A stretch of 64,000 bases of DNA from Candidatus Onthoplasma sp. (GTDB lineage Bacteria; Bacillota; Clostridia; Christensenellales; UBA1242): positions 1,345-65,344 of the forward strand of contig JBJETW010000014.1 in assembly GCA_051883515.1 (NCBI GenBank). The letters run 5' to 3'. The notes below the pieces were generated by a model that did not search any database, was not told the DNA's origin, and saw only the letters and a program-made list of their open reading frames with translations. This document shows positions 1 through 64,000 of the stretch, in pieces. Both the position numbers and the translations under genes were made by a program. Positions within the stretch are counted from its first letter, which is position 1. Every line of letters starts with the position of its first letter.

Positions 1-3000
1 AATCGTGATTATTAAATATTGTTCAGTTTTACCTTCTGTTACGTTAATTTTATTGCCAACTCTCGCTATTTCATTTAGTTGTGTTGAACCTAAATAATAA
101 CTACCATATTTATTAAACTCATTCTCATTTATATCTTTTATTATGTCATCCACTTTAATAGAGTGTGCGACTTTGCTTGAGTCTGTCAATATGATATAAT
201 AGCCTTCCCCTCCTTTACGTTCAGTTATCTCTTGAATTCCTTTTGGATTGCTTGCATCATCATATTGATATCCTGACATAAGTTTTTTATAGTAGAAATA
301 TGTTGCATCCATGCTGATTGTGCCATTGACATCATCACGCACATAAGTTCTATCTTCTGAAATTGCAGTGCCAGTTGTGTAAGGATTTTGGAAATATCCA
401 GGATAAACATTTACATAAATATCTTCATGTGAAGTTGAAACGGCATAGGTTTCTTTTAAATAGTCCGTATAATCATATGCGGTGCCAGAACCTGAACCAT
501 TAAATTGATAAACCACATCTTTATAAGTAGTTATTGTTTCTGTTTTTCCGCCGTCTGTTATCTTTGTTTCGGTTTTTTCTTTAACTGAAATATAATTTAT
601 TCCATCAACTTTAGATAAATCTTCTCCATCATGTATAAATTTTGCAACTTTACTTGTAGATTTATCTGTTCCATTTGCTGTGTAATATACTATATTGAAA
701 TATTGATAACCTTGTTTTAATTCTTTCTTTTCTGTATTGGTTAATTTTTTATATTTAAACTTAATTTCCTGTGTCGTTGATTCGCTTTCAACATAGTTGT
801 TGTCGCCAGTTGGAACAATATATTTTTCATTAACAGAATCCCATTGACCTGCAACATAAGTTATTCCATCTTTAGTTGCTTTTAATTCATCTCCAAACTC
901 TGAGAAATCAACAATTTCTTGAGTGATAAATTTATCTTCCTTGTTTGCTCCTGCATAGACATACCATACTCCATTGTCATAGACATATTTTACATAACAC
1001 TTTCCTGTATGACTTCCATTCTTGTCTGTAAAGGTGTAGTTATCCATGTTTGATATTTTTGTTTCATATGGCAAATATGTCTCATATTCCCCATTATTTG
1101 TTTGAACAAAGTAATAATATTCAGAATAATAATTTGATGGTTTAGATTTAGAATATTCTCTATACATCTTTCCATTTATTGTTTTATAAATTGAGAATGG
1201 TGAATCAAGTTTTCCATCTTTGTAATAAACTGCTGTCATATTCATTGTGGTTTGCAATCCATAATTATATCCTTTTGCTGAAATGTAGGTGCTATTGGCA
1301 ATATATAATGCTTTCATTTGTTCCATAATTTCTTGATTTGCACTATTTATATTAATGTCAATCATTGACAAAGCTCCAATTAATAATATTGAACCAATAA
1401 ATATAAATGCAGCACCTCCAGTTGCTATACAAATTAATCCTCCCAAAATGAACGCTCCTATAACCCAGATACTTACATCTTCATTATCTGATTTAATGAA
1501 ATCAGAATCAGTGTTCCAATTTGGCTGATATCCCCATACTTCAAATACCGAACCTGATTTAGGAATTTCAGAAAGATTATTATTAGGCACCACAGTCATA
1601 GTTCCATTATTATAGAATAGTTTGAATGAATAATAAGCTTCGTCCCCTTTATATTTACATCCTAGAACAGGGTTAATCATTAATTCGCTCTTCTTGTTGA
1701 ATATCTTGTTATCATTTAATTTTAACACATAGAGATTATATCTTCCATCTTCTAATATACCTTTATAGGTTTCTCCGTTATCTTCAGTGTCTATAAATAT
1801 ACTATCAATAGATTTATTTTCAGAATCTTCTGTAAATGCACTCATAGGTTTATTTTCTTCGTTAAACATCAACATTGCAATACCATTTCTTGTGTATAAA
1901 TATACTTCTCCTTCAGCTTTCTCGTACACAGTATATTCAATGGTTTCTATCTTTTTGCCATCTGCATCAGTTTGTTGTTTGCAAGCAACATCTTTTACGT
2001 TGATTGCATCGTAAAGCGTTGCGAGCGAATCTCCTGTGGCAACATTTGGTTGAGATATTCTTCTTTGAAGAACTCTGAAACCTGTGTATTCATGAGCCCA
2101 ACCCCAACCTTCTAATTTAGATTCTGATTTTGCTTCTGGAATTAATGGATTTCCATAATATGTTTTTGAAGAACCTGAAATATTGAATTTATCCAAATTT
2201 ACATATGAAGCTTGACCATAAATATAAACAACACCGCTTTCTTTTTCTGATGAGAATTGACTGGTTCCTTCTGCATAGTTTTGGTTTTGAATTGTGTTAA
2301 CTGTAAATGGCTCTTCATGTGTACCTTTGAGAGTGACTGTCACTCCACCTGATTGTTGTGGCGTTGACAACATTCCCGCGAATGCACCAAATTGTGCCCT
2401 TGAACCAACAATTGTTAATCCATAAATTCCACAACCTTCCAATACTGCGCCATCGTTCATGTGAAGTCTTCCAACAAGTCCGCCAACGTAGTAAGAATTT
2501 GCCACATTAAGTGTAATTCCCACTTTTCCTGTTGTCGTGGTGGTTTCGCCATCTTCTGAAGTCGTTTTACTTCCAATTGCCAATGTGTTTTTGTTTGTAG
2601 ATGAAAAGTTTAGTTTTCCGAACAGACCGCCGATGTAGAATCCGCCAAATTCACTTTGAACGTTGATTGAACCTTCCCCAGTCAAATCTTGTGAGTTAAG
2701 TGAAATGGAAACATTAGAATTTGTATCTAAATATCCAACCAATCCACCAACGTTGTATGCGCCACTTATATCATTTGCACCGTAAATTTGTGGAAGACCA
2801 GATTCGTCAAATTGAGAATTTAATTCAGCATAACCGAAAATTGTGCCTGCGTTGATTGCAAGTTGTGCATTTATCGTTGTTCCAACAACGTAGTTTGTTT
2901 GAATCACTGAACTTGCTTGCTGTAAACTGCCTGAATCAATTGTTCCAACAAGTCCACCAAACCCTGATTTTACTTCATCAAACTTAATTTTCGTTGTGTT

Positions 3001-6000
3001 TTCGTTCAAATTTAATATTGTTTTATGGTCTTTGTTCACATTAACCATATAGTTGCTGACTGTGCTTATAACTGCTCCGTCGCTTTCAACTTGTGAACCT
3101 ATGCTTGCGAACACAATGTTGTTATTAACTTTTGCAACATTATTTTCTCCGCTCTTGACTTGTCCTGCCAAGCCACCGATTGATGTTGGAATGAAGTCCG
3201 CAGTCTTATCAGTGTCAACTTTATATGAATACTTATATCTAACACCATTGATTTGTGTTGTTTTTGTAGATTCGCCAACAATGTTGTCTTTGATGGTGAT
3301 TTCGTTTGCATATCCGACCACTCCACCCACATTTGCATTTCCGAAAATTGAACTTGTTCCGCTAATTGCAAAGTTGGAGACAGTGAGCATATATCCGCTT
3401 GCGTATCCAACCACTCCGCCGACATTTATAACTCCGCCGACATTTGCCGTTGTTGCAGTATAGCCTTCAATTGATACTGATGTTCCGTCATATGTGAGAT
3501 CGCTTCCTTTAATTCCGCCTTTGATTGTCACAGTTTTGTCACCGGCGTCAATTGAACCAATCAATCCGCCGACATTTTGATATCCAAACACTAAAGCATC
3601 GTTTGATAATCCACTTATTGTCACAGTGCCAGACACTCCGTTTACGTCAACACATCCGAACACACCGCCCACATTAATTGAGCGAGCATATTTTGTGGTG
3701 CCATCTTCTGATGAAATTGCTTTGTTTGCGTCACTCACTCCATTTTGAGTTATTGCTGCGCTATTTGCAAGGTTGAAGTCTTTGTTAGTTGATTCACCAT
3801 CTTGTATTATTGGGTCCGCACTTGCAATATACTTGCCGGCGACGCCACCGACGTTTTTAACTTCCACAATCGCTGTCTTGTTGCCTGTGATGTTGATTTG
3901 ATTGCCGTTTGTCACAGCAGTTGATGTGCCTGATTCTTTCAACACCCCAAACAATCCACCTATGTTTGTGTATGTGATGCTGACATTTGAATTGCCATCA
4001 AATCCTGTGAATGATATTACTGCGTGATTTGCTCCGCCTAAAAGGTCTTCATAGCCTTTCTTCCACTTTGACGTTGTTGGCGTCACTCCTGAAAGACCAC
4101 CTTGTACATTACCGAACACTCCGCCCACGTTTGTTGTTCCACAAAGTGTGACAATTCCGAGCGTCGTTTCCGTGTCTATGTCTACCATTCCTGAATTGTA
4201 TATTCCTGAAATTCCGCCAAGGTTAGAAATGTTGTTAGCGTAAATTGTGAGAACATTTTTTTGTTTTAACACATTATACTCGTCATCTTTCAAAGATACA
4301 TGGATATCTCCGCCTTGACTTCCTGCAAACAAACCAACGCCCGTGTTCTTACTATCTTCGGCAGAAGTTGTTCCTTTGACAGTGAATGATTTGATATTAG
4401 TGCCAAATGTTGAAGCAGACACCGAACCTGATGCAACTTTTCCAGCCAAAAGTGACACAAAGTGCTCGTCATCACCTGTTGAAGTTGAATAAATTGTTAA
4501 TTTATTTGAACTTTGTGTGATTAAACAAGATATGAAATCGACATTGACATTTATCTTGTCGCCACCTTCAACAACCTTGCCTACTTCTCCAACCAAACCG
4601 CCAAATGTGTTTGTTTTAATGCTATTCCCAACAAAGTTGACAACAATTTTTTGAATTCCGTCTGTAATTATTTTATTTCCGCCGTCGTCAACCTCTGTGT
4701 TGGACAAAACATCTCCGCTTATTCTGCCGACGATTCCACCAAGTATCGCATTTGTTGTTAGAGTATCGCCGTCATCTTCCGCGATTATGTTGATAGTCGT
4801 GTTTAAACTATCACCAAGAATTGAACCACCGCTCATTTCTCCAATAAGTCCACCTGCAACTCCACAGTTAGAGAATTGAACATATAATTCATTTTCTGTT
4901 CCAAAAGTTAATTTTCCGCTGGTCCTGGTCATTGATGAAGCAATAAGTCCTGAGTTGCCTTTTCCTGAAATGGTCAATTGATAAATGTTTGAGCCACTAT
5001 TCTCTCCCAACTTCAAATTTACGACTGTTAAATCTCCTGAAATTGTGTTAACCAATCCGCCAACATTTTCTCCCGCAATTGAAGCCTCTGTTGAATAATT
5101 AACATCGTTGATTGTTGTTATTCCTGAAACAGTTCCTGCAATTGGTCCAGTCGTTTCTGAGAACGAGCCAAGAGTTAAGTGTCCAATATATGCGTTTGAT
5201 ACACTATCGAATAATCCTGTTCCATTTATTCCGCTGATTGTTGCTTTTCCATCTTCCGTGAAATTAAAGTTTGGATTTGACACAAACACGCCTGTGAAGT
5301 TCCAATACGCTGTCCAACTTTCACAACCTTTTATGTCGTAAATTAGAACATAGTTTAAATCTTGATTATTAAGATTGCTAACAAGAGTTCCCAAAACTTG
5401 GAATAAACCTAAATGAGGAATCTTGACTGCAGTTGTGTAATCGGTGCTATCTGATAATAATTGATTGTATCTTGCAGATAATTGCTCAATAAGCTCTTTC
5501 TTTCCATTAATTGTGGAATCTAAGAAATCTCCTTTTCCTGTTTCGTTTTGGTGATTATAATCAATGGTGTCTTTACCTAAATTTAGAATTGGATAACCAA
5601 AGTTTTTGCCAAATAAAGATGTGTTTGTTGTTGAATTTTCATAAACATAGTGCCAATTTCCAACCAAACCGCTTGTGCCGTCAACTTGCATTAATGCTTT
5701 TGTTTCAACTGTTGTAAGTCGTCTGTCTAATTCTATTTTTTCATTGTTTGCATATTGGTCGATATAGCAATTTTCGTAAGAAACTGAATCATCTTCTCCA
5801 CCAATTCCGCCCAAAATTGAATTTTTGCCTAGATTGGTTATAACTCCAGCATTGTAGCAGTTATACAAATATGTTATTGAGTTTGCGACAGCAAATCCAA
5901 CAATTCCGCCTGCAGTGTTGCTAGAATTGTTTATATATCCAGTGAAGAAACATGAAACAATATTTCCATTGCTGTTTTGTCCGACAATTCCGCCAAGAGT

Positions 6001-9000
6001 TTGGTTTGTTGACAAAATTTCTGCTGAAGAATATGAACTGTGAACAAGACCACTGTTCAGTCCAACAACGAGTCCAACCGCACTTTCCGATGTATTAATT
6101 GTTAAGCCATGACCTTGAACAGAGCAGTTGAATATCATTCCTTGGTTTTCGCTCGCAACAAGACCATCAGATGAGATAGTTGATCCATCAGCTAGTTGCA
6201 CGTGAATGTTTGAAACAACTGAGTGTTTGTTAATTGTTTTAACCAATGGTGAAGATACAATTATGTCAGTTTCATTTCCGATTATCATTCCATTGAGAGC
6301 AACAAGTTTATCAGATGTTGATAACAAATAATATGTGTAATTTCCGCTAGTTTCCCAAGATGTTGTATCATTAGATATAGAAATAGGGTTTAAACTTGTT
6401 CCTAATGTGTAGTCATAATTTCCAGCAGAGCCTCCAACAGCTGACATGATTTCATATGTTCTCATTGCTTGCAACATTGTTGCCAAATATGGAACATTGC
6501 TTGTCACGCTCCACAACTCTGAATTGTCTGAAAGGTTTTCCTTCATCGCGTTGTTTGATGAGAAGAAATTTCCTGAGTTTATATTTGTGCCAAATGTATC
6601 AGTTGCAAGTGAAACATCAACTGAGTAGAAGACATTTATAACATTGCATTCGCTATTTTCTTCAGTTGTTCCATCACCAACGAGTGCGTTGATTTCGTTT
6701 TCGCTCATTGTGTTTGCTGAAATTGAGTCTTGAATCAAACTTGAAGTTGAAATTATGTTTTCTGCGTTTATTGTTCTTGTTGATTTTCCAACCAAGCCAC
6801 CAGCATACACAATTAATGATTCTGATGCGTTAAATGGAATAATTCGACCTGAGGTGACTGCGTCGTTTATTGTCAAAGTGCCAGTGTTATGTCCAACAAA
6901 TCCGCCCGCATAAACTTGTGTGGCCACAGTTGAACCAACCGTCATAGCTACATTTGAAACAACTTCATTTAAGTTTGCAGTTCCGCTTGTTGTCGCAATC
7001 ACACCGCCAGCATAAACCGCAATTAATTTTTCATTTTCGTTTGTTCCTTCAACCGTGTTAATTTCACCAGTGAACAAGCATTGTGTCATGTTAATTCCCT
7101 TTGCATTGCCCACACCGCCAGACACCATTATTGTGTTTGCATCAAGTGCGGTTGTGTCAATGTTGGTTTTTGCATTGGTTGACCTGATATATTTGTCTTC
7201 TGCTTGAATTTCTCCGATGAGACCACCAATCTTAATTGAATTTGAAGCAGTTTGATTTCCACCTTGATCTGTTGTTTTTGTATTCAACGTTCCATCAAGT
7301 GTTATGTCTGCCAACACGTCTGAACTTGACACAGATGTGCTATCGTTATATCCCATCAAACCACCAATGTAGGCATTTGCTGTTGTGTCGTTGAATGTGA
7401 CATTCATTTTTATTGAATGAGAAGCGTCAGCTCCGACTTTGATTGATGAAATTGCTCCGTTTGTAATTTTTCCGATTGCTCCGCCAATGTAAGCCGATTC
7501 ACAAGCGCCAACTTCAACATTGAATTCAGCATTTTGCGATGTTGAACCGACAAGAGAAGATGAAATTGTCATGCTTCTGCCTTCTTCTGCTTCCGCATTT
7601 CCAATCAATCCAGCGCAGAATACATCGCCAGTATTTGCCAAGTTTGCATTTACTGTGCCAGTGAATTTTGCATCAGTTATGTTGACACCAGTTGCATTGC
7701 AAATAAGTCCCGCAAATGATTTAATTGTTTTGTTTGTTAAATCAAGAACCGCGCTTTCGTTATTGTCAATATTTCCGTTATTGATTTGCACGCTAACTGC
7801 TGAAATTTCTGTTCCAGTGGCGTTTGGAGTTAACAATCCGATTTCGAGATTGTCAGATTGAGGAGTTATGCTCGTATATTCAAAGATAAGATTTGAAACA
7901 ATTGCATTTTCTCCAATTGACCTAAAGAATCCCGAACCTGTTCCACCTGAAGCAGTTGGTTTCAAAACAATGTTTGAAATTTTTGCTGGTTGTTTCTTTG
8001 TTGCTGAAAGTTTTTCGCCACGAATTGTTCCTGTGAAGTTAATATCTAAGACATAATTTTCATAGGTTCCTTTTAACACTATATCATTATCAATGACATA
8101 ATTCCCATTTGGGTTGGCACGAATGTATGCAAAATCCGACTCTTCCTTTATATGGATTTCGTTTTTATTACTTTCAGTCAAAAGCAATGGGAAATATTTA
8201 AGGTTGTCAAAACTCCAATATCCAACCACTTGCCATGACAAGAATATTTCGTTGAATAAATTATATTGTTCGCTGATATTGCTTGCTGAGACGTCGTATA
8301 AAGTTTGTAAACTTCTAGTTTTTAAATTGATTTCGTTCGAATTTACAACTTTTTCTCCATCGTAGGCATATGTTCCGACATAAACTTGTGTTAAAGCGTT
8401 GTCTGAAATTGTTTTGATATAATTGTCTGTTGCGTCTTTGTAGTCCGCACTTAGATAATCAATTGTTGTTGTGCTATTCACTTTCAAAGCGTTTTTGTTT
8501 AACAACAATGTTGAGAATGTGAATGAAACACTTGTGTGTTTTTCTTCAGTTGTGCCAAGTTTTGCAACTGCGATGTTGTTATATACTGAAATTTCCTCAT
8601 TTCTTGCTGGACTTGTTTGTTTTATGCCATATGCTGAACCGATGAGACCACCAACATTTTGCATATTGTTGTTAAGGTTAACAAATGGCACCGCATATGA
8701 ATATGTGATTGAAGATGCGACTGAAACACCGACAAGTCCACCGACTGTCACACCATTTGCTAAACTTGCTTTGCTATAAGACGCGCTGATTGAACCGCCG
8801 ATGTTAACTCCAACAAGTCCACCAGTGTATCCTTTTGAAGAAAGCAAGTTGAGATTATATTCTTCACTTGTCAAAGTTGATGAATCTGAGCCGGTCAAAA
8901 TGTATTCTTTCAAGAAATTGTCATATTTTTGACTGTCAGTATATCCTTCTTCGTCTTGTTCAATTTCGTCAACTGTCACTTGAGAAGCTGTTATTGCTCC

Positions 9001-12000
9001 CAAAGACACACCAACCAATCCGGCAGATGCTGACAAACCTTGAATTCTGTCTGTTGCGCCGAAATAATATTTTAATCTTTCACTCTTTACATTTTCTCCA
9101 ATATATCCAGCGACACCACCCGCATGACAAGCCAAAATGTTAGCCTGTTGAGTTGTTGAGTCGTCGTTGATTGTTAACTTGGTCATTTCGTCACCATTGA
9201 TTGTGATGTCTGACAAGTTATATGTTTCATTATTCCTATTCTTTATGTCAACAACACCTGCAAGTCCACCGGCAAATGATAATGTTGAAATATAGTCTGT
9301 TGTTTCACCTTCTTCAAAATATTTCGTGCCTTTTGATTTATAATCATCAGCGCTGTAGTACATATTTGTACTTTGACTGCCAGCATTTACGCTGATATTT
9401 GAAGTGATGTTTTTAACAACGCTCTTGCCTGTGATAATTCCGGCAAGTCCACCAACAATGTTGTTTCCGTTGATGACTGTTCCCGAACCATTTAAGTTGA
9501 CATTTATGATAACTGAGTTGTCAATTTGCCCTGCAAGTCCACCAGAGAATTTTGCAAGACTTGTTGAGAATGTTCCGCTTTCAAATTCCAAAGTGATATT
9601 TTTTATGTATGAATTTTGAATTTTTGAGAACAATCCGACTGAATATCCTCTTTCGCTGTCACCAGCTGACAAATAAATGTTGGAAATTTTCAATCCGTTT
9701 CCATCGAAACTTGAAATTTCATTGCTATATTGACTTCCAAATGTGTAATTAAGTTTTGTGTTTATTGAAGTTGAACTGAAATCAATGTTATCAATAAGTT
9801 TGAAATATCCGCTGATATTTTTTATTCCCCCATCAGTTCCAGTCAAAATGTTATTAAATTCTGTGTCGTCTCGAATGATGAATGGGTTTGTTTCTTTTCC
9901 TTGCGCATATTTAACCGCATTGGTGTAAACATATTTTCCATTTTTGTCTTGTTCTTTGAAATATCTATATGAAATTGCAATTTGATTTGCACTTGTGATT
10001 TCTGGCAACAATTGTCTGTTGTTTTTCACGTCATAATAAGACCAAACACCTTGATTTCTTTCCACTTCTGAAGTTGAAAGCACAAACACAAATCCGTTGA
10101 GATTTTCGCTGTCTTGGAATGCGGTCAAATTCAACTCAATTGCTTGTGGAAGACCAGAATCAATAAGCGTCATTCCGTTTGAAAGGAAATATGAATTTTC
10201 AATCTTTCCGTTAGAGTTGAGAGTTGTTCCTTCTTTTCCAACGAATGGTTGTTGCGTTTCATCAGCGTTTGAAACCACATTGAATGTGCAAGCCGCGTAG
10301 CAGTTTTCAATTGTTGCTCCGTTTTGATTGTTGAACACAAATCCAGCGCTATTTGCAGAAATTGTGCAAAGTTCAGTGTTGGCAAAGGCGTTGCTGATTG
10401 TTCCGCTGTTTATGTATGCAAATCCTGCAACTGAACCATTACCCTTGTTTTCAATTCTTATGTCGTGAGTTTTTGAGTTAGTTGAATCGTTGTCTGTGAA
10501 ATATTCGCTGTTTGAATCGTGAGATTTTGTTTCACCTTTTACATATGAGTTTGTGATAACTCCAGAGTTGGTTGCAACAAATCCCGCTGTTCTGTTCTTT
10601 GATGTTGAATTTGAATAGTTCGCAATACCAGTGTTTATCACAAATGAACTTGAAATTGTTCCACTGTTTGTTCCAACAAATCCACCCACTGCTGATTGGA
10701 ATCTGTTTGCGCTCAATCCTGTTGCTGTTTCATTTCCAACAACAAACACTAATCCTGAAAGATTGATTGTGGTTTCAGTTTCATATCCTGAATTTACAAG
10801 CACTTTTGTATATTCACTTCTTCCAACGCGTGAGTTTGTTATTGTTCCACGGTTTGTTCCAACAAGCCCACCAACCGTCACTGAAATGTCAGTCGTTTGT
10901 TTTGTCAAAATCTTAATTTCTCTTGTCGTTGCATATGAATTTATAACATCGCAGTTATAAATCAACGCACCGTTGTTTGCAATCAATCCACCAAACGTGA
11001 ATGATGTTGCATCAACTTGAGTTAAATCTAGAGTGTCAAATTTTCCATAATCTACAATTATATTCTTTAAGATTGTGTTTTTTGTCACTGAATTATCTGC
11101 TGTTGCTTCTTCAGCATTGTCGACAAGCAATTGTGTGTAAGTGTCAAGGTTTGCAAACAATCCATATTCAGTTGCTGGGACGCTTGTTCCATTGCTTGTG
11201 ATTGTATTTTTAAATTTTCCAATTGTTATTGTTCTGTTGTTTCCGTCGAAACTTCCAATCTTAACATTTATTGGTTCAACACCATCTGGACAAATGTCAT
11301 TTGTGTTGATGTCGGCCAAAAGAATATAATGTCCGTTCTCAACAAGTCTGGTTGTTCCGTCTGGATTGTACATGTCAGATGCTGTTCTAATTGGAGTTGC
11401 ATTTTCTTCTGTTCCAAGTTCAACGATATTAAGAGTGAATTGAGCATTCTTTGGAGCGAGTTTATCGTTTTCTTCTTTGTAGAACTCAACTTTAACAATT
11501 CTATTATCGTCTAAATAATAATTAAAGAACAATTTGAAATTGATTTGTTTGTTGTAAACTTCATTTCCTATGATTGCAAGTGAGTTGTTGCTCCATTTCA
11601 AATCGAATGATGTGTTGGTGTCTATAAAACTCTTTTCTACACCATTGTCGATATATGAGAACAAACCTTTAAATGCATCTAAATCGAACACATCGTCAGT
11701 TGATGTAAACGATTTTATTAAATCTAAATAAATGCTAGATGAGATATCGTCTGTTTTGTCTGTTGCAAACGACAATTCAATTTCTTTTGCCCCGCCAATT
11801 TCAAGGTTGAACAAGTCTCCATAAAGATGTGCAATCTTTACATCATTGATAATATACTCAGCTGGATAGAATGTAAGCGACTTGTTTTCTGAGTTTTTTA
11901 TGCTTCCATCTCTAGTCACCAAATACATTTCTGCATTTATCTTGAAAGCACAAGGAATATCTTTGTCTACTGTGAAGCTTACGCCCAAAGTATATGCACC

Positions 12001-15000
12001 AGTTGTTGCATTATATGTTGCCGAATTATCAGTGAAAATGTTGACATAATCATAAACATTTTCTGTTTGAGAAGAATCAATCCATTCTGCTGTTATCACT
12101 GGATTTTTGTCAAATTGATATCCGAACAATTCAAGTTCAATGCGATTTCCATATGTTCCTTTTTGAACCATATAGCCATCTTCGAATTCTCTTGAAGATG
12201 CCACATAATTCATGTTGACTTCTGGCAAATATTGAGTGATTAAATTCTTTACATATGGGGATGCTTGGATAGTATTTTCCCCATCACTTGTTTCAACATT
12301 CAATGTTGCAGAAATTGTCTTTTCCACTCCACCAAATCTATCAGTCACTGCGTGAACATACAAAATTCCGTCGTAGTAGAATTCTTCGTTTTCGTCCATT
12401 CCTGAAATTAATTGAAGTTGAAGTGTATGATTTTCGTCTTGAACATAAGACAAACTTGCAGGAAGTGTTTCGAATCTGTTTGTTTTTTCATTATAGAAGA
12501 ATTGTGTGAATTGTAAATATACTTCATTGTTGAGACTTGGCACTGAAATTGTTGAACTTGTAAGCGTTGCTTTTGTCACATTTGCATACTCAGGTTCAAT
12601 GTACACAAGCATCAAGCTTCCATTTGAACTTGGGTCAAACACAACCGATTCAATTGTGTCTGCATTGATGAAGTTTCTCGTGTCTGAAACAAGACTAAAT
12701 TCTTTCACTGGGTAGTTTTCAACACGCATTGTTGAAATTTTGCTTGTTGGCTTGATTGTGAAAGTTTTTGTCGCTTGAAGTTGTGAATTGAGTGGCGAAA
12801 CGATAATGTCAAACGACATTTCGTGTGTAATATATTGATAATTTCTTCCTTCTTTCAATCCAATTGTTATGTTATAGTCATAACCATAAGATTGTTTTGT
12901 TGATTTTGCATCAATATCAAACAACTCAATCAATCTGCAGTTGTTGATATCTTTTAATTTTTCAAGTTGCTCTTCACCGCTTGTGCAGTATAAAGAAATT
13001 TGAATTCCGTCTCTTGATGAAACTTCTTCTTCAATTGTATTTTCGCTGTCAATAGGTTGCCACAATGAAGTTGTTGTTGTCCCATCAACTTCGCTTGTAT
13101 AATTCGTTGTAAGTTTTAAATCAAGTGAAATCACTCCACCAGAAGCAATTTCATCGTGGTTGCTTGAAGTTGTAAAGTCAATTGCTGTTGCTCCCTTTTT
13201 GAGAGTTAAAGTCAAAGTTGTTTTTGCAATTTCAGCCTGATTGAATACGCCTTCCTTATATCTTAAAATAACATTAAACTTAACTTCTTCATTTTCATTA
13301 TAAGTTGCGCTGTCACGAAGATTTAAAATGAACGCATTGTTGCCAACTTGCACATCGAACAAATTTGTTCCATCTTCGCTAACAACATATTTCACTTGTG
13401 AACTTGTCAAAGCGCTGTCAAAAACTGAATTGAAAGTGACATTTCCGCTTTTGTTCAAAGCAGTGATATTAATTTGTTTGCTATATGAAGCGTAGAAATC
13501 TACAACATAGTCAGTTTCGTCGCCATATCCCACGCCCGAACCTGTCAAAACAAGTTCGCTAGCACCTGGTTGAACATAGAAAGCGAAGTAAACTTCTTTT
13601 CCGCTAAACACTGAACGCGCTCTAACAATAATTGGCGTATCTCCGCTTGCACGCAAGAATGTAATTGTTTTGAAAGATTTTCCGCTTTCGTCAACTTTTG
13701 TTCCAAGTTTTGCGTAGTTTGTTCCATATCCAATAATTGAATATTCAAGTCCGGATTGAGATTTTTCTGGAACAAGACTCAAATCAATAAGTCCGTTTGG
13801 ATTATTTGAATCTATTGAATCGTTGATAAGTTTGTAAGTGTTGAATTCGTCTAGAACACTCACATAGTCAATGTTATAGAAATAGTTTACAACCACTGTT
13901 TCTGTGATTTCATAGTCTTTTAATGACTCATATTCGCCAACACCAGACACATATGTTGCCTCAATTGTTCCAATATATTTTTCGTTTAATTTTGCACTAA
14001 TTTCCGTTGGAGCAATAATTTGAAGTGGGTTTCCGCTTTCATTATCAAGAAGATATGGCAAATTGTATGTTGTATCTGTTCCTGAATTACTAATCTTAAC
14101 AACATTATATCCTGTTTCCGTTCCCCAAATTGAAGAAGATGTTTTATATTCACTATCTTCTGCTAGTGAATCAATGTCTGGAATTGAATCGTTAGTTCCA
14201 TTTAATATCACAGCATATGTTGCATTTGAAGTGTAGCCAGCGCCTGGAGTATTATTTTTTACAACATTGCCTATAAAGTATGAATTCTCAACACTCTTGT
14301 TTGATGTTAAATAAATACTGCTTGAGTCTGACGTTGCCCATAAGTTTGCTCTAACAAATGAATTTGATGTTGTTCCAGTGTCTGAAAGCACCAAACCTAC
14401 CACATCGCCCAAACCAATCAATGTCATTCCTTCGTAAGTTGTCCCCGAAGCATATGTCAAGAAACTTTCCACGCTTGAGTATGAAATTGTGCCTGAATTT
14501 TTATATGCTATTCCTGCAACATTATTTCCTTTGATTGTTCCAGTTGTTTCAATTGGAGTCGCACCAATTGTAAATTCTGATTTTGCAGAAATAACTTTCG
14601 CGTATGAAATTGTTCTGCTGTTTGTGTTAACAATTCCCGCAACATCTTTATTATCTGCAGTCAAATCCAATCCAAGAATAGCTACATTGTTTATTGCATT
14701 GCTATTGTTATAAACAACACCTGCAAGATTTGTGTTTGATTTTATTGTCCCACCGACTAAAATGTTTTCAATTGTTCCAGAGTTTTGCCCAACCACGCCA
14801 GCAACAGTGGTCGTGTCAGCGTCAGTTGCTTCTATTGTGAGATTTGCAAACACATCGTAATTTATATTTGTGAGGTTAGTTCTATCATATGTTCCTATGA
14901 TTGTCCCTGAGTTTACTCCAGCAACTAGACCAACATTGACTTTTGTTGCATTGAGAGTCAAATCATCAATTTGAACTGAGCAACCTTCAATTGTTCCGCT

Positions 15001-18000
15001 GTTCGTTCCAGCAATAACACCAAAGTTTATTGTTGCACTTGATGATTTAATAGTCGTTGAATTGCCAACAATTTCAACTGAACAATTTTTAATTGTTCCA
15101 GCATTTTTTCCGGCAATAACACCAAAATCAGCCGATGTTGCTCCTGTTTCTTTACTATTTAGTGTTGCAACCAAATTCAAATTGTAAATTTTAGCGTTTG
15201 TTCCTAATTTTGAAAATAATCCTGCTGTTGAACTTCCGGTGTCAGCAAATCCAACTGTAAATGTGATTGTTTTGTTGTTTCCGTTGAAATCTCCATTGAA
15301 AGCATTGTCAGCAGCCAACATGTTAAAGCCGTCCGCACTTGTAATAGACAAATCTTTCATTAAAATATATTTGTAATTGCCATCAATAAGTTTAAGTTCT
15401 TCCACGCTAGAAATTGTGTACGCTTGATTTATTCCGTCACAAATTGCAATTCCAACCGCATAGAAATTTGAGTATGAGACTTCGCCGTTTTCCAAAGTGG
15501 TTTTTCCGTTGTATGAATCTTTTGCGCACACCAAAAGACGGAAATATCCACCATCTTGTCCGGCATGTGTGATAACATTAAATGTGTATCTTGCTCCAAC
15601 CTTTGTCATATTCACAGTGATTCTGCTTGAATTTGCTGGAATATCTTCATAGATTGTTTCAGTTGCCGTTTCATAAACTTCTTGCAAAACGAATGTCAAG
15701 TCGTCAAAATGTGTTTTTGAAGCGTCGTTGAAATTAGCTTCAATTAAGAACGATTTTTTAACTTCTTCATTTTCTGCTTTTCCAAGATAAGAAAGGTTCA
15801 TTGTATAACTTGCGTCAGAATTTAAATCAAGTTGAGACTTGTCTGACAAAGTAAATCCGTTTGATTTTTCAATTTCCAAAACATTGATTGAAACGCTATC
15901 GCTAATACCACTTTCTAAATCAAATTCTGTTGCTTGCGCCGTCACAATGAAATTTGACACATTTGGTTGCTCATTGAGTTTAAGTGTGTAAGACCACTTG
16001 TTATCCCCAACTTTGCTCGCTTCTGATAATTTCTCATTTAAATCATTTGTCAATTTAATTCCTGTTATTCCAGTTATTTCACCATTTGTGCCAGAATAAG
16101 TTATTGATTGAGTTCCGCCTGTTGTTGTGACTGTGAAAACATTTTCACTGCTTTCATAGAGAAGTGAATTGACATAGCACATTGCTTTCTTTTCAGCAGT
16201 AAGCGTTATACTTTGAATTGGTTGATAAATTCCAATTTCAAAATCTACTTCTTGTGTTCCACTTGTTAAAGTGTTGCTCTCATATTTGTAATATGTTGCT
16301 TTTGCAGTAAGTTTTTGCGATTCATTGCCCGCAGTTGTTGCCAAAAGTGAAAATTCATTGTCAAAAGAAATAATATTTGCTTTTCCTGTTGGTGCTCCAG
16401 TTATTTCCAATGATTGAATTGCGCCTGTTGTGTCGTTTTTAGCGACAACACTGAATGAATAAACCTTGTTTGAAATAGGAAGAGCAAAATTTTGTTTTCC
16501 ATTTTCTATTTCCAATTCTTTTACTCTTGTGTCAGTTGTGTTGATTGACAAAGTTCCCAAATCGTCCGCTGTTGAAATTGATTTCACAGTAAATTGAGAA
16601 TTAAGTCCGAGATTTCCGTCTCCAACAACAACAGAGATTGTGCTAACACTTTGATTTTCTCCACCGACAATTGGCAATAATAATTTATTGTCTGTTAATG
16701 ACGCTCCGTTTGTTATTGCTGTTTGCAAATCAATTTCTTGTTTGCCGTTATTGAAAGTTGCGTCACCATCAATTTTAAATTTAACTGTTGAAGTATCAAG
16801 CGTTCCATTGTAAGAAAGAGTCAATTCAACATTTGTTGCTTTTCCACTTGCAACAAGAACATCGTTATTAACAAAAATGTTCTGCGTTTCGCCCGTGCTA
16901 GGAACGTTAACTTTGTTGTTTAATGTCACTTTGTTGTTAAATTGTATTGTTGTTGACACATAAGTTGCGCCAACTGGAATTCCATTAAACGAATCTGGCA
17001 CAGATTTTGTTTGGAATGTGATGTTTGATGTTGTTGAATCATCTTTAAATCTTACATAAATTGTTGAATTCCTTGCAATTTCACTATTATTTGAAAGTTT
17101 CATTCCGTTTTGTATAACTTCTAAAATATTTGTATCATAAACAAGAATTACTTTTTCACCTTTAGCGTTGTTTACATCAAAAGGAGCCACATCAACACGA
17201 ACCGCTTTCCCTTGATATGTGTCCACTGTTGAATAGATATCTGTTTCAAAATTAATGTTGGCATCAGAAGATGATTTAAGTCCGTCCGCTTCAACCAAAA
17301 CTTGTGTAGGCAAAGTGTGACGCTCAACTGCCTTTTCGATGGAATATTGTGGCAATTGTTCGCCCAAAACCTGCAAACCGCTCAGTTGATACACAACCTT
17401 AAATTGAATTTTTGAATTAACACCCTCTTCAAGTTTGATGGTGAATTTATTTTTTTCTTTTTCAACTGTTAACTCATTGATTTCATCACTAGAAGAATTT
17501 TCGAATTCGCCATTTTCATTTTTAATTAGCAAATCAAAGTTAAATTTTATTATGTCTCCATCTTGATTATATACGCCAACATTATAAATGGACTTAAAAT
17601 CCCCACTTATATTCGCATTAATTGTTGTCTGATTGTAAATTTCGCTGTTGGCGTAAAGTTTTATTGTTCCGTCAGAAATTGTTGTTTCATTTCCGTCATA
17701 TTTCAAAACCAAACTTGCAGTTTGTTTCTTTTCTACTATGTAAACATAGAAACTGGTTGAAAGGTCGTCATTTTCCGTTTCATTTGCGCTTTCTGACAAA
17801 AATTTTGAAGTTGCTTTTATTTTAACCGCATAATTAGTTGACCCTAAATTGAAATTATCACCAACTATAAGATTATTTCCATCAAGCGTGATTTTCCCTA
17901 TTTCAGAATTGTTTTCTGTAAAATTTCCGTCTGAATCAAACGCACCAATAGCCATAATTCCATAATTTACGCCGAATTGATTTGTTTCAAATCCAGGAAC

Positions 18001-18561
18001 TGAAGAATTATATTGTATGTTGTTCAATTTTGATAAATCAATGCTTGAACCAACAGTTAATGCCGTTGCTTGCTCTTCACTAACTTCAATGCTTTCAACA
18101 CTTGGAGCAACGCTCAATTTAAACTTTGTTGATTTGCCAGAGTTCTCTTCCATCACATTGACATAAGTGTCTGGAACAAATCCATTTAAATTTATTGTTA
18201 TGTATTCACCTGTTTTAATTGTGTTGTTTGCAATTGACAAGCCTCGAGTTTGTTCAGGGCTGAGTGAAATGTTGCCCACCTTTTTTGATTGAATATTTTT
18301 TGTTTCAACTTTAATCAATATCTTATCACCAGAATCAATCTCTTCACCGAAATCGTCTGTTGATTTTCCATAATGCAAAGAAACACCATTGCCCGCGCTG
18401 TTCCACTCTGACACATGGCTTACTCCCATTTCATCAAGTTTTGAATATGCGTAATAGATTTCAAAAGTCATCTTCGCATATTTGTCTTGGCACGCTCCTA
18501 GGAACACACAAGAGAACACAAGGAACATTGTTGCGAAAATTGAAATCAGTTTCTTTTTCAT
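1..18561 (-). CDS. Giant cell-surface lipoprotein, 3' end beyond the window (at least 6,187 codons visible); beta-rich N-terminal modules, very long GLUG-type (GG[LIVF][VA]G) repeat region, one TM helix near the visible C-terminal part
   Basis: ATG at 18561..18559 preceded by GTGAGGGGTT. Hand translation gives MKKKLISIFATMFLVFSCVFLGAC(QDKYAKMTFEIYYAY...), i.e. signal peptide plus lipobox L-G-A-C. I checked the frame by hand at 18561, 10692 (AVGGFVGTNSG), 3423 (VGGVVGYA), 2480 (VANSYYVGGLVGRLH), 1470 and 1380; all are in one frame. The gene is absent from the ORF track because no in-frame stop lies inside the window. Every listed ORF in 1..18561 is short and either off-frame or antisense. Confidence 0.85.
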   Translation of the reverse strand, partial: MKKKLISIFATMFLVFSCVFLGACQDKYAKMTFEIYYAYSKLDEMGVSHVSEWNSAGNGVSLHYGKSTDDFGEEIDSGDKILIKVETKNIQSKKVGNISLSPEQTRGLSIANNTIKTGEYITINLNGFVPDTYVNVMEENSGKSTKFKLSVAPSVESIEVSEEQATALTVGSSIDLSKLNNIQYNSSVPGFETNQFGVNYGIMAIGAFDSDGNFTENNSEIGKITLDGNNLIVGDNFNLGSTNYAVKIKATSKFLSESANETENDDLSTSFYVYIVEKKQTASLVLKYDGNETTISDGTIKLYANSEIYNQTTINANISGDFKSIYNVGVYNQDGDIIKFNFDLLIKNENGEFENSSSDEINELTVEKEKNKFTIKLEEGVNSKIQFKVVYQLSGLQVLGEQLPQYSIEKAVERHTLPTQVLVEADGLKSSSDANINFETDIYSTVDTYQGKAVRVDVAPFDVNNAKGEKVILVYDTNILEVIQNGMKLSNNSEIARNSTIYVRFKDDSTTSNITFQTKSVPDSFNGIPVGATYVSTTIQFNNKVTLNNKVNVPSTGETQNIFVNNDVLVASGKATNVELTLSYNGTLDTSTVKFKIDGDATFNNGKQEIDLQTAITNGASLTDNKLLLPIVGGENQSVSTISVVVGDGNLGLNSQFTVKSISTADDLGTLSINTTDTRVKELEIENGKQNFALPISNKVYSFSVVAKNDTTGAIQSLEITGAPTGKANIISFDNEFSLLATTAGNESQKLTAKATYYKYESNTLTSGTQEVDFEIGIYQPIQSITLTAEKKAMCYVNSLLYESSENVFTVTTTGGTQSITYSGTNGEITGITGIKLTNDLNEKLSEASKVGDNKWSYTLKLNEQPNVSNFIVTAQATEFDLESGISDSVSINVLEIEKSNGFTLSDKSQLDLNSDASYTMNLSYLGKAENEEVKKSFLIEANFNDASKTHFDDLTFVLQEVYETATETIYEDIPANSSRITVNMTKVGARYTFNVITHAGQDGGYFRLLVCAKDSYNGKTTLENGEVSYSNFYAVGIAICDGINQAYTISSVEELKLIDGNYKYILMKDLSITSADGFNMLAADNAFNGDFNGNNKTITFTVGFADTGSSTAGLFSKLGTNAKIYNLNLVATLNSKETGATSADFGVIAGKNAGTIKNCSVEIVGNSTTIKSSSATINFGVIAGTNSGTIEGCSVQIDDLTLNATKVNVGLVAGVNSGTIIGTYDRTNLTNINYDVFANLTIEATDADTTTVAGVVGQNSGTIENILVGGTIKSNTNLAGVVYNNSNAINNVAILGLDLTADNKDVAGIVNTNSRTISYAKVISAKSEFTIGATPIETTGTIKGNNVAGIAYKNSGTISYSSVESFLTYASGTTYEGMTLIGLGDVVGLVLSDTGTTSNSFVRANLWATSDSSSIYLTSNKSVENSYFIGNVVKNNTPGAGYTSNATYAVILNGTNDSIPDIDSLAEDSEYKTSSSIWGTETGYNVVKISNSGTDTTYNLPYLLDNESGNPLQIIAPTEISAKLNEKYIGTIEATYVSGVGEYESLKDYEITETVVVNYFYNIDYVSVLDEFNTYKLINDSIDSNNPNGLIDLSLVPEKSQSGLEYSIIGYGTNYAKLGTKVDESGKSFKTITFLRASGDTPIIVRARSVFSGKEVYFAFYVQPGASELVLTGSGVGYGDETDYVVDFYASYSKQINITALNKSGNVTFNSVFDSALTSSQVKYVVSEDGTNLFDVQVGNNAFILNLRDSATYNENEEVKFNVILRYKEGVFNQAEIAKTTLTLTLKKGATAIDFTTSSNHDEIASGGVISLDLKLTTNYTSEVDGTTTTSLWQPIDSENTIEEEVSSRDGIQISLYCTSGEEQLEKLKDINNCRLIELFDIDAKSTKQSYGYDYNITIGLKEGRNYQYITHEMSFDIIVSPLNSQLQATKTFTIKPTSKISTMRVENYPVKEFSLVSDTRNFINADTIESVVFDPSSNGSLMLVYIEPEYANVTKATLTSSTISVPSLNNEVYLQFTQFFYNEKTNRFETLPASLSYVQDENHTLQLQLISGMDENEEFYYDGILYVHAVTDRFGGVEKTISATLNVETSDGENTIQASPYVKNLITQYLPEVNMNYVASSREFEDGYMVQKGTYGNRIELELFGYQFDKNPVITAEWIDSSQTENVYDYVNIFTDNSATYNATTGAYTLGVSFTVDKDIPCAFKINAEMYLVTRDGSIKNSENKSLTFYPAEYIINDVKIAHLYGDLFNLEIGGAKEIELSFATDKTDDISSSIYLDLIKSFTSTDDVFDLDAFKGLFSYIDNGVEKSFIDTNTSFDLKWSNNSLAIIGNEVYNKQINFKLFFNYYLDDNRIVKVEFYKEENDKLAPKNAQFTLNIVELGTEENATPIRTASDMYNPDGTTRLVENGHYILLADINTNDICPDGVEPINVKIGSFDGNNRTITIGKFKNTITSNGTSVPATEYGLFANLDTYTQLLVDNAEEATADNSVTKNTILKNIIVDYGKFDTLDLTQVDATSFTFGGLIANNGALIYNCDVINSYATTREIKILTKQTTDISVTVGGLVGTNRGTITNSRVGRSEYTKVLVNSGYETETTINLSGLVFVVGNETATGLSANRFQSAVGGFVGTNSGTISSSFVINTGIANYSNSTSKNRTAGFVATNSGVITNSYVKGETKSHDSNSEYFTDNDSTNSKTHDIRIENKGNGSVAGFAYINSGTISNAFANTELCTISANSAGFVFNNQNGATIENCYAACTFNVVSNADETQQPFVGKEGTTLNSNGKIENSYFLSNGMTLIDSGLPQAIELNLTAFQDSENLNGFVFVLSTSEVERNQGVWSYYDVKNNRQLLPEITSANQIAISYRYFKEQDKNGKYVYTNAVKYAQGKETNPFIIRDDTEFNNILTGTDGGIKNISGYFKLIDNIDFSSTSINTKLNYTFGSQYSNEISSFDGNGLKISNIYLSAGDSERGYSVGLFSKIQNSYIKNITLEFESGTFSTSLAKFSGGLAGQIDNSVIINVNLNGSGTVINGNNIVGGLAGIITGKSVVKNITSNISVNAGSQSTNMYYSADDYKSKGTKYFEEGETTDYISTLSFAGGLAGVVDIKNRNNETYNLSDITINGDEMTKLTINDDSTTQQANILACHAGGVAGYIGENVKSERLKYYFGATDRIQGLSASAGLVGVSLGAITASQVTVDEIEQDEEGYTDSQKYDNFLKEYILTGSDSSTLTSEEYNLNLLSSKGYTGGLVGVNIGGSISASYSKASLANGVTVGGLVGVSVASSITYSYAVPFVNLNNNMQNVGGLIGSAYGIKQTSPARNEEISVYNNIAVAKLGTTEEKHTSVSFTFSTLLLNKNALKVNSTTTIDYLSADYKDATDNYIKTISDNALTQVYVGTYAYDGEKVVNSNEINLKTRSLQTLYDVSASNISEQYNLFNEIFLSWQVVGYWSFDNLKYFPLLLTESNKNEIHIKEESDFAYIRANPNGNYVIDNDIVLKGTYENYVLDINFTGTIRGEKLSATKKQPAKISNIVLKPTASGGTGSGFFRSIGENAIVSNLIFEYTSITPQSDNLEIGLLTPNATGTEISAVSVQINNGNIDNNESAVLDLTNKTIKSFAGLICNATGVNITDAKFTGTVNANLANTGDVFCAGLIGNAEAEEGRSMTISSSLVGSTSQNAEFNVEVGACESAYIGGAIGKITNGAISSIKVGADASHSIKMNVTFNDTTANAYIGGLMGYNDSTSVSSSDVLADITLDGTLNTKTTDQGGNQTASNSIKIGGLIGEIQAEDKYIRSTNAKTNIDTTALDANTIMVSGGVGNAKGINMTQCLFTGEINTVEGTNENEKLIAVYAGGVIATTSGTANLNEVVSNVAMTVGSTVATQVYAGGFVGHNTGTLTINDAVTSGRIIPFNASESLIVYAGGLVGKSTRTINAENIISTSSLIQDSISANTMSENEINALVGDGTTEENSECNVINVFYSVDVSLATDTFGTNINSGNFFSSNNAMKENLSDNSELWSVTSNVPYLATMLQAMRTYEIMSAVGGSAGNYDYTLGTSLNPISISNDTTSWETSGNYTYYLLSTSDKLVALNGMIIGNETDIIVSSPLVKTINKHSVVSNIHVQLADGSTISSDGLVASENQGMIFNCSVQGHGLTINTSESAVGLVVGLNSGLVHSSYSSAEILSTNQTLGGIVGQNSNGNIVSCFFTGYINNSSNTAGGIVGFAVANSITYLYNCYNAGVITNLGKNSILGGIGGEDDSVSYENCYIDQYANNEKIELDRRLTTVETKALMQVDGTSGLVGNWHYVYENSTTNTSLFGKNFGYPILNLGKDTIDYNHQNETGKGDFLDSTINGKKELIEQLSARYNQLLSDSTDYTTAVKIPHLGLFQVLGTLVSNLNNQDLNYVLIYDIKGCESWTAYWNFTGVFVSNPNFNFTEDGKATISGINGTGLFDSVSNAYIGHLTLGSFSETTGPIAGTVSGITTINDVNYSTEASIAGENVGGLVNTISGDLTVVNLKLGENSGSNIYQLTISGKGNSGLIASSMTRTSGKLTFGTENELYVQFSNCGVAGGLIGEMSGGSILGDSLNTTINIIAEDDGDTLTTNAILGGIVGRISGDVLSNTEVDDGGNKIITDGIQKIVVNFVGNSIKTNTFGGLVGEVGKVVEGGDKINVNVDFISCLITQSSNKLTIYSTSTGDDEHFVSLLAGKVASGSVSASTFGTNIKSFTVKGTTSAEDSKNTGVGLFAGSQGGDIHVSLKDDEYNVLKQKNVLTIYANNISNLGGISGIYNSGMVDIDTETTLGIVTLCGTTNVGGVFGNVQGGLSGVTPTTSKWKKGYEDLLGGANHAVISFTGFDGNSNVSITYTNIGGLFGVLKESGTSTAVTNGNQINITGNKTAIVEVKNVGGVAGKYIASADPIIQDGESTNKDFNLANSAAITQNGVSDANKAISSEDGTTKYARSINVGGVFGCVDVNGVSGTVTISGLSNDALVFGYQNVGGLIGSIDAGDKTVTIKGGIKGSDLTYDGTSVSIEGYTATTANVGGVINVGGVVGYASGYMLTVSNFAISGTSSIFGNANVGGVVGYANEITIKDNIVGESTKTTQINGVRYKYSYKVDTDKTADFIPTSIGGLAGQVKSGENNVAKVNNNIVFASIGSQVESDGAVISTVSNYMVNVNKDHKTILNLNENTTKIKFDEVKSGFGGLVGTIDSGSLQQASSVIQTNYVVGTTINAQLAINAGTIFGYAELNSQFDESGLPQIYGANDISGAYNVGGLVGYLDTNSNVSISLNSQDLTGEGSINVQSEFGGFYIGGLFGKLNFSSTNKNTLAIGSKTTSEDGETTTTTGKVGITLNVANSYYVGGLVGRLHMNDGAVLEGCGIYGLTIVGSRAQFGAFAGMLSTPQQSGGVTVTLKGTHEEPFTVNTIQNQNYAEGTSQFSSEKESGVVYIYGQASYVNLDKFNISGSSKTYYGNPLIPEAKSESKLEGWGWAHEYTGFRVLQRRISQPNVATGDSLATLYDAINVKDVACKQQTDADGKKIETIEYTVYEKAEGEVYLYTRNGIAMLMFNEENKPMSAFTEDSENKSIDSIFIDTEDNGETYKGILEDGRYNLYVLKLNDNKIFNKKSELMINPVLGCKYKGDEAYYSFKLFYNNGTMTVVPNNNLSEIPKSGSVFEVWGYQPNWNTDSDFIKSDNEDVSIWVIGAFILGGLICIATGGAAFIFIGSILLIGALSMIDININSANQEIMEQMKALYIANSTYISAKGYNYGLQTTMNMTAVYYKDGKLDSPFSIYKTINGKMYREYSKSKPSNYYSEYYYFVQTNNGEYETYLPYETKISNMDNYTFTDKNGSHTGKCYVKYVYDNGVWYVYAGANKEDKFITQEIVDFSEFGDELKATKDGITYVAGQWDSVNEKYIVPTGDNNYVESESTTQEIKFKYKKLTNTEKKELKQGYQYFNIVYYTANGTDKSTSKVAKFIHDGEDLSKVDGINYISVKEKTETKITDGGKTETITTYKDVVYQFNGSGSGTAYDYTDYLKETYAVSTSHEDIYVNVYPGYFQNPYTTGTAISEDRTYVRDDVNGTISMDATYFYYKKLMSGYQYDDASNPKGIQEITERKGGEGYYIILTDSSKVAHSIKVDDIIKDINENEFNKYGSYYLGSTQLNEIARVGNKINVTEGKTEQYLIITI

Positions 18562-18650
18562 AACCCCTCACTTTAACATGTGCAAACATTTCATTTTTTT
18601 TCGTCATTTTAATTTTTATTTCGCACACGTAAAATTCTTCAATTAATTTT

Positions 18651-18679
18651 ATTATATAAAATTCAGACAAAAAAGTCAA
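18651..18679 (-). promoter_or_regulatory. Sigma-A-type promoter candidate for the giant lipoprotein gene
   Basis: Minus strand reads TTGACT (18679..18674), a 17-nt spacer, then TATAAT (18656..18651), about 85-90 nt upstream of the ATG. It sits in a roughly 400-bp A/T-tract-rich intergenic region. Confidence 0.45.
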
Positions 18680-19027
18680 AAAAAACTCATATTATAACAA
18701 AAAAATTATCAATCAAAAAATAATTTGTTATTTATGTGTTTTCATTTTTTAGAACTTTAAAAAATTTTTTAAAAATTTAGTTTTTAAATCGGTTTTTGCA
18801 TTATTTTTTTATATTTTTTAACATTTTTTTATTTTTTCGTTTTTTTAAGATTATGTCTTTGCTTTGATTTAACTAATTGCGATATATCTCATTTTGATAA
18901 ATTAGCCATTGGTTTTTGTTTCACAATATAACAACAAAAATTTCATATGGTCAAAATATAAAACAATTTGTCTTTTTTTGTCATAAAAGATTTTTTCTTG
19001 CCATATTTTAAAGCAAGGAGACATGAT

Positions 19028-19339
19028 ATGCATTTATTAGACCAAAACGAAAGAGTTATTCACTTTGCAAATTATATTGTAGAAAACAACACAACAATAA
19101 GGGCAACAGCGCGACACTTCGGCATTCCAAAAAGCACAGTACATAACGAACTAAGCACAAAATTAAAATTCATAAACTATCATCTTTACTTAGAAGTTAA
19201 AAAAATTTTGGAAAACAACTTCAAAATCAAGCACATTCACGGCGGACAATCAACAAAATTAAAATATGAAAAACTAAAAATGCTCATAAACCAAAACGAC
19301 AAAGCTGAGATTGAGTCGGAATCATACTCCCCAAATTAA
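19028..19339 (+). CDS. spoIIID: Stage III sporulation protein D (SpoIIID), HTH transcription regulator
   Basis: ERVIHFANYIVENNTTIRATARHFGIPKSTVHNELSTKL...HIHGGQSTKLKY aligns along its length with B. subtilis SpoIIID (ERTIKIGKYIVETKKTVRVIAKEFGVSKSTVHKDLTERL...HLRGGEATKLKY). I chose the ATG at 19028 because AAGGAG lies 7 nt upstream; the track ORF begins at an upstream TTG (18968). Confidence 0.9.
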   Translation: MHLLDQNERVIHFANYIVENNTTIRATARHFGIPKSTVHNELSTKLKFINYHLYLEVKKILENNFKIKHIHGGQSTKLKYEKLKMLINQNDKAEIESESYSPN

Positions 19340-19435
19340 ATTGCAATACGTTTTATTGATTAAAATGATTTTTTAAAAATTTCGTTTAGAAAAATAAAAA
19401 AATATATTTAAAAAACTATAATTAAAACAAAAAAA

Positions 19436-19466
19436 CACAAAATTTTATTAATTTTTGTGCTTTTTT
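19436..19466. terminator. Weak AT-rich hairpin flanked by A-run and T-run; candidate bidirectional terminator
   Basis: CACAAAA (19436..19442) pairs with TTTTGTG (19453..19459). It is preceded by AAAAA and followed by CTTTTTT. It lies between convergent spoIIID and the last gene of the sipW operon. Only two G-C pairs. Confidence 0.35.
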
Positions 19467-19497
19467 ATTAATTTTTAAGTATTTTTATATGATTTTT

Positions 19498-20211
19498 TTA
19501 AATTTTTTCTATATAAATTTTTATTTCCATTTTGAAATTATTTACATTTAAATATCTCTCACCTGTTCCTGAAAGATAAACTTTTTCAAACAAATTAATT
19601 GTAGAGTGCCCCGTCACATTTGTAATATGATACTTACCTTCGCCGTCCAATGTTGCATCAATTTCTTCTGGAAGGAGTTTTACATCTTCCAATCTATTTC
19701 CACTTACATAGCAATCCACCGTAAATGATATGTTATATTCACCTTCTTCAAGAAGTCTCAAATCGATGTCAATCACATATATACGAGCGCCCGCAATTTC
19801 ACTTGTCGACCTAAACTCTGTCATCGGTTCCGAGTTGACCAGACTTTCTGCTCTGCAATCGCCAGAAATAGAAATAAAACAATTTGGATTAGGTTGGTAA
19901 ATTTTTAAAACGATAACCGCAGACCCTAAAATCAACATAAGCAAAATAATCAACAATATGATGATAAAAATATTTCTATTCCTTTTGGTCGCGTTCTGCT
20001 TTATTCTTTCTTCATTAAGTTTGTCTATATCATTAACTATATTAACACTTTTTTCTATTTCTTTTTCTTTGTTTGTCGCTTGGTTTGTCTCTTTTGATTT
20101 CCCAAGTTTTCTTATTTTGCTAGATTGTGTGTTTTTAGGTGTTGAAGATGAATTTTCGTTATTATAATCCAACGAGAAATCATTAGTTGTAAATTTATTG
20201 TACTTATTCAT
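19498..20211 (-). CDS. Bitopic membrane protein (about 80-aa K/N-rich cytoplasmic N-terminus, one TM helix, about 130-aa beta-rich ectodomain); last gene of the sipW operon
   Basis: ORF track translation has a hydrophobic stretch IFIIILLIILLMLILGSAVIVL after KRNRN (positive-inside). Strong RBS GGAGGTG lies upstream, with an 11-nt gap to the preceding gene. Confidence 0.75.
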   Translation of the reverse strand: MNKYNKFTTNDFSLDYNNENSSSTPKNTQSSKIRKLGKSKETNQATNKEKEIEKSVNIVNDIDKLNEERIKQNATKRNRNIFIIILLIILLMLILGSAVIVLKIYQPNPNCFISISGDCRAESLVNSEPMTEFRSTSEIAGARIYVIDIDLRLLEEGEYNISFTVDCYVSGNRLEDVKLLPEEIDATLDGEGKYHITNVTGHSTINLFEKVYLSGTGERYLNVNNFKMEIKIYIEKI

Positions 20212-20222
20212 GTCGCCACCTC

Positions 20223-20846
20223 CTACACAAAGTCTTCAAGCGAACTTTCAACGGTTAATACCAATTTTAAAGTTTCTCCGCCAGAAAGTGCTAAATCAAG
20301 AAAACTTGACATAGGAATTGTAAAGCCTTCAAACATTTGTGCAACAAAGCCAGCCTCATCAACAGCCGAATCCAACTTTACATTTGTACCTGATGAGTTT
20401 TGATAAACAAAATATTCTTGTCCTTCAACATTGACACCGTTAAATCCATTTTTAGAACCTGTTGGAGCAATGTTTGCAACGTTAATTGGAATTTTTTTGT
20501 CACCATTCCCTGAAACTGCATATAATTCGAGCTTATATCTAAAATATAAAATAGCTGTTCCCGCATCTTTATTTCTAACTTGAACAGATAGTGAGTTCTG
20601 CACATCTGGATATATCTTTCCAGAAAAATTAATGTAATTTTCGTTTGATAATGTAATTGTCTCTGCGTCGACAACTTGTTCAATGCTAGCGTTTAAATCA
20701 GACACAACAACATCAAATTGCAATGTGGAAATGTTCTTTTGTGTAAACCATGAATTTGAATTATTTATTAACGGCATAAAAAGACATATCAATAAAATCA
20801 TTATTGACAACAAAATTATTGAGTTGCTTTTTATTTTTTTCTTCAT
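20223..20846 (-). CDS. TasA/camelysin-like secreted protein 2 (207 aa) with SipW-cognate-like signal peptide
   Basis: Start moved to the ATG at 20846, with GGAG 5 nt upstream and 1 nt after the TAA of the upstream gene. N-terminus is MKKKIKSNSIILLSIMILLICLFMPLINNSNSWFTQKN. C-terminal strand is LKLVLTVESS. The track ORF start at 20930 lies inside the upstream gene. Confidence 0.65.
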   Translation of the reverse strand: MKKKIKSNSIILLSIMILLICLFMPLINNSNSWFTQKNISTLQFDVVVSDLNASIEQVVDAETITLSNENYINFSGKIYPDVQNSLSVQVRNKDAGTAILYFRYKLELYAVSGNGDKKIPINVANIAPTGSKNGFNGVNVEGQEYFVYQNSSGTNVKLDSAVDEAGFVAQMFEGFTIPMSSFLDLALSGGETLKLVLTVESSLEDFV

Positions 20847-20847
20847 C

Positions 20848-21525
20848 TTAACTCCAAGAACTGCAATATCCTCTGCTTGAACCTTCAAATACTGACAAAT
20901 ATGCTTGATTGCTTGCTTGTACAGCATCAAATGATAGATATAATCTATATGACGAATTTAACATGGCAAAAGGGACATCAGATTTGAGTTTCATTTTTGT
21001 GAAACAACCGACATCGCCAGTCACTTTATTTTCAATAAAATATGTGACAAGACCAGATTCCGAAACGCTTTTTACGACACCACTTGAACTTTCATCAATC
21101 ACGCTATCTCCAAAAAGAATGTCAAAATACTCTCCATAATTAACGCTTTTGTCTTCAACGCCATTATTAATCAAATAAGCATCAATCCAAAACCTTATAT
21201 AAACATCAGTGGTTCCAGACTCTTTTTGAAAACCAATTAAAGACAATGGGTCAGTATCTGTTGAACTTTCATAAAGTGAAAATTCACTTCCTCGAGAAAT
21301 TGGGTCTAGAGTGTAAAGTTGCATTTCTGTTGTTGAATCAATTGTCTTTGTTGTCGATGTGCTATCTGTTAATAAATAATTTACTTTTATTGAACCCAAT
21401 GTGATTTCACTTTGAACTTTTTGCTTGAATGTGAAATATGAATATGTTATTCCGACTGCTAAAATAGTCACAATAAATAACACAAAAATTGCAATATAAT
21501 TAAATTTTTTGCCAGTTTTTTTCAT
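20848..21525 (-). CDS. TasA/camelysin-like secreted protein 1 (225 aa) with SipW-cognate-like signal peptide
   Basis: MKKTGKKFNYIAIFVLFIVTILAVGITYSYFTFKQKVQSEITLGSIKVN resembles TasA ...GGGTWAAFNDIKSKDATFASGTLDL. The C-terminal YRLYLSFDAVQASNQ resembles TasA IKLQFSFEATQWN. RBS is AAAGGAGGTG. Confidence 0.7.
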   Translation of the reverse strand: MKKTGKKFNYIAIFVLFIVTILAVGITYSYFTFKQKVQSEITLGSIKVNYLLTDSTSTTKTIDSTTEMQLYTLDPISRGSEFSLYESSTDTDPLSLIGFQKESGTTDVYIRFWIDAYLINNGVEDKSVNYGEYFDILFGDSVIDESSSGVVKSVSESGLVTYFIENKVTGDVGCFTKMKLKSDVPFAMLNSSYRLYLSFDAVQASNQAYLSVFEGSSRGYCSSWS

Positions 21526-21539
21526 ATTTCACCTCCTTT

Positions 21540-23978
21540 TTAATTAAACAAATTGTCAAAGTATGTTATAACGCTTGAATCCCAACCAGACAATGTGCCA
21601 GATGATCCAGCAATGTAAGTGTCGCCCTCAAGAACAAATTCAAGTGACGAAAATGTGGAATTGTCTAAATTTATGTGCACGATTTGATTTGGTCTGATAA
21701 TTGAATTATAATAAATCTTCCCGTCAGTTGAGCCAACCAAGAATTTATCGTCCGTTGTGCTTAATGCACCTGACATTCTTACGAAATAAGATTTAGCTGA
21801 ATTATTAATTAAATACGCAGTGTCATCTCCGGTTTTTACCAACTCAACGTCATTGTTAACTGAAGAGAATGTCACACTTGCTGTATACTCCGTTGAATAA
21901 TTTTCAATATTTGAATCATTTATTAACAATTTCGCAAATTCAATTTTCTCGTTTGGCAAAATTGACAAACTTGAGTTTTGATATTTTCCATCTGTATACA
22001 CAAAAGAATTTAAAAGAATTTGAGACGTTTTTGAAACTGAAGATTGTTGTGTTTCACTTAAATAATAAACTCCCGAAGTAAAACTACTTGGCAATTCAGT
22101 CACTTGAGTGTAAACTCCGGTTGAACTGCTATATGTATAATATTTCCAGAAACTTGATTTCCAATTTGAAGGTTCAGTTGATGCTGGAGTGGACTGAATG
22201 GTTGTGTAATTCTCTTGCACATTTGCGCTGATTGAAACACCACTCAGTTTTTTGTTTGTGTTGTTCTTAATTGACAAAACTATATAGCTGTTTGTTCCAT
22301 CATTTGTTATTTCAGTCTCACAAGCAACTTGTGTGTCTGTTGCAGTGATTTGAGACGCTTCTGAACTCGAAACATTTGCAACGCCAATTTCCACCCACAC
22401 ATCAGTTTTTGAATTTGTGTCAGTTGAAATCTTATCTTGCATTGTCGCTTGAACAGTGTATACAACTGGAACTTTTATTAATTGATTTGGATATAATTTA
22501 TGTGAAAGAACAACATTTGACGCTTCAACATATCCTCCACACTGACTTTCAATTGAATAATAAACATTATCCGCAAAAGATGTTGCCCTGTCTCCATTGG
22601 AATCTGTAAATGCTATTGCCGCATTCCCAATATGATATAGTGGGTTTAATGTAAATTCCAATGTTTGAATTTTGTCTGTATTGTTAATTAATGTTAAAGA
22701 TGTTTCAAAGGTTTGAGTGATAGGTTCTGCCATGTACTCGAACAAGCCATTATTATACGATTTTGCAACAACTTGAACATTTTCTTTTGTTTGTTGATTT
22801 GCTTTGCTTAATCCTGCATTTGTTATATAAGACCCAAGGACTTCTTTGTCTCCATACACATAATTTGCTTGTGCTGTGTCCGAACCAAGGTCATCAAATT
22901 TGAATGTGATGTTGTTTATCGTTATTAAATCAGTTGTTAAACGATAATTTGTATAATCAACACCCTGAGTATAACCCGCGCTAGTTATCTCAATGCTATC
23001 AACCGCATCTATATAAAATGTGGAAAGCGCAGGAATTGTTAACTCATACTCCATTGTTTCAAACAATTTGTTGCTATCATACTCCAAATGAGTCCAATTG
23101 TTTGAATAGTTATATTGAACGTTTGTGACAAAGATAAGTCCACCAGTTGACGACGAATTTTCAAGAATCCAATTTGCTGTCGCTTTAATTTTTAAAGTTA
23201 ACGCTTGTGTGCCAGTGATTACATATAATCCAACGCCCGAATAATATCTGTTTCCTCCTGCCCATTTTGCGCTTGTGACTTGTTTGCTATCGTTAATCAC
23301 TTTGCTATACGCAGTTTCTGGCCCAGAATGAGCAATTCCATTTGCGTAGTTGTATCTATGATTGTAGACCATCACATACGCATTTGTTGAAGATTCTCTA
23401 TTTTTGTAGTTTAACCAAGCCGTTCCCGCTTCACTTGTTCCATTGGCAAGCGCTAAATCAGTTTCCGACAAATTTGAAGGAGCAATTTTCACTTCGTCAA
23501 TCACAATCGTTAAATTTTCATCAACATAACCATCACTTAAATCAGTTATGAAATCCACACCGCCAATAATGTTTAATTTACCTGTTCCGGCAGGAATGGT
23601 GCTTGTGTGGAAGATATAAGCACTATCCACAATCCATGAATCCCTGTCCACAAAATTTAGAATTACATTGTTTGCGCTTTTGTCGTTGCTCCATGACAAG
23701 TGATACTTCACTCTCAAATCAAAATCATAATCTATTGAATACTGAATTGACACATCACACACTTGTCCTTTCTCGTCGTATGAAATAGGGTGTGATGTTG
23801 TGTCGTTGATTATTTCATATTGCTTGTTTGCAAGATACGCACTAATGTTTGTTGGTGCAGTTGTGTGCGTTTGATTGAGTGCAAACGCAAAAGAAGGATA
23901 AATTAGACCTGCAAAAACCATGCTGATAACAGCAATTATCAAAATTATTGATATTTTTGATTTTTGCAAGTTTTTCAC
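21540..23978 (-). CDS. 812-aa secreted protein with SipW-cognate-like signal peptide; candidate accessory or tip subunit
   Basis: N-terminus is MKNLQKSKISIILIIAVISMVFAGLIYPSFAFALNQT. The start overlaps the sipW stop by 4 nt. The protein is Ser/Thr/Asn-rich and I recognise no catalytic motif. Confidence 0.7.
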   Translation of the reverse strand: MKNLQKSKISIILIIAVISMVFAGLIYPSFAFALNQTHTTAPTNISAYLANKQYEIINDTTSHPISYDEKGQVCDVSIQYSIDYDFDLRVKYHLSWSNDKSANNVILNFVDRDSWIVDSAYIFHTSTIPAGTGKLNIIGGVDFITDLSDGYVDENLTIVIDEVKIAPSNLSETDLALANGTSEAGTAWLNYKNRESSTNAYVMVYNHRYNYANGIAHSGPETAYSKVINDSKQVTSAKWAGGNRYYSGVGLYVITGTQALTLKIKATANWILENSSSTGGLIFVTNVQYNYSNNWTHLEYDSNKLFETMEYELTIPALSTFYIDAVDSIEITSAGYTQGVDYTNYRLTTDLITINNITFKFDDLGSDTAQANYVYGDKEVLGSYITNAGLSKANQQTKENVQVVAKSYNNGLFEYMAEPITQTFETSLTLINNTDKIQTLEFTLNPLYHIGNAAIAFTDSNGDRATSFADNVYYSIESQCGGYVEASNVVLSHKLYPNQLIKVPVVYTVQATMQDKISTDTNSKTDVWVEIGVANVSSSEASQITATDTQVACETEITNDGTNSYIVLSIKNNTNKKLSGVSISANVQENYTTIQSTPASTEPSNWKSSFWKYYTYSSSTGVYTQVTELPSSFTSGVYYLSETQQSSVSKTSQILLNSFVYTDGKYQNSSLSILPNEKIEFAKLLINDSNIENYSTEYTASVTFSSVNNDVELVKTGDDTAYLINNSAKSYFVRMSGALSTTDDKFLVGSTDGKIYYNSIIRPNQIVHINLDNSTFSSLEFVLEGDTYIAGSSGTLSGWDSSVITYFDNLFN

Positions 23979-24652
23979 AATAACCTATCCCCCAACTGAA
24001 TTTCTTTTTCATTTTTTACAACGTAAGAAACAATATAAATTCCAACCACAATTAAAATAATCATTAAAAGATTATTTTTGTTCTGTATATATTCAAATAT
24101 ACCACCAAAACCATTAAAATGACAAATATATTTTCCAACAATTTGACTTTTTTCGACAATTTGCGTGTCTTTCGACGCCAAAATAGTTTTTATTTCCGAA
24201 TCCGTTTTCCCAGATTCTCTGAGACTTTCAATATAATCTCTGTCAACAGTCCATTCCACAATACCGCTTGATGGATATTCTTTTGAATATGTTGCTTCGT
24301 ATTCTTCTTTTGAAATCAGACTGCCAACATTGTCTCCATGCATGACATATTTTTCAACCCCATCTACTTTCAAAATGGCAACCAATCTGTGGGTGACCAT
24401 TTTTGAGCCATATTTAAATTCTGCAATGTCGCCCACATAATAATTGTCTTTTTCTTTTGTTAAAATTAAATCACCTTTTTGAAAGTAAGGGTATTCACTG
24501 TTAGATTGAACACTATATAGTTCAAATCCAAAGAACGTTGTAAGCAATAATGTAAACACAAGTATAATACAAATTGCTTCAAATAAATGTTGTATAAATT
24601 CTTTCAAGAAGCCAAGAACTTTGTCTTCTCTCATTGTATCGCTATAATTCAC
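23975..24652 (-). CDS. sipW: Signal peptidase I, ER/archaeal (SipW) type
   Basis: N-terminal TM helix, then SNSEYP (Ser box, compare SGSMEP), KGDLIL, VTHRLV (His box, compare VTHRIV in B. subtilis SipW), HGDN, and a C-terminal TM helix LLMIILIVVGIYIVSYVV. GTG start with AAAGGAG 7 nt upstream. Confidence 0.8.
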   Translation of the reverse strand: MNYSDTMREDKVLGFLKEFIQHLFEAICIILVFTLLLTTFFGFELYSVQSNSEYPYFQKGDLILTKEKDNYYVGDIAEFKYGSKMVTHRLVAILKVDGVEKYVMHGDNVGSLISKEEYEATYSKEYPSSGIVEWTVDRDYIESLRESGKTDSEIKTILASKDTQIVEKSQIVGKYICHFNGFGGIFEYIQNKNNLLMIILIVVGIYIVSYVVKNEKEIQLGDRLL

Positions 24653-24665
24653 TTCTTAACTCCTT

Positions 24666-27600
24666 TTAATTTGTTGATGTGCAACCAGAAATTGTCACAC
24701 CAGTTTCTTGTTTTCCACCGCAAATTCCAAGCACAAATGTTGGTGAAAGTTGCGTTATATCTAACGAATAATCAGCCATTGAACAATTTAGAATTGATGC
24801 TGTTCCGCTTTCTTTTGTCATTGTTCCAACAATTGCACCAATCTTTATGCTTGAGCTGTCCGTTGTTGCCAAATTGGTTATTGCAAATTCAACTCCATTT
24901 GAACAACTTGAAACAACACAACTCTTTCCGCTTCCCAAAATTCCGCCATAAATTCCAGCAGACAAAGTTGAATATTTTATTGTTCCAGAACTTTGACAAT
25001 CCTGAATGTTTGCATAACTTGCATATCCAACCAATCCGCCAAGATATTGCGTGTTAACATTTTGGAAATCAACTTTCGCACTTGTTGAGAAAACTCCATC
25101 TAAGAGACTTAAACTTGAACCTTCGAAGTTTGCAACAACTCCACCCAAGAAATCCGCATAGGCTCCATTTGTGGTTGTCACTTTCATTGAAATGTTTGTT
25201 GAATTTTTAATGACTGCATTGTTCGCCTTAGCAACAATTCCTGCAAAATATGCATTATTTGAACTTCTTCCGCTGGTTTGAATTTCCACTTCGGCATAAA
25301 CGTCGTCAAAAGTTGTACCGACAGCATTGTCAACCAAACCTGCCACCATCATGTCATATGTTGGAGTGTACGTTCCTGTTTTTGTTATAACGAACTTAGC
25401 ATATACGCTAACTCTGTCAATTTCCGCACTAGTTGCTGACAAAGCAAGCATTGACAATTTGACTTCGCCATCTATTGATAAATTATTGTTTATAACAATA
25501 GGTTTTGAAATTTCCCCAATTGCCAAATCAGCTATCTTTGCTCCACTGCCGATTGAACTGAACACAGCAAAATTCCTTAAATTGCTGAAATTAAATTCAT
25601 CTTGAAGTGCAAAGTATAGTTTGTGTGTTGTTGTATTTTCTTTTCCTGAAAGTTTTCCAGTGAATGTGTTGGTGATTAATCCTGACTGAATGATTTCACT
25701 AACATTCTCAATTTCACTCAAATTTATGTCGCTGATTAATGAATAGTAAGCACTTGGTTTTACGTTTATATTCATAAATTGAGTGGCATTTTTTATCTTA
25801 TACGCACTTGTTTCGCTAGTTCCATCTCCAGATTCAAACAAATTAAATTCTATTGTATCTAGCGTTTCTACAACTGATGACGCCGTTCCTTCTCTTGACA
25901 CCCAGACTTTGAAATTTGAATATGTTCCAATTTGCTTTAAAGTGTAAGTATAAGTGTTGTTTGAATAAGTCAAAACGCCGTAATCAGCTGTTTGATTTGT
26001 ATAGAACGTTGAAGAAGACATGTATCCACTGACAGTCACTGTCTCATTTTTGCTTGTTCCATAAACATCGACATAGTCAATTGTATATTCGACATTAACC
26101 TTGTCGGTTGATAAAAGTTGTTCTCCTTCCCACGTGATTTTATCCACACTATATGCAAGATTTTGTGCACCACTTGGTCTTGACGTTCCTTCTGTTGATT
26201 GCAATGACACGCTATCACTGTTGAACACTTTTGACTTGCCTAATCCAATAGCCGTCACCCTAACTTCAAATTCACCTGAAACGCTGTCAGGAACAGTGTG
26301 AGAATTATTTTCGCTTCCTTCAATAACAATTGTCTCAAATCCAACATATTCAATTTGATATCCGTCAGCGTTTTCATTTTTGTCCCAAACAATTTCTCCA
26401 CCGCTAAATTCCAAGTTCTCCACAGGACTAAGTTTTGACAATGAATTTTCATCTTGAATTGTTGTTGTTTTTGATGAAATCTCAGTGTTTCCAATTGCTT
26501 TTATTGAAATTGAATAAGTTCCAACAATGAAGTTTTCTTGCAATTCGTTTTCAATGTCAAATTGATAGTAGTATTCATCTCCTATTTTTATTTGAGCAAG
26601 TTCGCTCGCTTGAACGGTGTCAGACCATTGTTCACTCGTTTCATTGTTTTTTATTGTTAAATCATAAGCCACGGCATTTGAAATTTGTTTAAATGTAAGT
26701 TTGCCATTATAAGTGAATATTTGTCCTTCTGTTAAACTATCCAATCTTATAACATTATTGATTGTTGTTGGGTCACTTATGATATAATTCCCCAAACTTC
26801 CCGGCATACATGCAACCGAAATTGTATAAATTCTGCCCGCCTCAATTGAATGATATCCAATTGTTTCGCCAGTGATTGGGTCTTTTAAGTCATATGCACT
26901 CTCTAAGAATGTGTAAACATAACATTGCACACCATCAATCGTCATGCTTGCGCCACTTGTCTCAAATTCAATCATTCTCTCAACAGCATAATCGTCTACA
27001 AATGTTATTCTCACCAACGCAGTTGTGTATGCTGAATTGTTAACTGCTTGCCAAACGAGTTTTCCGCCTTTTATTTCAACATTCTTGATGCCTGACGCCT
27101 TTTCAAACTCAAACACATAGTCTACATTATTTTCTTTATAATATGAGCCGTCCAAAATGTTATCGTTTCCAACCGCTCTAACCTTGATATAATAGGTTCC
27201 TTGCGAGTCGATTACTATCGTATTGTTTCCATCTGAAACAGAACTTGGAATTGTGTAAATCAATTTGTTTGTTGTCGTGTTTATTTTAACATTGCTATCT
27301 GCACTTGAAATTTGATAAACGCAACTATTCGTTCCATCGCTCAATGTGATTTCATATGTGTCGCTTGAGCCATAATTTGATGCTTGCGCAAGTTTAAGTT
27401 CCAATCTGTTTGAAGAAATTGCAAACTTGGTCTCTGTCCATTTCTTCACTTCGCTTCCCGCACTAGTGTTGGCCGCATCAATCAAGAAATTGATAACCCC
27501 GTTTGAGTTGTCGCCAATTCCTGCAAGTGTTTTTTCTTCAACTCTGAATGTTCCACTTGGCAAAACTTTGTTGACATCACAAAGCATGTCTGAATCTTTA

Positions 27601-30600
27601 AATTGAACTGGAATGATGTATGGATTTTCTCCTTTTCTTTCTGCAACAATTTCACCCACTGTCAAATTTTCATTATCTATTGAGTGTATTGCATAAACAA
27701 GGAATTTCTCTCCATCTGTTCCATCTGAATTGATTTGTGTAAATTCAAGACGATACACTGGACTATCTGCGTTTTCTCCGTTCTCATCATAAACTCGCAT
27801 ATCTTCCAATTTAATCATTCCGTTAGAGACGGTCACGCTTGACATATTTTGATATCTCACAAAAGCGTGTAATTCTTCACTCTTTGCATTTAAATATCCT
27901 GCAAATCCGTCACTAACTGAGCCAGACACATTTCCGCCAAGCAAATAAACTCGAGTCAACAAATATGAGTCTTCATTAAGTGAAAGTTCCTTTTCTCCAT
28001 CTTTAGAATATATGATTTCTCCATTTTCGATTGTCGCAGTTATCGCACTATAATAAATCTCATTCAAATTGAAATCAATTTTGTTTTCATTAAACACATT
28101 AAATTCAAGTTCTCCACATTTAACCGTGTAAACCAAATTGCCTTTGTTTGTTTGAGTTATATAATCCACACCTTCAACAAAACTATCAGTATTTGCGTTT
28201 TTGTAATCAATAAAACTATAATAATCGACACAATAAATTTCAGTATCATTAATTGAAACTTTATATATTGCAGTAGATTTTATGAAATCTGTGGTCACTC
28301 CATTAAATGCATAATTTAAATTAACATCAATAATTTTGTCGCCATCTCCATCATAAATGCTTGGCACATTAAATGACAACACGCCAGCAACAACTTGATT
28401 TACATTTGAAGCAAGTTGATTTACTGTCAAATTTTTGAATCCCATCTCTGTTGGATTCGAATTTATTATTCCTATTGTTGTGTCACCGAGCACAATGCTT
28501 TGTGTTCCAAGAAGTGTTATCTTTATTGAATAATTATTTGGATTTATATTTAACCCTGTCTTATCTATATTTATAAAGTATACATCTTGTTTTGATATTT
28601 CTTCATTTAAATTTAAAAGCGTGTCAACAAGATTGTCTTGCATTTCATTAAGTCTAGCTTCCAATTTTTCTGAATTGTCCATAATGAAAATCTGACCATC
28701 ATTTGTTTCAAATATCGCCTTGTTGAAATAGACACTAGATGTCATAACAAGATATCCATTTTTAATTGTTAAATCAGTTGGCTCAGGAATTCTAAACGCC
28801 ATAACCTCATCTGAAACATCGCTATTAATCACATTCGCTTTTGTTGATTTTGCTTTGATTGAAACATTGATTATTCCTGTCAAATCTTTAAATTTTGGTG
28901 TTGTGAAATCATATTGCATAAATTGAGTGGTTGTTGTCACAATGCTGTCAGTTCCTTCTTGTCCAGAAACTAAAATTTGATAAGAGGTTGAATTTTCATT
29001 TGTTTCCCAAATCAAAACTCCATTTTCAATTTCAACAATTGGTTTTTCCATTTTTAAAACGCTAAGCATGTTGTTTTGGTCTGAATAATTTGAGACACAT
29101 AACAATCCGCTGTCCGCGTTTGTGTCGAGCGGAATTGTTTTGATGTAAATTTCAAATTTTCCACTTTCAAACACAATGCCGTTTTCTCCAAGCGTTCCAT
29201 CTTCAGCAATATCATAACCATATGGGAAGAAAATACTGTTAGAAGTGATAAAAGCTGTGTCAGAAATTGACAATATATTTCCTTCGCTATCTTTATATTT
29301 CAATTTAGGGTCAGAAGAATAATATGAGGTGCCATTTTGCAAATAATCAAATCTCACAACATATCCAACATCATATTTATTACCATTTGAATCAACATTC
29401 TTTGGATTGTTATCCCAAACAATTTTTTGTAAATTGTCGTTAGTTGTGTCTGAAACTTTTTTCAAGTTCACTGCCGTAAACAATCCTTTTGCTTGTTTTG
29501 TTAGAGTTTTTGAGTTCAAAACAAACAAATTTTCTTGCGCGTGATAATCCAAAACATAAGTGAATTCAACATTTTCAATAATTGGACTTGATGCAGGATA
29601 TCTAAGAATTGTTGTCGCATCAATATTAACTTTCCCTTCTAGCACATATCCTTTTAAGTCTATTGTGTTTTCCAAACTGCCGTTTTTGATGAACAATGAA
29701 ATGCTATCTTCTTCTGTTGCAGATGCAATCAAATCTTTGATTGCTTGAGAAAGCGTGACAACAAAATTTCCTTCCTTTATTGCAACAACTGGTTGATTTG
29801 AGCGTTTTACGCTGATTTTTTGTGATTTGTTTGAATTTGTAAAGTGCAAATTTTGGTCATCTGAAATTGCTTTGACAGTGATTTCTGCTGTCCCATCAAT
29901 ATCAGACAAATCAAATTCATTTTTATCTGTGGTGAAGATTGTCTTTTCCCCAGATTTCGTTATTTCAATTTCATAGTAAATTGCATTTTCAACTTCATCA
30001 AAATAGAGTTTGTCGTCCAACACGAGTATGTTGCTTGGAGTTTCCAGTTTTTCAAATATCAATTCTTCTGAAATTTTTGAGTCAACAATATATTTTCCGT
30101 CTGCAGTGTATTCACTTGTTGAATACACAACAACTTTAACACTTATTTCACTTTCATCTTGGCAATTGTCTAATTTATATTCAATCTTTTCGTCATCTGC
30201 TATATCACTTGCCAAGTACACATATTCTTGATTGTTAATTTGAAGCAAATATTCAATTGGTTCTGAAACTTCTGTTTCAATTTTGTTGAATGAAACAACA
30301 ACTGAATTATTTTCTAAACTATTGTCTTTGCTTGCTTCAAGAGCAACAGTATTTAATCTAACAAAATTTATTAATCCACTTTTTTGTGTTAAATTTCCAT
30401 CTGTTGAAACAAAGTAAGAAATTGTCTCTGTCTCAGGATATCTATCCATTATTTCGCTCAACTTAATTTGAATTTTGTTGTTGTTTAAACTCAAATCAAA
30501 ATTGTCTTCTGAATTGTCATTTCCCCACAATTTCACTTTTGTTGATTGAGAATTTTCATTCAAAAGAAGATAATAATTTCCCTTTGTCCAAGTGTCGCTT

Positions 30601-33425
30601 CCTTCAACATTTTCAATTTTTAACAATTGATTTTCCGCAGTGATTGAGCCAACATTTGAGAAAGATAAATTTTCACTCTGTTCATCACTTGAAACAATAT
30701 AATCATTGTCTGAAACAAATTGAATTGTGATTTCAATATCCCCTGAATGTGTGCCTAAAACGAAATTGTAAGACTCGTCAAACACGTAAACATTATGTGT
30801 CTTTAAATCTTCGTCGTAAACATAATCTAGTTCAACGTCATTGTCAGCGTCCTTTAAAACGCCGTCATCAAATTTGAAATTATATTGATTTCCATCAAAC
30901 GATATTTTCAAAATAAAGTCATAACGCTCCAAATGATTTTCGTTTGAAATGACAATAGCTCTGTCACTTGCCACAATTTGCGAATTGCTGTGAATTTTAT
31001 AAACACTCAAAGGTTCTGATTTAGACGAAATATAGAAATTTGTTCCGTCATTATCTATCGCCGTTGCATTCAAAATAAACACATTTTCGCCATCGTTGAA
31101 GTCATTGTATGCAGTTGCAAAATCATAAGCGACAATTTCTTCCACATCAGAAACTTTCACAAAATCCAAAACTGAAACATTTTCAGGTTCAACTTTCGTG
31201 AATTTGCTTGTTTGTTTGTCAAAGTCAAGAACTGGTTGTTCAAGTTTTGAAATTGTTAAATTTTCAAGAACTTTAGAGTCGAGATTTGTTTTTCCATCGC
31301 CAATATTTTGAATACTTAAATTCGTTGTTTCTCCATAGTCTAAATCAATTACGCAACTTGTTGAAGAAGTTTTTGTTGCATTAATTGAATTAAACTGCGT
31401 GTTGGTTTGACCAACGTTTACAACACTCAACGCACCATTCGATTTATCAAAACTTTCAATTGTTGGAGCCGACAAAACGTTAAATTCTATTTCATACGCT
31501 GGACACACCATCATAGCATCATCAATCATCTCTCGATAATCAAAGACGGTTGTGTTGTTATCCTTTGATTTTAAGTAAATTTTTGCAGTATGTTCTCCTG
31601 AGGATAAATACGTTTCAGTGTCCAAATCGTCAGTTGTATTTAATTCAATTGAATTGCCATCAAAGTTCAAACTCTCAATTTGAACATTAACATTTGCCTT
31701 TTCACTTGCAACAATCGATAAAATTCCGTTTTCAATCTTTACATCTTCTTGGTTAAGTTTCCCAAGTTGAACAAATGTTATAATTTCTGTTTTGCTAGCG
31801 ATTTCAAATTCGTCATTTCCTAAATGTGTCACTTGAATAGAATGTTCCCCAGCGCTGAAATCAACATTTGAAACATCAAGCACGAAAAGTTCGCTTTCCA
31901 AAGTCACCACTTGTTTTTCATCATCAATGCAAATCTCAAACTCTTCTAAAGTCTCGTCTTGAATCGTAAGTTTATAATTTTCAAAATTAAGATTTGGTGC
32001 TGTTTGTTTTTTGAATGTGTGCGACACATAGTTTGAAGAAACACAATTAATCCCGTTTTTTGCAACCGATTTAATTGAGAAATTCACCACCGCTCCATTG
32101 TCATAATCGTCAAGAGAAAAGTAGTTTTCGGTTGTATTAAACTCGCGTTTATTTCCATCAACTTCAATCGAAATTGCATAGAATCCAGCATTTTCAACCG
32201 CATTCCAAGTTATTTTATCTCGGTCCGCAACAATATTTGCATGCTCAATTTTGGTGAATTCAAGTTCTGAAACAATGTTAGAATTTGCAAGATTGTTTAC
32301 GCCTTGTGGGAAAACCGGTGTCACTTGTGCTGAATAAGAAACGCCATCTAAAATTTTGTTTTCATAGTCTAAAATAGATGCAAGGTCAAAATTGTTTGAT
32401 GTTGTGTTAAAAATGTCATCTCCAAGTTTAATCTCATATTCATTTACATATTGAATTTTTGGCCAAGACAATGTTGTTCCATTCAATAAAATGTTAAGAC
32501 CAGGAATAACATCAACTTCCGTTTCAACAATGCTCGTTTGACAAACAACGCCAGTTTGTTCCATTAGTGTTTTTGACTCAGAATTAAGTCTTGTTGTGAT
32601 TTTTACTTTAACTTTTTTACCAGCAAAAGACTTGTCTAAATTCAAAAGTGAACAAGATTGTGAGTCAATGCCAGTTGCCAAAACCTGCTCAGATATTTCA
32701 TCGTAAACCGACACATCAAACACTGCATCATTCCCAGCATAGTCAAAAGTTAAATTTCCGTTTTTAACATTGATATTTTTTACTTCGCTAGGTTTATAAA
32801 TTTTTGTTTCGTTTGAATAGTCAGACACTAAATAAGCTTTTTCAAATTCTGCTGGATATGCTCTAACTCTAACCTTCAAAATTTGGTCCAAATAATCAAA
32901 ATCAAAATTTTTAAGTTCAAAAATTGTTGCATTGCCAATGTCAATTGGATTTTCAAAATTGTTGTTTACAATCAATTCAAATCCGTAAACATTTGTCATG
33001 TTGGTTGACTCAATAACAAACGCTTGTTTAGTTTCGTCAAATTTAATTTCTGGAGTTGTCAACTCAATTTGACTTTCAATTACAACAACATTTATCGTGT
33101 CTTGCTTTGATTCGTCCATATTTGAAACGACTTGCAAAACTGAATTCCCCACTTCCTTTGCCTTAACAACATTTCCGTTCACTTCCAACACATTACTGTT
33201 CCAGCTTGTTAAGGTGTAAGTCTTGTTTGTTGCGTAAGATGGAGTTATCACAACATAGTCTTCCAATTCAAAAGTTTGCCCTGAACACAAAACAATCTGT
33301 TTGTTGTCTGGAATGTCAAAATAGATGTCTTCCACTATAACTTCATTTTTACAACCAGCCAAACAAAAGACAATGAATGTCAGAAAGAACCATGCTATTA
33401 TGTTTGCCTTTTTAAATTTTGACAT
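24666..33425 (-). CDS. 2,919-aa surface lipoprotein: lipobox, Big_2-like domain, many FN3-like modules, C-terminal GLUG-type repeat region
   Basis: MSKFKKANIIAWFFLTFIVFCLAGC carries lipobox LAGC. There is a recurrent module signature [LI]xWxxVxNAxxYxI (ITWNAVENAGFYAISIEV, LVWQAVNNSAYTTALV, IVWDKNENADGYQIEY, LIWETNENSTSYQILV, LYFDEVENAIYYEIEI, LTFKQISNAVAYDLTI). The last roughly 500 aa hold FAGIVA, LGGVVA, LGGLVGYA, YGGILGSG and IGAIVGT repeats. Confidence 0.9.
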   Translation of the reverse strand: MSKFKKANIIAWFFLTFIVFCLAGCKNEVIVEDIYFDIPDNKQIVLCSGQTFELEDYVVITPSYATNKTYTLTSWNSNVLEVNGNVVKAKEVGNSVLQVVSNMDESKQDTINVVVIESQIELTTPEIKFDETKQAFVIESTNMTNVYGFELIVNNNFENPIDIGNATIFELKNFDFDYLDQILKVRVRAYPAEFEKAYLVSDYSNETKIYKPSEVKNINVKNGNLTFDYAGNDAVFDVSVYDEISEQVLATGIDSQSCSLLNLDKSFAGKKVKVKITTRLNSESKTLMEQTGVVCQTSIVETEVDVIPGLNILLNGTTLSWPKIQYVNEYEIKLGDDIFNTTSNNFDLASILDYENKILDGVSYSAQVTPVFPQGVNNLANSNIVSELEFTKIEHANIVADRDKITWNAVENAGFYAISIEVDGNKREFNTTENYFSLDDYDNGAVVNFSIKSVAKNGINCVSSNYVSHTFKKQTAPNLNFENYKLTIQDETLEEFEICIDDEKQVVTLESELFVLDVSNVDFSAGEHSIQVTHLGNDEFEIASKTEIITFVQLGKLNQEDVKIENGILSIVASEKANVNVQIESLNFDGNSIELNTTDDLDTETYLSSGEHTAKIYLKSKDNNTTVFDYREMIDDAMMVCPAYEIEFNVLSAPTIESFDKSNGALSVVNVGQTNTQFNSINATKTSSTSCVIDLDYGETTNLSIQNIGDGKTNLDSKVLENLTISKLEQPVLDFDKQTSKFTKVEPENVSVLDFVKVSDVEEIVAYDFATAYNDFNDGENVFILNATAIDNDGTNFYISSKSEPLSVYKIHSNSQIVASDRAIVISNENHLERYDFILKISFDGNQYNFKFDDGVLKDADNDVELDYVYDEDLKTHNVYVFDESYNFVLGTHSGDIEITIQFVSDNDYIVSSDEQSENLSFSNVGSITAENQLLKIENVEGSDTWTKGNYYLLLNENSQSTKVKLWGNDNSEDNFDLSLNNNKIQIKLSEIMDRYPETETISYFVSTDGNLTQKSGLINFVRLNTVALEASKDNSLENNSVVVSFNKIETEVSEPIEYLLQINNQEYVYLASDIADDEKIEYKLDNCQDESEISVKVVVYSTSEYTADGKYIVDSKISEELIFEKLETPSNILVLDDKLYFDEVENAIYYEIEITKSGEKTIFTTDKNEFDLSDIDGTAEITVKAISDDQNLHFTNSNKSQKISVKRSNQPVVAIKEGNFVVTLSQAIKDLIASATEEDSISLFIKNGSLENTIDLKGYVLEGKVNIDATTILRYPASSPIIENVEFTYVLDYHAQENLFVLNSKTLTKQAKGLFTAVNLKKVSDTTNDNLQKIVWDNNPKNVDSNGNKYDVGYVVRFDYLQNGTSYYSSDPKLKYKDSEGNILSISDTAFITSNSIFFPYGYDIAEDGTLGENGIVFESGKFEIYIKTIPLDTNADSGLLCVSNYSDQNNMLSVLKMEKPIVEIENGVLIWETNENSTSYQILVSGQEGTDSIVTTTTQFMQYDFTTPKFKDLTGIINVSIKAKSTKANVINSDVSDEVMAFRIPEPTDLTIKNGYLVMTSSVYFNKAIFETNDGQIFIMDNSEKLEARLNEMQDNLVDTLLNLNEEISKQDVYFINIDKTGLNINPNNYSIKITLLGTQSIVLGDTTIGIINSNPTEMGFKNLTVNQLASNVNQVVAGVLSFNVPSIYDGDGDKIIDVNLNYAFNGVTTDFIKSTAIYKVSINDTEIYCVDYYSFIDYKNANTDSFVEGVDYITQTNKGNLVYTVKCGELEFNVFNENKIDFNLNEIYYSAITATIENGEIIYSKDGEKELSLNEDSYLLTRVYLLGGNVSGSVSDGFAGYLNAKSEELHAFVRYQNMSSVTVSNGMIKLEDMRVYDENGENADSPVYRLEFTQINSDGTDGEKFLVYAIHSIDNENLTVGEIVAERKGENPYIIPVQFKDSDMLCDVNKVLPSGTFRVEEKTLAGIGDNSNGVINFLIDAANTSAGSEVKKWTETKFAISSNRLELKLAQASNYGSSDTYEITLSDGTNSCVYQISSADSNVKINTTTNKLIYTIPSSVSDGNNTIVIDSQGTYYIKVRAVGNDNILDGSYYKENNVDYVFEFEKASGIKNVEIKGGKLVWQAVNNSAYTTALVRITFVDDYAVERMIEFETSGASMTIDGVQCYVYTFLESAYDLKDPITGETIGYHSIEAGRIYTISVACMPGSLGNYIISDPTTINNVIRLDSLTEGQIFTYNGKLTFKQISNAVAYDLTIKNNETSEQWSDTVQASELAQIKIGDEYYYQFDIENELQENFIVGTYSISIKAIGNTEISSKTTTIQDENSLSKLSPVENLEFSGGEIVWDKNENADGYQIEYVGFETIVIEGSENNSHTVPDSVSGEFEVRVTAIGLGKSKVFNSDSVSLQSTEGTSRPSGAQNLAYSVDKITWEGEQLLSTDKVNVEYTIDYVDVYGTSKNETVTVSGYMSSSTFYTNQTADYGVLTYSNNTYTYTLKQIGTYSNFKVWVSREGTASSVVETLDTIEFNLFESGDGTSETSAYKIKNATQFMNINVKPSAYYSLISDINLSEIENVSEIIQSGLITNTFTGKLSGKENTTTHKLYFALQDEFNFSNLRNFAVFSSIGSGAKIADLAIGEISKPIVINNNLSIDGEVKLSMLALSATSAEIDRVSVYAKFVITKTGTYTPTYDMMVAGLVDNAVGTTFDDVYAEVEIQTSGRSSNNAYFAGIVAKANNAVIKNSTNISMKVTTTNGAYADFLGGVVANFEGSSLSLLDGVFSTSAKVDFQNVNTQYLGGLVGYASYANIQDCQSSGTIKYSTLSAGIYGGILGSGKSCVVSSCSNGVEFAITNLATTDSSSIKIGAIVGTMTKESGTASILNCSMADYSLDITQLSPTFVLGICGGKQETGVTISGCTSTN

Positions 33426-33458
33426 GTCAACCCCTCTTATGTCATTTAACTTAACATT

Positions 33459-33487
33459 ATTTTATCACATAAATTATAATTTATCAA
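33459..33487 (-). promoter_or_regulatory. Promoter candidate for the 2,919-aa lipoprotein / sipW operon
   Basis: Minus strand reads TTGATA (33487..33482), a 17-nt spacer, then TAAAAT (33464..33459) with a TG extended -10 (GTGATAAAAT). RBS GAGGGG lies 5 nt before the ATG at 33425. Confidence 0.45.
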
Positions 33488-33754
33488 ACAATAATTCGAC
33501 ATTTTTCTATTTTTTTATTATCTATTAATAAAGGTGAACTTTTTTGAAAAAGTAAAATAAAATATTTATTTTGGCGTAAAATTTAAAAAAAATTAAAAAA
33601 TAATTAAAAAATCATCGATTTTATTTTAAAATTCTGAAAATTTTTATTGTTTTTTGTAATTTTTAATTTTTTTATTTTTAGATTAAACTAAAATGACATA
33701 TCAATATTAATTTTGATTAATTCTAAAATGTTATAACATCGAATAAAATAGAAT

Positions 33755-34216
33755 ATGATTTACGACGACTTCTCTCTTCCTTCAAACGCACTGTTTGAGC
33801 AAATGAACAAAGAATTTTTGTCTCGCGTTGACTTTGACAAGTCAACCACCATAAACAAAATTTTTATTTTACTATATGAATGCAAAAACATGTGTCAAAC
33901 TAGAGAGACCAAGAACCCTAAATTACTTCAAACATTAAACACTATTCAAACAGAGCTAAACAAAGAAATAGAAAATTTTTTATCAATCTTTAATTTCAAT
34001 TTGGATAGACCAAAATCTTATTTTGAATTCAATCCCTTTTCAATGTCTAAAAAACTTTGTGAAATAGAAAAACTGAGTGCGAACTGGCTTTTTAATGAAA
34101 AAAGAGAATATCACAAAAATTTTGCAAATTCATTCTTAAATAACATAATCTCACTAAACATCAATCTTTTAGAAACCCTTTCTAAATTAAATATCAAAAT
34201 ATTTAATTATATGTAA
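33755..34216 (+). CDS. Hypothetical protein (153 aa), helical and Asn/Lys/Phe-rich, no signal peptide
   Basis: ORF track only. No obvious RBS and no motif recognised. Followed by a convincing terminator. Confidence 0.45.
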   Translation: MIYDDFSLPSNALFEQMNKEFLSRVDFDKSTTINKIFILLYECKNMCQTRETKNPKLLQTLNTIQTELNKEIENFLSIFNFNLDRPKSYFEFNPFSMSKKLCEIEKLSANWLFNEKREYHKNFANSFLNNIISLNINLLETLSKLNIKIFNYM

Positions 34217-34230
34217 AAATCGTAAAAATG

Positions 34231-34271
34231 CACAAAAAATATTAATTTTTATTTATTTTTTGTGTTTTTTT
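34231..34271 (+). terminator. Rho-independent terminator
   Basis: CACAAAAAATA (34231..34241) pairs perfectly with TATTTTTTGTG (34254..34264). The loop is 12 nt and a T7 run follows. Confidence 0.6.
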
Positions 34272-34332
34272 ATTAATTTATATTTATTTTTTCTTTTTTA
34301 ACATAAGCAATTACAATTTCATATTCTAAAAT

Positions 34333-35430
34333 ATGAAGAAAAAAATATGTGTTTATGCAATTGCAAAAAATGAAATCAAATTTATTGACCGCTGGTATAA
34401 CTCTGTTAAAGAAGCGGATTATGTTTGCGTTTTGGACACAGGTTCAACAGACGGAAGTGTGGAAAAATTTAAATCTCTCGGCATCATTTTAAAAGAAAAA
34501 AAGTATGATAATTTCCGATTTGATGTCGCAAGGAACGATAGTCTAAAACTTATTCCAGAAGACGCAGATATTTGCGTATGTGTTGACATTGACGAAGAGT
34601 TCGAAAAAGGTTGGACAAAAATTTTAAAAGACAATTGGAAAGACGAGACGATTCAAGCCAGATATCGCTACACATGGAATTTCAATTCGGACGGAAGTGA
34701 AGGTATTGTTTTCATGGCAGACAAAATTCACAAAAACAAAATGTTTAAATGGACTCACCCTGTGCACGAAGTTTTGACGCCAGTTTTAGACCTTAAAGGT
34801 GAAATTATAGATTTGCCCAACATTCAGTTAAATCACAGAGCAGACGAAACAAAATCCCGAAGTTCATATTTGCCTTTGCTAGAATTGTCAGTCAAAGAAG
34901 ACCCAACAGACGACAGAAACATGCACTATCTCGGAAGAGAATACATGTTTCACGGAGATTATGAGAAAGCAATTGAAACCCTAAAACGCCATTTAAGTCT
35001 TCCATCAGCAATATGGCTTGACGAGAGGAGCGCAAGTCTTAGATATATTGCGAAATGCTATGAAAGTTTGAACGACCACGAAAATCAAGAAAAATATTTG
35101 TTATTATCTTTAATTGAAAATAACAAAACTCGTGAACCTTATTTCCAACTGGGAGAATTTTATTTTAATCAACAACGATATCTGCAATCTTGCATCTTTT
35201 TTGAAGAAATGTTGAAAATTGAAAAGCGTGAACTCAATTATCTTTCGCTCCCAGCTTGTTGGGGAAGTCTACCTTATGACTATTTGTCAATTTGTTATTA
35301 TGAACTTGGCAACATAAAAAAAGCAGTCAAATATGTTTTGACCGCTTTGGAATACAGTTCTGAACAGCGTCTAAAAGACAATTTGAAATTTATGATGGAT
35401 AAAATCAATCAACCTTATGTCCCAAATTGA
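34333..35430 (+). CDS. Family-2 glycosyltransferase with C-terminal TPR repeats
   Basis: The N-terminal half has GT-A features (VYAIAKNE, VLDTGSTDGS, the DxD-like CVDIDEEF). The C-terminal half has TPR-like helices (HYLGREYMFHGDYEKAIETLKRHL, FQLGEFYFNQQRYLQSCIFFEEML). Confidence 0.7.
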   Translation: MKKKICVYAIAKNEIKFIDRWYNSVKEADYVCVLDTGSTDGSVEKFKSLGIILKEKKYDNFRFDVARNDSLKLIPEDADICVCVDIDEEFEKGWTKILKDNWKDETIQARYRYTWNFNSDGSEGIVFMADKIHKNKMFKWTHPVHEVLTPVLDLKGEIIDLPNIQLNHRADETKSRSSYLPLLELSVKEDPTDDRNMHYLGREYMFHGDYEKAIETLKRHLSLPSAIWLDERSASLRYIAKCYESLNDHENQEKYLLLSLIENNKTREPYFQLGEFYFNQQRYLQSCIFFEEMLKIEKRELNYLSLPACWGSLPYDYLSICYYELGNIKKAVKYVLTALEYSSEQRLKDNLKFMMDKINQPYVPN

Positions 35431-37160
35431 GAATTAAACAATTCATAATAGAATCCGTGCTTTTCAAGCAATTCTTTGTGAGTTCCTTGTTCAATTATTT
35501 GTCCTTTATTCATCACAAGAATGCAATCTGCGTTTTCAATTGTTGAAAGTCTGTGCGCAACGATAAAACAAGTTCTTCCTTCCATCATAATATCAAGCGC
35601 TTGCTGAATTTTTAATTCAGTTCTTGTGTCAATGTTGCTTGTTGCTTCGTCCAAAATCATCATTGGTGGTTTCAAAAGCATGATTCTTGCAATGCAAAGT
35701 AATTGTTTTTGCCCGGCGCTTATATTGTCTGCTCGTTCGGTTATGATTGTGTCATATCCATTTGGCAATTTTTCAATAAACGCATGAGCATTTGCAAGTT
35801 TACATGCTTCAATTATTTCGTCCATGCTGGCATCAGGTTTTCCATATGCGACATTATCTTTTACGCTTGCGTTATACAGCCAACTTTCTTGCAACACCAT
35901 TCCATAATACTTTCTAAATGATTTCCTTTTGACCTTTCTAAGGTCTTTTTTACTGACTTTGATTGAACCTTTGTCGACATCGTAAAATCTCATCAATAGA
36001 TTGATGATTGTGCTTTTCCCGCATCCAGTTGGACCAACAATTGCAATTCGTTGCCCTTGTTTTACGTCTAAATTTAAATTTTCTATCAATTTTGTGTATT
36101 TTGTATAACTGAACGCCACATTTTTTAATTGAACTTCGCCATTGCAAGACTTCATTTCTGGCAATTCAGCGTCTGTTATTTCATCTTGCTCATCAATTAG
36201 ATTAAACACCCTATTCGCACTCGCAATCGCAATGTTTAAGTCCGCGAATATGCTGGTGATATCATTGAAAGGTTTTGTGAAATTGTCCACATAACTCAAG
36301 AAACTTGAAATTCGACCAATTTTAATTTTACCTTTGATTGCCAACAACGCACCCATAACGCCAACCGCACCATACAAAATTCCATTTACAAAACGCGAAG
36401 TTGGATGAGCAAGTGTGGCATAAAACATTGATTTTTCACTTGAAGTGTATAATTTTTCATTAATTTCATCAAATTTTTTACACGTTTCATCTTCATTGTT
36501 AAACGCTTTGATAACTTTCATATTTGTTATCATTTCTTCGCTATAACCACTTATAACGCCTTGTTCTTCAACACGTTGTTTATATAATTTTTTACTGCGT
36601 TTTGTAATTACAATAGCAAGTACCAAAGACATTGGAGCAAGCAAAATTACCATCAATGCAAGTGACCAATTTACACAAAGCATCATCACCATTACAATTA
36701 AAACTTGCAAAATTCCACAGACAACCGATTTAAAACCAGATAAAAATCCGTCTGTCACATTTTCGACATCGCTTACCATAGTGTTCATGATATCCCCGTG
36801 CGAATTGTTGTCAATGAATTTAATTGGAACAGAATTCAATTTTTTATATATTGAATTTCTAATTAACTGACCAGTTCTAAATGTTAAAATATTCATAAAA
36901 TGGCAACCAAGCCAGTCAAAAAGTGAACTGAAACATGTCAAAATAAAAATCAAAATTAAATAATCCGCAAGCAATGTGAAATTGACCTGACCCACGCCAA
37001 TCATTGTGTCAATTGCAAGCCCTGAAAAGAGCGGAATTAACATATTTAAAACAATTGCAATCGCGTCAAAAATCACAGACCAATAAAACACAACACGATT
37101 TGGTCTAACATAATTCATGAGTTGACTTAACAACTTTTTGTAGTTTTTGTTTTTCTTCAT
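35415..37160 (-). CDS. ABC exporter subunit (TMD-NBD fusion), canonical ATPase site
   Basis: Six-helix TMD. Walker A GPTGCGKST, signature SAGQKQLL, Walker B MMILDEATS, H-loop VAHRLST. Confidence 0.9.
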   Translation of the reverse strand: MKKNKNYKKLLSQLMNYVRPNRVVFYWSVIFDAIAIVLNMLIPLFSGLAIDTMIGVGQVNFTLLADYLILIFILTCFSSLFDWLGCHFMNILTFRTGQLIRNSIYKKLNSVPIKFIDNNSHGDIMNTMVSDVENVTDGFLSGFKSVVCGILQVLIVMVMMLCVNWSLALMVILLAPMSLVLAIVITKRSKKLYKQRVEEQGVISGYSEEMITNMKVIKAFNNEDETCKKFDEINEKLYTSSEKSMFYATLAHPTSRFVNGILYGAVGVMGALLAIKGKIKIGRISSFLSYVDNFTKPFNDITSIFADLNIAIASANRVFNLIDEQDEITDAELPEMKSCNGEVQLKNVAFSYTKYTKLIENLNLDVKQGQRIAIVGPTGCGKSTIINLLMRFYDVDKGSIKVSKKDLRKVKRKSFRKYYGMVLQESWLYNASVKDNVAYGKPDASMDEIIEACKLANAHAFIEKLPNGYDTIITERADNISAGQKQLLCIARIMLLKPPMMILDEATSNIDTRTELKIQQALDIMMEGRTCFIVAHRLSTIENADCILVMNKGQIIEQGTHKELLEKHGFYYELFNSQFGT

Positions 37161-37166
37161 TCCTTT

Positions 37167-38882
37167 TTATTTTGATTGTGACTCGTAAATTTCTTTGTAA
37201 ATTTCACAATTTTTCATAAGTTCATTGTGTTTTCCCATTCCAACCACATCTCCGTTGTCCAACACAATAATCAAATCCGCATTTTTAATTGATGTTGCAC
37301 GCTGTGAAATGTAAACTATTGTGGAATCTAATTTTTTCAGCGCTTTCCTTAAATTTGAATCCGTCAAGAAATCCAACGCACTGCTACTATCGTCCAAAAT
37401 AAGCAACTCAGGATTTCCGATAATTGCTCTTGCAATGGTCAATCTCTGCATCTGACCACCACTGACATTTTTCCCACCTGCCATAATTTGATAATCAAGT
37501 CCGTTTGGCCATTCGCTTACAAAACTCCACGCTTGACTAATTTTCAGCGCCTCGACAATCTCTTCATCAGTGGCATCGTTTTTTCGAATTTTCATATTCT
37601 CTCTCAAACTTCCACTGAAAAGAGTGCTTCGTTGTTGCACAATGCTTATCTCATCTCTTAATTGTTTGAGCGAATATTCTTTTATATTTCTGCCCTTGTA
37701 TCTAATCTCCCCTTGAGTGACATCATAAAACCTTGTCATCAAACTTGCAATTGTCGTCTTTCCGCTTCCTGTTCCGCCAATTATGCCAATTGTTTGATGT
37801 GGTGCAACTGAAAACGATAAATCCTTTATAAACGCTTTATCTTTTATGTTTTGCGTATAGTTAAAACTCACATTATCAAATTCCAAAATTTTGTCAGTTG
37901 ATTTTGGAGATAATTTTTTGACGCCATTTTCTTGAATTGCTGGTTCGGTTGCAATAATTTCATTGACACGCTTCAATGAAGCATTTGTTCTAACAAACAT
38001 TGCAATAATTTGACTTAACAAAAGCAAAGAAATTGTGATTATTGAAACATAATCAATAAGTGCAATGACATTTCCACTTGTCATTCCGCCCACGTTAATC
38101 TGCCAGCCACCAATCGCAAGAAGCGCAATTGTTGCAGCGTCCACAATCAAAAATACAACCGGTTCAAGCAAAGCAGAAATTTTTGCCACATGTATGCTTG
38201 TTTTTGTGTAGTCTGCACACACTTCTTCAAATCTATCTTGTTCAAAATCTTGTTTGTTAAACGCACGAATAACACGTGTTCCTTCCAAATTCTCTTTTGT
38301 CACATTGCTGATTTTGTCAAGTTTGACTCTGATTGTGTCGTAAAATGGCGCGGTTTTCTTCATGTAAAACCACAGAATTAAACTCACAATAGGAATCAAA
38401 ACCAAGAATATCAAACTCATCTTTTTGTTGATTAACAAACTCATAACAAAAGCGCCAATCAACAAAAACGGTGTTCTTAATAATGTCCTTATAAACACTC
38501 CTACTGACGACTCAATTTGATTGATGTCGTTTGTGAGTCTGTTCACAAGCGAAGGTGTTCCAAACTTGTCAAGTTCAGTGTGAGAAAATGACGCCACTTT
38601 ATCGAACACATCTTTTCTCATATCTTTTGAAATTTTTGTGCTGGCAAGAGATGAACATTTTTGACCAATAATCGCACAAATTAAACTTGCAACATTCATA
38701 ACAACAATCAAAATTCCATATTTGGTTATAATTGGAATGCTAGCCTGCGTGACGCCCTCATCAATGATTTTTGCCACCAAAATTGGATTAAAAAGTTCCA
38801 TAATTGCTTCCGCAAGTTTAAAAAGCGGACCAACAATTACGAAAAACTTATATTTTTTCATGTATGCAAGCAAATTTTTCAT
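37167..38882 (-). CDS. ABC exporter subunit (TMD-NBD fusion), degenerate ATPase site
   Basis: Walker A GGTGSGKTT, signature VSGGQMQRL. Walker B is LLILDDSSS (Asp replaces the catalytic Glu). The H-loop position reads ISQRAT (Gln replaces His). A 6-nt gap separates it from the partner gene. Confidence 0.9.
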   Translation of the reverse strand: MKNLLAYMKKYKFFVIVGPLFKLAEAIMELFNPILVAKIIDEGVTQASIPIITKYGILIVVMNVASLICAIIGQKCSSLASTKISKDMRKDVFDKVASFSHTELDKFGTPSLVNRLTNDINQIESSVGVFIRTLLRTPFLLIGAFVMSLLINKKMSLIFLVLIPIVSLILWFYMKKTAPFYDTIRVKLDKISNVTKENLEGTRVIRAFNKQDFEQDRFEEVCADYTKTSIHVAKISALLEPVVFLIVDAATIALLAIGGWQINVGGMTSGNVIALIDYVSIITISLLLLSQIIAMFVRTNASLKRVNEIIATEPAIQENGVKKLSPKSTDKILEFDNVSFNYTQNIKDKAFIKDLSFSVAPHQTIGIIGGTGSGKTTIASLMTRFYDVTQGEIRYKGRNIKEYSLKQLRDEISIVQQRSTLFSGSLRENMKIRKNDATDEEIVEALKISQAWSFVSEWPNGLDYQIMAGGKNVSGGQMQRLTIARAIIGNPELLILDDSSSALDFLTDSNLRKALKKLDSTIVYISQRATSIKNADLIIVLDNGDVVGMGKHNELMKNCEIYKEIYESQSK

Positions 38883-38889
38883 TTAGATA

Positions 38890-38918
38890 ATTATAAACAA
38901 TTGTTTTTATTTTTACAA
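38890..38918 (-). promoter_or_regulatory. Promoter candidate placed only 7 nt from the ABC start codon (possible leaderless mRNA)
   Basis: Minus strand reads TTGTAA (38918..38913), a 17-nt spacer, TATAAT (38895..38890), then TATCTAA and the ATG at 38882. No Shine-Dalgarno is visible. Confidence 0.35.
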
Positions 38919-38919
38919 A

Positions 38920-38948
38920 TAAAAAAACCAAATTTTGACAATTTGGTT
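38920..38948 (-). terminator. Rho-independent terminator after dnaI
   Basis: AACCAAATT (38926..38934) pairs with AATTTGGTT (38940..38948). On the minus strand it is followed by TTTTTTTATTT. Confidence 0.65.
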
Positions 38949-39852
38949 ATAATCTTTTATCTTTTGAATCGAGTTGAATGTTTATTGCCAATTTTTTATT
39001 TCCAAGTCTAGAAAATATTCTTTCATCATATCTAGACAAAATGTTTTCCAAAGAAAGATTAGTTGAAATAAAAGTTGGACGATTATTGACTTGCCTTGTG
39101 TTGATAAGATTATATAAATACTCTTTCGTCACATTTTTCAACACTGGCTCTGTTCCCAAATCGTCAATCAACAAAATGTCTGCATTAATGCAATCTGCAA
39201 ATTCAAAACTTTTTCCAATATGATAAAGACGAGCAAGTTCATTCAATTCAAATGCAGTTTTGTAGCACACAATCATATTTTTTTTCATCATTTCATTTGC
39301 AATACATTCAAGGAAGAATGTCTTTCCGCTTCCTGCTCCACCAATTATGTTTATGTTGATTTTGCTTATGTCAGGAAATTTTTTACACCACGAAGAAAGA
39401 AAAGCGCAAACTTTTTTATCATTGTCATTCATGATGTTTTCATCACAATTTTCAAAAGATTTAAATTCTGATTGACTGCTAGATTGAATTGAAATTTTTT
39501 TGTTTAATTCGTTTAGCAAACACTCACAAATTTTTCCATTAAACACACCTGTATCTTTGCATTTTGGGCAATCATATTTAGGTGTTAATTTTGTTTTATC
39601 AATCCTGTTTTTAACCAAAAACTCATCAATTTTTTGTTTCAACTCAACAACATCTTTGATTAAATTTTCTCTTTCGCCATCAAGTTCTGTTTTAATTGCC
39701 TCAAGTTGTTTTTGCGATAATTGAACAAAAAGTTGATTAAATTCATCATTTTTTCGCAAATTTTCAAGAAATTCATCACATTTTTCTTGATTTTTTACTC
39801 TTTTTAACATGTATTCTTGTTTTATTGCTTCAATCATTTTTTGTTTGTTCAT
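38947..39852 (-). CDS. dnaI: Helicase loader, DnaI/DnaC family AAA+ ATPase with N-terminal zinc-ribbon
   Basis: CPKCKDTGVFNGKICEC, Walker A GGAGSGKTF, Walker B LLIDDLG, and FISTN...RIFSRL. Start moved to the ATG at 39852 (MNKQKMIEAIK), 1 nt after the upstream TAG. Confidence 0.8.
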   Translation of the reverse strand: MNKQKMIEAIKQEYMLKRVKNQEKCDEFLENLRKNDEFNQLFVQLSQKQLEAIKTELDGERENLIKDVVELKQKIDEFLVKNRIDKTKLTPKYDCPKCKDTGVFNGKICECLLNELNKKISIQSSSQSEFKSFENCDENIMNDNDKKVCAFLSSWCKKFPDISKININIIGGAGSGKTFFLECIANEMMKKNMIVCYKTAFELNELARLYHIGKSFEFADCINADILLIDDLGTEPVLKNVTKEYLYNLINTRQVNNRPTFISTNLSLENILSRYDERIFSRLGNKKLAINIQLDSKDKRL

Positions 39853-39853
39853 G

Positions 39854-41290
39854 CTAGACCTCCACTTCATCTAAGTTAGAAATCAAACTTGAAATCTGCT
39901 CTTTTGTGTAATTATTCTTTATGAATGTTGTGTCTTCTTCTTTGTTGATTTTCATTTGCTTTGCTTGTTCAAGGGTCTTTACTCCTTCCTTGCTCCAATT
40001 TGACAATACTTTATTTAAATATTGCAACGCATTTGCTTTGTCTTTACATTGATTCCCAGCATATAAAATCACGTCCAAATCAAAGCCCCAATCCCCTGTC
40101 CAAGTTTGGAAGAAATTTCTATCCATGTTATTGACATTTCTCTTCAAACCGAGTGAATCTAACACCTGTTTTATTTTTTCATCAATCGCAAGATTGTCAT
40201 TTATGTATTGAATGTATGCATTTAAACTCACAATTCCAAGTTTAAAAAGTTTTGTCAAAATTCCGTTATAACCTTCAAGCGTCCTAATTGAAGATTTAAA
40301 ACAATTGTCTGCCACCATCTTTAAAGTTTCCAAATCAAAGCCCATGTTAATCCAAGCAACAACATATGTATCAATTTCTTTCGTCAAATCTTCGTAGAAA
40401 ATTCCAAGTTCTTTGTTGACCACTTTTGCAATTTCGTATAAATTTTCTTTTTCGTTTTCATAATTTTCAATTTCTTGAATTGACATGATTTTCATTTCAT
40501 AATATTTTGTCAAAACTTCGTCGAGCACATTGACATCTAATTTCCTTTTTTTGCTCTTCAAGTTTTTCACAACAAATATTATCACATTCATTTCAAAACC
40601 AAATGAATTTTTCCATTTGTTTAAAAGTTCTTTATCTTCAATTTGAATTTTTCGTTTTGAACCCATTGCACTCAAAATCAACGCCATGTCGTCATCTGCA
40701 ATTCCAAGTTCATTGATTTTTGTCTGAACTTGTTCCGCTGTTCGAATGCCTTCTCGTTCCCAATCCTTTGCAACAGTCAAACAATAATTTGGACTAAGTG
40801 AAAATCCTTTATAGTTCACACAATATGCAACAATTTGAATGAGCGCACTTTCTTGCATGTGTTTTTTTTCAATCAAATAATAAAACTCAGCGAATTCATT
40901 TGGCATAACAACACGCGAACCAAACAATTCTTGAATTTGAATGTTGAAATCTGTATATTTGTCGACTTTAAATTTCTTTATATTTCCAGCAGACGAATTA
41001 ACTGGCAAATATCTCACTTCAACCGGGTCAGTTGAAAGCACTTGACATAGTCCTTTATCTTCCCAATATTTAAACAAGGAAATCACATCTTCTTCGCAAA
41101 TTTTTAAAGTATCCATAAAATATTGCATTGTATTGTCCGCGTCGTCACTTGAACTGCATTTCATCAAGCCTAGCAAATATGCTTTGACACACATGTCTGG
41201 AGCATTTGGCAAAAAATCGCTGATAAAATTTGTGTCAATAATAACCTTATTCGTATTTAAATATGTTGGACTAAACTTACAAAAACTCAT
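39854..41290 (-). CDS. dnaB: Replication initiation / membrane attachment protein, DnaD-domain family (Bacillus-type DnaB, not the helicase)
   Basis: The 478-aa size and its position directly upstream of dnaI match the Bacillus dnaB-dnaI operon. There are repeated DnaD-like C-terminal motifs (VAKDWEREGIRTAEQV; VLSNWSKEGVKTLEQAK). Confidence 0.6.
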   Translation of the reverse strand: MSFCKFSPTYLNTNKVIIDTNFISDFLPNAPDMCVKAYLLGLMKCSSSDDADNTMQYFMDTLKICEEDVISLFKYWEDKGLCQVLSTDPVEVRYLPVNSSAGNIKKFKVDKYTDFNIQIQELFGSRVVMPNEFAEFYYLIEKKHMQESALIQIVAYCVNYKGFSLSPNYCLTVAKDWEREGIRTAEQVQTKINELGIADDDMALILSAMGSKRKIQIEDKELLNKWKNSFGFEMNVIIFVVKNLKSKKRKLDVNVLDEVLTKYYEMKIMSIQEIENYENEKENLYEIAKVVNKELGIFYEDLTKEIDTYVVAWINMGFDLETLKMVADNCFKSSIRTLEGYNGILTKLFKLGIVSLNAYIQYINDNLAIDEKIKQVLDSLGLKRNVNNMDRNFFQTWTGDWGFDLDVILYAGNQCKDKANALQYLNKVLSNWSKEGVKTLEQAKQMKINKEEDTTFIKNNYTKEQISSLISNLDEVEV

Positions 41291-41329
41291 GCCTTTATAT
41301 TAACACAAAAAAAACCGAAAGTAAAATAA

Positions 41330-41382
41330 GATATCCACAATTTACATTTTGTTATCCACAATTTGAAGTTCTAGTGTGGACA
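41330..41382. promoter_or_regulatory. Cluster of three DnaA boxes
   Basis: ATATCCACA at 41330..41338 (8 of 9). TTATCCACA at 41351..41359 (perfect). TGTGGACAA at 41374..41382, which is TTGTCCACA on the other strand (8 of 9). All lie within the 112-bp divergent intergenic region between dnaB-like and the M1 peptidase. Confidence 0.6.
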
Positions 41383-41402
41383 ACTCGGACGTATTATAAA
41401 AT

Positions 41403-42878
41403 ATGAAAAAATTTTTATGTTTAATTTTAGTTTTATTTGTTGTCTTTTCTTGTGCGTCATGCAAGAAAAAAGATAATTTAATCGACCTTGGAAAAGACAA
41501 AACAAACTATGAAATATCAATCAATGTCGACGACTCGGACATGTCAGTTTTGGCAAACGAAACTGTCACATACATAAACGACACAAATCAAGTAATTAAA
41601 AATATTAAATTCCACTTGTATCCACAATTTTTTGAGCAAGGTAAAACTGACTGCATTGTCCCAAGCACAAAGTTAAATTCCGCGTTCCCATATGGAATGA
41701 GTTATTCAAATTTTGAAGTGTGTAGAGTAATTGAAAACGAACATGAACAAACCGTGCTTTATGAAGGAGAAAATGACGACATTCTTTCTGTTCCACTAAC
41801 CAATAGTCTTTTGCCAAATGATAAAGCAATAATTCAAATTGAGTTTATGTTTTCAATCCCAAATTGCGCACATAGGTTGGGTTATGTTGAAAACACAATA
41901 AACCTTGCAAACTTTTATCCTATTGTTTGCGTGTTTGAAAACGGCGAATTCAACACGAGTCCTTATAATGCAAATGGCGACCCATTTTATTCAAATATGG
42001 CAAATTATCAAGTTAGCGTGACCGCAAACAAAGACTTTGTTTTGGCAACAAGCGGAAAACAGGAAGACGAAACAATTTCTGGCGACAAATCCACAACCAC
42101 ATTCTCAGCATATATGGTTCGAGATTTTGCAATTGTTTTAAGCAAAGATTTTCAGGTGAAAACCACAACTATAAACGACACCGCAATATCATATTTTTAC
42201 TTCGATGACGAATGTGCAGACGCTTCTTTAAAAGCAGGAGTTGATAGTTTATCAACTTTCTCAAATTTGTTCGGTAGTTATCCATATCCAACGTTCAACA
42301 TAGTACAAACAAATTTTGTGCATGGCGGAATGGAATATCCAGGGTTGATTATGATAAGTGCCAGCATTGAAGACCAAAATGATTATATGAATGTAATCGT
42401 ACACGAAACAGCACATCAATGGTGGTATGGAATGGTGGGAAATGATGAATATAATTACCCATGGTTAGACGAGGCACTCACTGAATATTCAACAATTCTT
42501 TTCTACGATTTTAACTCCGGTTATGAATTCAATCATGCGCAAATGGTTCAATCTTGCAAGGACAATTATTCACTTTTTATTAATGTATATCAAGATGTTT
42601 TGGGAACAATTGACACCAGCATGCGTTCAGTTAACGCATATTCCACCGAACCAGAATACACTTACTGCATTTACGTAAAAGGCGTGTTGATGTTTGATAG
42701 CATATATAACCTTATAGGAAAAGATAAATTTTTAAAATGTTTAAAAACTTATTTTGAAGAAAATAAATATAAAAATGTCACTCCGGATTGTCTCGTATCC
42801 GCGTTCTCACGCACAACCAAACAAGATTTTGAACCAATATTTTCAAGTTGGATAAAAGGAAAAGTTGTAATTAGATAA
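41403..42878 (+). CDS. M1-family zinc metallopeptidase, probable lipoprotein
   Basis: The signal peptide ends VVFSCASC. HETAHQWWYG is followed by E 18 residues later (WLDEALTEY), giving the HEXXH-X18-E gluzincin signature. Confidence 0.85.
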   Translation: MKKFLCLILVLFVVFSCASCKKKDNLIDLGKDKTNYEISINVDDSDMSVLANETVTYINDTNQVIKNIKFHLYPQFFEQGKTDCIVPSTKLNSAFPYGMSYSNFEVCRVIENEHEQTVLYEGENDDILSVPLTNSLLPNDKAIIQIEFMFSIPNCAHRLGYVENTINLANFYPIVCVFENGEFNTSPYNANGDPFYSNMANYQVSVTANKDFVLATSGKQEDETISGDKSTTTFSAYMVRDFAIVLSKDFQVKTTTINDTAISYFYFDDECADASLKAGVDSLSTFSNLFGSYPYPTFNIVQTNFVHGGMEYPGLIMISASIEDQNDYMNVIVHETAHQWWYGMVGNDEYNYPWLDEALTEYSTILFYDFNSGYEFNHAQMVQSCKDNYSLFINVYQDVLGTIDTSMRSVNAYSTEPEYTYCIYVKGVLMFDSIYNLIGKDKFLKCLKTYFEENKYKNVTPDCLVSAFSRTTKQDFEPIFSSWIKGKVVIR

Positions 42879-42891
42879 AAACCTCTTAATT

Positions 42892-42924
42892 AAAAAAGAT
42901 AGACCCAAAGTCTATCTTTTTTTG
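42892..42924. terminator. Bidirectional rho-independent terminator
   Basis: AGATAGAC (42897..42904) pairs with GTCTATCT (42910..42917). An A-run precedes it and a T7 run follows. It lies between convergent genes. Confidence 0.7.
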
Positions 42925-42943
42925 CAAGCGATTTTAATTTTTA

Positions 42944-43228
42944 CTAGCCAATCAACATGCCACTTGGCAATGTATTTATCATTTCATTTGCCGTGGCAGC
43001 AGCACCTGCAATAATTGTCATTGCAAATATCATTGTCAAAACTTCTAAAACAACAGCAATAATTGAAATAATCAAACCAGCTTTTGCAAGTCCTGCATAA
43101 TCTGTTTCATATTCGCCACTCTTCGCTTTTTTTAACGCAATTGCTGAAACAACAATTCCGGCAATTGGAAACAAGAAAGCCAACACAAATCCAACTATTG
43201 ACATAATGTTTTTTTCTTTCTTTTGCAT
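42944..43228 (-). CDS. Small membrane protein (94 aa, two TM helices), DUF4190-like
   Basis: Start moved to the ATG at 43228, preceded by AAGGAGGG. Two hydrophobic helices (IVGFVLAFLFPIAGIVVSAIAL; GLIISIIAVVLEVLTMIFAMTII). Confidence 0.65.
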   Translation of the reverse strand: MQKKEKNIMSIVGFVLAFLFPIAGIVVSAIALKKAKSGEYETDYAGLAKAGLIISIIAVVLEVLTMIFAMTIIAGAAATANEMINTLPSGMLIG

Positions 43229-43324
43229 TTTTCCCTCCTTTAAAAGGAATTTATCACATTTGTAAAGTATTGTCAACTCATTTGTAAAGTATTTTATTAC
43301 AAATGTATGATAAAATATCTATAT

Positions 43325-43624
43325 ATGGATATATTAACAAAAATAGATCGTTTAAGAATTGAAAAAGGTTGGACAATTTATCAATTGGCTCAAAATGCGA
43401 ACATTTCACAATCAACTTTGTCAAACATGACTGCAAGAAAAACTCTTCCGTCAATTTCAACATTGCAAAAAATATGTGAAGCATTCAACATGACATTGTC
43501 TGAATTTTTTTCTGAAGAAACTGAAAACTCTCAAAATGATTTATTACTTCAAAAATTCAACAAATTGTCAAAAGCAGACCAACAAGCGATTTTACACATT
43601 ATTTCTCGCATGCCAAATCATTAA
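43325..43624 (+). CDS. XRE-family helix-turn-helix transcriptional regulator
   Basis: IDRLRIEKGWTIYQLAQNANISQSTLSNMTARKTLPSISTLQKICEAFNMTLSEFF. The start is ambiguous (ATG 43307 or 43325); neither has a clear RBS. Confidence 0.75.
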   Translation: MDILTKIDRLRIEKGWTIYQLAQNANISQSTLSNMTARKTLPSISTLQKICEAFNMTLSEFFSEETENSQNDLLLQKFNKLSKADQQAILHIISRMPNH

Positions 43625-43640
43625 TAAAAAATACACAAAC

Positions 43641-43668
43641 AAAAAAAGAGCAATCTTGCTCTTTTTTT
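43641..43668. terminator. Bidirectional terminator
   Basis: AGAGC (43647..43651) pairs with GCTCT (43658..43662), flanked by an A7 run and a T7 run, between convergent genes. Confidence 0.55.
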
Positions 43669-44197
43669 AAATATTAACTTGTTTTCCTTCGTCAAATATA
43701 AACATGTGCCCTAAATCTTCTTTTGGAATAATTCTATAATCTGGGTCTGAATCGTCAATTGTTTTTGGGTCAATTTCGTTTTCATTGCCAACATAAACAT
43801 GATATGTTAACAAAGGATTTTTCCTAGAGAAAGTTTTGAGAACCAAATCCCCAATTTTAACTTTTGGTTTTATGGTGATTTCAAAATAAGAAATATTGTT
43901 TGGAACGACAAAACTTCTCTCAATAAACTGCTTCAATGAAAGAGTTTTTTTAGCAGAACTTTCTTGAGTGTTCCCATTTTTTATCTCTTTTTCTGTATAT
44001 TTAAATGTTGCTTGAAGCGATACTTTGTCAACGTTTGCTAAAAAAAGTTCACGCAATTTTTTTTCAAATTCGGCGATTTTTTCGCTGTTTTCAATCCCCG
44101 CTTCTTTAAACATCAGTTGTTCCATTCTTTTTGCATATTTCACAAATTCATTGATTTGTTTTTCATTCTTTTTTTGTTTCTTTTCTTGTTCGGTCAT
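43667..44197 (-). CDS. Hypothetical protein (176 aa), charged coiled-coil-like N-terminal half
   Basis: ORF track plus RBS AAGGTGGA upstream. No motif recognised. Confidence 0.6.
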   Translation of the reverse strand: MTEQEKKQKKNEKQINEFVKYAKRMEQLMFKEAGIENSEKIAEFEKKLRELFLANVDKVSLQATFKYTEKEIKNGNTQESSAKKTLSLKQFIERSFVVPNNISYFEITIKPKVKIGDLVLKTFSRKNPLLTYHVYVGNENEIDPKTIDDSDPDYRIIPKEDLGHMFIFDEGKQVNI

Positions 44198-44360
44198 GTT
44201 TATCCACCTTTATTGCGATTATTTTAATCCTTACATCTAGATTTGTCAAGTCTATTATTAAATCATTTATTCACATAAATCTTTACACTTGAATTATTTT
44301 TTTTATTTATTTGCCAAAATTAATGCAATTTGTTAAAATAAAAATATAAATGAGGTAAAT

Positions 44361-44795
44361 ATGTTAGAAATTAAAGTAAAATATTTTGCAGACATTGAAC
44401 CAATCAAATTTATCGGTGGCGCAAAAAGTGATTGGTATGACTTAAGAAGCGCGGAAGATGTTGAAATGAAAGCGGGAGAATTCAAACTTATCAAACTGGG
44501 AGTTGGAATTGCTCTTCCAAAAGGTTATGAAGCAATTGTTGCTCCACGCAGTTCAACATTTAAAAATTATGGCATATTGCAAACTAATAGCATCGGAGTA
44601 ATAGACGAAACATACTGCGGAGACAACGACCAATGGCTTATGCCAGCGCTTGCAATGCGTGACACAACAATTCATAAAAATGACCGTATTTGTCAGTTTA
44701 GAATTATCGCACATCAACCAGAACACACAATAACCACTGTTGAACATTTTTCTGCCCCAGACCGAGGAGGAATCGGTTCAAGCGGAAAACAATAA
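44361..44795 (+). CDS. dut: dUTP diphosphatase
   Basis: Trimeric dUTPase motifs: PRSS, GVIDETYCGD, and the C-terminal DRGGIGSSG. RBS is TGAGGT. Confidence 0.9.
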   Translation: MLEIKVKYFADIEPIKFIGGAKSDWYDLRSAEDVEMKAGEFKLIKLGVGIALPKGYEAIVAPRSSTFKNYGILQTNSIGVIDETYCGDNDQWLMPALAMRDTTIHKNDRICQFRIIAHQPEHTITTVEHFSAPDRGGIGSSGKQ

Positions 44796-44840
44796 AGCAA
44801 ATTTTTATCAAATTTAAATCATATTTTTACATAAAAATCA

Positions 44841-44870
44841 AAAAAACCACAGAAATCCGTGGTTTTTTAT
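44841..44870. terminator. Bidirectional terminator between dut and rplA
   Basis: AAACCAC pairs with GTGGTTT across an 8-nt loop, with an A-run before and a T-run after. Confidence 0.6.
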
Positions 44871-44886
44871 TATTTTTTGTAATGTC

Positions 44887-45576
44887 TTATTTCGCATCGC
44901 TATATGAAACTTTGATGCTTGGTCCCATTGTTGTTGCAACGTAAACTGATTTCAAGTATGTTCCTTTTGCTGCTGCTGGTTTTGCTTTAACAATTGCGTC
45001 CATAACTGTTGTCAAGTTTGTCAACAATCTGTCAGCACCAAAACTTACTTTACCAATACGAACGTGAACAATATTTTGTTTGTCAAGACGATATTCAACC
45101 TTTCCGGCTTTAACATCTTTGATTGCTTTTGTGACGTCCATTGTGACTGTTCCGCTCTTTGGATTTGGCATTAAACCTTTTGGTCCAAGGATACGAGCAC
45201 AACGACCAATTGCACCCATCATATCAGGTGTTGTTATGCAGACATCAAAGTCTAACCAACCACCCATGATTTTTGCGATTATATCATCATCGCCAACGAT
45301 GTCAGCGCCAGCTTTCTTTGCTTCTTCAGCTTTTTCACCTTTTGCAAGAACAAGAACTTTTACAGTTTTTCCTGTTCCTTCTGGAAGAACAACCACTCCA
45401 CGAACTTGTTGGTCAGCATTTCTTCCATCAACACCAAGACGAACGTGCAATTCAACTGTTTCGTCGAATTTTGCTTTGCTTGTGTTAACAATCAAGTCCA
45501 TTGCTTCTTTTGTTGTGTAAAGCTTTGACTTGTCAATAAGTTTTAAACTCTCTTGATAATTCTTACTTTTTGTCAT
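44887..45576 (-). CDS. rplA: 50S ribosomal protein L1
   Basis: [21 protein letters not shown]...[32 protein letters not shown]. Start moved to the ATG at 45576 with GGAGGG 5 nt upstream. It overlaps the rplK end by 14 nt. Confidence 0.95.
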
Positions 45577-46003
45577 TGTAGCCCTCCACAACAACACCCA
45601 TGCTTCTGCATGAACCAGCAATCATGCTCATTGCTGCTTCAATGCTTGCTGCATTGAGGTCGCTCATTTTTGTTTCTGCGATTTTTCTAAGTTGGTCGAC
45701 TGTGATTTTCCCAACTTTGTTTTTAGGTGTCTTGTCAGACCCTTTTTCAATTCCTGCCTCTTTCAAAACTAAGTCAGCGACAGGTGGTTGCTTCAAAACG
45801 AATGTGAAGCTTCTGTCTTCATAGATTGTGATGATAACTGGAAGGTTATATCCAATCATGTTTGCAGATTTGTCGTTAAATTCTTTTACAAATCCAGCGA
45901 TGTTGATTCCGTGTGGTCCAAGCATTGATCCTGTTGGAGGTGCTGGAGTGGCTTTTCCTGCTGGAAGTTGCATTTTTACGACTGCTTTAACTTTTTTTGC
46001 CAT
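45563..46003 (-). CDS. rplK: 50S ribosomal protein L11
   Basis: [43 protein letters not shown]... Confidence 0.95.
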
Positions 46004-46021
46004 GTTTTACTCCTTTTATGG

Positions 46022-46055
46022 CGTGGTTAACTGGGCTCGACTATGCCCTCCCACG
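46022..46055 (-). promoter_or_regulatory. GC-rich structured element in the rplK-rplA 5' leader (candidate L1 autoregulatory site)
   Basis: The minus-strand RNA reads CGUGG-GAGGGCAUAGUCGAGCCC-AGUUAA-CCACG. An outer 5-bp helix encloses a GGGC/GCCC hairpin, immediately upstream of the RBS AAAGGAG. It is strikingly GC-rich for this genome. Confidence 0.4.
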
Positions 46056-46095
46056 AAGTTTCCCTCTCTTTTTGGCTGATTGGTTTCCATTTTTT

Positions 46096-46124
46096 ATTTT
46101 ATCTTAAAAATAATTTTGTGTCAA
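46096..46124 (-). promoter_or_regulatory. Promoter candidate for rplK-rplA
   Basis: Minus strand reads TTGACA (46124..46119), a 17-nt spacer, then TAAAAT (46101..46096). Confidence 0.5.
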
Positions 46125-46159
46125 TACTTTTGTTTATTTTCTTTTCATATAAAATTGAA

Positions 46160-46720
46160 TTAAATATTGCTTAGTCTAATTTGATTAAATGAAAGTTCAA
46201 CTTCACTTTCTCTACCAAACATTTCAACCAAGCATACCAGCTTTTGATTTGTTTCATCAACAGATTTAACATTTCCAACAAATCCAGCAAGTGAACCATC
46301 AATTATTTCAACCAAATCGCCCACTTTTACATCGATGTCAGATTTTGCTTCTGTGTTTATTCCGCCTTCAACGCCCATTCTTCTAGCTTCTTCGTCTGTG
46401 ATTGGAACAGGTCTTCCTTGTGGGCCAACAAATCCAGTGATATATTGCGTTCTTGTCACAGCATGCCAAATATCATCGCCATATTTCATCCTAACCAAAA
46501 TATATCCTGGCATGGTTTTCTTTGGAACAAGGACTTTCTTTCCTCGCTTTTCAACCAATTCATCTTCCATAGGAATAACAATTTGGAAAATTCTATCTTG
46601 AAGGTCGTATTTATCAATTGTAATTTCCAAATTTTGTTTTGCAACATTTTCATAACCCGAATAAACATGCAATGCATACCACTTAGGTTCTTTATCTATG
46701 TTATTATCAACAATTGCCAT
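46160..46720 (-). CDS. nusG: Transcription termination/antitermination factor NusG
   Basis: KWYALHVYSGYENVAKQNLE is the NGN domain. The C-terminal KOW is VKVGDLVEIIDGSLAGFVGNVKSVD. Confidence 0.95.
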   Translation of the reverse strand: MAIVDNNIDKEPKWYALHVYSGYENVAKQNLEITIDKYDLQDRIFQIVIPMEDELVEKRGKKVLVPKKTMPGYILVRMKYGDDIWHAVTRTQYITGFVGPQGRPVPITDEEARRMGVEGGINTEAKSDIDVKVGDLVEIIDGSLAGFVGNVKSVDETNQKLVCLVEMFGRESEVELSFNQIRLSNI

Positions 46721-46790
46721 TTTTTCTCCTTTTTAATTCGATTTAAGTTTTGAAAACATTTGCTTTCAATCATTAAAATTTGACCGCAGT

Positions 46791-47081
46791 TTAATATAAA
46801 AAACCTGTCAAAAATTCACAAAGTTTATCAAAACCAAGCAAAACGAGCATGAAAACAAGAACAACAACCAAAACAATTCCTGTTTGTTTTGCAACTTGTT
46901 TAAATGTTGGCCAAGTCACTTTTTTGAGTTCGTTGCCAGTGTCTTTCAACGCTTTTGCAACCTTGTTTGGCTTCTTTGGTTTGTCTTTTTTCTTGTTTTT
47001 TGAGACGTCTTTTGCCTTTACTTCAACAACTTTTGGCTTTGTTTCAACCTTTGTCTCTTGTTTAGGTGTTTTGTTTTCCAT
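46791..47081 (-). CDS. secE: Preprotein translocase subunit SecE with Lys-rich N-terminal extension
   Basis: The C-terminal ELKKVTWPTFKQVAKQTGIVLVVVLVFMLVLLGFD is the SecE core. I chose the ATG at 47081 (MENKTPKQ...) because it lies after the rpmG stop. The track start at 47141 (TTG) would overlap rpmG by 46 nt. Confidence 0.8.
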   Translation of the reverse strand: MENKTPKQETKVETKPKVVEVKAKDVSKNKKKDKPKKPNKVAKALKDTGNELKKVTWPTFKQVAKQTGIVLVVVLVFMLVLLGFDKLCEFLTGFLY

Positions 47082-47095
47082 TGACTTACCTACCT

Positions 47096-47266
47096 CTATT
47101 TTGTTTCTTTGTGAGTTGTTTCTTTTTTGCATGTTGGGCAATATTTTTTGAGTTCTAATCTATCTGGGTCGTTTGCCTTGTTTTTTGTTGTGTTATAATT
47201 TCTGTTTTTGCATTCTGTGCATTCCAAAATTATTTTCTCTCTTTTTGTTTTAGCTTTCTTTGCCAT
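47096..47266 (-). CDS. rpmG: 50S ribosomal protein L33 (56 aa; below the ORF-track length cut-off)
   Basis: Hand translation gives [56 protein letters not shown], ending at TAG, with AAGGAG 6 nt upstream. It has a CxxC...CxxC zinc ribbon and sits in the canonical rpmG-secE-nusG position. Confidence 0.9.
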
Positions 47267-47323
47267 AAATCTCTCCTTATTTTTAATAAAAGTCTTAAAA
47301 AAACACCTACTTGGTGTATTTTT

Positions 47324-47352
47324 ATATTATCATAATTCAGTAAAGTTGTCAA
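47324..47352 (-). promoter_or_regulatory. Promoter candidate for rpmG-secE-nusG
   Basis: Minus strand reads TTGACA (47352..47347), a 17-nt spacer, then TAATAT (47329..47324) with TG at the extended -10. A short hairpin ACACC/GGTGT (47303..47317) followed by a U-run lies between it and the RBS. Confidence 0.5.
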
Positions 47353-47400
47353 CATAAAAAACATAATTTTTTCATTTGTTTCAAATTTACTTTCGATTTT

Positions 47401-48267
47401 TTATTTGTAAACTTTCAGTCCTTTTTCAACAATTTTTATATTCAATTCTTCAAATACTGAAATTGAACCGTCTACTAACGCTTTAATTTTTTTATCTGCG
47501 TTTGCAATTCTTAAATTGTTTATCCAAAGTTGAGTGTTTCCTGTGTCGTAGATATGCGACCCTGTTTCAAACAAACGCAAAAATCTTTTTTTATCCTCGT
47601 CCGTTTCAACAGTTGAATAAATCAAGTTAAAAACCCCATCTTGTGTGTTTGACAGCGGACTGATTGATTTCCCTTTTGACAAACCACCATTTGCAATAAT
47701 CATTTCAAACACATTCTCTTTTTTAGATTTCCCATTTTTTGTGTCAATAAAAAGTTCAATTCCTGAAAACTTTTTTGCAAATTTATTGAGTGCAACTTTT
47801 TCTGATATGATATTTTTAAGACCATATGATTGATATGCTTCCCACGCTTCGACGCTGGCACCAATTATTATGCTATCCAAAACAACCCTTCCGTTCAAAA
47901 CCATATAATCAACAGACTGAGTTTCGTTTTTCAAAATGTCTTTGAGCGCCTGAACAGGACTTTGGTTTACTCCGATATAATTTGCAAAATCATCTTGCTT
48001 GCGGATAGGAATAATCCCCAATCTTATTCTCTTTTCGTCTTTCACAGCGTTAAGAACTTTGCTAATAACCACATCATCACCCACAACAACATAATCAAAT
48101 TCGCCAAAACTGAACAATTCGGCAACATTTTTTTCCAAATCTTCAAATGACTTAGAAAAATATACAGAATATTCTTTCTTTTCTGCTTTTAAAATCTTTA
48201 CGAGTGTCTTTGCAATTTTTTCTGCTTTTGGAGCATAACAATTTGGGGCAACAATTAAATTTAACAT
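47401..48267 (-). CDS. DAGK_cat/YegS-BmrU lipid-kinase-family protein with degenerate nucleotide-binding motifs
   Basis: The layout matches the family (LNLIVAP..., DYVVVGDDVVISKVLN, RLGIIPIRKQDDFANYIG). The canonical GGDGT and GTGNDFA motifs are replaced. Start moved to the ATG at 48267. Confidence 0.6.
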   Translation of the reverse strand: MLNLIVAPNCYAPKAEKIAKTLVKILKAEKKEYSVYFSKSFEDLEKNVAELFSFGEFDYVVVGDDVVISKVLNAVKDEKRIRLGIIPIRKQDDFANYIGVNQSPVQALKDILKNETQSVDYMVLNGRVVLDSIIIGASVEAWEAYQSYGLKNIISEKVALNKFAKKFSGIELFIDTKNGKSKKENVFEMIIANGGLSKGKSISPLSNTQDGVFNLIYSTVETDEDKKRFLRLFETGSHIYDTGNTQLWINNLRIANADKKIKALVDGSISVFEELNIKIVEKGLKVYK

Positions 48268-48429
48268 AAAGATATTATATCCTAAATTTTGGAAAAAGTA
48301 AATGTTTATGATAAAAATTTGCCTTTTGATTGAAATATTTTGCATTCTATATCATCAAACATGCAATTTCTATCAAACTTTGTTTGACAAAAATTTGTTA
48401 ATGAATTAATATTCTTATTAGGTGGCAGT

Positions 48430-49017
48430 TTGAAAAAATATACAAAAATCAATTTAAAATGGTTTTTATGGGGGATTGTTCTCCCAATATGTTTATTTCT
48501 GTTGTCTTATGACATAACTTATGCTATTTTAACTTCATCTGCAAAATCTTATGACAGCTCTGTGACGACCGGACAAATTCAATTGAATCTTAAAGATGTT
48601 AACTACACTTCACCAATTACGGCGTCAATCACGACCAGCATTTCAGAAATAACACCAGACACCGTAATATCATTATCCGGTCAAGTGGCAAATGTAAACG
48701 ATTATGACTTATATCTAATTTTAGAATTTCAAGTAAAAACCACAAACGAAACAATCAAACAAGCATTTTACACTTTTGATGGAACAAATCAAACTGAAAT
48801 AACACTTGGAAGTGAAGATGCTTACTTGTTGAGCAAGCAAACTGGTTCGACGCCAACAATCAATTTCTCTATAAATTATAATGTGGACTTTTTTGACATT
48901 GACAACACTTTCCAAGGAAGGTCGATTTTTGTGGTTGTGACCGCGTATGGAATTCAAACACAAAATGTCACAGCATCTGAAGCAACTCAAACATTAATAG
49001 AAATGGCAACAGCATAA
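48430..49017 (+). CDS. Orphan TasA/camelysin-like secreted protein 3 (195 aa)
   Basis: TTG start with AGGTGG 5 nt upstream. N-terminus is MKKYTKINLKWFLWGIVLPICLFLLSYDITYAILTSSAKSYDSSVTTGQIQLNL. The C-terminal strand is RSIFVVVTAYGIQTQNV (compare TasA LQFSFEATQWN). Confidence 0.6.
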   Translation: MKKYTKINLKWFLWGIVLPICLFLLSYDITYAILTSSAKSYDSSVTTGQIQLNLKDVNYTSPITASITTSISEITPDTVISLSGQVANVNDYDLYLILEFQVKTTNETIKQAFYTFDGTNQTEITLGSEDAYLLSKQTGSTPTINFSINYNVDFFDIDNTFQGRSIFVVVTAYGIQTQNVTASEATQTLIEMATA

Positions 49018-49030
49018 CTGCTGTTTTTTA
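49008..49030 (+). terminator. Rho-independent terminator overlapping the stop codon
   Basis: AACAGC (49008..49013) pairs with GCTGTT (49020..49025), followed by a T-run. Confidence 0.55.
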
Positions 49031-49092
49031 TTTTTTACGTTGACAATTTTTTCGTCATTTTTTATAATTTATCTATATTAAAAGGATATAAT

Positions 49093-50370
49093 ATGGAATA
49101 CATTATTTTAGGAATAATTTTTGGCATTGTTTGGGTTTTTTCTTTAATCACCTTTGTTGTGTTATACAAAAAGAAACCAACAACCGCAAATGACGATAAA
49201 TCGATTAAACAAATTGTTGACAATCAAAAAGAACAAAATATTTTATTAAATAATATGATTATGAACGCAATGAAAAACACAGAAATTTCAACTCAAAATA
49301 CAATCAGAAATTTAACAGTTTTGCAAAAACAAGAATTTGAATCAATTTCAAAACGCGTGGACGAACTAACGGCAAGAAACGAGCAAAGAATTGAAAAACT
49401 CACTTTTGATGTAAATTTATCACTAAACAACATGCGTCAAGAAAACGACAAAGCAATTGAAAAAATGCGCGAAACGGTCGACGAAAAACTCAACAATTCA
49501 CTTTCTCAAAGATTAAATGAAAGTTTTTCAAAAATTCAACAAAGTTTGGAAAGCGTAAATCTCGGAATTGGCGAAATGAGAAACCTTGCAAACGGAGTTG
49601 GAGACATCAAAAAAGTTTTGTCAAATGTAAAAGTTCGGGGTGGCTGGGGTGAAGTTATGCTTTCAACCTTGCTGGAACAGATGCTTGCTCCAAGTCAATA
49701 TATGGCACAGGTTCAAGTCAAGAAAAACAGCAAAGAACGTGTGGATTTTGCAGTTATAATGCCGGGGAAAGATGGTCATGAAGTCCTTCTTCCAATTGAT
49801 AGCAAATTCCCGCTTGAAGATTACAACAAACTTGTTGAAGCAAGCGAAACATTAGATAAAGACCTGATTGAAAGAAGGCAAAAAGCGTTAATCAAACGCG
49901 TGAGAGATGAAGCAAAATCTATTCATGATAAATATATAAATGTCCCAGAAACCACGGATTTTGCAATTATGTTCCTTCCAATTGAAGGACTTTATGCTGA
50001 AGTTGTTCGCGACATTGACCTTATGGATACTCTTCAAAATCAATACAAAATTGTCGTGTGCGGACCAACAACCCTATCTGCTTTATTAAACAGTTTGCAA
50101 CTCGGATTTAAAACACTTCACATTGAAAAGCGAAGCAGTGAATTGTGGCAAATTTTGTCAACATTTAAACAAGAATTTGAAAAATTTGTTCAACTTTTGT
50201 TAAAAACCCAAAGCAAACTCGGAGAAGCAAATTCAACAATTGAACTCGCAACCAAGTCGTCAAAGAAGATTGCAAAAAAACTTGGAGACGTTTCACAAGT
50301 TGTTGGAATTGACTATGACGATAAAGACAATGATGACGGAAATGACGAAGTTCCTGCCATTGAAGATTAA
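49093..50370 (+). CDS. rmuC: DNA recombination protein RmuC
   Basis: N-terminal TM helix, a long coiled coil, and a C-terminal RmuC nuclease-like core (VDFAVIMPG...LPIDSKFPLEDY...FAIMFLPIEGLYAEV). Confidence 0.85.
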   Translation: MEYIILGIIFGIVWVFSLITFVVLYKKKPTTANDDKSIKQIVDNQKEQNILLNNMIMNAMKNTEISTQNTIRNLTVLQKQEFESISKRVDELTARNEQRIEKLTFDVNLSLNNMRQENDKAIEKMRETVDEKLNNSLSQRLNESFSKIQQSLESVNLGIGEMRNLANGVGDIKKVLSNVKVRGGWGEVMLSTLLEQMLAPSQYMAQVQVKKNSKERVDFAVIMPGKDGHEVLLPIDSKFPLEDYNKLVEASETLDKDLIERRQKALIKRVRDEAKSIHDKYINVPETTDFAIMFLPIEGLYAEVVRDIDLMDTLQNQYKIVVCGPTTLSALLNSLQLGFKTLHIEKRSSELWQILSTFKQEFEKFVQLLLKTQSKLGEANSTIELATKSSKKIAKKLGDVSQVVGIDYDDKDNDDGNDEVPAIED

Positions 50371-50407
50371 TCATTTAAACATAAAATCGACAAAAATCAC
50401 ACATAAT

Positions 50408-51682
50408 ATGAGCATGAAAAAAATATTACTTTCAAGTTTGTTATGTGTGGTTTTTCTTTTTTCAATTGTCATCACCCCAACATTCGCCTTGGAAAGTGAA
50501 AAACTTGAATTTAGATATGACAATATGGTTTTTTCTTATTCTCTTAGCAAAAACATAAAAACTTCCACTCAGTTTGATATCGATTATTCTTTAAATAAAT
50601 ACAATCGTTTCGGTTCAACTGAACAACGACAAGCATTGCTAAAACACATGCTTTCCGCTGGTTTTGAGCCCAAAATTTGTGTGAACTATCTTTTCCCAAA
50701 CATTGACTTAACCATTAAAAAAATTGAAAAGACTTTAAATTTATCTGCAAAAAATGCAACAATTGACATAAATACAACCCGAGATAATGTCTTTGTCATT
50801 TCAAAAGAAAAAACTGGCAGACAACTCGACGTCGAAAATCTTTATCTTCAAATCTGCAAAAACTATTTGGCAACAAAGAATTTAAATATAAAATTAAATT
50901 TCAAAAAAATTGAACCAGCCATTTTATCTTCTCAATTAGAGAAAAACACATATTTACGTTCGTCATTTTCAACAAATATAACTTCATCTTCCGCGGACAG
51001 AAAGCATAACATCAAAAATGCAATGAACACTCTAAATCTTGTGGAAGTATATCCAAATCAAATCTTTTCTTTTAACAGCACAATCGGGAAACGCACAAAA
51101 GCAAATGGTTATCGTGAAGCAAAAATAATAATAAATAACGAGTTTGTTGACGGAATTGGTGGCGGAGTGTGTCAAGTTTCGTCCACATTATATAACGCGG
51201 TTCTTTTGTCTGGACTGGAAATTATCGAAGCCAACAAACACAGTCGCCAAGTAAACTATGTAAAGTATGGGTTTGACGCCATGGTGAATTATGGTAGTAG
51301 CGATTTAAAATTTAGAAACAATACAAAAGAAAAAATCACAATCGTTGCAAACTACTCACCAAATCAAATTAAATTTCGCATATATGGTGAAAACATGAAC
51401 AATGTGAAATATAAATTGCGAAATGAAATTATATCAACAACTGAACCTGGAGAAATTGTTTTGACTGACGAAAAACAAGAATATGCAGACAAAGTTCAAT
51501 TTGAAGATGAATTTTTCTATCTAAAAAAAGGAATACGCGGTATGGAAGTAAAATCATATCGAGACAAATATATTGATGAACAACTTGTCAAGCACGAAAT
51601 TCTTAGAACAGATAAATTTAAAATGGAAGATGCAATTAAAATTTATGGCATAAAAAAACGCACAGAAATCTGTGCGTCTTAG
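50408..51682 (+). CDS. VanW-family protein with signal peptide
   Basis: MSMKKILLSSLLCVVFLFSIVITPTFA. The VanW core is GIGGGVCQVSSTLYNAVLLSGLEIIEANKHS. Start moved from 50240 (inside rmuC) to 50408. Confidence 0.8.
   Translation: MSMKKILLSSLLCVVFLFSIVITPTFALESEKLEFRYDNMVFSYSLSKNIKTSTQFDIDYSLNKYNRFGSTEQRQALLKHMLSAGFEPKICVNYLFPNIDLTIKKIEKTLNLSAKNATIDINTTRDNVFVISKEKTGRQLDVENLYLQICKNYLATKNLNIKLNFKKIEPAILSSQLEKNTYLRSSFSTNITSSSADRKHNIKNAMNTLNLVEVYPNQIFSFNSTIGKRTKANGYREAKIIINNEFVDGIGGGVCQVSSTLYNAVLLSGLEIIEANKHSRQVNYVKYGFDAMVNYGSSDLKFRNNTKEKITIVANYSPNQIKFRIYGENMNNVKYKLRNEIISTTEPGEIVLTDEKQEYADKVQFEDEFFYLKKGIRGMEVKSYRDKYIDEQLVKHEILRTDKFKMEDAIKIYGIKKRTEICAS
51652..51677 (-). terminator. Terminator for the LRR gene, embedded in the last codons of the convergent vanW-family gene
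   Basis: ACGCACAG (51658..51665) pairs with CTGTGCGT (51670..51677). On the minus strand it is followed by a T7 run. Confidence 0.65.
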
Positions 51683-51693
51683 GAAACAAATTG

Positions 51694-52782
51694 TTAAGCC
51701 ATTTGACTTTCTGGCAAAATCTTATCTTTTACTTTTGATAAATTAGAAACAGCTTTATACGCTTCAACTGAGTTATCAGGAACATAAATATGAAAGTCAT
51801 CTCTAGAAGCATTTCCAGAAAATATACAATCAACTCCACATGTTGGAGGTGTTTCTCTCTGAAACCAAAAATTAGTGCAATAATAATCACTAATTGGGTC
51901 AGCCGTCAATCCTCCAAAAGCCATATTGCCCACCGATGCTATGCTTGAAGGTAATGTGACATTGGTGAAACTTCCTTTTGTGTTAAAACTAGATGGAATT
52001 GCTGTAAAATTTGAACTAGGATTAAAATCAGATTGAAACTTTATCATTTGAAACATTCCTGTAGAAAATGGAAGTGAAAAACCTTCAGGAAAAACAACGC
52101 CAGGACAAATTAATTTTTCGGTTGCACCACTAAAAGCATAAGTCCCTATCGATTCAAGCGTCGAAGGTATAATTATTTGTTGACTTGCACATGCAACACC
52201 AGCCAATCCCCTTGCCCCAATCTTTGTTAGTTGTGGCAAATTTGAAAGGTCAATTGCCCCAGAAACGCAGTAATCAAAAGCATAATCTTCAACAGTTTGC
52301 AAATTTTGTAAACTGCTAAAATTATCAAATATAGTGTTTGTTGCCAATTGAAAAGCATAAGAACCAATTGTTTGCAAATCATCATTAAATACAATTCTAA
52401 CCTTCGCCTTATTCCCTCTGAAAAAATGCGACCTAAGTCTTGTTATTCCGCTCGGAATATGTAAAGTGGTAATTTCTGTTTGTTCCGGCATTGTATCATC
52501 ATCAAAAAACCAAATTTTCTTGACATAATCTAAATTGTAGTCATTGGTCCCTGTTGATATACTACCATCAGAAGCAACAAATGCTTTTCCTGTTAAAACA
52601 TCGTCACTTGTTAAATCAATTTGGTTCAAATCAGGAATGACCAAATTTTGAATTGCTGTTGTGATTTCGCTTGGACTAGGATTTATATTGGCAATATTAA
52701 CTGTCCCACCTTTGTTCTCTATTTCAGTTTTCTGTTTTACAAGTTCTTGTTTTAAAAGTTCAATATTATTCGTTTCGCTCAT
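51694..52782 (-). CDS. BspA-type leucine-rich-repeat (LRR_5-like) protein, no signal peptide, coiled-coil N-terminus
   Basis: Repeats of the form IPSxLxxIGxYAFxG (LQTIGSYAFQL, LQTVEDYAFDY, LTKIGARGLAG, LESIGTYAFSG, IASVGNMAFGG). Confidence 0.7.
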   Translation of the reverse strand: MSETNNIELLKQELVKQKTEIENKGGTVNIANINPSPSEITTAIQNLVIPDLNQIDLTSDDVLTGKAFVASDGSISTGTNDYNLDYVKKIWFFDDDTMPEQTEITTLHIPSGITRLRSHFFRGNKAKVRIVFNDDLQTIGSYAFQLATNTIFDNFSSLQNLQTVEDYAFDYCVSGAIDLSNLPQLTKIGARGLAGVACASQQIIIPSTLESIGTYAFSGATEKLICPGVVFPEGFSLPFSTGMFQMIKFQSDFNPSSNFTAIPSSFNTKGSFTNVTLPSSIASVGNMAFGGLTADPISDYYCTNFWFQRETPPTCGVDCIFSGNASRDDFHIYVPDNSVEAYKAVSNLSKVKDKILPESQMA

Positions 52783-52949
52783 TCATAATCTCCAATTAAA
52801 ATTTTCCCAATTTCATCATTTAAATAATAATTTCCGTTAAGAACAAAATCTAATTCATCTTCAATTTTAAGCAATCGATAGTAAGTTTCTATCTTTTTTT
52901 CAAGATTAAAAACCCTTTGATTCAATTGCTCAATCATTTGTTCTGACAT
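52779..52949 (-). CDS. Small coiled-coil protein (56 aa; below the ORF-track cut-off), translationally coupled to the LRR gene
   Basis: Hand translation, codon by codon, gives MSEQMIEQLNQRVFNLEKKIETYYRLLKIEDELDFVLNGNYYLNDEIGKILIGDYE. GGGAGG lies 5 nt upstream. The TGA overlaps the downstream ATG (ATGA). Confidence 0.6.
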   Translation of the reverse strand: MSEQMIEQLNQRVFNLEKKIETYYRLLKIEDELDFVLNGNYYLNDEIGKILIGDYE

Positions 52950-53085
52950 ATTTGCCTCCCTACTTGCATTTTAAATCAAAAAATGAAATATTTTCCAAAA
53001 CATGTCAAAAATAAATTTAACGAATGTTAAATAAAAATCGTTTGTTTTTTGAAGATTATATGTTATAATATTGGTGGAGTTTATT

Positions 53086-53646
53086 ATGAACAAAAATCTT
53101 AAATTATCATTTATCCTAACTTTTATAATGAGCGCGGTTGTTATCGCATGGAGCACACTTTCTTCTTTCTTCGGTGGAGTTGGAATTAACTTTGTCGCTC
53201 TTGTGTGCATAACTTGCACATTCCTAATGTTGATTTTATCTGATGAATCTTTAAAATCTAGAGCGCGCGATTTATTTATCATTGTTTGTATTTTCACCTG
53301 CCTTGAATTTGTTGTTTTCATCAACATTGAATTTGGTTTCACTTCATCTTACAATGTGATGAAAATTTATCAAAACGTGTTAATATTGTTGGCAATCGCA
53401 ATTGTTGCATACACATTGTTTAGATTGATTTGTGAAATAAAACAAAAACGTGTGCACTTCATTGAAATTTTGCTCGGCAACGAAGAGCGCGTCAAAAAAG
53501 AGAAAAAAACAAAAGAACTTTCAAACGGAACATTGTCTGAAAAGCCAAACAACAATAATTATGTAGATGAAATTAATGATTCAGAAATTATACAATCAGA
53601 TTCAACTCTAATCATTGAAGAAACAAAAGAAAACGACGAAGAGTAA
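53086..53646 (+). CDS. Membrane protein (4 TM helices) with charged C-terminal tail
   Basis: ATG at 53086 with GGTGGAG 6 nt upstream. Hydrophobic helices are followed by KKEKKTKELSNG...EETKENDEE. Confidence 0.65.
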   Translation: MNKNLKLSFILTFIMSAVVIAWSTLSSFFGGVGINFVALVCITCTFLMLILSDESLKSRARDLFIIVCIFTCLEFVVFINIEFGFTSSYNVMKIYQNVLILLAIAIVAYTLFRLICEIKQKRVHFIEILLGNEERVKKEKKTKELSNGTLSEKPNNNNYVDEINDSEIIQSDSTLIIEETKENDEE

Positions 53647-53680
53647 ATCCATAAAAAACAAAAAAATTATTTATAAACAA

Positions 53681-53710
53681 AAAAAACAACAGTTTTCTGT
53701 TGTTTTTTGT
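53681..53710. terminator. Bidirectional terminator between the membrane protein gene and tilS
   Basis: CAACAG (53687..53692) pairs with CTGTTG (53697..53702) across loop TTTT, flanked by an A-run and a T-run. Confidence 0.65.
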
Positions 53711-53732
53711 TATTGTTTTATTATTTTTTATT

Positions 53733-55076
53733 TTACATTAAATCTCTTTCATAATTTATTTTGTAAAATTTTGATGTGCTTTCAGTCACTTTTATTTCAT
53801 CTGAAATTTCAATGTCGGCAACAATTAAAATCTTGTTTCCTTGAGCGAGAACTGGAATTTCATCTCTCATTCTTTGTGGAATTTTCTTGTCGATAAAATA
53901 TTCTTTCAATTTCTTTGTTCCATCAAGACCAAGTGGTGAGAATGTGTCTCCTTCTCTTCTGAATCTCCAAACGGCATCTGCTGGAATTTTTTCAGCGTCG
54001 ACAATATGTTGATGAGGTTTTGGTTCGGTGAAGACCTTGCTTGAAGTTGTGCGGATCGTTCCATAATTTTCAATATTAAGTTTTCCACTTCTAAATGAGT
54101 ATTCTCCACTCACTTCTTTTTTCTTGATATTCCCAATTGTTATAAAGTCATATTCTTTCATAACTTTAAGTTTGTTTGGAAGACTAATCACATTTCCATT
54201 TTTCGCTTCAAGAGCAAATTCTCTCACCATATTGATGTGCTTTCTCTCAATGTCTTGTTTTGCAAATCTTGAAAATACTTTCATCAAAATTCTGTTCACA
54301 ATTGCAGGGTGTTGATAAAAATATGTCAATGGAATTTTTGTTGTTTCAGGAGTTTCAATCAATGTTCCCATATCAATTTTTGAGTTAATAAAGTCATCAT
54401 CAACCTTGCACAATTTTGAAAAATTGATAATATTTTTATCCACGCCATTAAAATGTTTTCTAAGCGTTGGCAAAACCACATTTCGGATATAATTTCTTGA
54501 ATAAGTATTATCCCTGTTTGTTTCGTCATCAACATATTCAAGTGAATTTTCGTCTATGTAAGACATGATTTCTTCTCTAGGTGTTTCAAGGAAAGGACGA
54601 ATATAAACATCGTCTCTAATTGGGTCCATACCTTTCACCCCATTAAGTCCTGCGCCACGAACTATGTTTAAAAGTATTGTTTCAACTTGGTCGTTCATGT
54701 GATGTGCAAGAGCAATTTTATCCACCAATCCCTTTTTAATGACTGTTTCAAAAACGCCGTATCTTACTTTTCTTGCTGCTTGTTCAAGAGTTAATTTTTC
54801 TTCTTTTGCAACTTTGAGTGCTTCACCTTTAAATTTGTATGCCCTAATTTTATGCTCTTTGCAAAAATCCATAACAAATTGAGTGTCAAGCGCACTTCCT
54901 TCTCTAATTCCATGGTCCACATTAACTGCCACAACTTCGCAATCCAATTCTTCTTTAATAGAATTTAAATAATGCAAAAGGCAAATGCTGTCTCTTCCGC
55001 CAGAGCAAGCAACACCCACAATTTCTCCATGTTTAATCATGTTATTTTTCTTAATAAAGTCTAAAACGTTGTCCAT
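53733..55076 (-). CDS. tilS: tRNA(Ile)-lysidine synthase
   Basis: PP-loop VACSGGRDS near the N-terminus. 447 aa, matching the family length and layout. Confidence 0.9.
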   Translation of the reverse strand: MDNVLDFIKKNNMIKHGEIVGVACSGGRDSICLLHYLNSIKEELDCEVVAVNVDHGIREGSALDTQFVMDFCKEHKIRAYKFKGEALKVAKEEKLTLEQAARKVRYGVFETVIKKGLVDKIALAHHMNDQVETILLNIVRGAGLNGVKGMDPIRDDVYIRPFLETPREEIMSYIDENSLEYVDDETNRDNTYSRNYIRNVVLPTLRKHFNGVDKNIINFSKLCKVDDDFINSKIDMGTLIETPETTKIPLTYFYQHPAIVNRILMKVFSRFAKQDIERKHINMVREFALEAKNGNVISLPNKLKVMKEYDFITIGNIKKKEVSGEYSFRSGKLNIENYGTIRTTSSKVFTEPKPHQHIVDAEKIPADAVWRFRREGDTFSPLGLDGTKKLKEYFIDKKIPQRMRDEIPVLAQGNKILIVADIEISDEIKVTESTSKFYKINYERDLM

Positions 55077-55143
55077 AAATTTCTCCTGATGCTATTATAC
55101 AATATCAAAAGAAATATTGCAAGACCAATTTATGAATTTTATG

Positions 55144-57426
55144 TTATTTTTTAAGATAAGTCCTTGCCACCAAAACAGTCATGTCGTCTTTCGCGCTCAT
55201 TTCATTTAAACTAAGTGCTTGCGACAAAATATTTTCCGCAATCGTTTGTGGATTTGTTGAAACCAATTTTGCAACAAAATCTTTCAAGTTGTCTTGTGTC
55301 TTAAATGCGTCGGTCACCCCGTCTGTTGCCATAATCACCATATCTTTTGTAGTTATTGTGGTTTTGTATGTTGCTGGTGTGATGCTTTCAAGCGCACCGA
55401 TTGGCAAAGTTCCACCTTCAACAACTTCAAGATTGGAATCTCGTTTAATCAGTCCAAATGGAGAACCCACCTTAATAAAGTCCGCAATTTCTTGATTTAA
55501 GTCGAGCAAACAGACATCTAATGTGGAATAATTTTCTTGATTATTAATTGCGAGCAGTTTGTTTACACTTTCTAAAATTATATCGTTGTCAAAACCCGCC
55601 TTGTAAAAATTCTCAATAAGTCCGAGCGTTTTGGCGCTCATTTCATGTGCCTTTCTTCCAGCACCCATTCCATCACACAATGCCAATAAAAACCTTTCCC
55701 CAGAAAGACGTATAATACTATGGCAATCACCTGAGACTTCGTTCCCTGCTTTGTTGCAACTGGCAATTCCAAACACGCAATCATATCTTCCTGTTTTATG
55801 CATCATAATCGTGTTAAACTCGCCATCTTCAAACGGCACCACTTTTGTCACTTCCATTTGCGTTTTCAACACTTCGCTAACGACTTTTTCAATTATTGGA
55901 TTTAATGAATTTTCGCTTCTCACAACCAAGACCGCGGACAATTCATCATTTTTTTCTGCATATAACAACACTTCTTTACACTGGACGTTAAACGATAAAA
56001 GTCTGTTGATGATTTTATTTTCTTTCGCAATGTCAAAAGTGACATTCGTGTCAATTTCTTTCCCAAGATTTAAGAGCAAATTTGACACCGCGCCCATTTG
56101 TTCAGCCAACAAATATTTAACATTGTTAACATCTCCAACCATATTTTTATATTGTTTATATTCGTCTGTCAACCTGTTTAAAAGTGTTATAAGTTGATTC
56201 ATTTTCCCACATTTTGTCGACATTCCAGACGGAATATCCAACAATGAAACTTTACCCTTTTTTATCGCTGTTTCAATCAACTGGTCAATGTAAGAAAGAT
56301 TTTGCGAACCAATTGAACGCGTGCATCGATTTTTTTCAAGACAGTCCTTGCAACACGCGCACATAATTTCCCTACCAAACATCGCCACCAATTCATCTTT
56401 TGTCAAATCTCTTTTTATCATGTCAAGATGAATGCGCTTCATGTCTTGAAAAACATTGCTAAGTTCGCTCATTCGCTTTCGGATATTTTTCCTTGTGGTG
56501 TTAATGAGACTTCTAGAAGTTAGCTCACTGCTCTTCACATAGACAATATCTCCAAGTTGATTTAAATATTTGTTGCCAAGACATAAGAAAATCAATCCGG
56601 CGACAGCAAGTGGGACAATTGCCCAAATTATATCTGTTGACTTCGTGAAGAAAAACATTTGAACAAAGACGTCAGCAATAAGCGCCAAACATGTCATTTT
56701 TAGTTTATGTGGTAACGTAAACATGCTTGTTAAAAGTGCAACAATCATAAATTCCGCAATCGGGAGAAGCGAAAAACTGCTGAGCGCCACACCGAGAGAA
56801 AACGAAAGTGTCAATGAATAAGTCAGTTTCGGACTCTGAATTGCAATACACACAAAAATTGCCAGCATTAAAACAAGCCTATAAATTTCAAAATTCCAAA
56901 TTTTGACACCTGCAAGTCCCATTCCTAACGTCGCAACAAAAAATAAGAAGCAAACACTTTCATCTAAAGTCATTTTGAAACAATTTTTTCTAAGCAACAA
57001 CACTTGCAAAACTTTAACAAAAACAAACAGACTAATGAGTCCCAAAAAAATATATTCCACCAGATATTTCCAGTCTTGATAGTTATAGTAAATTAAAGTT
57101 GCCAGTGAAATTAAATAAGCAATAACAATTGTTATAAATCGAATTTTCTTTTTGCAAATTTTATGTAGGTAAAAAGTGACAAGTCCAACCAACACAAAAG
57201 TAAGACCCACCCAAATTGAACTTAAACTCCAACCAATTAAAGCAAATGAACCGAAGCAAATTATAGACAAGATTTTTTCATCAATCCCAACAAATAATCC
57301 CGCAAAATAAAACGCAATCAAAAATGGTGAAATTCCAGCGACATCTGCGTTAGTTAACAAAACCGCCACAAACAAAAGCACCAAACTTTTCCATAAAATA
57401 CTAAAATTAAATTTTTTTATTTTCAT
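55144..57426 (-). CDS. spoIIE: Stage II sporulation protein E (polytopic membrane PP2C phosphatase)
   Basis: Roughly 10 TM helices in the N-terminal third, and a C-terminal PP2C domain (LALCDGMGAGRKAHEMS ... MATDGVTD). It lies upstream of tilS, as in Bacillus. Start moved to the ATG at 57426 (GGAGA 5 nt upstream). Confidence 0.85.
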   Translation of the reverse strand: MKIKKFNFSILWKSLVLLFVAVLLTNADVAGISPFLIAFYFAGLFVGIDEKILSIICFGSFALIGWSLSSIWVGLTFVLVGLVTFYLHKICKKKIRFITIVIAYLISLATLIYYNYQDWKYLVEYIFLGLISLFVFVKVLQVLLLRKNCFKMTLDESVCFLFFVATLGMGLAGVKIWNFEIYRLVLMLAIFVCIAIQSPKLTYSLTLSFSLGVALSSFSLLPIAEFMIVALLTSMFTLPHKLKMTCLALIADVFVQMFFFTKSTDIIWAIVPLAVAGLIFLCLGNKYLNQLGDIVYVKSSELTSRSLINTTRKNIRKRMSELSNVFQDMKRIHLDMIKRDLTKDELVAMFGREIMCACCKDCLEKNRCTRSIGSQNLSYIDQLIETAIKKGKVSLLDIPSGMSTKCGKMNQLITLLNRLTDEYKQYKNMVGDVNNVKYLLAEQMGAVSNLLLNLGKEIDTNVTFDIAKENKIINRLLSFNVQCKEVLLYAEKNDELSAVLVVRSENSLNPIIEKVVSEVLKTQMEVTKVVPFEDGEFNTIMMHKTGRYDCVFGIASCNKAGNEVSGDCHSIIRLSGERFLLALCDGMGAGRKAHEMSAKTLGLIENFYKAGFDNDIILESVNKLLAINNQENYSTLDVCLLDLNQEIADFIKVGSPFGLIKRDSNLEVVEGGTLPIGALESITPATYKTTITTKDMVIMATDGVTDAFKTQDNLKDFVAKLVSTNPQTIAENILSQALSLNEMSAKDDMTVLVARTYLKK

Positions 57427-57550
57427 AAATTCTCCGTGTAAAATAAATGTTAACACTAAAAAAATTAAAAAAATGCCAAGAAAAATTAAAAAAATAAGCA
57501 AAAACACACTATTTTTGATAAATTTTGTAAATTTTTTTAATTAATTAAAT

Positions 57551-57580
57551 AAAAAAATAGACGAGTATTTCCCGCCTATT
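57551..57580 (-). terminator. Terminator after iscU
   Basis: The minus-strand RNA reads UAGGCGGG-AAAUA-CUCGUCUA (8 bp including two G-U pairs), followed by a U7 run. Confidence 0.55.
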
Positions 57581-57633
57581 ATTTTTTTATTTTTAAATTT
57601 TAAATAATCAAATTAAATTAATTTTAAATTAAA

Positions 57634-58074
57634 CTAATCGTGTTTATCATATTGTTTTACACACGCACATTCGCCCGCACAATATTTTTCTTTGTCGTAA
57701 TCAATGTGATGTTTTTCATAATAATCTTTGATTGCCGCTTTGACAACTTCTTCAGCCAAAACTGAACAGTGAATTTTGTGTGCTGGAAGCCCACCCAACG
57801 CTTCAACAACCGCTTGATTTGTTAGTTCCAACGCTTTTTCAATTGGTTGTCCTTTTATCATTTCAGTTGCAATTGATGTCGTTGCAATTGCACTTCCGCA
57901 ACCAAAAGTCATAAACTTTACATCTGTGATAATGTTGTCCTTAACCTTTATATACAAACGCATTATATCTCCACATTTTGCGTTCCCAACTTCTCCAATT
58001 CCGTCCGCATCTTCCATTTCACCAATGTTTCTTGGATTTCTGAAATGGTCCATGACTTTTTCATTATATAACAT
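57634..58074 (-). CDS. iscU: Fe-S cluster scaffold protein IscU/NifU-like
   Basis: GEVGNAKCGD, FGCGSAIATTS and HCSVLAEE carry the three ligand Cys. There is an extra Cys-rich tail, YCAGECACV. Confidence 0.9.
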   Translation of the reverse strand: MLYNEKVMDHFRNPRNIGEMEDADGIGEVGNAKCGDIMRLYIKVKDNIITDVKFMTFGCGSAIATTSIATEMIKGQPIEKALELTNQAVVEALGGLPAHKIHCSVLAEEVVKAAIKDYYEKHHIDYDKEKYCAGECACVKQYDKHD

Positions 58075-58087
58075 AATTCCCTCCTTT

Positions 58088-59272
58088 TTAAATTTTGTGT
58101 TGTCTTGTTCCGTTTTTTAATTCGTCCCAAACTGGACTTATTTTTCTTAAATAATCGACAATTTTTGGAACAACTGATATAACTTTATCGATTTCTTCTT
58201 CCGTTGTATATTTTGAAAGAGTGAGTCTCAAACTTCCATGTGCAACTTCATGTGGCAATCCAATTGATAGCAACACATGACTTGGGTCAAGCGAACCACT
58301 CGTGCAAGCCGAACCGCTTGATGCACAAATTCCTTCGTCACTAAGCAACAAAAGTAAACTCTCGCCTTCAATGCCTTCAAAACTCATGTTGAAGTTGTTT
58401 GGAAGTCTTTTTTCTCTGTCTCCATTTATTTTTGAATGACTTATTTTTGAAAGTTCATTAAACAACTTGTCTCTCAAACAAATTTCCTTTTTTGCAGTGT
58501 CTTCCATTTCATTTATTGCATCTTGGAGAGCCACAGAAAGACCAACAATCCCAGCAAGATTTTCCGTTCCCGCTCTTCTGTTTCTCTCTTGCGCTCCACC
58601 ATTCACAAAACTAAACAATGGAGTTGATTTTCTGCAATATAACACACCTATCCCTTTTGGTCCGTGAAATTTGTGAGCTGAAAGAGAAAGCATATCAATA
58701 TTCATATCTTCAACATCAATTGGAATGTGCCCTACCGCTTGAACTGCGTCAGTGTGGAAAATGACTCCTTTTTCTCTGCAAATCTTGCCAATTTCTTTGA
58801 TTGGTTGAATTGTTCCAATTTCATTGTTCGCAAACATAATTGTCACCAAACATGTTTCATCTGAAATCGCGTCTTTCAAATCTTCAACTTTCACAATTCC
58901 GTTTTCATAAACTGGCAAATATGTCACTTTGAATCCTTGTTTTTCTTTTTCCTTCAAAGTATGCAAAATTGCATGGTGCTCAAACGCCGATGTAATAATA
59001 TGTTTTTTCCCCTTCAGTGCCCCAAATCTGCACGCACTTTCAATCGCCCAGTTGTCACTTTCACTGCCACCAGATGTAAAATAAATTTCTTCAGGTTTTG
59101 CGCCTAAACATTTTGCCACAGTTTCTCTCGCATTCTCTAAATGTTCTCTCGCAATCTGCCCCATTTCGTGAAGTGAACTAGCATTCCCATAAATCTCTTG
59201 GAAATATGGCATCATTGCTTTTATAACACTATCAGAAACTTTTGTCGTTCCTGCGTTATCCAAATAAATCAT
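58088..59272 (-). CDS. iscS: Cysteine desulfurase (NifS/IscS class)
   Basis: IYLDNAGTT, the PLP-Lys region SLSAHKFHGPKGIG, and the active-site loop SSGSACTSG. Start moved to the ATG at 59272 (AAGGAG 5 nt upstream). Confidence 0.9.
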   Translation of the reverse strand: MIYLDNAGTTKVSDSVIKAMMPYFQEIYGNASSLHEMGQIAREHLENARETVAKCLGAKPEEIYFTSGGSESDNWAIESACRFGALKGKKHIITSAFEHHAILHTLKEKEKQGFKVTYLPVYENGIVKVEDLKDAISDETCLVTIMFANNEIGTIQPIKEIGKICREKGVIFHTDAVQAVGHIPIDVEDMNIDMLSLSAHKFHGPKGIGVLYCRKSTPLFSFVNGGAQERNRRAGTENLAGIVGLSVALQDAINEMEDTAKKEICLRDKLFNELSKISHSKINGDREKRLPNNFNMSFEGIEGESLLLLLSDEGICASSGSACTSGSLDPSHVLLSIGLPHEVAHGSLRLTLSKYTTEEEIDKVISVVPKIVDYLRKISPVWDELKNGTRQHKI

Positions 59273-59338
59273 TAAATCTCCTTTTAAATGTCCTACCAAA
59301 TTGGTATGACATCATTATAAAATTAAAAAGCATGTTTG

Positions 59339-59746
59339 TCAAGACTTTTTATATGTTTTATTGACCAAGTCTAACAAAGATATGCTTTTTAGATAATCAT
59401 ATATAATATTTGACAAAGTTTCCCAACAACCCATAGTCACGCATTTACATTGATTTGGGCAATGTGCTTTTTGGCAAGGGACCAATTCAGGCAAATCTCC
59501 AGTCACTGAAAGAATATCTGAGACCATACATTCATCAGGGGATTTTGCCAATTTATATCCACCGAGCGAACCCATTGAACTTTCAAGGAGTTTTGCTTTT
59601 GTGAGCAAAGACATAATTTTTTCAAGATATTTAACAGAAATGTTTTGTTTTTCTGCGATTTCAGACAAACTAACATATTCTTTTTTTGATTCTGCCAGCT
59701 GAGCCATAACTCTCACAGCATATTGCCCTTTTGACGATATTTTCAT
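59339..59746 (-). CDS. iscR: Rrf2-family transcriptional regulator (IscR-like)
   Basis: MKISSKGQYAVRVMAQLA is an Rrf2 wHTH. There is a Cys cluster CQKAHCPNQCKC. It sits directly upstream of iscS-iscU. Confidence 0.7.
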   Translation of the reverse strand: MKISSKGQYAVRVMAQLAESKKEYVSLSEIAEKQNISVKYLEKIMSLLTKAKLLESSMGSLGGYKLAKSPDECMVSDILSVTGDLPELVPCQKAHCPNQCKCVTMGCWETLSNIIYDYLKSISLLDLVNKTYKKS

Positions 59747-59828
59747 TTCCACTCCCCACTTTGAATTGAATATGTAAGTATTATAGCACAATTTTAAAAA
59801 ATATCATATAGGTTTTAATTAATTTTAT

Positions 59829-61058
59829 TTATTTTAGTATAACTTTTAAAAATATCTTTTTACCTTTCTTTACCACGAATTCTTTTTTGTTGATATCAAT
59901 TTTGTTATTAAGATCTACAATTCTTTCACCATCTACTAAAATTCCATTTTGGTCCACCAATCTTCGGATTTCTGATTTTGAATTAAAAATGTTTAATTTT
60001 GACAAAAAATCAATCACTTTTACATCTTTTTCAATGGATATTTCTTGTGTTGGCATATTTTCACTTTTGTTATTTCCTCCAAAAAGTTGTTCACTCGTGA
60101 GTTGTGCTTTTAATGCTTCTTCTTCGCCGTGAACAAGTTTTGTCACTTCAAAAGCCATCAATTTTTTTGCTTTAACAATATCTTCTTCACACATTTTTTT
60201 AATTTCTTTAGCATCAATTTTTGTGAAGAATTTTAACAATCGTTCAACATCTGCATCTAAGCAATTAATGAAATGTTGAAAAAATTCAAATGAAGATGTG
60301 TTATCTCTATTAACCCATAATGTACCTTTCTCAGTTTTGCCCATCTTAACTCCATCTGCGTTTGTAAGCAATGGACATGTCAACCCCATCATGACCGGCC
60401 TTTGAGTTCCATCTCTAAAATTCATTTTCCTGCTCAACTCAGTTCCCGCAACAATGTTCCCCCATTGGTCGGAACCACCAATTTGTAAAATACAATTAAA
60501 TTTATCATTTAGGTGGACGAAATCAAATGCCTGCATTAACATGTATCCCATTTCCATAAAGGTTAATCCACCTCTTTTAAGCCTGTTTTTGTATAAATCT
60601 TTTTTGAGCATTTCACTTATATTAAAATGAATTCCAACTTCTCTTAAAAAATCAATATAGCTTATAGAATTCAACCAATCAGCATTATCAACGATAATAG
60701 CCGGATTGTCTCCGTCCAAAGCAATAAATCTTTTGAGAATTCCTTTTATCTCTTTTGCATTCTTTTCAACTTCTTTTTTTGATAACATTTTTCTAATGTC
60801 TTTTTTACCACTTGGGTCACCAATTAAAGCAGTTGCTCCACCAACAAGAATTATGCACTTATGTCCACAATCTTGTAAAATTCTTGCCATCTGCAATCCA
60901 AAAAAATGACCTATATGCAAATCGTCAGCGGTTGGGTCTATTCCAAGATAAAATGTAATTGAGCCTCTTTTTAATGCATTTTTTATTTCTTCTAAATTTG
61001 TTGCTTGAAAAACAAAACCTCTGTTTTCCAATTGTTCAAACGCGTTGCTTTTAAACAT
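59829..61058 (-). CDS. tyrS: Tyrosine--tRNA ligase
   Basis: HIGH motif (DDLHIGHF), KMSKS motif (KMGKT), and a C-terminal S4-like domain. RBS is AAAGGAG. Confidence 0.95.
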   Translation of the reverse strand: MFKSNAFEQLENRGFVFQATNLEEIKNALKRGSITFYLGIDPTADDLHIGHFFGLQMARILQDCGHKCIILVGGATALIGDPSGKKDIRKMLSKKEVEKNAKEIKGILKRFIALDGDNPAIIVDNADWLNSISYIDFLREVGIHFNISEMLKKDLYKNRLKRGGLTFMEMGYMLMQAFDFVHLNDKFNCILQIGGSDQWGNIVAGTELSRKMNFRDGTQRPVMMGLTCPLLTNADGVKMGKTEKGTLWVNRDNTSSFEFFQHFINCLDADVERLLKFFTKIDAKEIKKMCEEDIVKAKKLMAFEVTKLVHGEEEALKAQLTSEQLFGGNNKSENMPTQEISIEKDVKVIDFLSKLNIFNSKSEIRRLVDQNGILVDGERIVDLNNKIDINKKEFVVKKGKKIFLKVILK

Positions 61059-61092
61059 ATATTTTCTCCTTTTTTATTTTAACATATTTTGC

Positions 61093-61146
61093 TTATTTCC
61101 CCAATACAACGCCCGAAAGGGCGTATATTTTTATTATAAATCTCAT
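61093..61146 (-). other. 17-codon sORF with strong RBS in the tyrS-proximal leader, containing a GC hairpin
   Basis: AGGAG lies 7 nt upstream. Hand translation gives MRFIIKIYALSGVVLGK, ending at TAA. It encloses ACGCCC-UUUC-GGGCGU (61109..61124). Confidence 0.25.
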
Positions 61147-61201
61147 AAATTTACTCCTAAATATAAAACTTTTTCTCAATTAAAATTTTTTAATATTAAA
61201 G

Positions 61202-61278
61202 AAAAAATCTGTCAACGTTTAATGCGACAGATTTTGAAATAAAAACTGCCACATAGTTTGAATCGCTATATGACAGAT
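61202..61278 (-). terminator. Two consecutive terminator-like hairpins in the tyrS upstream region
   Basis: T1: CUGUCAUAUAG (61276..61266) pairs with CUAUGUGGCAG (61256..61246; 11 bp including two G-U pairs), followed by UUUUUAUUU. T2: AAAAUCUGUC pairs with GACAGAUUUU (61203..61236 region), followed by UUC. Both left arms share AUCUGUC. Confidence 0.55.
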
Positions 61279-61323
61279 GTTTAATATGATACTTTACACA
61301 CAAATACTCCTACATACAGCAAT

Positions 61324-61368
61324 CTAAATGTAGTAGCAATAATATGAAATTTGTGTAAATGTTTTCAT
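61324..61368 (-). promoter_or_regulatory. 14-codon Tyr-rich leader ORF upstream of tyrS (candidate attenuation leader peptide)
   Basis: Hand translation gives ATG AAA ACA TTT ACA CAA ATT TCA TAT TAT TGC TAC TAC ATT TAG, i.e. MKTFTQISYYCYYI. AGGAG lies 7 nt upstream. It sits about 25 nt downstream of a perfect consensus promoter. Confidence 0.5.
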
Positions 61369-61393
61369 TAAATTTCTCCTATAATTATTTGTG

Positions 61394-61422
61394 ATTATAT
61401 TTCAAATTATAAAAAATGTCAA
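61394..61422 (-). promoter_or_regulatory. Perfect-consensus sigma-A promoter driving the Tyr-rich leader ORF
   Basis: Minus strand reads TTGACA (61422..61417), exactly 17 nt of spacer, then TATAAT (61399..61394). Confidence 0.6.
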
Positions 61423-61459
61423 CACATTCATTCGAAAAAACTTGTCGTTTTTTTATAAA

Positions 61460-61942
61460 CTAAATTTGCTTAAAAACTGTTATCATTCTATCAGTGTAGC
61501 CGTTTTTATAATAAAACTTCTTTGCTGTTTCATTATAAGCAAAAACATCAATTTGCACGAACTCACAATTGATAAATTTGAAATAGTCTTCCATTGTCTT
61601 TAACAGCATCGAGCCAACACCAATTTTTCTTATTCCTTTTTTTACAATAAGTTCGGATACTATTCCCTTTTTAGGACATGTATAATCTAGACTATCGCGT
61701 TCGTCATACGCTTGTATGTGTCCAGCAATAAAACCCACAACTTCACCATCGTCCATCGCAACAAAAATTTTCCCTTCATTATTTTTACAATCATCAAACA
61801 TGAATTCAAAATATTTTTTTCTATAATCTTTTGACATTATATTAAGGTTGAATTTGTCAATTTCAATAATATACTTTTGCAAATCTACTAATAAATCTTT
61901 TACGCTTTCAAAATGTATATTACTCATCTCTTCAATTTCCAT
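61460..61942 (-). CDS. GNAT-family N-acetyltransferase
   Basis: The acetyl-CoA-binding region is LIVKKGIRKIGVGSMLLKTMEDY, followed by AKKFYYKNGY. RBS is GGAG. Confidence 0.8.
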   Translation of the reverse strand: MEIEEMSNIHFESVKDLLVDLQKYIIEIDKFNLNIMSKDYRKKYFEFMFDDCKNNEGKIFVAMDDGEVVGFIAGHIQAYDERDSLDYTCPKKGIVSELIVKKGIRKIGVGSMLLKTMEDYFKFINCEFVQIDVFAYNETAKKFYYKNGYTDRMITVFKQI

Positions 61943-62034
61943 AAATTCTCCATATTGTATTCTTTATAAACAGGAATACTTCAAAATTAAATTAACAAAG
62001 TAATCAACTATAAACAAAATGCTATTAAAATAAT

Positions 62035-62109
62035 TGGCGTCCCCTGCGAGAATCGAACTCACAATTAGACCTTAGGAGGGTCTCGTTATATCCATTTAAC
62101 TAAGGGAAC
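62035..62109 (-). tRNA. tRNA-Arg (anticodon CCT), CCA encoded
   Basis: The 75-nt cloverleaf was folded by hand. Acceptor GTTCCCT/AGGGGAC; D arm GTTA/TAAC; anticodon arm AGACC-CTCCTAA-GGTCT; T arm GTGAG-TTCGATT-CTCGC; discriminator G followed by CCA. Confidence 0.9.
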
Positions 62110-62139
62110 ATATGATTTTATTGGATTTATTTAAATTGA

Positions 62140-62168
62140 TTATATGTCATATTTTGGGTTAATACAAG
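62140..62168 (-). promoter_or_regulatory. Promoter candidate for tRNA-Arg
   Basis: Minus strand reads TTGTAT (62168..62163), a 17-nt spacer, then TATAAT (62145..62140), about 30 nt upstream of the tRNA 5' end. Confidence 0.45.
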
Positions 62169-62373
62169 AAAATAGAATAAAAAAATCTTACTACTTTTTA
62201 ATTTTATCAAATTAATCTTAAATGTCAAGGAAATATTTAATTGTAGTTTTGATGTGGGTTTTCAATCACCGCAATTGCTATTCTTCTTTTAATTTCGTTA
62301 TTATATTCCTTGTTAAAATTTAATTCTTTACGTTTTTTGTCAATAATTGAAGTGAAAGCAGTCTGCTTTTTGC

Positions 62374-62402
62374 TTGACAAATAAATTACATTATCTTAAA
62401 AT
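62374..62402 (+). promoter_or_regulatory. Promoter candidate for the pheS leader
   Basis: TTGACA (62374..62379), a 17-nt spacer, then TAAAAT (62397..62402). Confidence 0.5.
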
Positions 62403-62439
62403 AATTTTATCTTAACAAAAACGTTGACAATGTGTGCAG

Positions 62440-62911
62440 TAGTAAATTTGTTCCATAAAGAGAGAACGTCCTTGGTTGAGAGATGTTTATGTTCAGCAAA
62501 TTTATGAATTTCAGCATTCGAGTTGCTTTTTGGAAAAGGTAGAGCCTAATCTCTTCCGCTAAGAAAAGCCAGACAAAACTGTAAAAATGAAATGAGGTCA
62601 AAACAATCCGCGTTTTAAACAAACGCTATAGGTCAAGTTGCAAACAATAATCCGTGAGATAATTTATCGGAACTGAAAGAATAAGCAACCGACCAAAGAG
62701 TCTATAATTGCGAGTTAATCGAGCAATTTGACAAAAGGGAGTGTTGCGTTTTCTAGGGCTCCCATGAGACTTGTCGTCGAATGGGAAGGAGGAGCAACCG
62801 ACCAAAAGGTCTATAATTGCGAGTTTATCGAGCAATTTGACAAAAGGGAGTGTTGCGACGACATAGGTGGTACCACGAACAAACTCGTCCTATGATTTGG
62901 GCGAGTTTTTT
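62440..62911 (+). ncRNA. T-box riboswitch leader of pheS(T), unusually long
   Basis: The T-box sequence AGGTGGTACCACG is at 62865..62877; its UGGU can pair with the ACCA end of tRNA-Phe. Antiterminator helix CATAGG (62862..62867) pairs with CCTATG (62889..62894). This competes with the terminator CTCGTCC (62884..62890) / GGGCGAG (62899..62905), which is followed by T6. The 5' part begins AAAGAGAGAACG...GGTTGAGAGATG. A candidate specifier UUC-A lies at 62510..62513, but I could not fold Stem I with confidence. Confidence 0.8.
62651..62868 (+). repeat. Tandem duplication (period 109 nt) inside the pheS leader
   Basis: The 65-nt cores at 62684..62748 and 62793..62857 are identical at 62 of 65 positions by hand alignment. 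The flanks are more diverged but alignable: TCCGTGAGA... versus TCCCATGAGA... upstream, and CTAGGGCTCCCATGA versus CATAGGTGGTACCACGA downstream. Confidence 0.85.
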
Positions 62912-62939
62912 GTTAATGTGAAAAAGAAAAGGAGAAAAT

Positions 62940-63962
62940 ATGCAAGATAGAATAAATGAAATTTTAAATTACACAAGAGAAAAAGTTGAGCAAGCGAAAA
63001 CAAGTGCGGAATGTCAAACTTTGAGAGTGGAAATACTTGGGAAAAACGGAAAATTGACTGAAATGTTCCGCTTTATGAAAGATGTTCCAGCAAATGAAAA
63101 GCAAGCGATGGGACAACTTTTAAACACTGCAAAACAAAATGCTGAATCAATGATTTCCGCAAAAGAAAAATTCCTTTCAGACAACGAATTGAATGAAAAA
63201 CTTATGAAAGAGAAAATTGATGTCACTTTAGATAAAGGTGATGAAGAAATTGGTGCACTTCACCCTGTGACAATTGATTTCATTCGTATGGGCGAAATTT
63301 TGACCGGCATGGGATTTTCTCAAATTGATGGACCAGAAATTGAATGGGATAAGTATAACTTTGAACTTGTAAACGTTCCAAAAGACCACCCAAGCAGAGA
63401 CATGCAAGATAGTTTGTACATCACAAACGACATTCTTTTAAGAACACAAACATCAAACACTCAACCAAGAGCAATGGAAAAAATTAAACCACCTTTCAAA
63501 GTGTTTAGTTTCGGGAGAGTTTTCAGAAAAGATGAAATTGACGCCACACACACTCCTGCTTTCCATCAACTCGAAGGAATTTATATTGACAAAAAAGTGT
63601 CACTTGCTGACTTAAAACATGACTTAACAATAATGCTTCAAAAATATTTAGGAGAAGACACAAAAACAAAATTTAGAGCATCATTCTTCCCTTTCACAGA
63701 GCCAAGTGTGGAAGTTGACGCTGAATGCAATGTGTGCAAAGGAAAAGGTTGTCCAGCATGCAAAGGTGCAGGACAATATGAAATTCTTGGTGCAGGAATG
63801 ATTCACCCAAGAGTTTTGGAATTGAACGGAATTGACCCAAATGAATATTCAGGATACGCGTTCGGACTTGGTTTTGACCGCTTCCCAAAAATGAGATATA
63901 AAATTCCTAACGCAAAAGTTATGTTCGAAAATGATATTCGTTTCATCAAACAATTTAAGTAA
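62940..63962 (+). CDS. pheS: Phenylalanine--tRNA ligase alpha subunit
   Basis: Class II motifs are present (HPSRDMQDSLY, FRKDEIDATHTPAFHQLEG, GFGLGFDR). RBS is AAAGGAG. pheT presumably starts just beyond the window. Confidence 0.95.
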   Translation: MQDRINEILNYTREKVEQAKTSAECQTLRVEILGKNGKLTEMFRFMKDVPANEKQAMGQLLNTAKQNAESMISAKEKFLSDNELNEKLMKEKIDVTLDKGDEEIGALHPVTIDFIRMGEILTGMGFSQIDGPEIEWDKYNFELVNVPKDHPSRDMQDSLYITNDILLRTQTSNTQPRAMEKIKPPFKVFSFGRVFRKDEIDATHTPAFHQLEGIYIDKKVSLADLKHDLTIMLQKYLGEDTKTKFRASFFPFTEPSVEVDAECNVCKGKGCPACKGAGQYEILGAGMIHPRVLELNGIDPNEYSGYAFGLGFDRFPKMRYKIPNAKVMFENDIRFIKQFK

Positions 63963-64000
63963 ATTTATTTAATTAATTGGTTGTGAAACGAAGGGAAATT

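Follow-up and report, generated by a model that had tools for sequence, protein, structure and literature searches.

A putative hairpin membrane anchor near the C-terminus of a giant surface lipoprotein from Candidatus Onthoplasma sp.

The window analysed here, a stretch of 64,000 nucleotides from Candidatus Onthoplasma sp., encodes a predicted bacterial surface lipoprotein of about 6,200 residues in full. Close to its C-terminus the protein contains a hydrophobic segment of 34 residues, which is probably a minimal helical hairpin that forms a second membrane anchor. The Tyr-rich tail behind this segment is most likely located outside the cell, as is the ectodomain in front of it. The initial annotation had considered double anchoring of such a protein unusual. 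This needs some qualification, as sequence comparison shows the architecture throughout a family with members in at least 35 Christensenellales species, although that family is uncharacterised.

The giant ORF is opened by an upstream TGA at 18570 and has its first ATG at 18561. From there it is open on the minus strand up to window position 1, which amounts to at least 6,187 amino acids. The N-terminus, MKKKLISIFATMFLVFSCVFLGAC (…FLGAC), shows a basic n-region, a hydrophobic h-region and a lipobox with Cys24 when inspected by eye. In the translation, the lipoprotein signal peptide (residues 1–23, MKKKLISIFATMFLVFSCVFLGA; 18493..18561, minus strand) is one of only two hydrophobic segments, and it is directly followed by the codon for the lipobox cysteine (Cys24, 18492..18490, minus strand). 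As lipobox pattern we applied [LVI][ASTVIG][GAS]C, a PROSITE-type rule with which LGAC of the giant lipoprotein agrees. Neither Lgt nor LspA was found among the scanned ORFs of the window.

The ectodomain (residues 25–5697; 1471..18489, minus strand) contains no other hydrophobic stretch, and from about residue 1800 on it runs colinear with homologous giant ORFs. Three ectodomain pieces of 710–800 amino acids matched the GLUG motif (Pfam PF07581) with 21.1, 22.6 and 23.6 bits (cut-off 20.5), and a fourth piece did so with a weaker score. The protein resembles other GLUG-motif proteins in these above-threshold matches, but GLUG is only a short repeat of the ectodomain and is uninformative on the hairpin and the tail, neither of which belongs to a family. 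Internal repeats were almost absent from the giant lipoprotein by BLAST, and the two giant lipoproteins of the window showed no similarity to each other. No relatives of the N-terminal 800 amino acids were found in the protein set. The homologous loci that we retrieved end approximately 10 kb upstream of the match, so that they cover no N-termini.

Translation around the hydrophobic segment in the frame of the giant ORF reads DSDFIKSDNEDVS-IWVIGAFILGGLICIATGGAAFIFIGSILLIGAL-SMIDININSANQEIMEQMKALY. The initial annotation had reported a long hydrophobic segment about 5,700 residues into the protein, at 1470..1372, with at least 450 residues behind it. The segment was indeed found at residues 5698–5731 and 456 residues follow within the window; its start at 1470 was correct, but the 34-residue peptide extends to 1369, a slip of 3 nt. 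It is contained in a run of 39 residues devoid of D, E, K, R, N, Q, H, P and Y, as against an average of 17.4 and a maximum of no more than 32 for the longest such run in 2,000 shuffles of the protein; the segment is far outside chance expectation. Summed Hessa insertion free energies, calculated over 15 and 19 residues, were negative only for the signal peptide and the C-terminal segment, and over 21 residues or more only the latter retained a negative value. It scored about -1.4 to -2.2 kcal/mol over lengths of 15–34 residues, versus more than +2 for the next best segment of the protein.

Within the segment, 16 residues, a TGG triplet and 15 residues can be distinguished, all encoded on the minus strand. 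The first hydrophobic half (residues 5698–5713, IWVIGAFILGGLICIA; 1423..1470) has a 15-mer Hessa value of -2.23 and aligns with TM1 of the homologues, and the second half (residues 5717–5731, AAFIFIGSILLIGAL; 1369..1413) has a value of -2.04 and aligns with their TM2. Both glycines of the intervening turn (residues 5714–5716; 1414..1422), G5715 and G5716 (G728 and G729 of the 1200-aa query), are invariant in alignment A3. The single-sequence AlphaFold2 (AF2) model, of low confidence, breaks the helix at TGG. The 25 amino acids after the segment contain 1 K/R versus 2 D/E and are thus not positively charged. With 15–16 residues each, or 17–18 when uncharged neighbours are included, the halves are short for two full bilayer crossings. 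In the window protein the segment may thus instead be a hairpin of the re-entrant type, or one long helix that lies tilted.

In 35 species-level genomes, all of uncultured gut Christensenellales (Ca. Onthoplasma, Christensenella, "Clostridia bacterium"), giant ORFs match the last ~4,400 residues of the protein colinearly, and colinear BLAST matches of the ectodomain were obtained at up to 34 loci. Upstream of the hairpin lies a conserved membrane-proximal module with many invariant A3 columns (residues about 5391–5548, FGAFAGML…GTHEEPFTVNTIQNQNY…GWAHEYTGF…EYTVYEK; 1918..2391, minus strand). In this module GTHEEPFTVNTIQNQNY represents residues 5413–5429, and the family motifs NTI[EQ]NxNY and AQAxYxNxD are both present. 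With phmmer eight relatives were detected at E values of 1e-67 to 1e-30. Two patterns derived from it, NTI[EQ]N[SQG]NY and [AG]QA[YST]Y[VIM]N[LQM]D, were used to search the species-representative genomes and recovered 35 loci, which were confirmed by tblastn and nearly all of which are continuous ORFs of more than 4,700 amino acids. Contigs with homologues include CALWOU010000001.1, DWVI01000002.1 and CAKVNK010000002.1.

Between the module and the hairpin, 22 residues before the hydrophobic segment, lies a GSVFEV motif (residues 5670–5675; 1537..1554, minus strand), which reads GS[IVL]F[EN]V in most homologues and of which G683, F686 and V688 are invariant in A3. A superficial likeness of GS[IVL]FEV, 22 amino acids before the membrane, to the SEA-type autoproteolysis site (G/S[VI]VV, the slash marking the cut) is the sole link to such self-cleavage; a Pfam search for a SEA module gave no SEA match. 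An exhaustive phmmer and profile search showed that the relatives keep the order GLUG region, membrane-proximal module, GSxFEV, hydrophobic block and tail.

In every readable relative the hydrophobic block is present at the equivalent position and consists of two hydrophobic halves. We parsed 31 blocks (30 loci and the window); L015 (16 aa) was mis-parsed, and the others measured 41–90 amino acids (median 58). The halves are joined by a tight Gly/Pro turn in 14 members, including the window protein, and by a Lys-rich, acid-poor loop in 17. These 17 have at least five K/R between the halves (L003 has 14 K/R and 1 D/E), and the loops reach about 47 amino acids. In total the blocks contain 163 K/R versus 29 D/E, and the 25 amino acids preceding them 77 K/R versus 111 D/E. 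By eye, about three-quarters of the family blocks listed have a GG turn and the rest Gly or Pro. The window protein and the family blocks thus have two hydrophobic lobes around turn-promoting or charged residues in common. One homologue, P0016, has no hairpin at all; a soluble linker connects its membrane-proximal module directly to the tail.

The Tyr-rich C-terminal domain (residues 5732–6187; 1..1368, minus strand) is cut by the window edge. It contains 11.9% Tyr, with Thr, Lys and Asn also abundant, in keeping with the Tyr/Asn/Lys/Thr-rich region that the initial annotation had followed to that edge; R and L account for 1.2% and 3.1%, respectively. A profile of 26 homologous tails matched it with 130.9 bits (HMM positions 3–513 of 646, tail residues 13–449). 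Because the match ends at 513 of 646, some 130–150 residues probably lie beyond the window, and the predicted tail measures about 590 amino acids in all. A profile of the last 140 amino acids of the homologues had no match in the window tail. A MAFFT alignment that brought the last residues of the window to the true C-terminus of the homologues was rejected, as this C-terminal profile is absent and the full-tail profile stops at 513 of 646. The tails of the homologues, with invariant Y, P and G columns such as YPxxFxNPY, are 575–825 amino acids long.

A Pfam search with the tail and six homologues, an NCBIfam search and a PDB profile search yielded nothing relevant; the only PDB match, 8bgm, labelled 'Toxin', was non-significant (E 0.47). 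The tail alone had no match in a word-indexed set of 5.8 billion proteins, tail peptides were not found in GTDB genomes, and the exact DNA from the window start was not found in JGI metagenomes. AlphaFold2 pLDDT values were 33.4 for the single sequence and 42.7 with a 13-sequence alignment, too low for a hairpin or tail fold, and Foldseek of the better model against the PDB returned noise only (best E 0.07, TM < 0.1). As far as these comparisons reach, the tail and the membrane-proximal module appear to be without a Pfam, NCBIfam or PDB counterpart.

With a membrane-type segment and an N-terminal lipobox in one continuous ORF, the natural reading is a ~5,670-aa ectodomain that is anchored close to its two ends, and this part of the initial annotation is upheld. 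The loops of the homologues are Lys-rich and, by the positive-inside rule, the hairpin loop is expected to be cytoplasmic, which would place ectodomain and tail both outside. P0016 joins module and tail without a hairpin, suggesting that both modules belong on one side of the membrane. The composition of the tail points to the same side: its extracellular-versus-cytoplasmic log-odds is +0.103 bit per residue, within the 0.008–0.18 of ectodomain chunks and outside the range of all 14 cytoplasmic window proteins (-0.035 to -0.18), these proteins being the score's own training set. Thus the same-side placement of the hairpin flanks is deduced from the 17 K-rich loops, P0016 and tail composition. 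In the window protein the hairpin lacks a Lys-rich loop, and its in/out assignment therefore rests on homology; given the homology between the window tail and that of the family (130.9 bits), the topology should be shared. Of the options raised by the initial annotation, the family hairpin evidence favours a second extracellular domain.

The initial annotation had also envisaged a transmembrane helix with a possibly cytoplasmic tail. A single long helix, N-out and C-in, would leave the Tyr-rich tail inside, as in the staphylococcal Ebh-type giants, and 34 unbroken hydrophobic residues can indeed cross the bilayer once, long or tilted, the 19–23-residue stretches having negative summed Hessa free energies. 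Near-C-terminal anchors followed by intracellular regions also occur in other giant proteins (bioRxiv 10.1101/2023.11.21.568195). Several observations nevertheless make this reading fairly unlikely: in homologues a K-rich loop or a G/P turn separates two hydrophobic halves, the central GG does not vary in A3, the C-flank carries no net positive charge, the composition of the tail is ectodomain-like with its low R and L content, and P0016 retains both flanking modules without the hairpin. One transmembrane helix followed by a positive cytoplasmic region is thus not what C-flank charge, homologue halves and tail composition suggest. Processing of one chain into two products, by signal peptidase after the second half (ALS/M, cut at the slash) or within the GSVFEV region, is quite unlikely in our view. 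It would give a lipid-anchored giant fragment and a separate tail or membrane stub, and is compatible with the hairpin topology. Small residues occupy -3 and -1 after TM2, so that ALS/M fits the -3/-1 rule, many homologues have A/S/Q-rich stretches there, and GS[IVL]FEV is strongly conserved near the membrane. However, the motif behind TM2 is not conserved in sequence, and the conserved cytoplasmic Lys loop better suits a retained anchor than a cleaved signal. A gene for a SipW-like S26 signal peptidase (23975..24652), a weak sub-cut-off Pfam match, lies ~5.4 kb upstream of the giant gene start, but is more simply tied to the adjoining TasA-like genes.

It is very unlikely that the hairpin, hidden in a secreted fold, serves for insertion into the membrane of a target, as toxin translocation domains do. 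Large clostridial toxins have Tyr-rich, beta-rich regions after hydrophobic helices, of which the Tyr-rich tail after the hairpin is reminiscent, although this is a lead only, and large exported-type domains are present on both sides of the hairpin. The lipobox argues instead for retention on the producing cell, the Lys-rich, acid-poor loops of up to about 47 amino acids fit the positive-inside rule for the producer membrane, and no toxin or enzymatic domains were detected by Pfam and NCBIfam searches, 8bgm being non-significant. An internal start at Met5733, which would yield the tail as a protein of its own in addition to or in place of the fusion, is in our view extremely improbable. A Shine-Dalgarno-like GGAG (1377..1374) does precede the ATG of Met5733 (1365..1363) by 8 nt just after the hairpin (1363..1377, minus strand); among the 59 in-frame ATGs no other carries such a motif, and its position coincides with the end of the segment. 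By a rough estimate rather than a computation, however, ~0.5–1 such site is expected by chance in an ORF of this length, the GGAG derives from the Gly-Ala codons of TM2, and at 30 homologous loci no start preceded by an SD was found near the end of the block, so that the site is most likely due to chance. Nor is the C-terminal part a separate gene, as had been considered: the ORF contains no stop codon, and the tail is fused in frame in all 27 homologous ORFs that reach their stop.

Ebh and Embp of Staphylococcus are giant Sec-exported surface proteins with a membrane segment near the C-terminus that is not of the LPXTG type. The window protein likewise is a giant exported Gram-positive surface protein with a near-C-terminal membrane segment and no LPXTG, but no sequence similarity to Ebh/Embp was detected. 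Ebh has a YSIRK-type signal, no lipobox and one transmembrane segment followed by a positively charged cytoplasmic repeat region, whereas in the window protein a lipobox and a two-lobed hairpin are combined with a large Tyr-rich domain, non-basic and probably extracellular. In sortase-anchored LPXTG proteins a hydrophobic segment near the C-terminus is followed by a short basic tail. These also combine an N-terminal signal with such a segment in a large Gram-positive surface protein, but in the window protein the preceding residues read …VWGYQPNWNTDSDFIKSDNEDVS, without LPXTG, and at least 456 non-basic residues follow.

Dockerin-type giants of Omnitrophota have TM anchors near the C-terminus and then predicted intracellular regions with SecA-like domains (bioRxiv 10.1101/2023.11.21.568195). 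They share with the window protein a long TM-free N-terminal part, anchors near the C-terminus and a giant, presumably adhesive, extracellular region; they differ in phylum and domains, the tail of the window protein having no known domain and its predicted location being outside. The bilobal domain of chlamydial Inc proteins, an accepted membrane hairpin, comprises 40–60 amino acids with two helices of 15–32 residues and a turn-rich loop of 3–22 residues (PMC3048545). The structural principle is the same, with flanks on one membrane side (as predicted for the window protein), and the block of the window protein (34–41 aa) is at or below the lower size limit. Inc proteins are, in contrast, small type-III-secreted effectors in the host vacuole membrane, unrelated in sequence, size, secretion route and organism.

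If the hairpin reading is correct, the N-terminal lipoprotein signal would direct Sec export and Cys24 would be lipidated. The ~5,670 residues of GLUG-containing ectodomain would be threaded outward until the first hydrophobic half (5698–5713) stops transfer; the chain would reverse at T5714-G-G5716 on the cytoplasmic face, and the second half (5717–5731) would restart translocation, so that the Tyr-rich tail is exported too. The result would be an ectodomain fastened to the membrane close to each of its ends. The membrane-proximal module and the tail, which are the best conserved of the C-terminal modules, would then be adjacent at the outer membrane surface, where one may speculate that they form the base of a fibre, or a wall-contacting or assembly domain. 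An unlikely further prospect is that the C-terminal cassette (module, GSxFEV, hairpin with or without a cytoplasmic, Lys-rich amphipathic loop, and tail) is more than a passive anchor, namely an undescribed, self-contained device by which monoderm gut bacteria mount megadalton fibres on their membrane. Such a device might aid ectodomain export or assembly, bind the wall, or provide load-dependent breakage or signalling via self-cleavage at the GS motif.

Uncultured gut Firmicutes commonly have giant surface proteins, almost none of which is, to our knowledge, understood. Gene callers and assemblies often split the genes for such proteins. How the cell holds a chain of ~6,000 residues is a question of practical interest. 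The present analysis defines a searchable, conserved C-terminal cassette of module, hairpin and tail for Christensenellales of human and animal guts, where at least 35 species have it. In the predicted topology the protein is held by lipid at one end and by a membrane hairpin near the opposite end, with its two large domains facing outward. Should this prove right, it would offer a handle for annotating such genes and for designing surface-display or localisation experiments.

The minus-strand reading frame containing 1470..1369 was open on translation from a TGA at 18570 to position 1 of the window. From its first ATG, at 18561, it encodes a protein of at least 6,187 residues, whose N-terminal stretch, MKKKLISIFATMFLVFSCVFLGAC, has the features of a typical lipoprotein signal; the established lipobox rule points to Cys24 as the lipobox cysteine. 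As the initial annotation had stated, a hydrophobic segment lies about 5,700 residues into this lipoprotein with at least 450 residues behind it; it comprises residues 5698-5731 and is followed by 456 residues inside the window. The quoted peptide and its flanks matched the translation exactly and the start at 1470 was correct, but the peptide has 34 residues, so that it ends at 1369 and not at 1372. No overlooked stop makes 1..1370 a separate gene, since the frame is open to position 1.

The protein contains only two hydrophobic segments, residues 5698-5731 and the signal peptide, with Kyte-Doolittle 19-mer means of 2.39 and 2.38 (next best 1.5). The summed Hessa free energy was negative for both at 15 and 19 residues, and at 21 residues or more only for 5698-5731. 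The segment lies in a run of 39 residues free of charged or strongly polar side chains, a length that none of 2,000 shuffles reached (mean 17.4, maximum 32). The interior of the segment is uneven: two strongly hydrophobic 15-mers, IWVIGAFILGGLICI (-2.23) and AAFIFIGSILLIGAL (-2.04), are separated by A-T-G-G, and Gly accounts for 7 of the 34 residues. On either side the sequence is acidic or neutral (1 K/R versus 6 D/E in the 25 residues before, 1 versus 2 in the 25 after).

The Tyr-rich tail behind the segment, used alone as a query, gave no match in the word-indexed protein set, GTDB genomes or JGI contigs. When the final 1,200 residues served as query, exhaustive phmmer matched 21 proteins, with their parts in a common order: GLUG-type repeats, a conserved membrane-proximal module (…FGGLxGMLKV…GxHxYPFTVNTIENSNY…AQAYYxNxDxFNIS…GWAKEYTGF…YTVYE…), a GS[IVL]FEV motif, a hydrophobic block and a conserved Tyr-rich tail (…QNxGYLSSxYSRExxY…YYSxxRPxDYY…YxYxNGxYY…GYxYMxxAYYTAxG…YPxSFxNPY…YYYxxGGY…NKYLxNxxxxLYTRYKY…TTYFVESVKVTLGGG…). 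A profile search added further members, with GLUG as the sole Pfam domain among them, and scanning species-representative genomes for a pattern yielded 35 loci that were confirmed. The genome bins that contain them, metagenome-assembled or uncultured in every case, derive from the gut of sheep, chickens, rabbits and humans and are labelled Candidatus Onthoplasma (placed in Christensenellales), Christensenella/Christensenellaceae or 'Clostridia bacterium', with one labelled Bacilli. Nearly every locus has a single uninterrupted ORF, longer than 4,700 aa, that runs off the 5' end of the retrieved DNA. Colinearity between the window protein and these ORFs extends from about residue 1,800 to 6,150, and this colinearity and conservation identify the relatives as orthologous giant proteins. 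Conservation is highest at residues 2,400-3,300 (window 8700..11400, minus strand; about 50% identity), and the N-terminal 800 aa (16162..18561, minus strand) had no homologue detectable anywhere by homology search; the lipid-anchored end is thus the variable end. In three metagenome contigs (L001, L002 and L003) frameshifts break the gene into two or more ORFs, the two long ones lying in different reading frames in L001 (12..9896 and 9917..17557) and L002 (154..10008 and 9788..14743); these breaks may reflect assembly errors or real pseudogenisation. Such splits explain why the family is represented in protein databases by C-terminal fragments only.

Each of the 27 homologous ORFs that extend to a stop codon carries the tail fused in frame, at 575-825 aa, and no homologue carried the C-terminal part as a separate gene. 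With the frame open here and in the relatives, a separate tail gene was excluded. A profile from 26 tails matched the window tail with 130.9 bits (positions 3-513 of 646 aligned to tail residues 13-449), and one built from the C-terminal 140 residues of the family had no match in the window. Judged from these alignments, about 130-150 residues would lie beyond position 1, giving a tail of probably about 590 aa and a full-length protein of probably about 6,300 aa. No relatives of the tail were found in Pfam, NCBIfam or PDB; AlphaFold2 models were beta-rich with low confidence (pLDDT 33.4 and 42.7), and a fold search with such a model returned only noise. The G + C content of 1..2000, the tail-coding end, was 30.3%, against 35-40% in the remainder of the ORF, consistent with an amino-acid composition that differs there, Tyr, Lys and Asn being abundant.

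Blocks were parsed from 30 loci and the window (31 in total; L015 was mis-parsed at 16 aa). The remaining blocks are 41-90 aa long (median 58), that of the window being the shortest. Every block has two hydrophobic halves, so that the single transmembrane helix of the initial annotation gives way to a putative hairpin. Judged by eye, GG closes the first half in about three-quarters of the blocks listed, and Gly or Pro takes that place in the others; in the family alignment the glycines matching G5715 and G5716 are invariant. The halves are joined in 17 members by a loop that has at least 5 K/R and is nearly devoid of acidic residues (e.g. KAGGKMALAVGMAAIKAQAKKMGAKLVTKTIFKFGKKAAFKFIKRLVK and KMGAKAFAKAFAKAFLKGALKNLIK), and in 14, including the window protein, by a tight turn such as TGG, SGG, PG or GP. 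Summed over the blocks, K/R number 163 versus 29 D/E, against 77 versus 111 in the preceding flanks. Many loops are periodic in Lys/Ala/Phe/Leu, e.g. KAFAKAFAKAFLKGALKNLIK (L003, L012-L014, L017, L020, L033, L034 and others), and resemble amphipathic helices, which would rest on the membrane's cytoplasmic face; the window protein has no loop of this type. Accepted chlamydial Inc hairpins have helices of 15-32 aa and loops of 3-22 aa (PMC3048545), and the window block (16+3+15) is at their lower limit. For turn propensity the usual reference is Monné et al. 1999 (as cited in PMC4517110).

The surroundings are those of an ordinary Firmicute chromosome (SpoIIID, SpoIIE, NusG, ribosomal protein L1, DnaB/DnaI-like proteins, TilS, tRNA synthetases). 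A SpoIIID homologue (18968..19339, plus strand; Pfam 91 bits) lies divergently just upstream of the giant gene and SpoIIE at 55144..57507 (minus), so that sporulation regulators are present in this Christensenellales-related lineage. A second giant lipoprotein (24666..33425, minus; 2,919 aa, lipobox LAGC, GLUG motif near the C-terminal end) lacks both a hydrophobic hairpin and a Tyr-rich tail, and BLAST showed no similarity between it and the 6,187-aa protein. The minus-strand genes between the two, at 19498..24652, may form a SipW-dependent fibre locus. Among their products are an S26 signal peptidase resembling SipW (23975..24652; its Pfam match is weak and below cut-off), three proteins whose N-terminal signal anchors are of TasA/camelysin style (21540..23978, 20848..21525 and 20223..20930) and a 237-aa protein with a central transmembrane segment (19498..20211). 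A BspA-type leucine-rich-repeat protein (51694..52782, minus; Pfam LRR_5, 72.9 bits) is a probable further surface protein of the region.

Under the positive-inside rule a stop-transfer helix with a cytoplasmic C-side normally has basic residues after it. Read with this rule, the Lys-rich, acid-poor loops would be cytoplasmic; the chain would enter and then leave the membrane, and the tail would lie on the same side as the ectodomain (residues 25-5697). One phmmer relative (P0016, 1,059 aa) lacks the block, a charged soluble linker (…DKAEKYLDKGKYDKAQKFYSEADDL…) joining module to tail, which makes sense only if both share one compartment. As softer evidence, the tail composition (R 1.2%, L 3.1%, C 0.3%; T, N, S and Y high) resembles that of the ectodomain and the 2,919-aa lipoprotein, unlike that of the window's cytoplasmic proteins (+0.103 bit/residue versus -0.035 to -0.18 for the cytoplasmic set, which also served as reference). 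A single span with a cytoplasmic tail is a possible but unlikely reading for this particular short block; it conflicts with the two 15-mers, the C-flank that is not basic, the two-halved blocks with Lys-rich loops or tight turns across the family, and the ectodomain-like tail.

Translation of the tail from an internal start was also considered, as a GGAG stands 8 nt before the ATG of Met5733 (1363..1377, minus strand), directly after the segment, the only one of 59 in-frame ATGs preceded by a Shine-Dalgarno-like sequence. None of 30 homologous loci has an equivalent, and we therefore treat it as chance. Proteolytic processing might occur after the second half (ALS|M there conforms to the -3/-1 rule) or at GSxFEV, the conserved motif, and would be compatible with a hairpin; a weakly scoring SipW-like peptidase gene lies nearby, but its simpler link is to the neighbouring TasA-like genes. 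A hairpin that is buried and then inserts into target membranes is argued against by the lipobox and the Lys-rich loops. LPXTG anchoring was excluded (no motif, long tail).

Near-C-terminal membrane anchors are known on giant surface proteins such as Ebh/Embp, whose sequence beyond the anchor is intracellular. The Dockerin-type giant proteins of Omnitrophota likewise combine such an anchor with an intracellular part (bioRxiv 10.1101/2023.11.21.568195). The window protein resembles both in its anchor position and differs in its tail, which would be extracellular. The family is absent from the Pfam, NCBIfam and PDB libraries used. To our knowledge, no characterised protein has all four features together: a lipobox at the N-terminus, an ectodomain of some 5,700 aa, anchoring by a hairpin, and a large, conserved C-terminal domain outside the cell. 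From its sequence we rate the protein as a membrane-anchored giant surface protein, a kind already known. The architecture is clear, family-wide and testable, with an out-in-out topology that we infer for the block, in gut bacteria that are abundant but uncultured.

Follow-up and report, generated by a model that had tools for sequence, protein, structure and literature searches.

Tyrosine codons ahead of a clostridial tyrS gene: a likely ribosome-mediated attenuator

The tyrS gene of Candidatus Onthoplasma sp. is preceded by a leader that is likely to work as a ribosome-mediated transcription attenuator sensing charged tRNA-Tyr. Ribosome stalling, transcriptional read-through and the activity of the promoters are inferred; the sequence features on which the proposal rests, and the conservation of these features among relatives, are shown. 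The mechanism would be of a known kind, and what would be new is the gene, the lineage and a two-stage variant with two terminators, an inference for which there are no experimental data. The window analyzed is a stretch of 64,000 nt (assembly GCA_051883515.1, contig JBJETW010000014.1, positions 1,345 to 65,344 of the forward strand), and all features of the tyrS leader lie on its minus strand. Those of the first stage are the following:

61422..61394, minus strand: promoter P1 (TTGACA at 61422..61417, 17-nt spacer, TATAAT at 61399..61394)
61380..61376, minus strand: SD sequence of sORF1, AGGAG, 7 nt ahead of the ATG
61368..61324, minus strand: sORF1, 14 codons, leader peptide MKTFTQISYYCYYI and stop
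61361..61349, minus strand: 5' strand of helix P0, codons 3-7 of sORF1, CAUUUACACAAAU; its partner is 61305..61292
61344..61330, minus strand: regulatory codon run UAU UAU UGC UAC UAC (Tyr Tyr Cys Tyr Tyr)
61336..61328, minus strand: region 1, CUACUACAU, last Tyr codons; with region 2b it makes the 1:2 protector or pause hairpin
61320..61307, minus strand: region 2, comprising the antiterminator strand GCUGUAUG (61320..61313) and the partner of region 1, AUGUAGGAG (61315..61307)
61305..61292, minus strand: 3' strand of P0, AUUUGUGUGUAAAG
61276..61265, minus strand: region 3, 5' arm of T1, CUGUCAUAUAGC; its antiterminator segment is CAUAUAGC (61272..61265)
61256..61246, minus strand: region 4, 3' arm of T1, CUAUGUGGCAG
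61276..61237, minus strand: terminator T1, stem 61276..61246, then U-run UUUUUAUUU (61245..61237)
61232..61224, minus strand: region 5, 5' arm of T2, AUCUGUCGC; also a partner of region 4
61213..61207, minus strand: region 6, 3' arm of T2, GACAGAU
61232..61201, minus strand: terminator T2, stem 61232..61207, then UUUUUU to 61201

A first-pass annotation, made from the sequence alone, had already listed the promoter, SD sequence, sORF1, its Tyr codons and both terminators, and all were confirmed. Its observation that the Tyr-codon segment is complementary to a segment downstream also held, CUACUACAU pairing with AUGUAGGAG. The annotation had found no convincing antiterminator by eye; one has since been identified, GCUGUAUG with CAUAUAGC. 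Its proposal that stalling at Tyr codons controls read-through into tyrS is supported, although this function is still inferred, without transcript or reporter data. Aligning relatives, a check that it had suggested, showed sORF1, the Tyr run and both hairpins to be conserved in 32 further species. The likely second promoter at tyrS, and the second small ORF and hairpin between T2 and tyrS described below, go beyond its account.

P1 matches the consensus at 12 of 12 positions and is the sole such promoter in the 2.1 kb scanned; a near-consensus TTGACW-17-TATAAT occupies the same place in most related loci with enough upstream sequence. Of the 33 related species-level loci of tyrS for which enough upstream sequence was available (TyrS identity 70-79%), 32 have the leader itself. 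In the alignment of these 32 sequences (A1), a purine-rich SD sequence, mostly AAGGAG or AGGAG, is found at the same spacing, and the frame, start and stop of sORF1 are kept, with indels solely in multiples of three. The relatives' version has 15 codons, with the consensus MKNLFAxxSYYYYYI before the stop. Most relatives thus have five consecutive Tyr codons; the window has only four, with a Cys codon between them. The Tyr codons vary synonymously between UAU and UAC, and the N-terminal part of the peptide varies while the RNA pairing of that segment stays. No other small ORF preceded by an SD sequence in the 64-kb window has at least 4/6 identical residues (ORFs lying inside a long ORF of the opposite strand were left out of this count), and the window contains neither a second Tyr-run ORF nor a second T1-like motif.

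The RNA can adopt two sets of pairings that are mutually exclusive. The helices of the terminator conformation are paired in 94% of cells over the 32 sequences and include 10 pairs changed on both sides; slid controls reach 18-54%. T1 is paired in 98.4% of cells, three pairs showing double changes, and in the window 11 of its 12 modelled pairs form (-12.6 kcal/mol). The corresponding figures for T2 are 98.7% and -10.7 kcal/mol, and a U-run is conserved behind both hairpins. A consensus terminator scan passed over T1 and T2 because their loops exceed 8 nt. Ahead of them, the 1:2 helix (the P1 hairpin) is paired in 84% of cells, and one relative (L032) alters its two sides together (CUGG...ACAU with AUGU..CCAG). 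For the P0 duplex, z is below -2 in 27 of the 32 sequences and averages -3.4; this helix covaries, with GCAAA/UUUGC, ACACUAA/UUAGUGU, CGCA/UGCG and ACAAGCAA/UUGCUUGU among its forms.

The alternative, antiterminator conformation combines the 2:3 helix with a 4:5 helix that joins the two terminators. The 2:3 pairing of GCUGUAUG with CAUAUAGC (alignment columns 68-75 with columns 131-138) is present in 100% of cells, with compensatory G-C changes in L023 and L040. The 4:5 helix is paired in 98.6% of cells, has three pairs altered on both sides, with concerted changes in L008 and L026 among others, and amounts to -11.0 kcal/mol in the window. Taken together, 99.4% of cells are paired and four pairs are changed on both sides; this score was reached by none of 500 shuffles, and slid controls, computed for 2:3 and 4:5 jointly, gave 20-54%. 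The relay also explains why the left arms of T1 and T2 share AUCUGUC, a correct observation of the first-pass annotation: the 3' arm of T1 pairs with the 5' arm of T2. The 341-nt leader as a whole folds with z = -4.9 relative to shuffles. Because the core helices hardly vary, covariation gives only limited evidence.

These pairings suggest how the leader might operate. When Tyr-tRNA is plentiful, the ribosome would run to the stop codon of sORF1 and there cover GCUGUAUG; region 2 begins 3 nt past this stop in the window and 0-4 nt past it in all aligned sequences. With GCUGUAUG covered, region 3 would be free to pair with region 4, T1 would form and transcription would end; polymerases that got past T1 would then face T2. 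When Tyr-tRNA is scarce, the ribosome would stall on the Tyr codons with region 1 inside it and region 2 free. Free region 2 would pair with the emerging region 3 in the antiterminator, and region 4, left unpaired, would take region 5. Neither T1 nor T2 would form, and transcription would continue into tyrS. Without translation, the long hairpin made by P0 and P1 would sequester region 2, and termination would be favored. The attenuator would in this way set the fraction of transcripts from the strong P1 promoter that reach tyrS. No expression, Term-seq or ribosome data exist for these uncultured organisms, and stalling, read-through and promoter activity all remain inferences.

The geometry was examined by folding with the ribosome footprint masked. 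With RNA made through region 3, the antiterminator formed in none of the 32 sequences when the ribosome stood on the stop codon or on the sense codon just before it, and in 30-32 of them when its A site was on codons -3 to -6. With RNA made through T1 and the ribosome at the stop, T1 formed in all 32. This masked folding fits classical attenuation. Equilibrium folding of the whole leader was dropped as a test: the window's own unmasked RNA prefers the antiterminator, and with the ribosome on the Tyr codons T1 is still preferred in 19-20 of 32 complete leaders. Of the two ways of folding with and without the mask, a check that the first-pass annotation had put forward, the co-transcriptional comparison is the informative one and the equilibrium version does not discriminate. 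Since T1 is preferred at equilibrium despite a ribosome on the Tyr codons, the switch must be kinetic, as in E. coli trp.

No T-box could be detected where one might be expected. The tyrS upstream region (60900..61500) gave no match to the Rfam T-box model at E<=10, nine related tyrS loci gave none at E<=1, and the outgroup, cysS and thrS loci gave none at E<=0.1. The tyrS leader does not meet the criteria of the T-box riboswitch RF00230 (stem I specifier loop, GGUGGUACC-type T-box sequence, antiterminator bulge). The first-pass annotation had claimed this absence and had named a T-box model search as the test that could refute it; the claim held. Its description of the pheS T-box in the same window as canonical held in part. 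The pheS leader carries the T-box sequence GGTGGTACC, read as AGGTGGTACCACG at 62865..62877, followed by a terminator at 62881..62908, but its Rfam T-box scores, 60.6 and 23.7 bits, are below the gathering score of 93; the 60.6-bit match came from the very search that was negative for tyrS. The pheS leader also contains a 79-nt internal direct repeat. No Rfam family at or near its gathering score accounts for the tyrS leader region. The weak matches seen there, to the trpB motif (21.8 bits, E = 5.2, versus 59), freshwater-2 (20 bits versus 49.9) and mir-4012, were set aside as chance-level.

Between T2 and tyrS lies a second group of features:

61158..61154, minus strand: SD2, AGGAG
61146..61093, minus strand: sORF2, MRFIIKIYALSGVVLGK and stop
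61125..61123, minus strand: Tyr codon UAC of sORF2, abutting H3
61124..61109, minus strand: H3, ACGCCC-UUUC-GGGCGU, a GC hairpin between T2 and tyrS
61104..61076, minus strand: P2, likely proximal promoter (TTGGGG at 61104..61099, 14-nt spacer, extended -10 TGTTAAAAT at 61084..61076)
61071..61066, minus strand: SD sequence of tyrS, AAGGAG
61058..59829, minus strand: tyrS, 409 aa (NCBIfam TIGR00234 tyrS, 387 bits versus a cut-off of 113.8)

P2 is likely an extended -10 promoter just before tyrS, an inference from sequence without other support. By eye, a TGnTAnAAT motif can be read 4-8 nt upstream of the tyrS SD sequence in roughly three quarters of tyrS loci, with about 20 exact and a few more near matches. 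This conserved motif adjoins the tyrS SD sequence; tyrS may not require read-through from P1, and P2, probably weak, would provide basal expression.

The SD sequence, ATG and frame of sORF2 are kept in 32 of 32 sequences, with indels again solely in multiples of three; its C-terminal part and the position of its stop are variable among relatives. The codon at the base of H3 is TAC in 22 sequences and TAT in the other 10, and H3 has z < -2 in 30 of 32. In the Thr and Asn leaders described below, the equivalent codon is ACC and AAU, respectively. We regard sORF2 and H3 as a probable second codon-specific checkpoint; the checkpoint role is inferred and its output is unknown, and no alternative pairing partner of H3 was identified. 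Several other readings of H3 were rejected. It was not accepted as a third intrinsic terminator, as no U-run lies behind it, nor as a DNA operator, as its arms stay complementary although both sequence and loop length (4-9 nt) differ among leaders. A terminator scan flagged it as a reverse-strand terminator, which does not hold as a general reading: the opposite-strand T-run derives from Lys codons of sORF2 and in the Thr and Asn versions stands 6-9 nt away from the stem, and the conserved features around H3 (SD sequence, ATG, in-frame cognate codon) belong to the sense strand. The terminal U-G pairs of H3 are only weak evidence as to strand.

The same design recurs with other codons. Three cysS genes (L046, L047 and L048) are directly preceded, with no other promoter-like element, by leaders homologous to that of the window, in which the peptide reads M..ICCCCCYI before the stop, with five Cys codons, and regions 2-4 are almost unchanged relative to the tyrS scaffold. 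They have a single terminator and neither H3 nor sORF2, as does one tyrS leader (L005), which keeps the stage 1 switch and runs from its terminator into the SD sequence of the gene; in none of these four is a clear promoter motif found between terminator and SD sequence. A GC-rich cysS locus (L049) has no leader. A Thr leader, MKNAVVSQLNITTTTILF and stop, with the run TTTT, has the same architecture with a different sequence and precedes thrS, beside tyrS on one contig (L052); two further contigs with this leader (L006, L051) end too early to reveal the gene behind it, which was identified on the longer contig of another member of the cluster. The N6-7 leaders, again alike in architecture and different in sequence, precede aspartate-tRNA(Asn) ligase and asnA. 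The 4:5 relay recurs in these sequence-unrelated leaders (-17.1 kcal/mol for Thr, -10.2 kcal/mol for Asn). The amino acid of the run therefore tracks the downstream gene: Tyr with tyrS, Cys with cysS, Thr with thrS, Asn with aspartate-tRNA(Asn) ligase and asnA.

It is tempting to go further and see the window as one member of a lineage-wide family of modular two-stage attenuators in uncultured gut Clostridia, a bolder reading toward which the present evidence does not quite tip the balance. Its first stage would be a codon-run leader peptide with an antiterminator relayed through two terminators; its second, an undescribed kind of codon-specific sensing module in which a single cognate codon is set against a GC hairpin devoid of a U-run, with an unknown output. 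Codon swaps would have adapted the design to Tyr, Cys, Thr and Asn, in the last two cases with a rebuilt, different sequence, and attenuators would stand at several synthetase genes where T-boxes are usual. All this would occur in a phylum whose runaway transcription is believed to work against ribosome-coupled attenuation.

Other explanations deserve consideration. The segment comprising sORF1, T1 and T2 could be a separate small gene, its product either a Tyr-rich micropeptide or an invariably terminated sRNA, in which case tyrS would be transcribed from P2 only and the adjacency would be mere synteny. The conserved extended -10 motif so close to the tyrS SD sequence, the two consecutive terminators behind sORF1 and the existence of a locus (L007) that has H3, P2 and tyrS without sORF1, T1 and T2 all speak for this view. 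We nevertheless consider it unlikely. A gene that simply terminates would have no use for a conserved antiterminator over T1 and a relay over T2; the peptide N-terminus varies with its RNA pairing kept; and the cysS and L005 leaders pass from a single terminator to the gene with no clear promoter between. The correspondence between codon run and downstream gene in all four amino-acid versions led us to reject sORF1 as a free-standing peptide gene. Control could alternatively reside mainly in stage 2, or in mRNA stability or processing, T1 and T2 merely insulating tyrS from P1. In favor of this, conservation of sORF2 and H3 equals that of stage 1, the cognate codon is found in the Tyr, Thr and Asn versions, and L007 keeps H3 alone. 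Against this, H3 lacks a U-run, no alternative partner for it was identified, it is missing from the cysS and L005 leaders, which keep the stage 1 switch, and transcripts from P2 would lack it. This explanation, too, appears improbable.

Least plausible of all is an RNA switch independent of translation, with the UAY triplets read by an RNA-binding protein, in the manner of TRAP, or by the anticodon of tRNA-Tyr, in the manner of a T-box. In Firmicutes, genes of this type are indeed usually controlled by T-boxes or RNA-binding proteins (PMC1262725, PMC2965389), and the Tyr run is a tandem triplet repeat inside a hairpin strand. However, an SD sequence, an AUG, a frame and a stop 0-4 nt before region 2 are kept in 32 of 32 sequences with indels in multiples of three, UAU and UAC replace one another synonymously, no T-box elements are detectable, and the four amino-acid versions would require four binding proteins. 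A more general objection to the attenuation model comes from a report that transcription and translation run uncoupled in Bacillota such as B. subtilis (Johnson 2020, cited in PMC7858274). Uncoupling would oppose attenuation here unless polymerase pausing compensates. One could envision the tandem terminators, the long pause hairpin and sORF2 as adaptations to weak coupling, and the system bears on whether coupling in Bacillota is really too weak for attenuation.

In this clade, leader peptides are carried by tyrS and, through homologous or analogous leaders, by cysS, thrS, aspartate-tRNA(Asn) ligase and asnA, and pheS keeps a T-box. With attenuation as the preferred reading, this would be a clear-cut natural example of turnover in regulation, with two mechanisms that sense one signal, and the natural codon swaps offer a ready test set for codon-specific sensing by the ribosome. 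The small ORFs and hairpins are absent from Rfam, and annotation will overlook or misassign them across thousands of gut metagenome-assembled genomes.

B. subtilis tyrS is the founding example of T-box control. Its T-box and the present leader serve the same gene and, on the attenuation model, both respond to the charging of tRNA-Tyr, choose between terminator and antiterminator and have a specificity that is set by a codon and can be reprogrammed when this codon is changed. The T-box, however, senses uncharged tRNA directly, by means of a specifier loop and the T-box sequence and with no ribosome involved, and none of its defining elements is present in the window's tyrS leader, though pheS there is still under a T-box. 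A 2005 survey knew of no aminoacyl-tRNA synthetase gene in Firmicutes under classical attenuation (PMC1262725), and since then only a predicted His leader has been reported, upstream of a hisS paralogue and hisZ in bacilli (Naville and Gautheret 2010, PMC2965389); we found no described Tyr leader of tyrS in the literature searched. The His leader, in the hisS case replacing a T-box, and the Leu-rich attenuator peptide of the S. aureus ilv operon (PMC5794164) are likewise instances of leader-peptide attenuation in Firmicutes. They differ in amino acid and gene, have a single terminator and no second ORF, and give no evidence that a single scaffold serves several synthetases through exchanged codons. 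The uORFC-8-2 motif upstream of cysS in Rhodobacterales (Brewer et al. 2021, PMC8632094) is likewise a uORF predicted to attenuate a synthetase gene, its tandem cognate codons lying in a stem with a terminator behind it, and also rests on comparative genomics only. It belongs to Alphaproteobacteria, however, with two Cys codons, a single stage and an unrelated sequence, and our cysS leaders are not homologous to it.

The closest parallels in mechanism are pheM-pheST, trpL, pheL and hisL of E. coli, in which a short ORF led by an SD sequence, 1:2, 2:3 and 3:4 pairings and an intrinsic terminator are arranged so that the position of the ribosome decides; pheM-pheST further resembles our case in placing an ORF rich in cognate codons upstream of an aminoacyl-tRNA synthetase operon. 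The tyrS leader meets the classical attenuator criteria of an SD-led ORF, a cluster of cognate codons and an intrinsic terminator, as well as those of an exclusive antiterminator, masking at the stop codon and a 1:2 hairpin. Unlike the E. coli leaders, with which it shares no sequence similarity and no Rfam match, it is found in low-GC Clostridia rather than Proteobacteria, combines Tyr codons with tyrS, and has two terminators connected by a 4:5 relay, a second ORF with a cognate codon at a hairpin and a probable extra promoter beside the gene.

Stage 1 of the tyrS leader, consisting of promoter P1, a small ORF with a run of Tyr codons (sORF1) and two terminators (T1 and T2), is likely to be a leader-peptide attenuator of tyrS; stalling and read-through are inferred, there being no expression data. 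The first-pass annotation, made from sequence alone, had proposed such control by ribosome stalling at Tyr codons, and this interpretation is supported. The observation beneath it was accurate, since the promoter, the Shine-Dalgarno (SD) sequence, sORF1 and the two hairpins with U-runs all lie where it had placed them, the 341-nt leader folds much more strongly than its shuffles (z = -4.9), and sORF1 is unique in the window as an SD-preceded small ORF with at least four of six identical residues that is not overlapped by a long ORF on the other strand.

Features of the tyrS and pheS leaders (window coordinates)
61422..61394, minus: promoter P1, perfect TTGACA-17-TATAAT, sole 12/12 match in the 2.1 kb scanned
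Minus: SD of sORF1, AGGAG, with the ATG 7 nt downstream
61368..61324, minus: sORF1, 14 codons and stop, MKTFTQISYYCYYI
61276..61237, minus: T1, hairpin and U-run
61232..61201, minus: T2, hairpin and U-run
61146..61093, minus (61093..61158 with its SD): sORF2, second small ORF, MRFIIKIYALSGVVLGK and stop
61124..61109, minus: GC-type hairpin H3, ACGCCC-UUUC-GGGCGU, within sORF2
61104..61076, minus: P2, promoter-like TTGGGG and extended -10 TGTTAAAAT
61058..59829, minus: tyrS, preceded by an SD; TIGR00234 match, 387 bits
62374..62939, plus: pheS leader, long T-box, about 530 nt
62865..62877, plus: T-box sequence of pheS, AGGTGGTACCACG
62881..62908, plus: terminator of the pheS leader

The window has a G+C content of 33.5% and encodes SpoIIE. 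A GNAT acetyltransferase gene (61460..61942) ends 38 nt upstream of the Tyr-leader promoter and has a tRNA-Arg(CCU) gene (62035..62109, minus) directly upstream. Two long ORFs, a giant one of more than 6189 codons running off the window start (1..18567, minus) and another of 2919 codons (24666..33425, minus), probably encode very large surface proteins.

Six regions define the switch: the last Tyr codons (1), the antiterminator strand (2), and the arms of T1 (3 and 4) and of T2 (5 and 6). Pairs were counted for two conformations over 32 aligned leaders. In the terminating conformation, 94% of cells are paired (84% in the 1:2 protector hairpin, 98.4% in T1, 98.7% in T2) and 10 pairs are changed on both sides; slid controls gave 18-54%. 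In the antiterminating conformation the figure is 99.4% (100% in the 2:3 antiterminator, 98.6% in the 4:5 relay), with 4 pairs changed on both sides. For neither conformation was the observed count of such changes reached by any of 500 shuffles. The 2:3 helix, which in the window joins GCUGUAUG (61320..61313) to CAUAUAGC (61272..61265), supplies the antiterminator that could not be derived at first pass; in two relatives, L023 and L040, compensatory change has made one of its pairs G-C, with region 4 also altered. The 4:5 helix, which in the window pairs GUGGCAG with CUGUCGC, explains the AUCUGUC correctly seen in both left arms: these are alike because T2 must be able to pair, through its 5' arm, with the 3' arm of T1. 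As a consequence of this pairing, opening T1 disables T2 too. T1 and T2 have changed in concert in two leaders (CUACCA/UGGUAG in L008, CCGCCA/UGGCGG in L026). An outer helix, P0, formed by sORF1 codons 3-7 with the spacer beyond region 2, shows clear covariation and a duplex z below -2 in 27 of 32 sequences.

Region 2 starts 0-4 nt past the stop codon in every sequence aligned. We folded the 32 leaders with a 31-nt ribosome mask. When the RNA reached only to region 3, the antiterminator formed in 0/32 with the ribosome at the stop or last sense codon, and in 30-32 with the A site on codons -3 to -6, in the Tyr run. When the RNA extended through T1, this hairpin formed in 32/32 with the ribosome at the stop codon and was still the minimum in 19-20 with the A site on codons -4 to -5 of the run. 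Equilibrium folding is thus non-discriminating and the decision must be kinetic. Classical E. coli attenuators likewise decide kinetically. The ribosome-masked folding suggested at first pass fits the stalling model in its co-transcriptional form (RNA to region 3) and does not discriminate for full-length RNA at equilibrium.

Conservation among relatives, a further check suggested in the first-pass annotation, also held, with sORF1, the Tyr run and the hairpins kept in 32 leaders. A one-genome-per-species scan yielded 42 tyrS loci. The relatives of the window are gut Clostridia not yet in culture, under the labels Ca. Onthoplasma, Caccosoma, Caccovivens or Christensenellales. The same leader is present in 32 of the 37 loci whose TyrS is at least 70% identical; contig ends cut four, and one (L007) lacks sORF1, T1 and T2. 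The SD, ATG and stop of sORF1 are all kept, its consensus being MKNLFAxxSYYYYYI followed by the stop. It has 15 codons in 31 standard-form loci, 17 in L041 and 14 in the window; indels are exclusively multiples of three, and UAU and UAC are swapped synonymously among the Tyr codons.

Three of these tyrS loci deserve mention in their own right. L007 (2700..3000) retains H3 and the promoter-like motif; it has a different hairpin resembling a terminator, AUUGCCG-AUAA-CGGCAAU, for which an alternative pairing further upstream is possible. The leader peptide of L032 (2664..2730), MTTILTSNLYYWWTY, has two Trp codons in place of Tyr codons, and region 2 is altered to match (AUGUUCCAG), so that 1:2 pairing is preserved. 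L006 has an in-frame TGA at 3199..3201 where the 96%-identical gene of L052 has TGT (Cys), probably an assembly error or a pseudogene.

The claim that tyrS lacks a T-box held as well. No T-box was found upstream of tyrS in a permissive Rfam scan (E<=10) of 60900..63100, in nine related tyrS loci (E<=1), or, at E<=0.1, in tyrS loci of outgroups and in the leaders of cysS and thrS described below. No Rfam 15 family matched the leader in the window or in related and sister loci, and at gathering thresholds tRNA was the sole match in the whole window. The companion claim, that pheS has a T-box, stands with a qualification: the T-box sequence and terminator are present, but the E<=10 scan gave only sub-threshold matches of 60.6 and 23.7 bits, where the gathering score is 93. 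This low score goes together with a direct repeat of 79 nt inside the leader (62670..62748 and 62779..62857, 89% identical). The UUC at 62510..62512 is probably the specifier.

The Tyr leader is one member of a reprogrammable family, wider than was seen at first pass. A metagenome pattern scan with follow-up look-ups uncovered sister leaders with other codons. Three Cys leaders (L046, L047, L048), encoding MKKFIALNICCCCCYI or MNKIIALNICCCCCYI before the stop, have regions 2-4 near-identical to those of the Tyr leader and directly precede cysS, with a single terminator and no further elements. Another cysS leader (L050, 1..172), encoding MNKLCCCQ, has its own 12-bp antiterminator and terminator; as it is unrelated to the former, Cys-codon control of cysS must have evolved at least twice among gut bacteria of low GC content. 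On five contigs (L006, L051-L054) where tyrS with its Tyr leader is also present, the adjoining gene is preceded by a promoter, an sORF1 encoding MKNAVVSQLNITTTTILF, two terminators with common arms linked by a relay of 9-10 bp (-17.1 kcal/mol), and a second ORF. This gene specifies a threonine-tRNA ligase of 482 aa (L052, 7597..9045), which scores below the curated cut-offs of NF003068 (411.9 bits against 484) and TIGR00418 (288.7 against 383.65). Its alignment is restricted to positions 144-612 of the 613-residue NF003068, making it a short form without the N-terminal ~140 residues of the model. The editing domain of such enzymes sits in that part. Asn runs precede an aspartate-tRNA(Asn) ligase in L005 (NNNNNN; 2904..4630; NF003483, 423 bits, above cut-off), AsnA in L026 (MFRFINNNNNNNSNTF; PF03590, 327 bits) and, with a second ORF and two terminators joined by a relay, an unannotated gene in L032 (MKFLLNNNNNNNLNT). 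The L005 ligase is of the non-discriminating type; an Asn-codon leader before it suggests sensing of Asn-tRNA supply on the indirect (transamidation) route. Since the Tyr, Cys, Thr and Asn runs each stand before a matching gene, the amino acid of the run tracks the gene in four cases. Short of an expression measurement, these natural swaps are the outcome wanted of a designed codon-swap experiment.

The tyrS leader also carries a probable second sensing module, as yet unexplained (stage 2: sORF2 with H3). The SD and ATG of sORF2 are conserved in 32/32 aligned leaders, and H3 bears an in-frame Tyr codon, TAC in 22 leaders and TAT in 10, precisely at its 5' base. The third position of this codon covaries with its partner as C-G, U-A or U-G; H3 has a folding z below -2 in 30/32. 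In the Thr leader ACC takes this place at the hairpin, and in the Asn leaders AAU does, with GCC..GGGCG following as in the Tyr version. By a rough reckoning from codon frequencies, a cognate match in three families has a chance of ~1e-4. H3 is without a U-run, we identified no alternative partner for it, and its output is unknown. Our guess, no more than tentative, is that ribosome stalling at this codon serves to hold H3 open or to protect the RNA; the downstream message would then, still speculatively, be spared a loss that depends on H3. The cysS leaders and the L005 tyrS leader have no stage 2, which is therefore an add-on outside the core switch. Separately, a weak promoter-like TTCAAA-17-TATATT lies antisense to the tyrS start (61035..61134, plus), and the H3 palindrome with a T-run might delimit an antisense RNA of ~60 nt in the window; the Thr and Asn versions do not generally show this arrangement.

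It could be argued that tyrS is expressed independently of P1. The main support for this view is the conserved P2 motif, TGnTAnAAT, which about three in four tyrS loci carry 4-8 nt ahead of the SD of that gene. We consider P2, judged from sequence alone, more likely to be a weak, -35-poor promoter for basal expression of an essential gene. The stage 1 attenuator would then add an inducible part, from the strong P1, to this basal expression.

Coupling-dependent attenuation is considered disfavoured in this phylum (PMC7858274), a view that reportedly rests on Johnson 2020; leader-peptide control has been shown in Firmicutes for the S. aureus ilv operon (PMC5794164). Among synthetase genes, leader-peptide attenuation is established for E. 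coli pheST (PMC1262725) and known or predicted for Streptomyces trpS2 and leuS (PMC1262725), a hisS paralogue of bacilli (PMC2965389) and cysS of Rhodobacterales (uORFC-8-2; PMC8632094). Our literature search turned up no earlier account of a Tyr leader at tyrS, a tandem-terminator relay or a second-ORF module. The tyrS leader meets every defining feature of a classical attenuator that can be tested in sequence, and does not meet those of a T-box. It embodies no new principle; rather, it is a case, well supported and unexpected, of the T-box being replaced at tyrS, its founding gene.

Follow-up and report, generated by a model that had tools for sequence, protein, structure and literature searches.

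The pheS gene in the 64-kb stretch of Candidatus Onthoplasma DNA analysed here (the window) is preceded by a leader of about 530 nt, counted from the promoter to the pheS ATG at 62940. The initial annotation described a T-box leader of roughly twice the normal length, with a 109-nt tandem duplication and a decayed copy of the T-box. This raises the question of what has been duplicated: a second riboswitch, a part of one, or a module with a partner of its own. The evidence set out below makes it likely that the leader is one Phe-specific, transcription-attenuating T-box in which Stem III has been expanded by tandem structured units, with a copy number that varies among relatives.

Anatomy of the pheS leader

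The pheS leader is a single Phe-specific T-box riboswitch with one Stem I carrying the UUC specifier, one antiterminator with the bulge UGGUACC and one terminator (Table 1). The specifier context AUGUUCAGC at 62489-62497 consists of UUC followed by A, and the same element is found in about 35 relatives. The T-box sequence CATAGGTGGTACCACGA is located at 62862-62878, and the segment CAUAGG-UGGUACC-ACGA...UCGU-CCUAUG (62862-62897) folds as the canonical A1/bulge/A2 antiterminator. The terminator hairpin (62881-62908, then a U run) uses the 3' strands of both A1 and A2, as is characteristic of a T-box. In its Stem I, antiterminator and terminator the leader thus passes the structural tests for a T-box, and tRNA-dependent read-through is predicted from its sequence. 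When the entire 64-kb window was searched for T-box cores within 3 mismatches, one was found.

Table 1 Features of the pheS leader and the basis on which each was placed
Feature	Position	Strand	Basis
Sigma-70-type promoter, TTGACA-17-TAAAAT	62374..62402	+	11/12 positions match
T-box Stem I: AGAGA bulge at ~62459, distal loop GGUUGAGAG at 62474-62482, specifier loop	62421..62523	+	RF00230 alignment, motif coordinates
Specifier codon UUC (Phe), then conserved purine A62495	62492..62494	+	RF00230 alignment, relatives
Stem II	62526..62569	+	Rfam alignment
Stem IIA/B pseudoknot (CAGACAAAACUGUAAAAAUG) and purine string ...AUGAGG	62570..62596	+	Conserved across the clade
5' strand of long-range Stem III base helix (GUCAAAACAAUCC)	62597..62609	+	Duplex with 62847-62859, -11.5 kcal/mol
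Small hairpin GCGUUU-UAAAC-AAACGC within the expansion	62610..62626	+	-5.6 kcal/mol, z = -3.5
Third T-box look-alike CTATAGGTCAAGTTGCAAACAA; resembles the Stem III start	62626..62647	+	Comparison by eye
P1-A, weak, diverged first hairpin of a unit: UCCG-UGAGAUAAUUUAU-CGGA	62651..62671	+	-4.2 kcal/mol, z = -0.9; aligns with P1-B
Rod A = core copy A, long Stem III-like hairpin	62684..62748	+	-18.1 kcal/mol, z = -2.8
P1-B: GGG-CU-CCCAU-GA-GAC...GUC-GA-AUGGG, clade-conserved motif; holds the 'decayed T-box' look-alike	62756..62788	+	-13.0 kcal/mol, z = -3.4
Rod B = core copy B	62793..62857	+	-18.9 kcal/mol, z = -3.4
3' strand of Stem III base helix (GGAGUGUUGCGAC)	62847..62859	+	Own- versus cross-species duplex test
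T-box sequence and antiterminator: A1 CAUAGG/CCUAUG, 7-nt bulge UGGUACC, A2 ACGA/UCGU	62862..62897	+	Rfam alignment, folding
Intrinsic terminator AAACUCGUCC...GGGCGAGUUU and U run	62881..62911	+	-19.6 kcal/mol; mutually exclusive with the antiterminator
pheS, the regulated gene, 340 aa; Shine-Dalgarno AAGGAG at 62929-62934	62940..63962	+	ORF, PheS comparison

At the gathering threshold of the T-box covariance model RF00230 (93 bits), no match was obtained in the window. A permissive scan gave two matches, the first at 62415-62629 (60.6 bits), covering Stems I and II, the IIA/B pseudoknot and a small hairpin, and the second at 62722-62895 (23.7 bits), confident over the T-box and antiterminator alone and of low confidence in its 5' part, over the repeat. 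The model is thereby split around an insert of about 230 nt. Relatives with a Stem III region of 39-63 nt, used as a control, each gave one full-length RF00230 match of 67-102 bits; hence, the window leader falls below the Rfam threshold largely because of the insert. The leaders of the relatives L010 and L013 likewise gave no RF00230 match at E ≤ 0.001.

Several other candidates for the insert and its surroundings were considered. In a permissive Rfam scan of 62300-63000, no family other than the T-box was credited to the insert at E ≤ 10; matches to snoZ155 (E = 0.42) and preQ1-II (E = 4.1, over the Shine-Dalgarno region) were rejected as chance-level. The region upstream of the neighbouring tyrS gene had no T-box match at E ≤ 1. 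Also rejected was the idea that the insert encodes a leader peptide or another small ORF: the frames at 62728-62895 (+), 62771-62866 (+) and 62626-62835 (-) have TTG starts with no Shine-Dalgarno sequence seen upstream, and they have no counterpart in relatives, since the inserts of relatives are unrelated in sequence.

The tandem repeat

By direct count, two 65-nt cores (62684-62748 and 62793-62857) are identical at 62 of 65 positions with an offset of 109 nt, the mismatches being at 62698, 62699 and 62717. A repeat search of the window paired 62670-62748 with 62779-62857 at a spacing of 109 nt, with 79 nt aligned at 89% identity. The cores are preceded by 44-nt flanks that agree at just 14 positions, and the whole 109-nt units agree at 76 of 109. 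Across the 64 kb, either half of the core is present at exactly two places, as against no occurrence in 100 shuffles. The 109-nt tandem duplication in the pheS T-box leader is thus real, and it accounts for the leader being about twice the normal length. A mobile or dispersed repeat was rejected, as the core halves and the motif of the first hairpin in each unit (P1, see below) are absent elsewhere in the 64-kb window, and P1 was found only in pheS leaders among 110 loci. A search for the same species in JGI metagenomes with the exact 39-nt core pattern returned no matches.

A repeat of this kind might have been created, or its copy number collapsed, by short-read assembly. About 41 nt of the two cores are identical without interruption, and a separate Logan contig with an identical PheS terminates inside the identical core, which marks the spot as a difficult one for assemblers. 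A true repeat would itself yield a contig break there, and the termination was counted as independent support for the repeat, because it is what a k-mer assembler does on meeting one. The two core copies, moreover, differ at 3 positions and sit in unrelated flanks that join continuously, and analogous tandem units are present in many independent assemblies. An assembly artefact is, hence, extremely improbable.

The Stem III region in relatives

The proteins nearest to the PheS of the window are 86-88% identical and belong to uncultured gut Clostridia labelled Candidatus Onthoplasma or Christensenella-like. About 35 pheS leaders were collected from reference genomes, public assemblies and metagenomes (Ca. 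Onthoplasma and Christensenellales-like gut MAGs). Common to all of them are a Stem I whose specifier is AUGUUCA, Stem II, an IIA/B element (CAGACAAAACUGURAAAAUG, then ...AAUGAGG) and the T-box GGUGGUACCACGA. What varies in this set is the spacing of IIA/B and the T-box, which extends from 31 to 492 nt. The lengths include 31, 35, 39, 41, 42, 50, 63, 66, 78, 141, 146, 174, 176, 189, 193, 198, 201, 283 (the window), 287, 299, 303, 324, 408 and 492 nt. In the simplest relatives, Stem III is a hairpin of about 17 nt and the minimal distance is 31-50 nt.

This length differs even between close relatives. The closest PheS relatives of the window (L081/82/84, L087 and L088; 87-88% identity) have merely 39-50 nt at the position of Stem III, and among genomes with 95.5% or more PheS identity to a single cluster representative (L002-L005, L007, L023 and L024) the region spans anything from 39 to 324 nt. 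At this position, tandem repeats of 105-117 nt are present in L002 (117 nt, about 2.2 copies), L010 (109-nt spacing, 99% identity), L013 (108-nt spacing, 100% identity), L089 (110 nt) and L101/L102 (three units), and across the clade a leader may hold anywhere between 0 and about 5 such units. The initial annotation had named absence of the duplication in close relatives, with no compensatory changes, as an outcome against its own reading. Half of this was observed: the nearest relatives of the window lack the duplication, but other relatives carry analogous modules that show compensatory changes. In the window leader itself, the 283 nt between IIA/B and the T-box consist of hairpins backed by both folding and covariation, as in the type of insertion described for the S. 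aureus met leader (PMC7913692).

Structure and covariation of the units

Folding of the full region by minimum free energy was uninformative, being dominated by cross-pairing of the identical cores; local folds and comparative evidence were used instead. Each unit consists of a P1 hairpin (GGGNNCCCAY...RUGGG) and a long rod hairpin, and compensatory changes were observed in both. The P1 hairpin has the form GGG-NN-CCCAY-(GA|AA)-upper stem-(GA|GCA)-RUGGG. Across 11 distinct units, 98.5% of its lower stem is paired, and both terminal pairs covary (U-A with C-G). In the upper stem, pairing is kept despite varied sequence, as in GAAC/GUUC, GUGUC/GAUAC, GUGUC/GACAC, GCAC/GUGC, GAC/GUC and GUGUU/AAUGC. 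The motif was found solely within the Stem III regions of pheS leaders, in the 64-kb window and 110 loci taken together. The initial annotation had noted that the diverged flanks of the two cores keep hairpin potential through different sequences. The conservation of the P1 hairpin across relatives bears this out, and for the window itself the flank CUCCCAU...AUGGGAG forms a strong hairpin, but UCCG...CGGA only a weak one (energies in Table 1). The GGGNNCCCAY sequence is conserved among lineages with about 80-86% PheS identity, which is more than would be expected of a merely tolerated spacer and would be compatible with a specific partner. P1 was also inspected as a possible K-turn; this was rejected, as the 3-nt bulge is missing and the internal loop is either a symmetric GA/GA or an AA/GCA.

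Rods of the commonest type (C-type, 10 units) fit a four-helix model, with pairing in 91% of cells and changes to both partners in 10 of the 18 pairs. Covariation scored 0.436 against 0.206 for shuffled alignments (0 of 500 as high), and controls with slid partners were 23-41% paired; these statistics are inflated to some degree by the kinship of the sequences. The rods of the window are of another type (W-type), found elsewhere in L013 alone, so that covariation in this rod type rests on 3 sequences. The L013 homolog folds with the same architecture, having GGC/GCC where the window has GUC/GAC.

Each core of the window, folded alone, gives a single rod hairpin (GCAAC/GUUGC, CC/GG, GUC/GAC and AAUUGC/GCAAUU). 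The three-way junction around GACC-AAAA-GGUC, which had been drawn for the cores, is not the minimum free energy structure. It is weakened by two substitutions in copy A, while the GUC/GAC pairing of the rod is kept and covaries with GGC/GCC in L013. The description of the duplicated units as Stem III-like structured modules was, on the other hand, well founded.

The Stem III base helix

In every leader, the segments directly after the IIA/B purine string and directly before the T-box linker are complementary to each other, and the sequences of this helix differ by lineage; examples are GUCGCAAC/AUUGCGAC, GGUUCAUAAAC/GUUUGUGAGC, GCAAAC/GUUUGC and GUCAAAUUUG/CAAAAUUGAC. Duplexes formed from the two strands of the same species had a mean of -11.05 kcal/mol, against -4.6 kcal/mol for cross-species duplexes (none of 2000 permutations reached so low a value). 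When the 17 long-insert leaders were taken by themselves, the mean was -12.4 kcal/mol (0 of 2000). In the window, the helix pairs 62597-62609 with 62847-62859 directly after the AUGAGG purine string (-11.5 kcal/mol). Because this covarying base helix encloses the insert, the insert is placed topologically inside Stem III.

The 3' strand of the base helix has more than one partner. In the closing helix of rod B, 62794-62799 is paired with 62851-62856, nucleotides that the base helix also uses, so that the two helices compete, and the last rod in relatives likewise shares its 3' strand with the base helix. Rod B, which is preceded by GGAAGGAGGA, is an alternative Stem III on the same 3' strand. 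According to these models, the insert would be either enclosed by the conserved Stem III base helix or in competition with it.

The proposal of a tandem or decayed T-box

The look-alike CTAGGGCTCCCATGA (62753-62767) was originally taken for a decayed copy of the T-box, and the leader for a partially degenerated tandem T-box. In that case either a second riboswitch or the discriminator (Stem III and T-box) would have been duplicated, and the upstream copy would be decaying. Such an origin is suggested by the G-rich/C-rich segment that follows each internal rod, where the last rod has the T-box. In L016 and L019, furthermore, the 14-19 nt preceding the T-box are repeated by eye ahead of the P1 motif, and the 5' halves of P1 in some relatives score 5-7 against their own T-box, compared with 2.5 ± 1.3 for controls. 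In the window, however, the look-alike scores 3.0, which is within the range of the controls (random positions in the same inserts); it is a weak resemblance, and the segment is actually the 5' half of the P1-B hairpin. The T-box covariance-model scan and the search for cores within 3 mismatches gave a single Stem I with its specifier and a single T-box bulge, and there is no second Stem I/specifier or second UGGN bulge. The motif pairs with the downstream RUGGG into a conserved hairpin of its own rather than into A1/A2 helices, its 'AAG' variants are unable to pair with the 5' strand of the terminator (CUCGU), and the supposedly decayed form is conserved across lineages, unlike what decay would produce. 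A degenerating tandem T-box was, hence, judged very unlikely, while descent of P1 from a duplicated segment of Stem III and T-box is plausible from its position after each internal rod and from the repeated 14-19 nt in L016 and L019.

Two related proposals concern the same segments. The possibility that the pseudo-T-box serves as a tRNA-independent antiterminator strand was rejected, since its pairing to CUCGU-CCU is not maintained (the AAG variants; A1 flanks without covariation). The third look-alike, at 62626-62647, had also been listed as T-box-like; it resembles instead the start of Stem III at 62595-62610 (AGGUCAAAACAAUCCG) on comparison by eye and is probably an older partial duplication.

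Changes in unit number

Comparison of near-identical genomes gives a direct view of how the repeat evolves. L010 and L101 differ by 3 SNPs in about 570 nt and by one clean indel of a 105-nt unit, the junction of which lies in a 20-mer common to neighbouring units. L010 has 2 units, and L101 and L102, independent assemblies in agreement with each other, have 3; unit 2 of L010 combines P1 of L101 unit 2 with the rod of L101 unit 3. In a second pair, with PheS 99.4% identical, L089 has 2 units and L005 has 1, the single unit of L005 being a mosaic of the two in L089. All of these unit-number comparisons come from short-read assemblies and could in principle include collapse of repeats. Read from such assemblies, the locus has the form of a variable-number tandem repeat, with head-to-tail units that differ in number between close relatives.

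These comparisons point to rapid change of unit number and composition through unequal recombination or gene conversion between units. Such exchange would leave near-identical cores beside diverged P1 hairpins without any need for selection on the core. Near-identity of the cores beside diverged flanks had earlier been put forward as a sign of selection or of a recent duplication; exchange between units by unequal recombination or gene conversion, which is seen directly between L010 and L101, accounts for it better than selection on the core.

Proposed working of the expanded leader

Uncharged tRNA-Phe would be read by the single Stem I through its UUC specifier, and the 3' end of the tRNA would be captured by the UGGUACC bulge, so that the antiterminator is stabilised over the terminator upstream of pheS. 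Stem III would have been expanded from a hairpin of about 17 nt to about 250 nt through tandem amplification of the P1 and rod unit of about 109 nt. As each unit is able to fold on its own, the core tRNA-sensing machinery is expected to be intact, and autonomous folding of the units, together with retention of the base helix and the purine strings, would allow the expansion to be tolerated.

The effect of the expansion on regulation is most likely quantitative. The expansion would probably put more time and distance between the capture of tRNA by Stem I and the choice made at the terminator, and it would probably alter how readily Stem III and the discriminator fold. As a module it is most likely tolerated and possibly tunes the response, and it probably does not sense a second ligand. 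A separate ligand for the module had been proposed, but nothing indicates one, the Rfam scan having credited no non-T-box family at E ≤ 10.

Alternatively, the units might be accessory modules with a partner of their own, either a protein that binds the GGGNNCCCAY hairpin or the tandem G-A loop, or an additional contact with tRNA-Phe, so that unit number sets a second input. The sequence and structure of P1 are conserved in several sub-lineages with different types of rod, which speaks for such a role. Purine-rich internal loops, such as the GA/GA or AA/GCA loop of P1, are a common feature of protein-binding RNAs, and the loop of P1 was counted in its favour. Reviews also allow that T-box insertions may make new contacts (PMC9177973, PMC7583486). 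The units are, however, missing in many close relatives, including the nearest ones of the window with their 39-50 nt, and so are dispensable, and their number shifts between near-identical strains. No known RNA family matches them, P1 lacks the 3-nt bulge of a K-turn and no candidate partner gene is linked to the locus. Accessory modules of this kind were considered unlikely, and a Stem III expansion within one T-box is preferred.

A bolder version of the preferred reading treats Stem III as a mutable tuning dial, in which gain and loss of units by unequal recombination would heritably and reversibly reset the response of pheST to the charging of tRNA-Phe. The reset could depend on how long transcription takes to reach the terminator decision, on competition of alternative 5' partners for the essential base strand of Stem III, or on a factor that binds P1. 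It was regarded as quite unlikely; if true, it would amount to a contingency-like locus inside a riboswitch.

Relation to known systems

The closest precedent for the insertion, judged by described layout, is L I-III in the metICFE-mdh leader from S. aureus (150 nt, three hairpins) (PMC7913692). In that leader, 150 nt of extra stem-loops are located between IIA/B and Stem III, and the authors suggested that the longer transcription time may aid recognition of the tRNA (PMC7913692), an effect of the same kind as that proposed here for the pheS expansion. Both leaders have a canonical Stem I, Stem II, IIA/B, T-box and terminator, a lineage-specific insertion of stem-loops without a known separate ligand, and an unusual length. 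The pheS insertion differs in that it consists of tandem repeats of one structured unit, with 0 to about 5 units that vary between near-identical strains, and in that it lies within a covarying Stem III base helix and not upstream of a separate Stem III. The present leader, moreover, regulates pheS in an uncultured lineage of gut Clostridia.

A second comparison is offered by Stem Sa in the glyS T-boxes of staphylococci, which improves discrimination between tRNA isoacceptors (PMC9177973, PMC7583486). It is likewise a lineage-specific hairpin appended to the discriminator half, and it modulates read-through and does not create it (PMC9177973). Whereas all staphylococci have Stem Sa as one fixed hairpin of 42 nt, within the antiterminator/terminator domain, the pheS insertion is in Stem III, is repetitive and varies in number. 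The leader belongs with the T-boxes that carry lineage-specific insertions (met L I-III, Stem Sa) and differs from them as a copy-variable tandem repeat in Stem III.

Tandem and partially tandem T-boxes are exemplified by the trp/thrZ-type leaders of Bacillus. Their common ground with the pheS leader is a long leader and the repetition of T-box-derived elements; however, what is repeated in tandem T-boxes is the whole sensing unit, specifier and T-box included, whereas the pheS leader repeats a Stem III-like module alone and has one specifier and one T-box. Tandem and partially tandem T-boxes are mentioned in PMC7583486, where 'partially tandem T-boxes' and 'curious insertions in every domain' are listed as functionally open.

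The clade provides a natural series in which the same riboswitch occurs with 0, 1, 2, 3 or more copies of a structured insert in Stem III. Stem III is the helix that completes the aminoacylation-sensing discriminator, and the series would allow the effects of its length and structure on co-transcriptional tRNA sensing to be tested directly. The expansion of Stem III also means that covariance-model annotation misses or splits these leaders.

Finally, the locus resembles bacterial minisatellite-like VNTRs in its head-to-tail mosaic units of about 105-117 nt and in the indels of whole units at shared sequence between near-identical genomes. In contrast to ordinary VNTRs, the pheS repeat is inside a riboswitch helix and its units keep their RNA structure through compensatory changes. 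A riboswitch helix can, hence, host a fast-evolving tandem repeat and yet keep its base helix.

Insertions in the pheS leader

The interval between the T-box terminator and pheS is occupied by an extra gene in several close relatives, and the genes concerned are different and unrelated (L-numbers denote the relatives' loci; see table). They comprise a SAM-methyltransferase, a Ser_hydrolase, a PglZ/phosphodiesterase-like gene and two unknown ORFs, and their 3' ends lie about 10 nt 5' of pheS or overlap the pheS start. A T-box located about 600 nt upstream of pheS was also found in L003, L005 and L019. The window itself has no intervening gene between the T-box terminator and pheS. The interval appears to be a hot spot at which cargo genes come under T-box control.

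The Stem III region, which extends from the IIA/B pseudoknot motif to the T-box, is also variable. The largest expansion is that of L013, where both types of unit (each unit being a P1 hairpin followed by a long rod hairpin) are mixed; a W-type rod is apparently nested, with a P1 5' strand on one side and a distal GGUGGGA on the other. Two C-type cores, 100% identical to each other, are also present. Long Stem III regions in which a clear P1/rod unit is absent, AU-rich for the most part, occur in some other relatives (L004/L106, L008, L009 and L014), which indicates that the site is open to unrelated insertions too.

Features of relatives' loci and of the window (nt)
Locus	Feature	Coordinates	Length	Strand
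L081/L083/L084	intervening gene	396-1190
L087	intervening gene	651-1190
L085/L086	intervening gene	87-1211
L088	intervening gene	612-1205
L089	intervening gene	766-1290
L013	Stem III expansion	1902-2393	492
L004/L106	Stem III region, no clear unit		141
L008	Stem III region, no clear unit		174
L009	Stem III region, no clear unit		174
L014	Stem III region, no clear unit		78
L100	Stem III region		41
Window	PheS C-x2-C...C-x2-C stretch	63723-63764
Window	tRNA-Arg(CCU) gene	62035-62109		-

Specifier variation and T-box distribution

In the pheS leaders of L002, L003, L005, L007 and L105, the specifier motif AUGUUCA (UUC) is replaced by AUGUUAA (UUA, a Leu codon), and the downstream gene is nevertheless pheS; L023, which is almost identical to L007, carries UUC. 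L100 (metagenome contig Ga0123355_10367403) carries a T-box upstream of a gene other than pheS, the product of which starts MADAKKIYLVGKGD...; this T-box shares the IIA/B motif but differs in its Stem I/specifier region.

Neither the IIA/B motif nor the T-box was recognisable in the 861-1300 nt of sequence available upstream of pheS in L090-L094 (PheS cluster P0009), and the T-box seems to have been lost in this lineage. In these loci an acetyltransferase gene ends 95 nt upstream of pheS, and an ASCH-domain gene is situated between pheS and pheT. In the window (59829-61058, minus strand, and 61059-61500), a T-box leader of the neighbouring tyrS gene was not detected at E <= 1.

The pheS gene of the window and its surroundings

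The translated PheS of the window contains a C-x2-C...C-x2-C stretch, CNVCKGKGCPACKG, which looks like a small zinc-binding insertion. On the strand opposite to pheS, a tRNA-Arg(CCU) gene is situated upstream of the pheS promoter, at a distance of about 265 nt.
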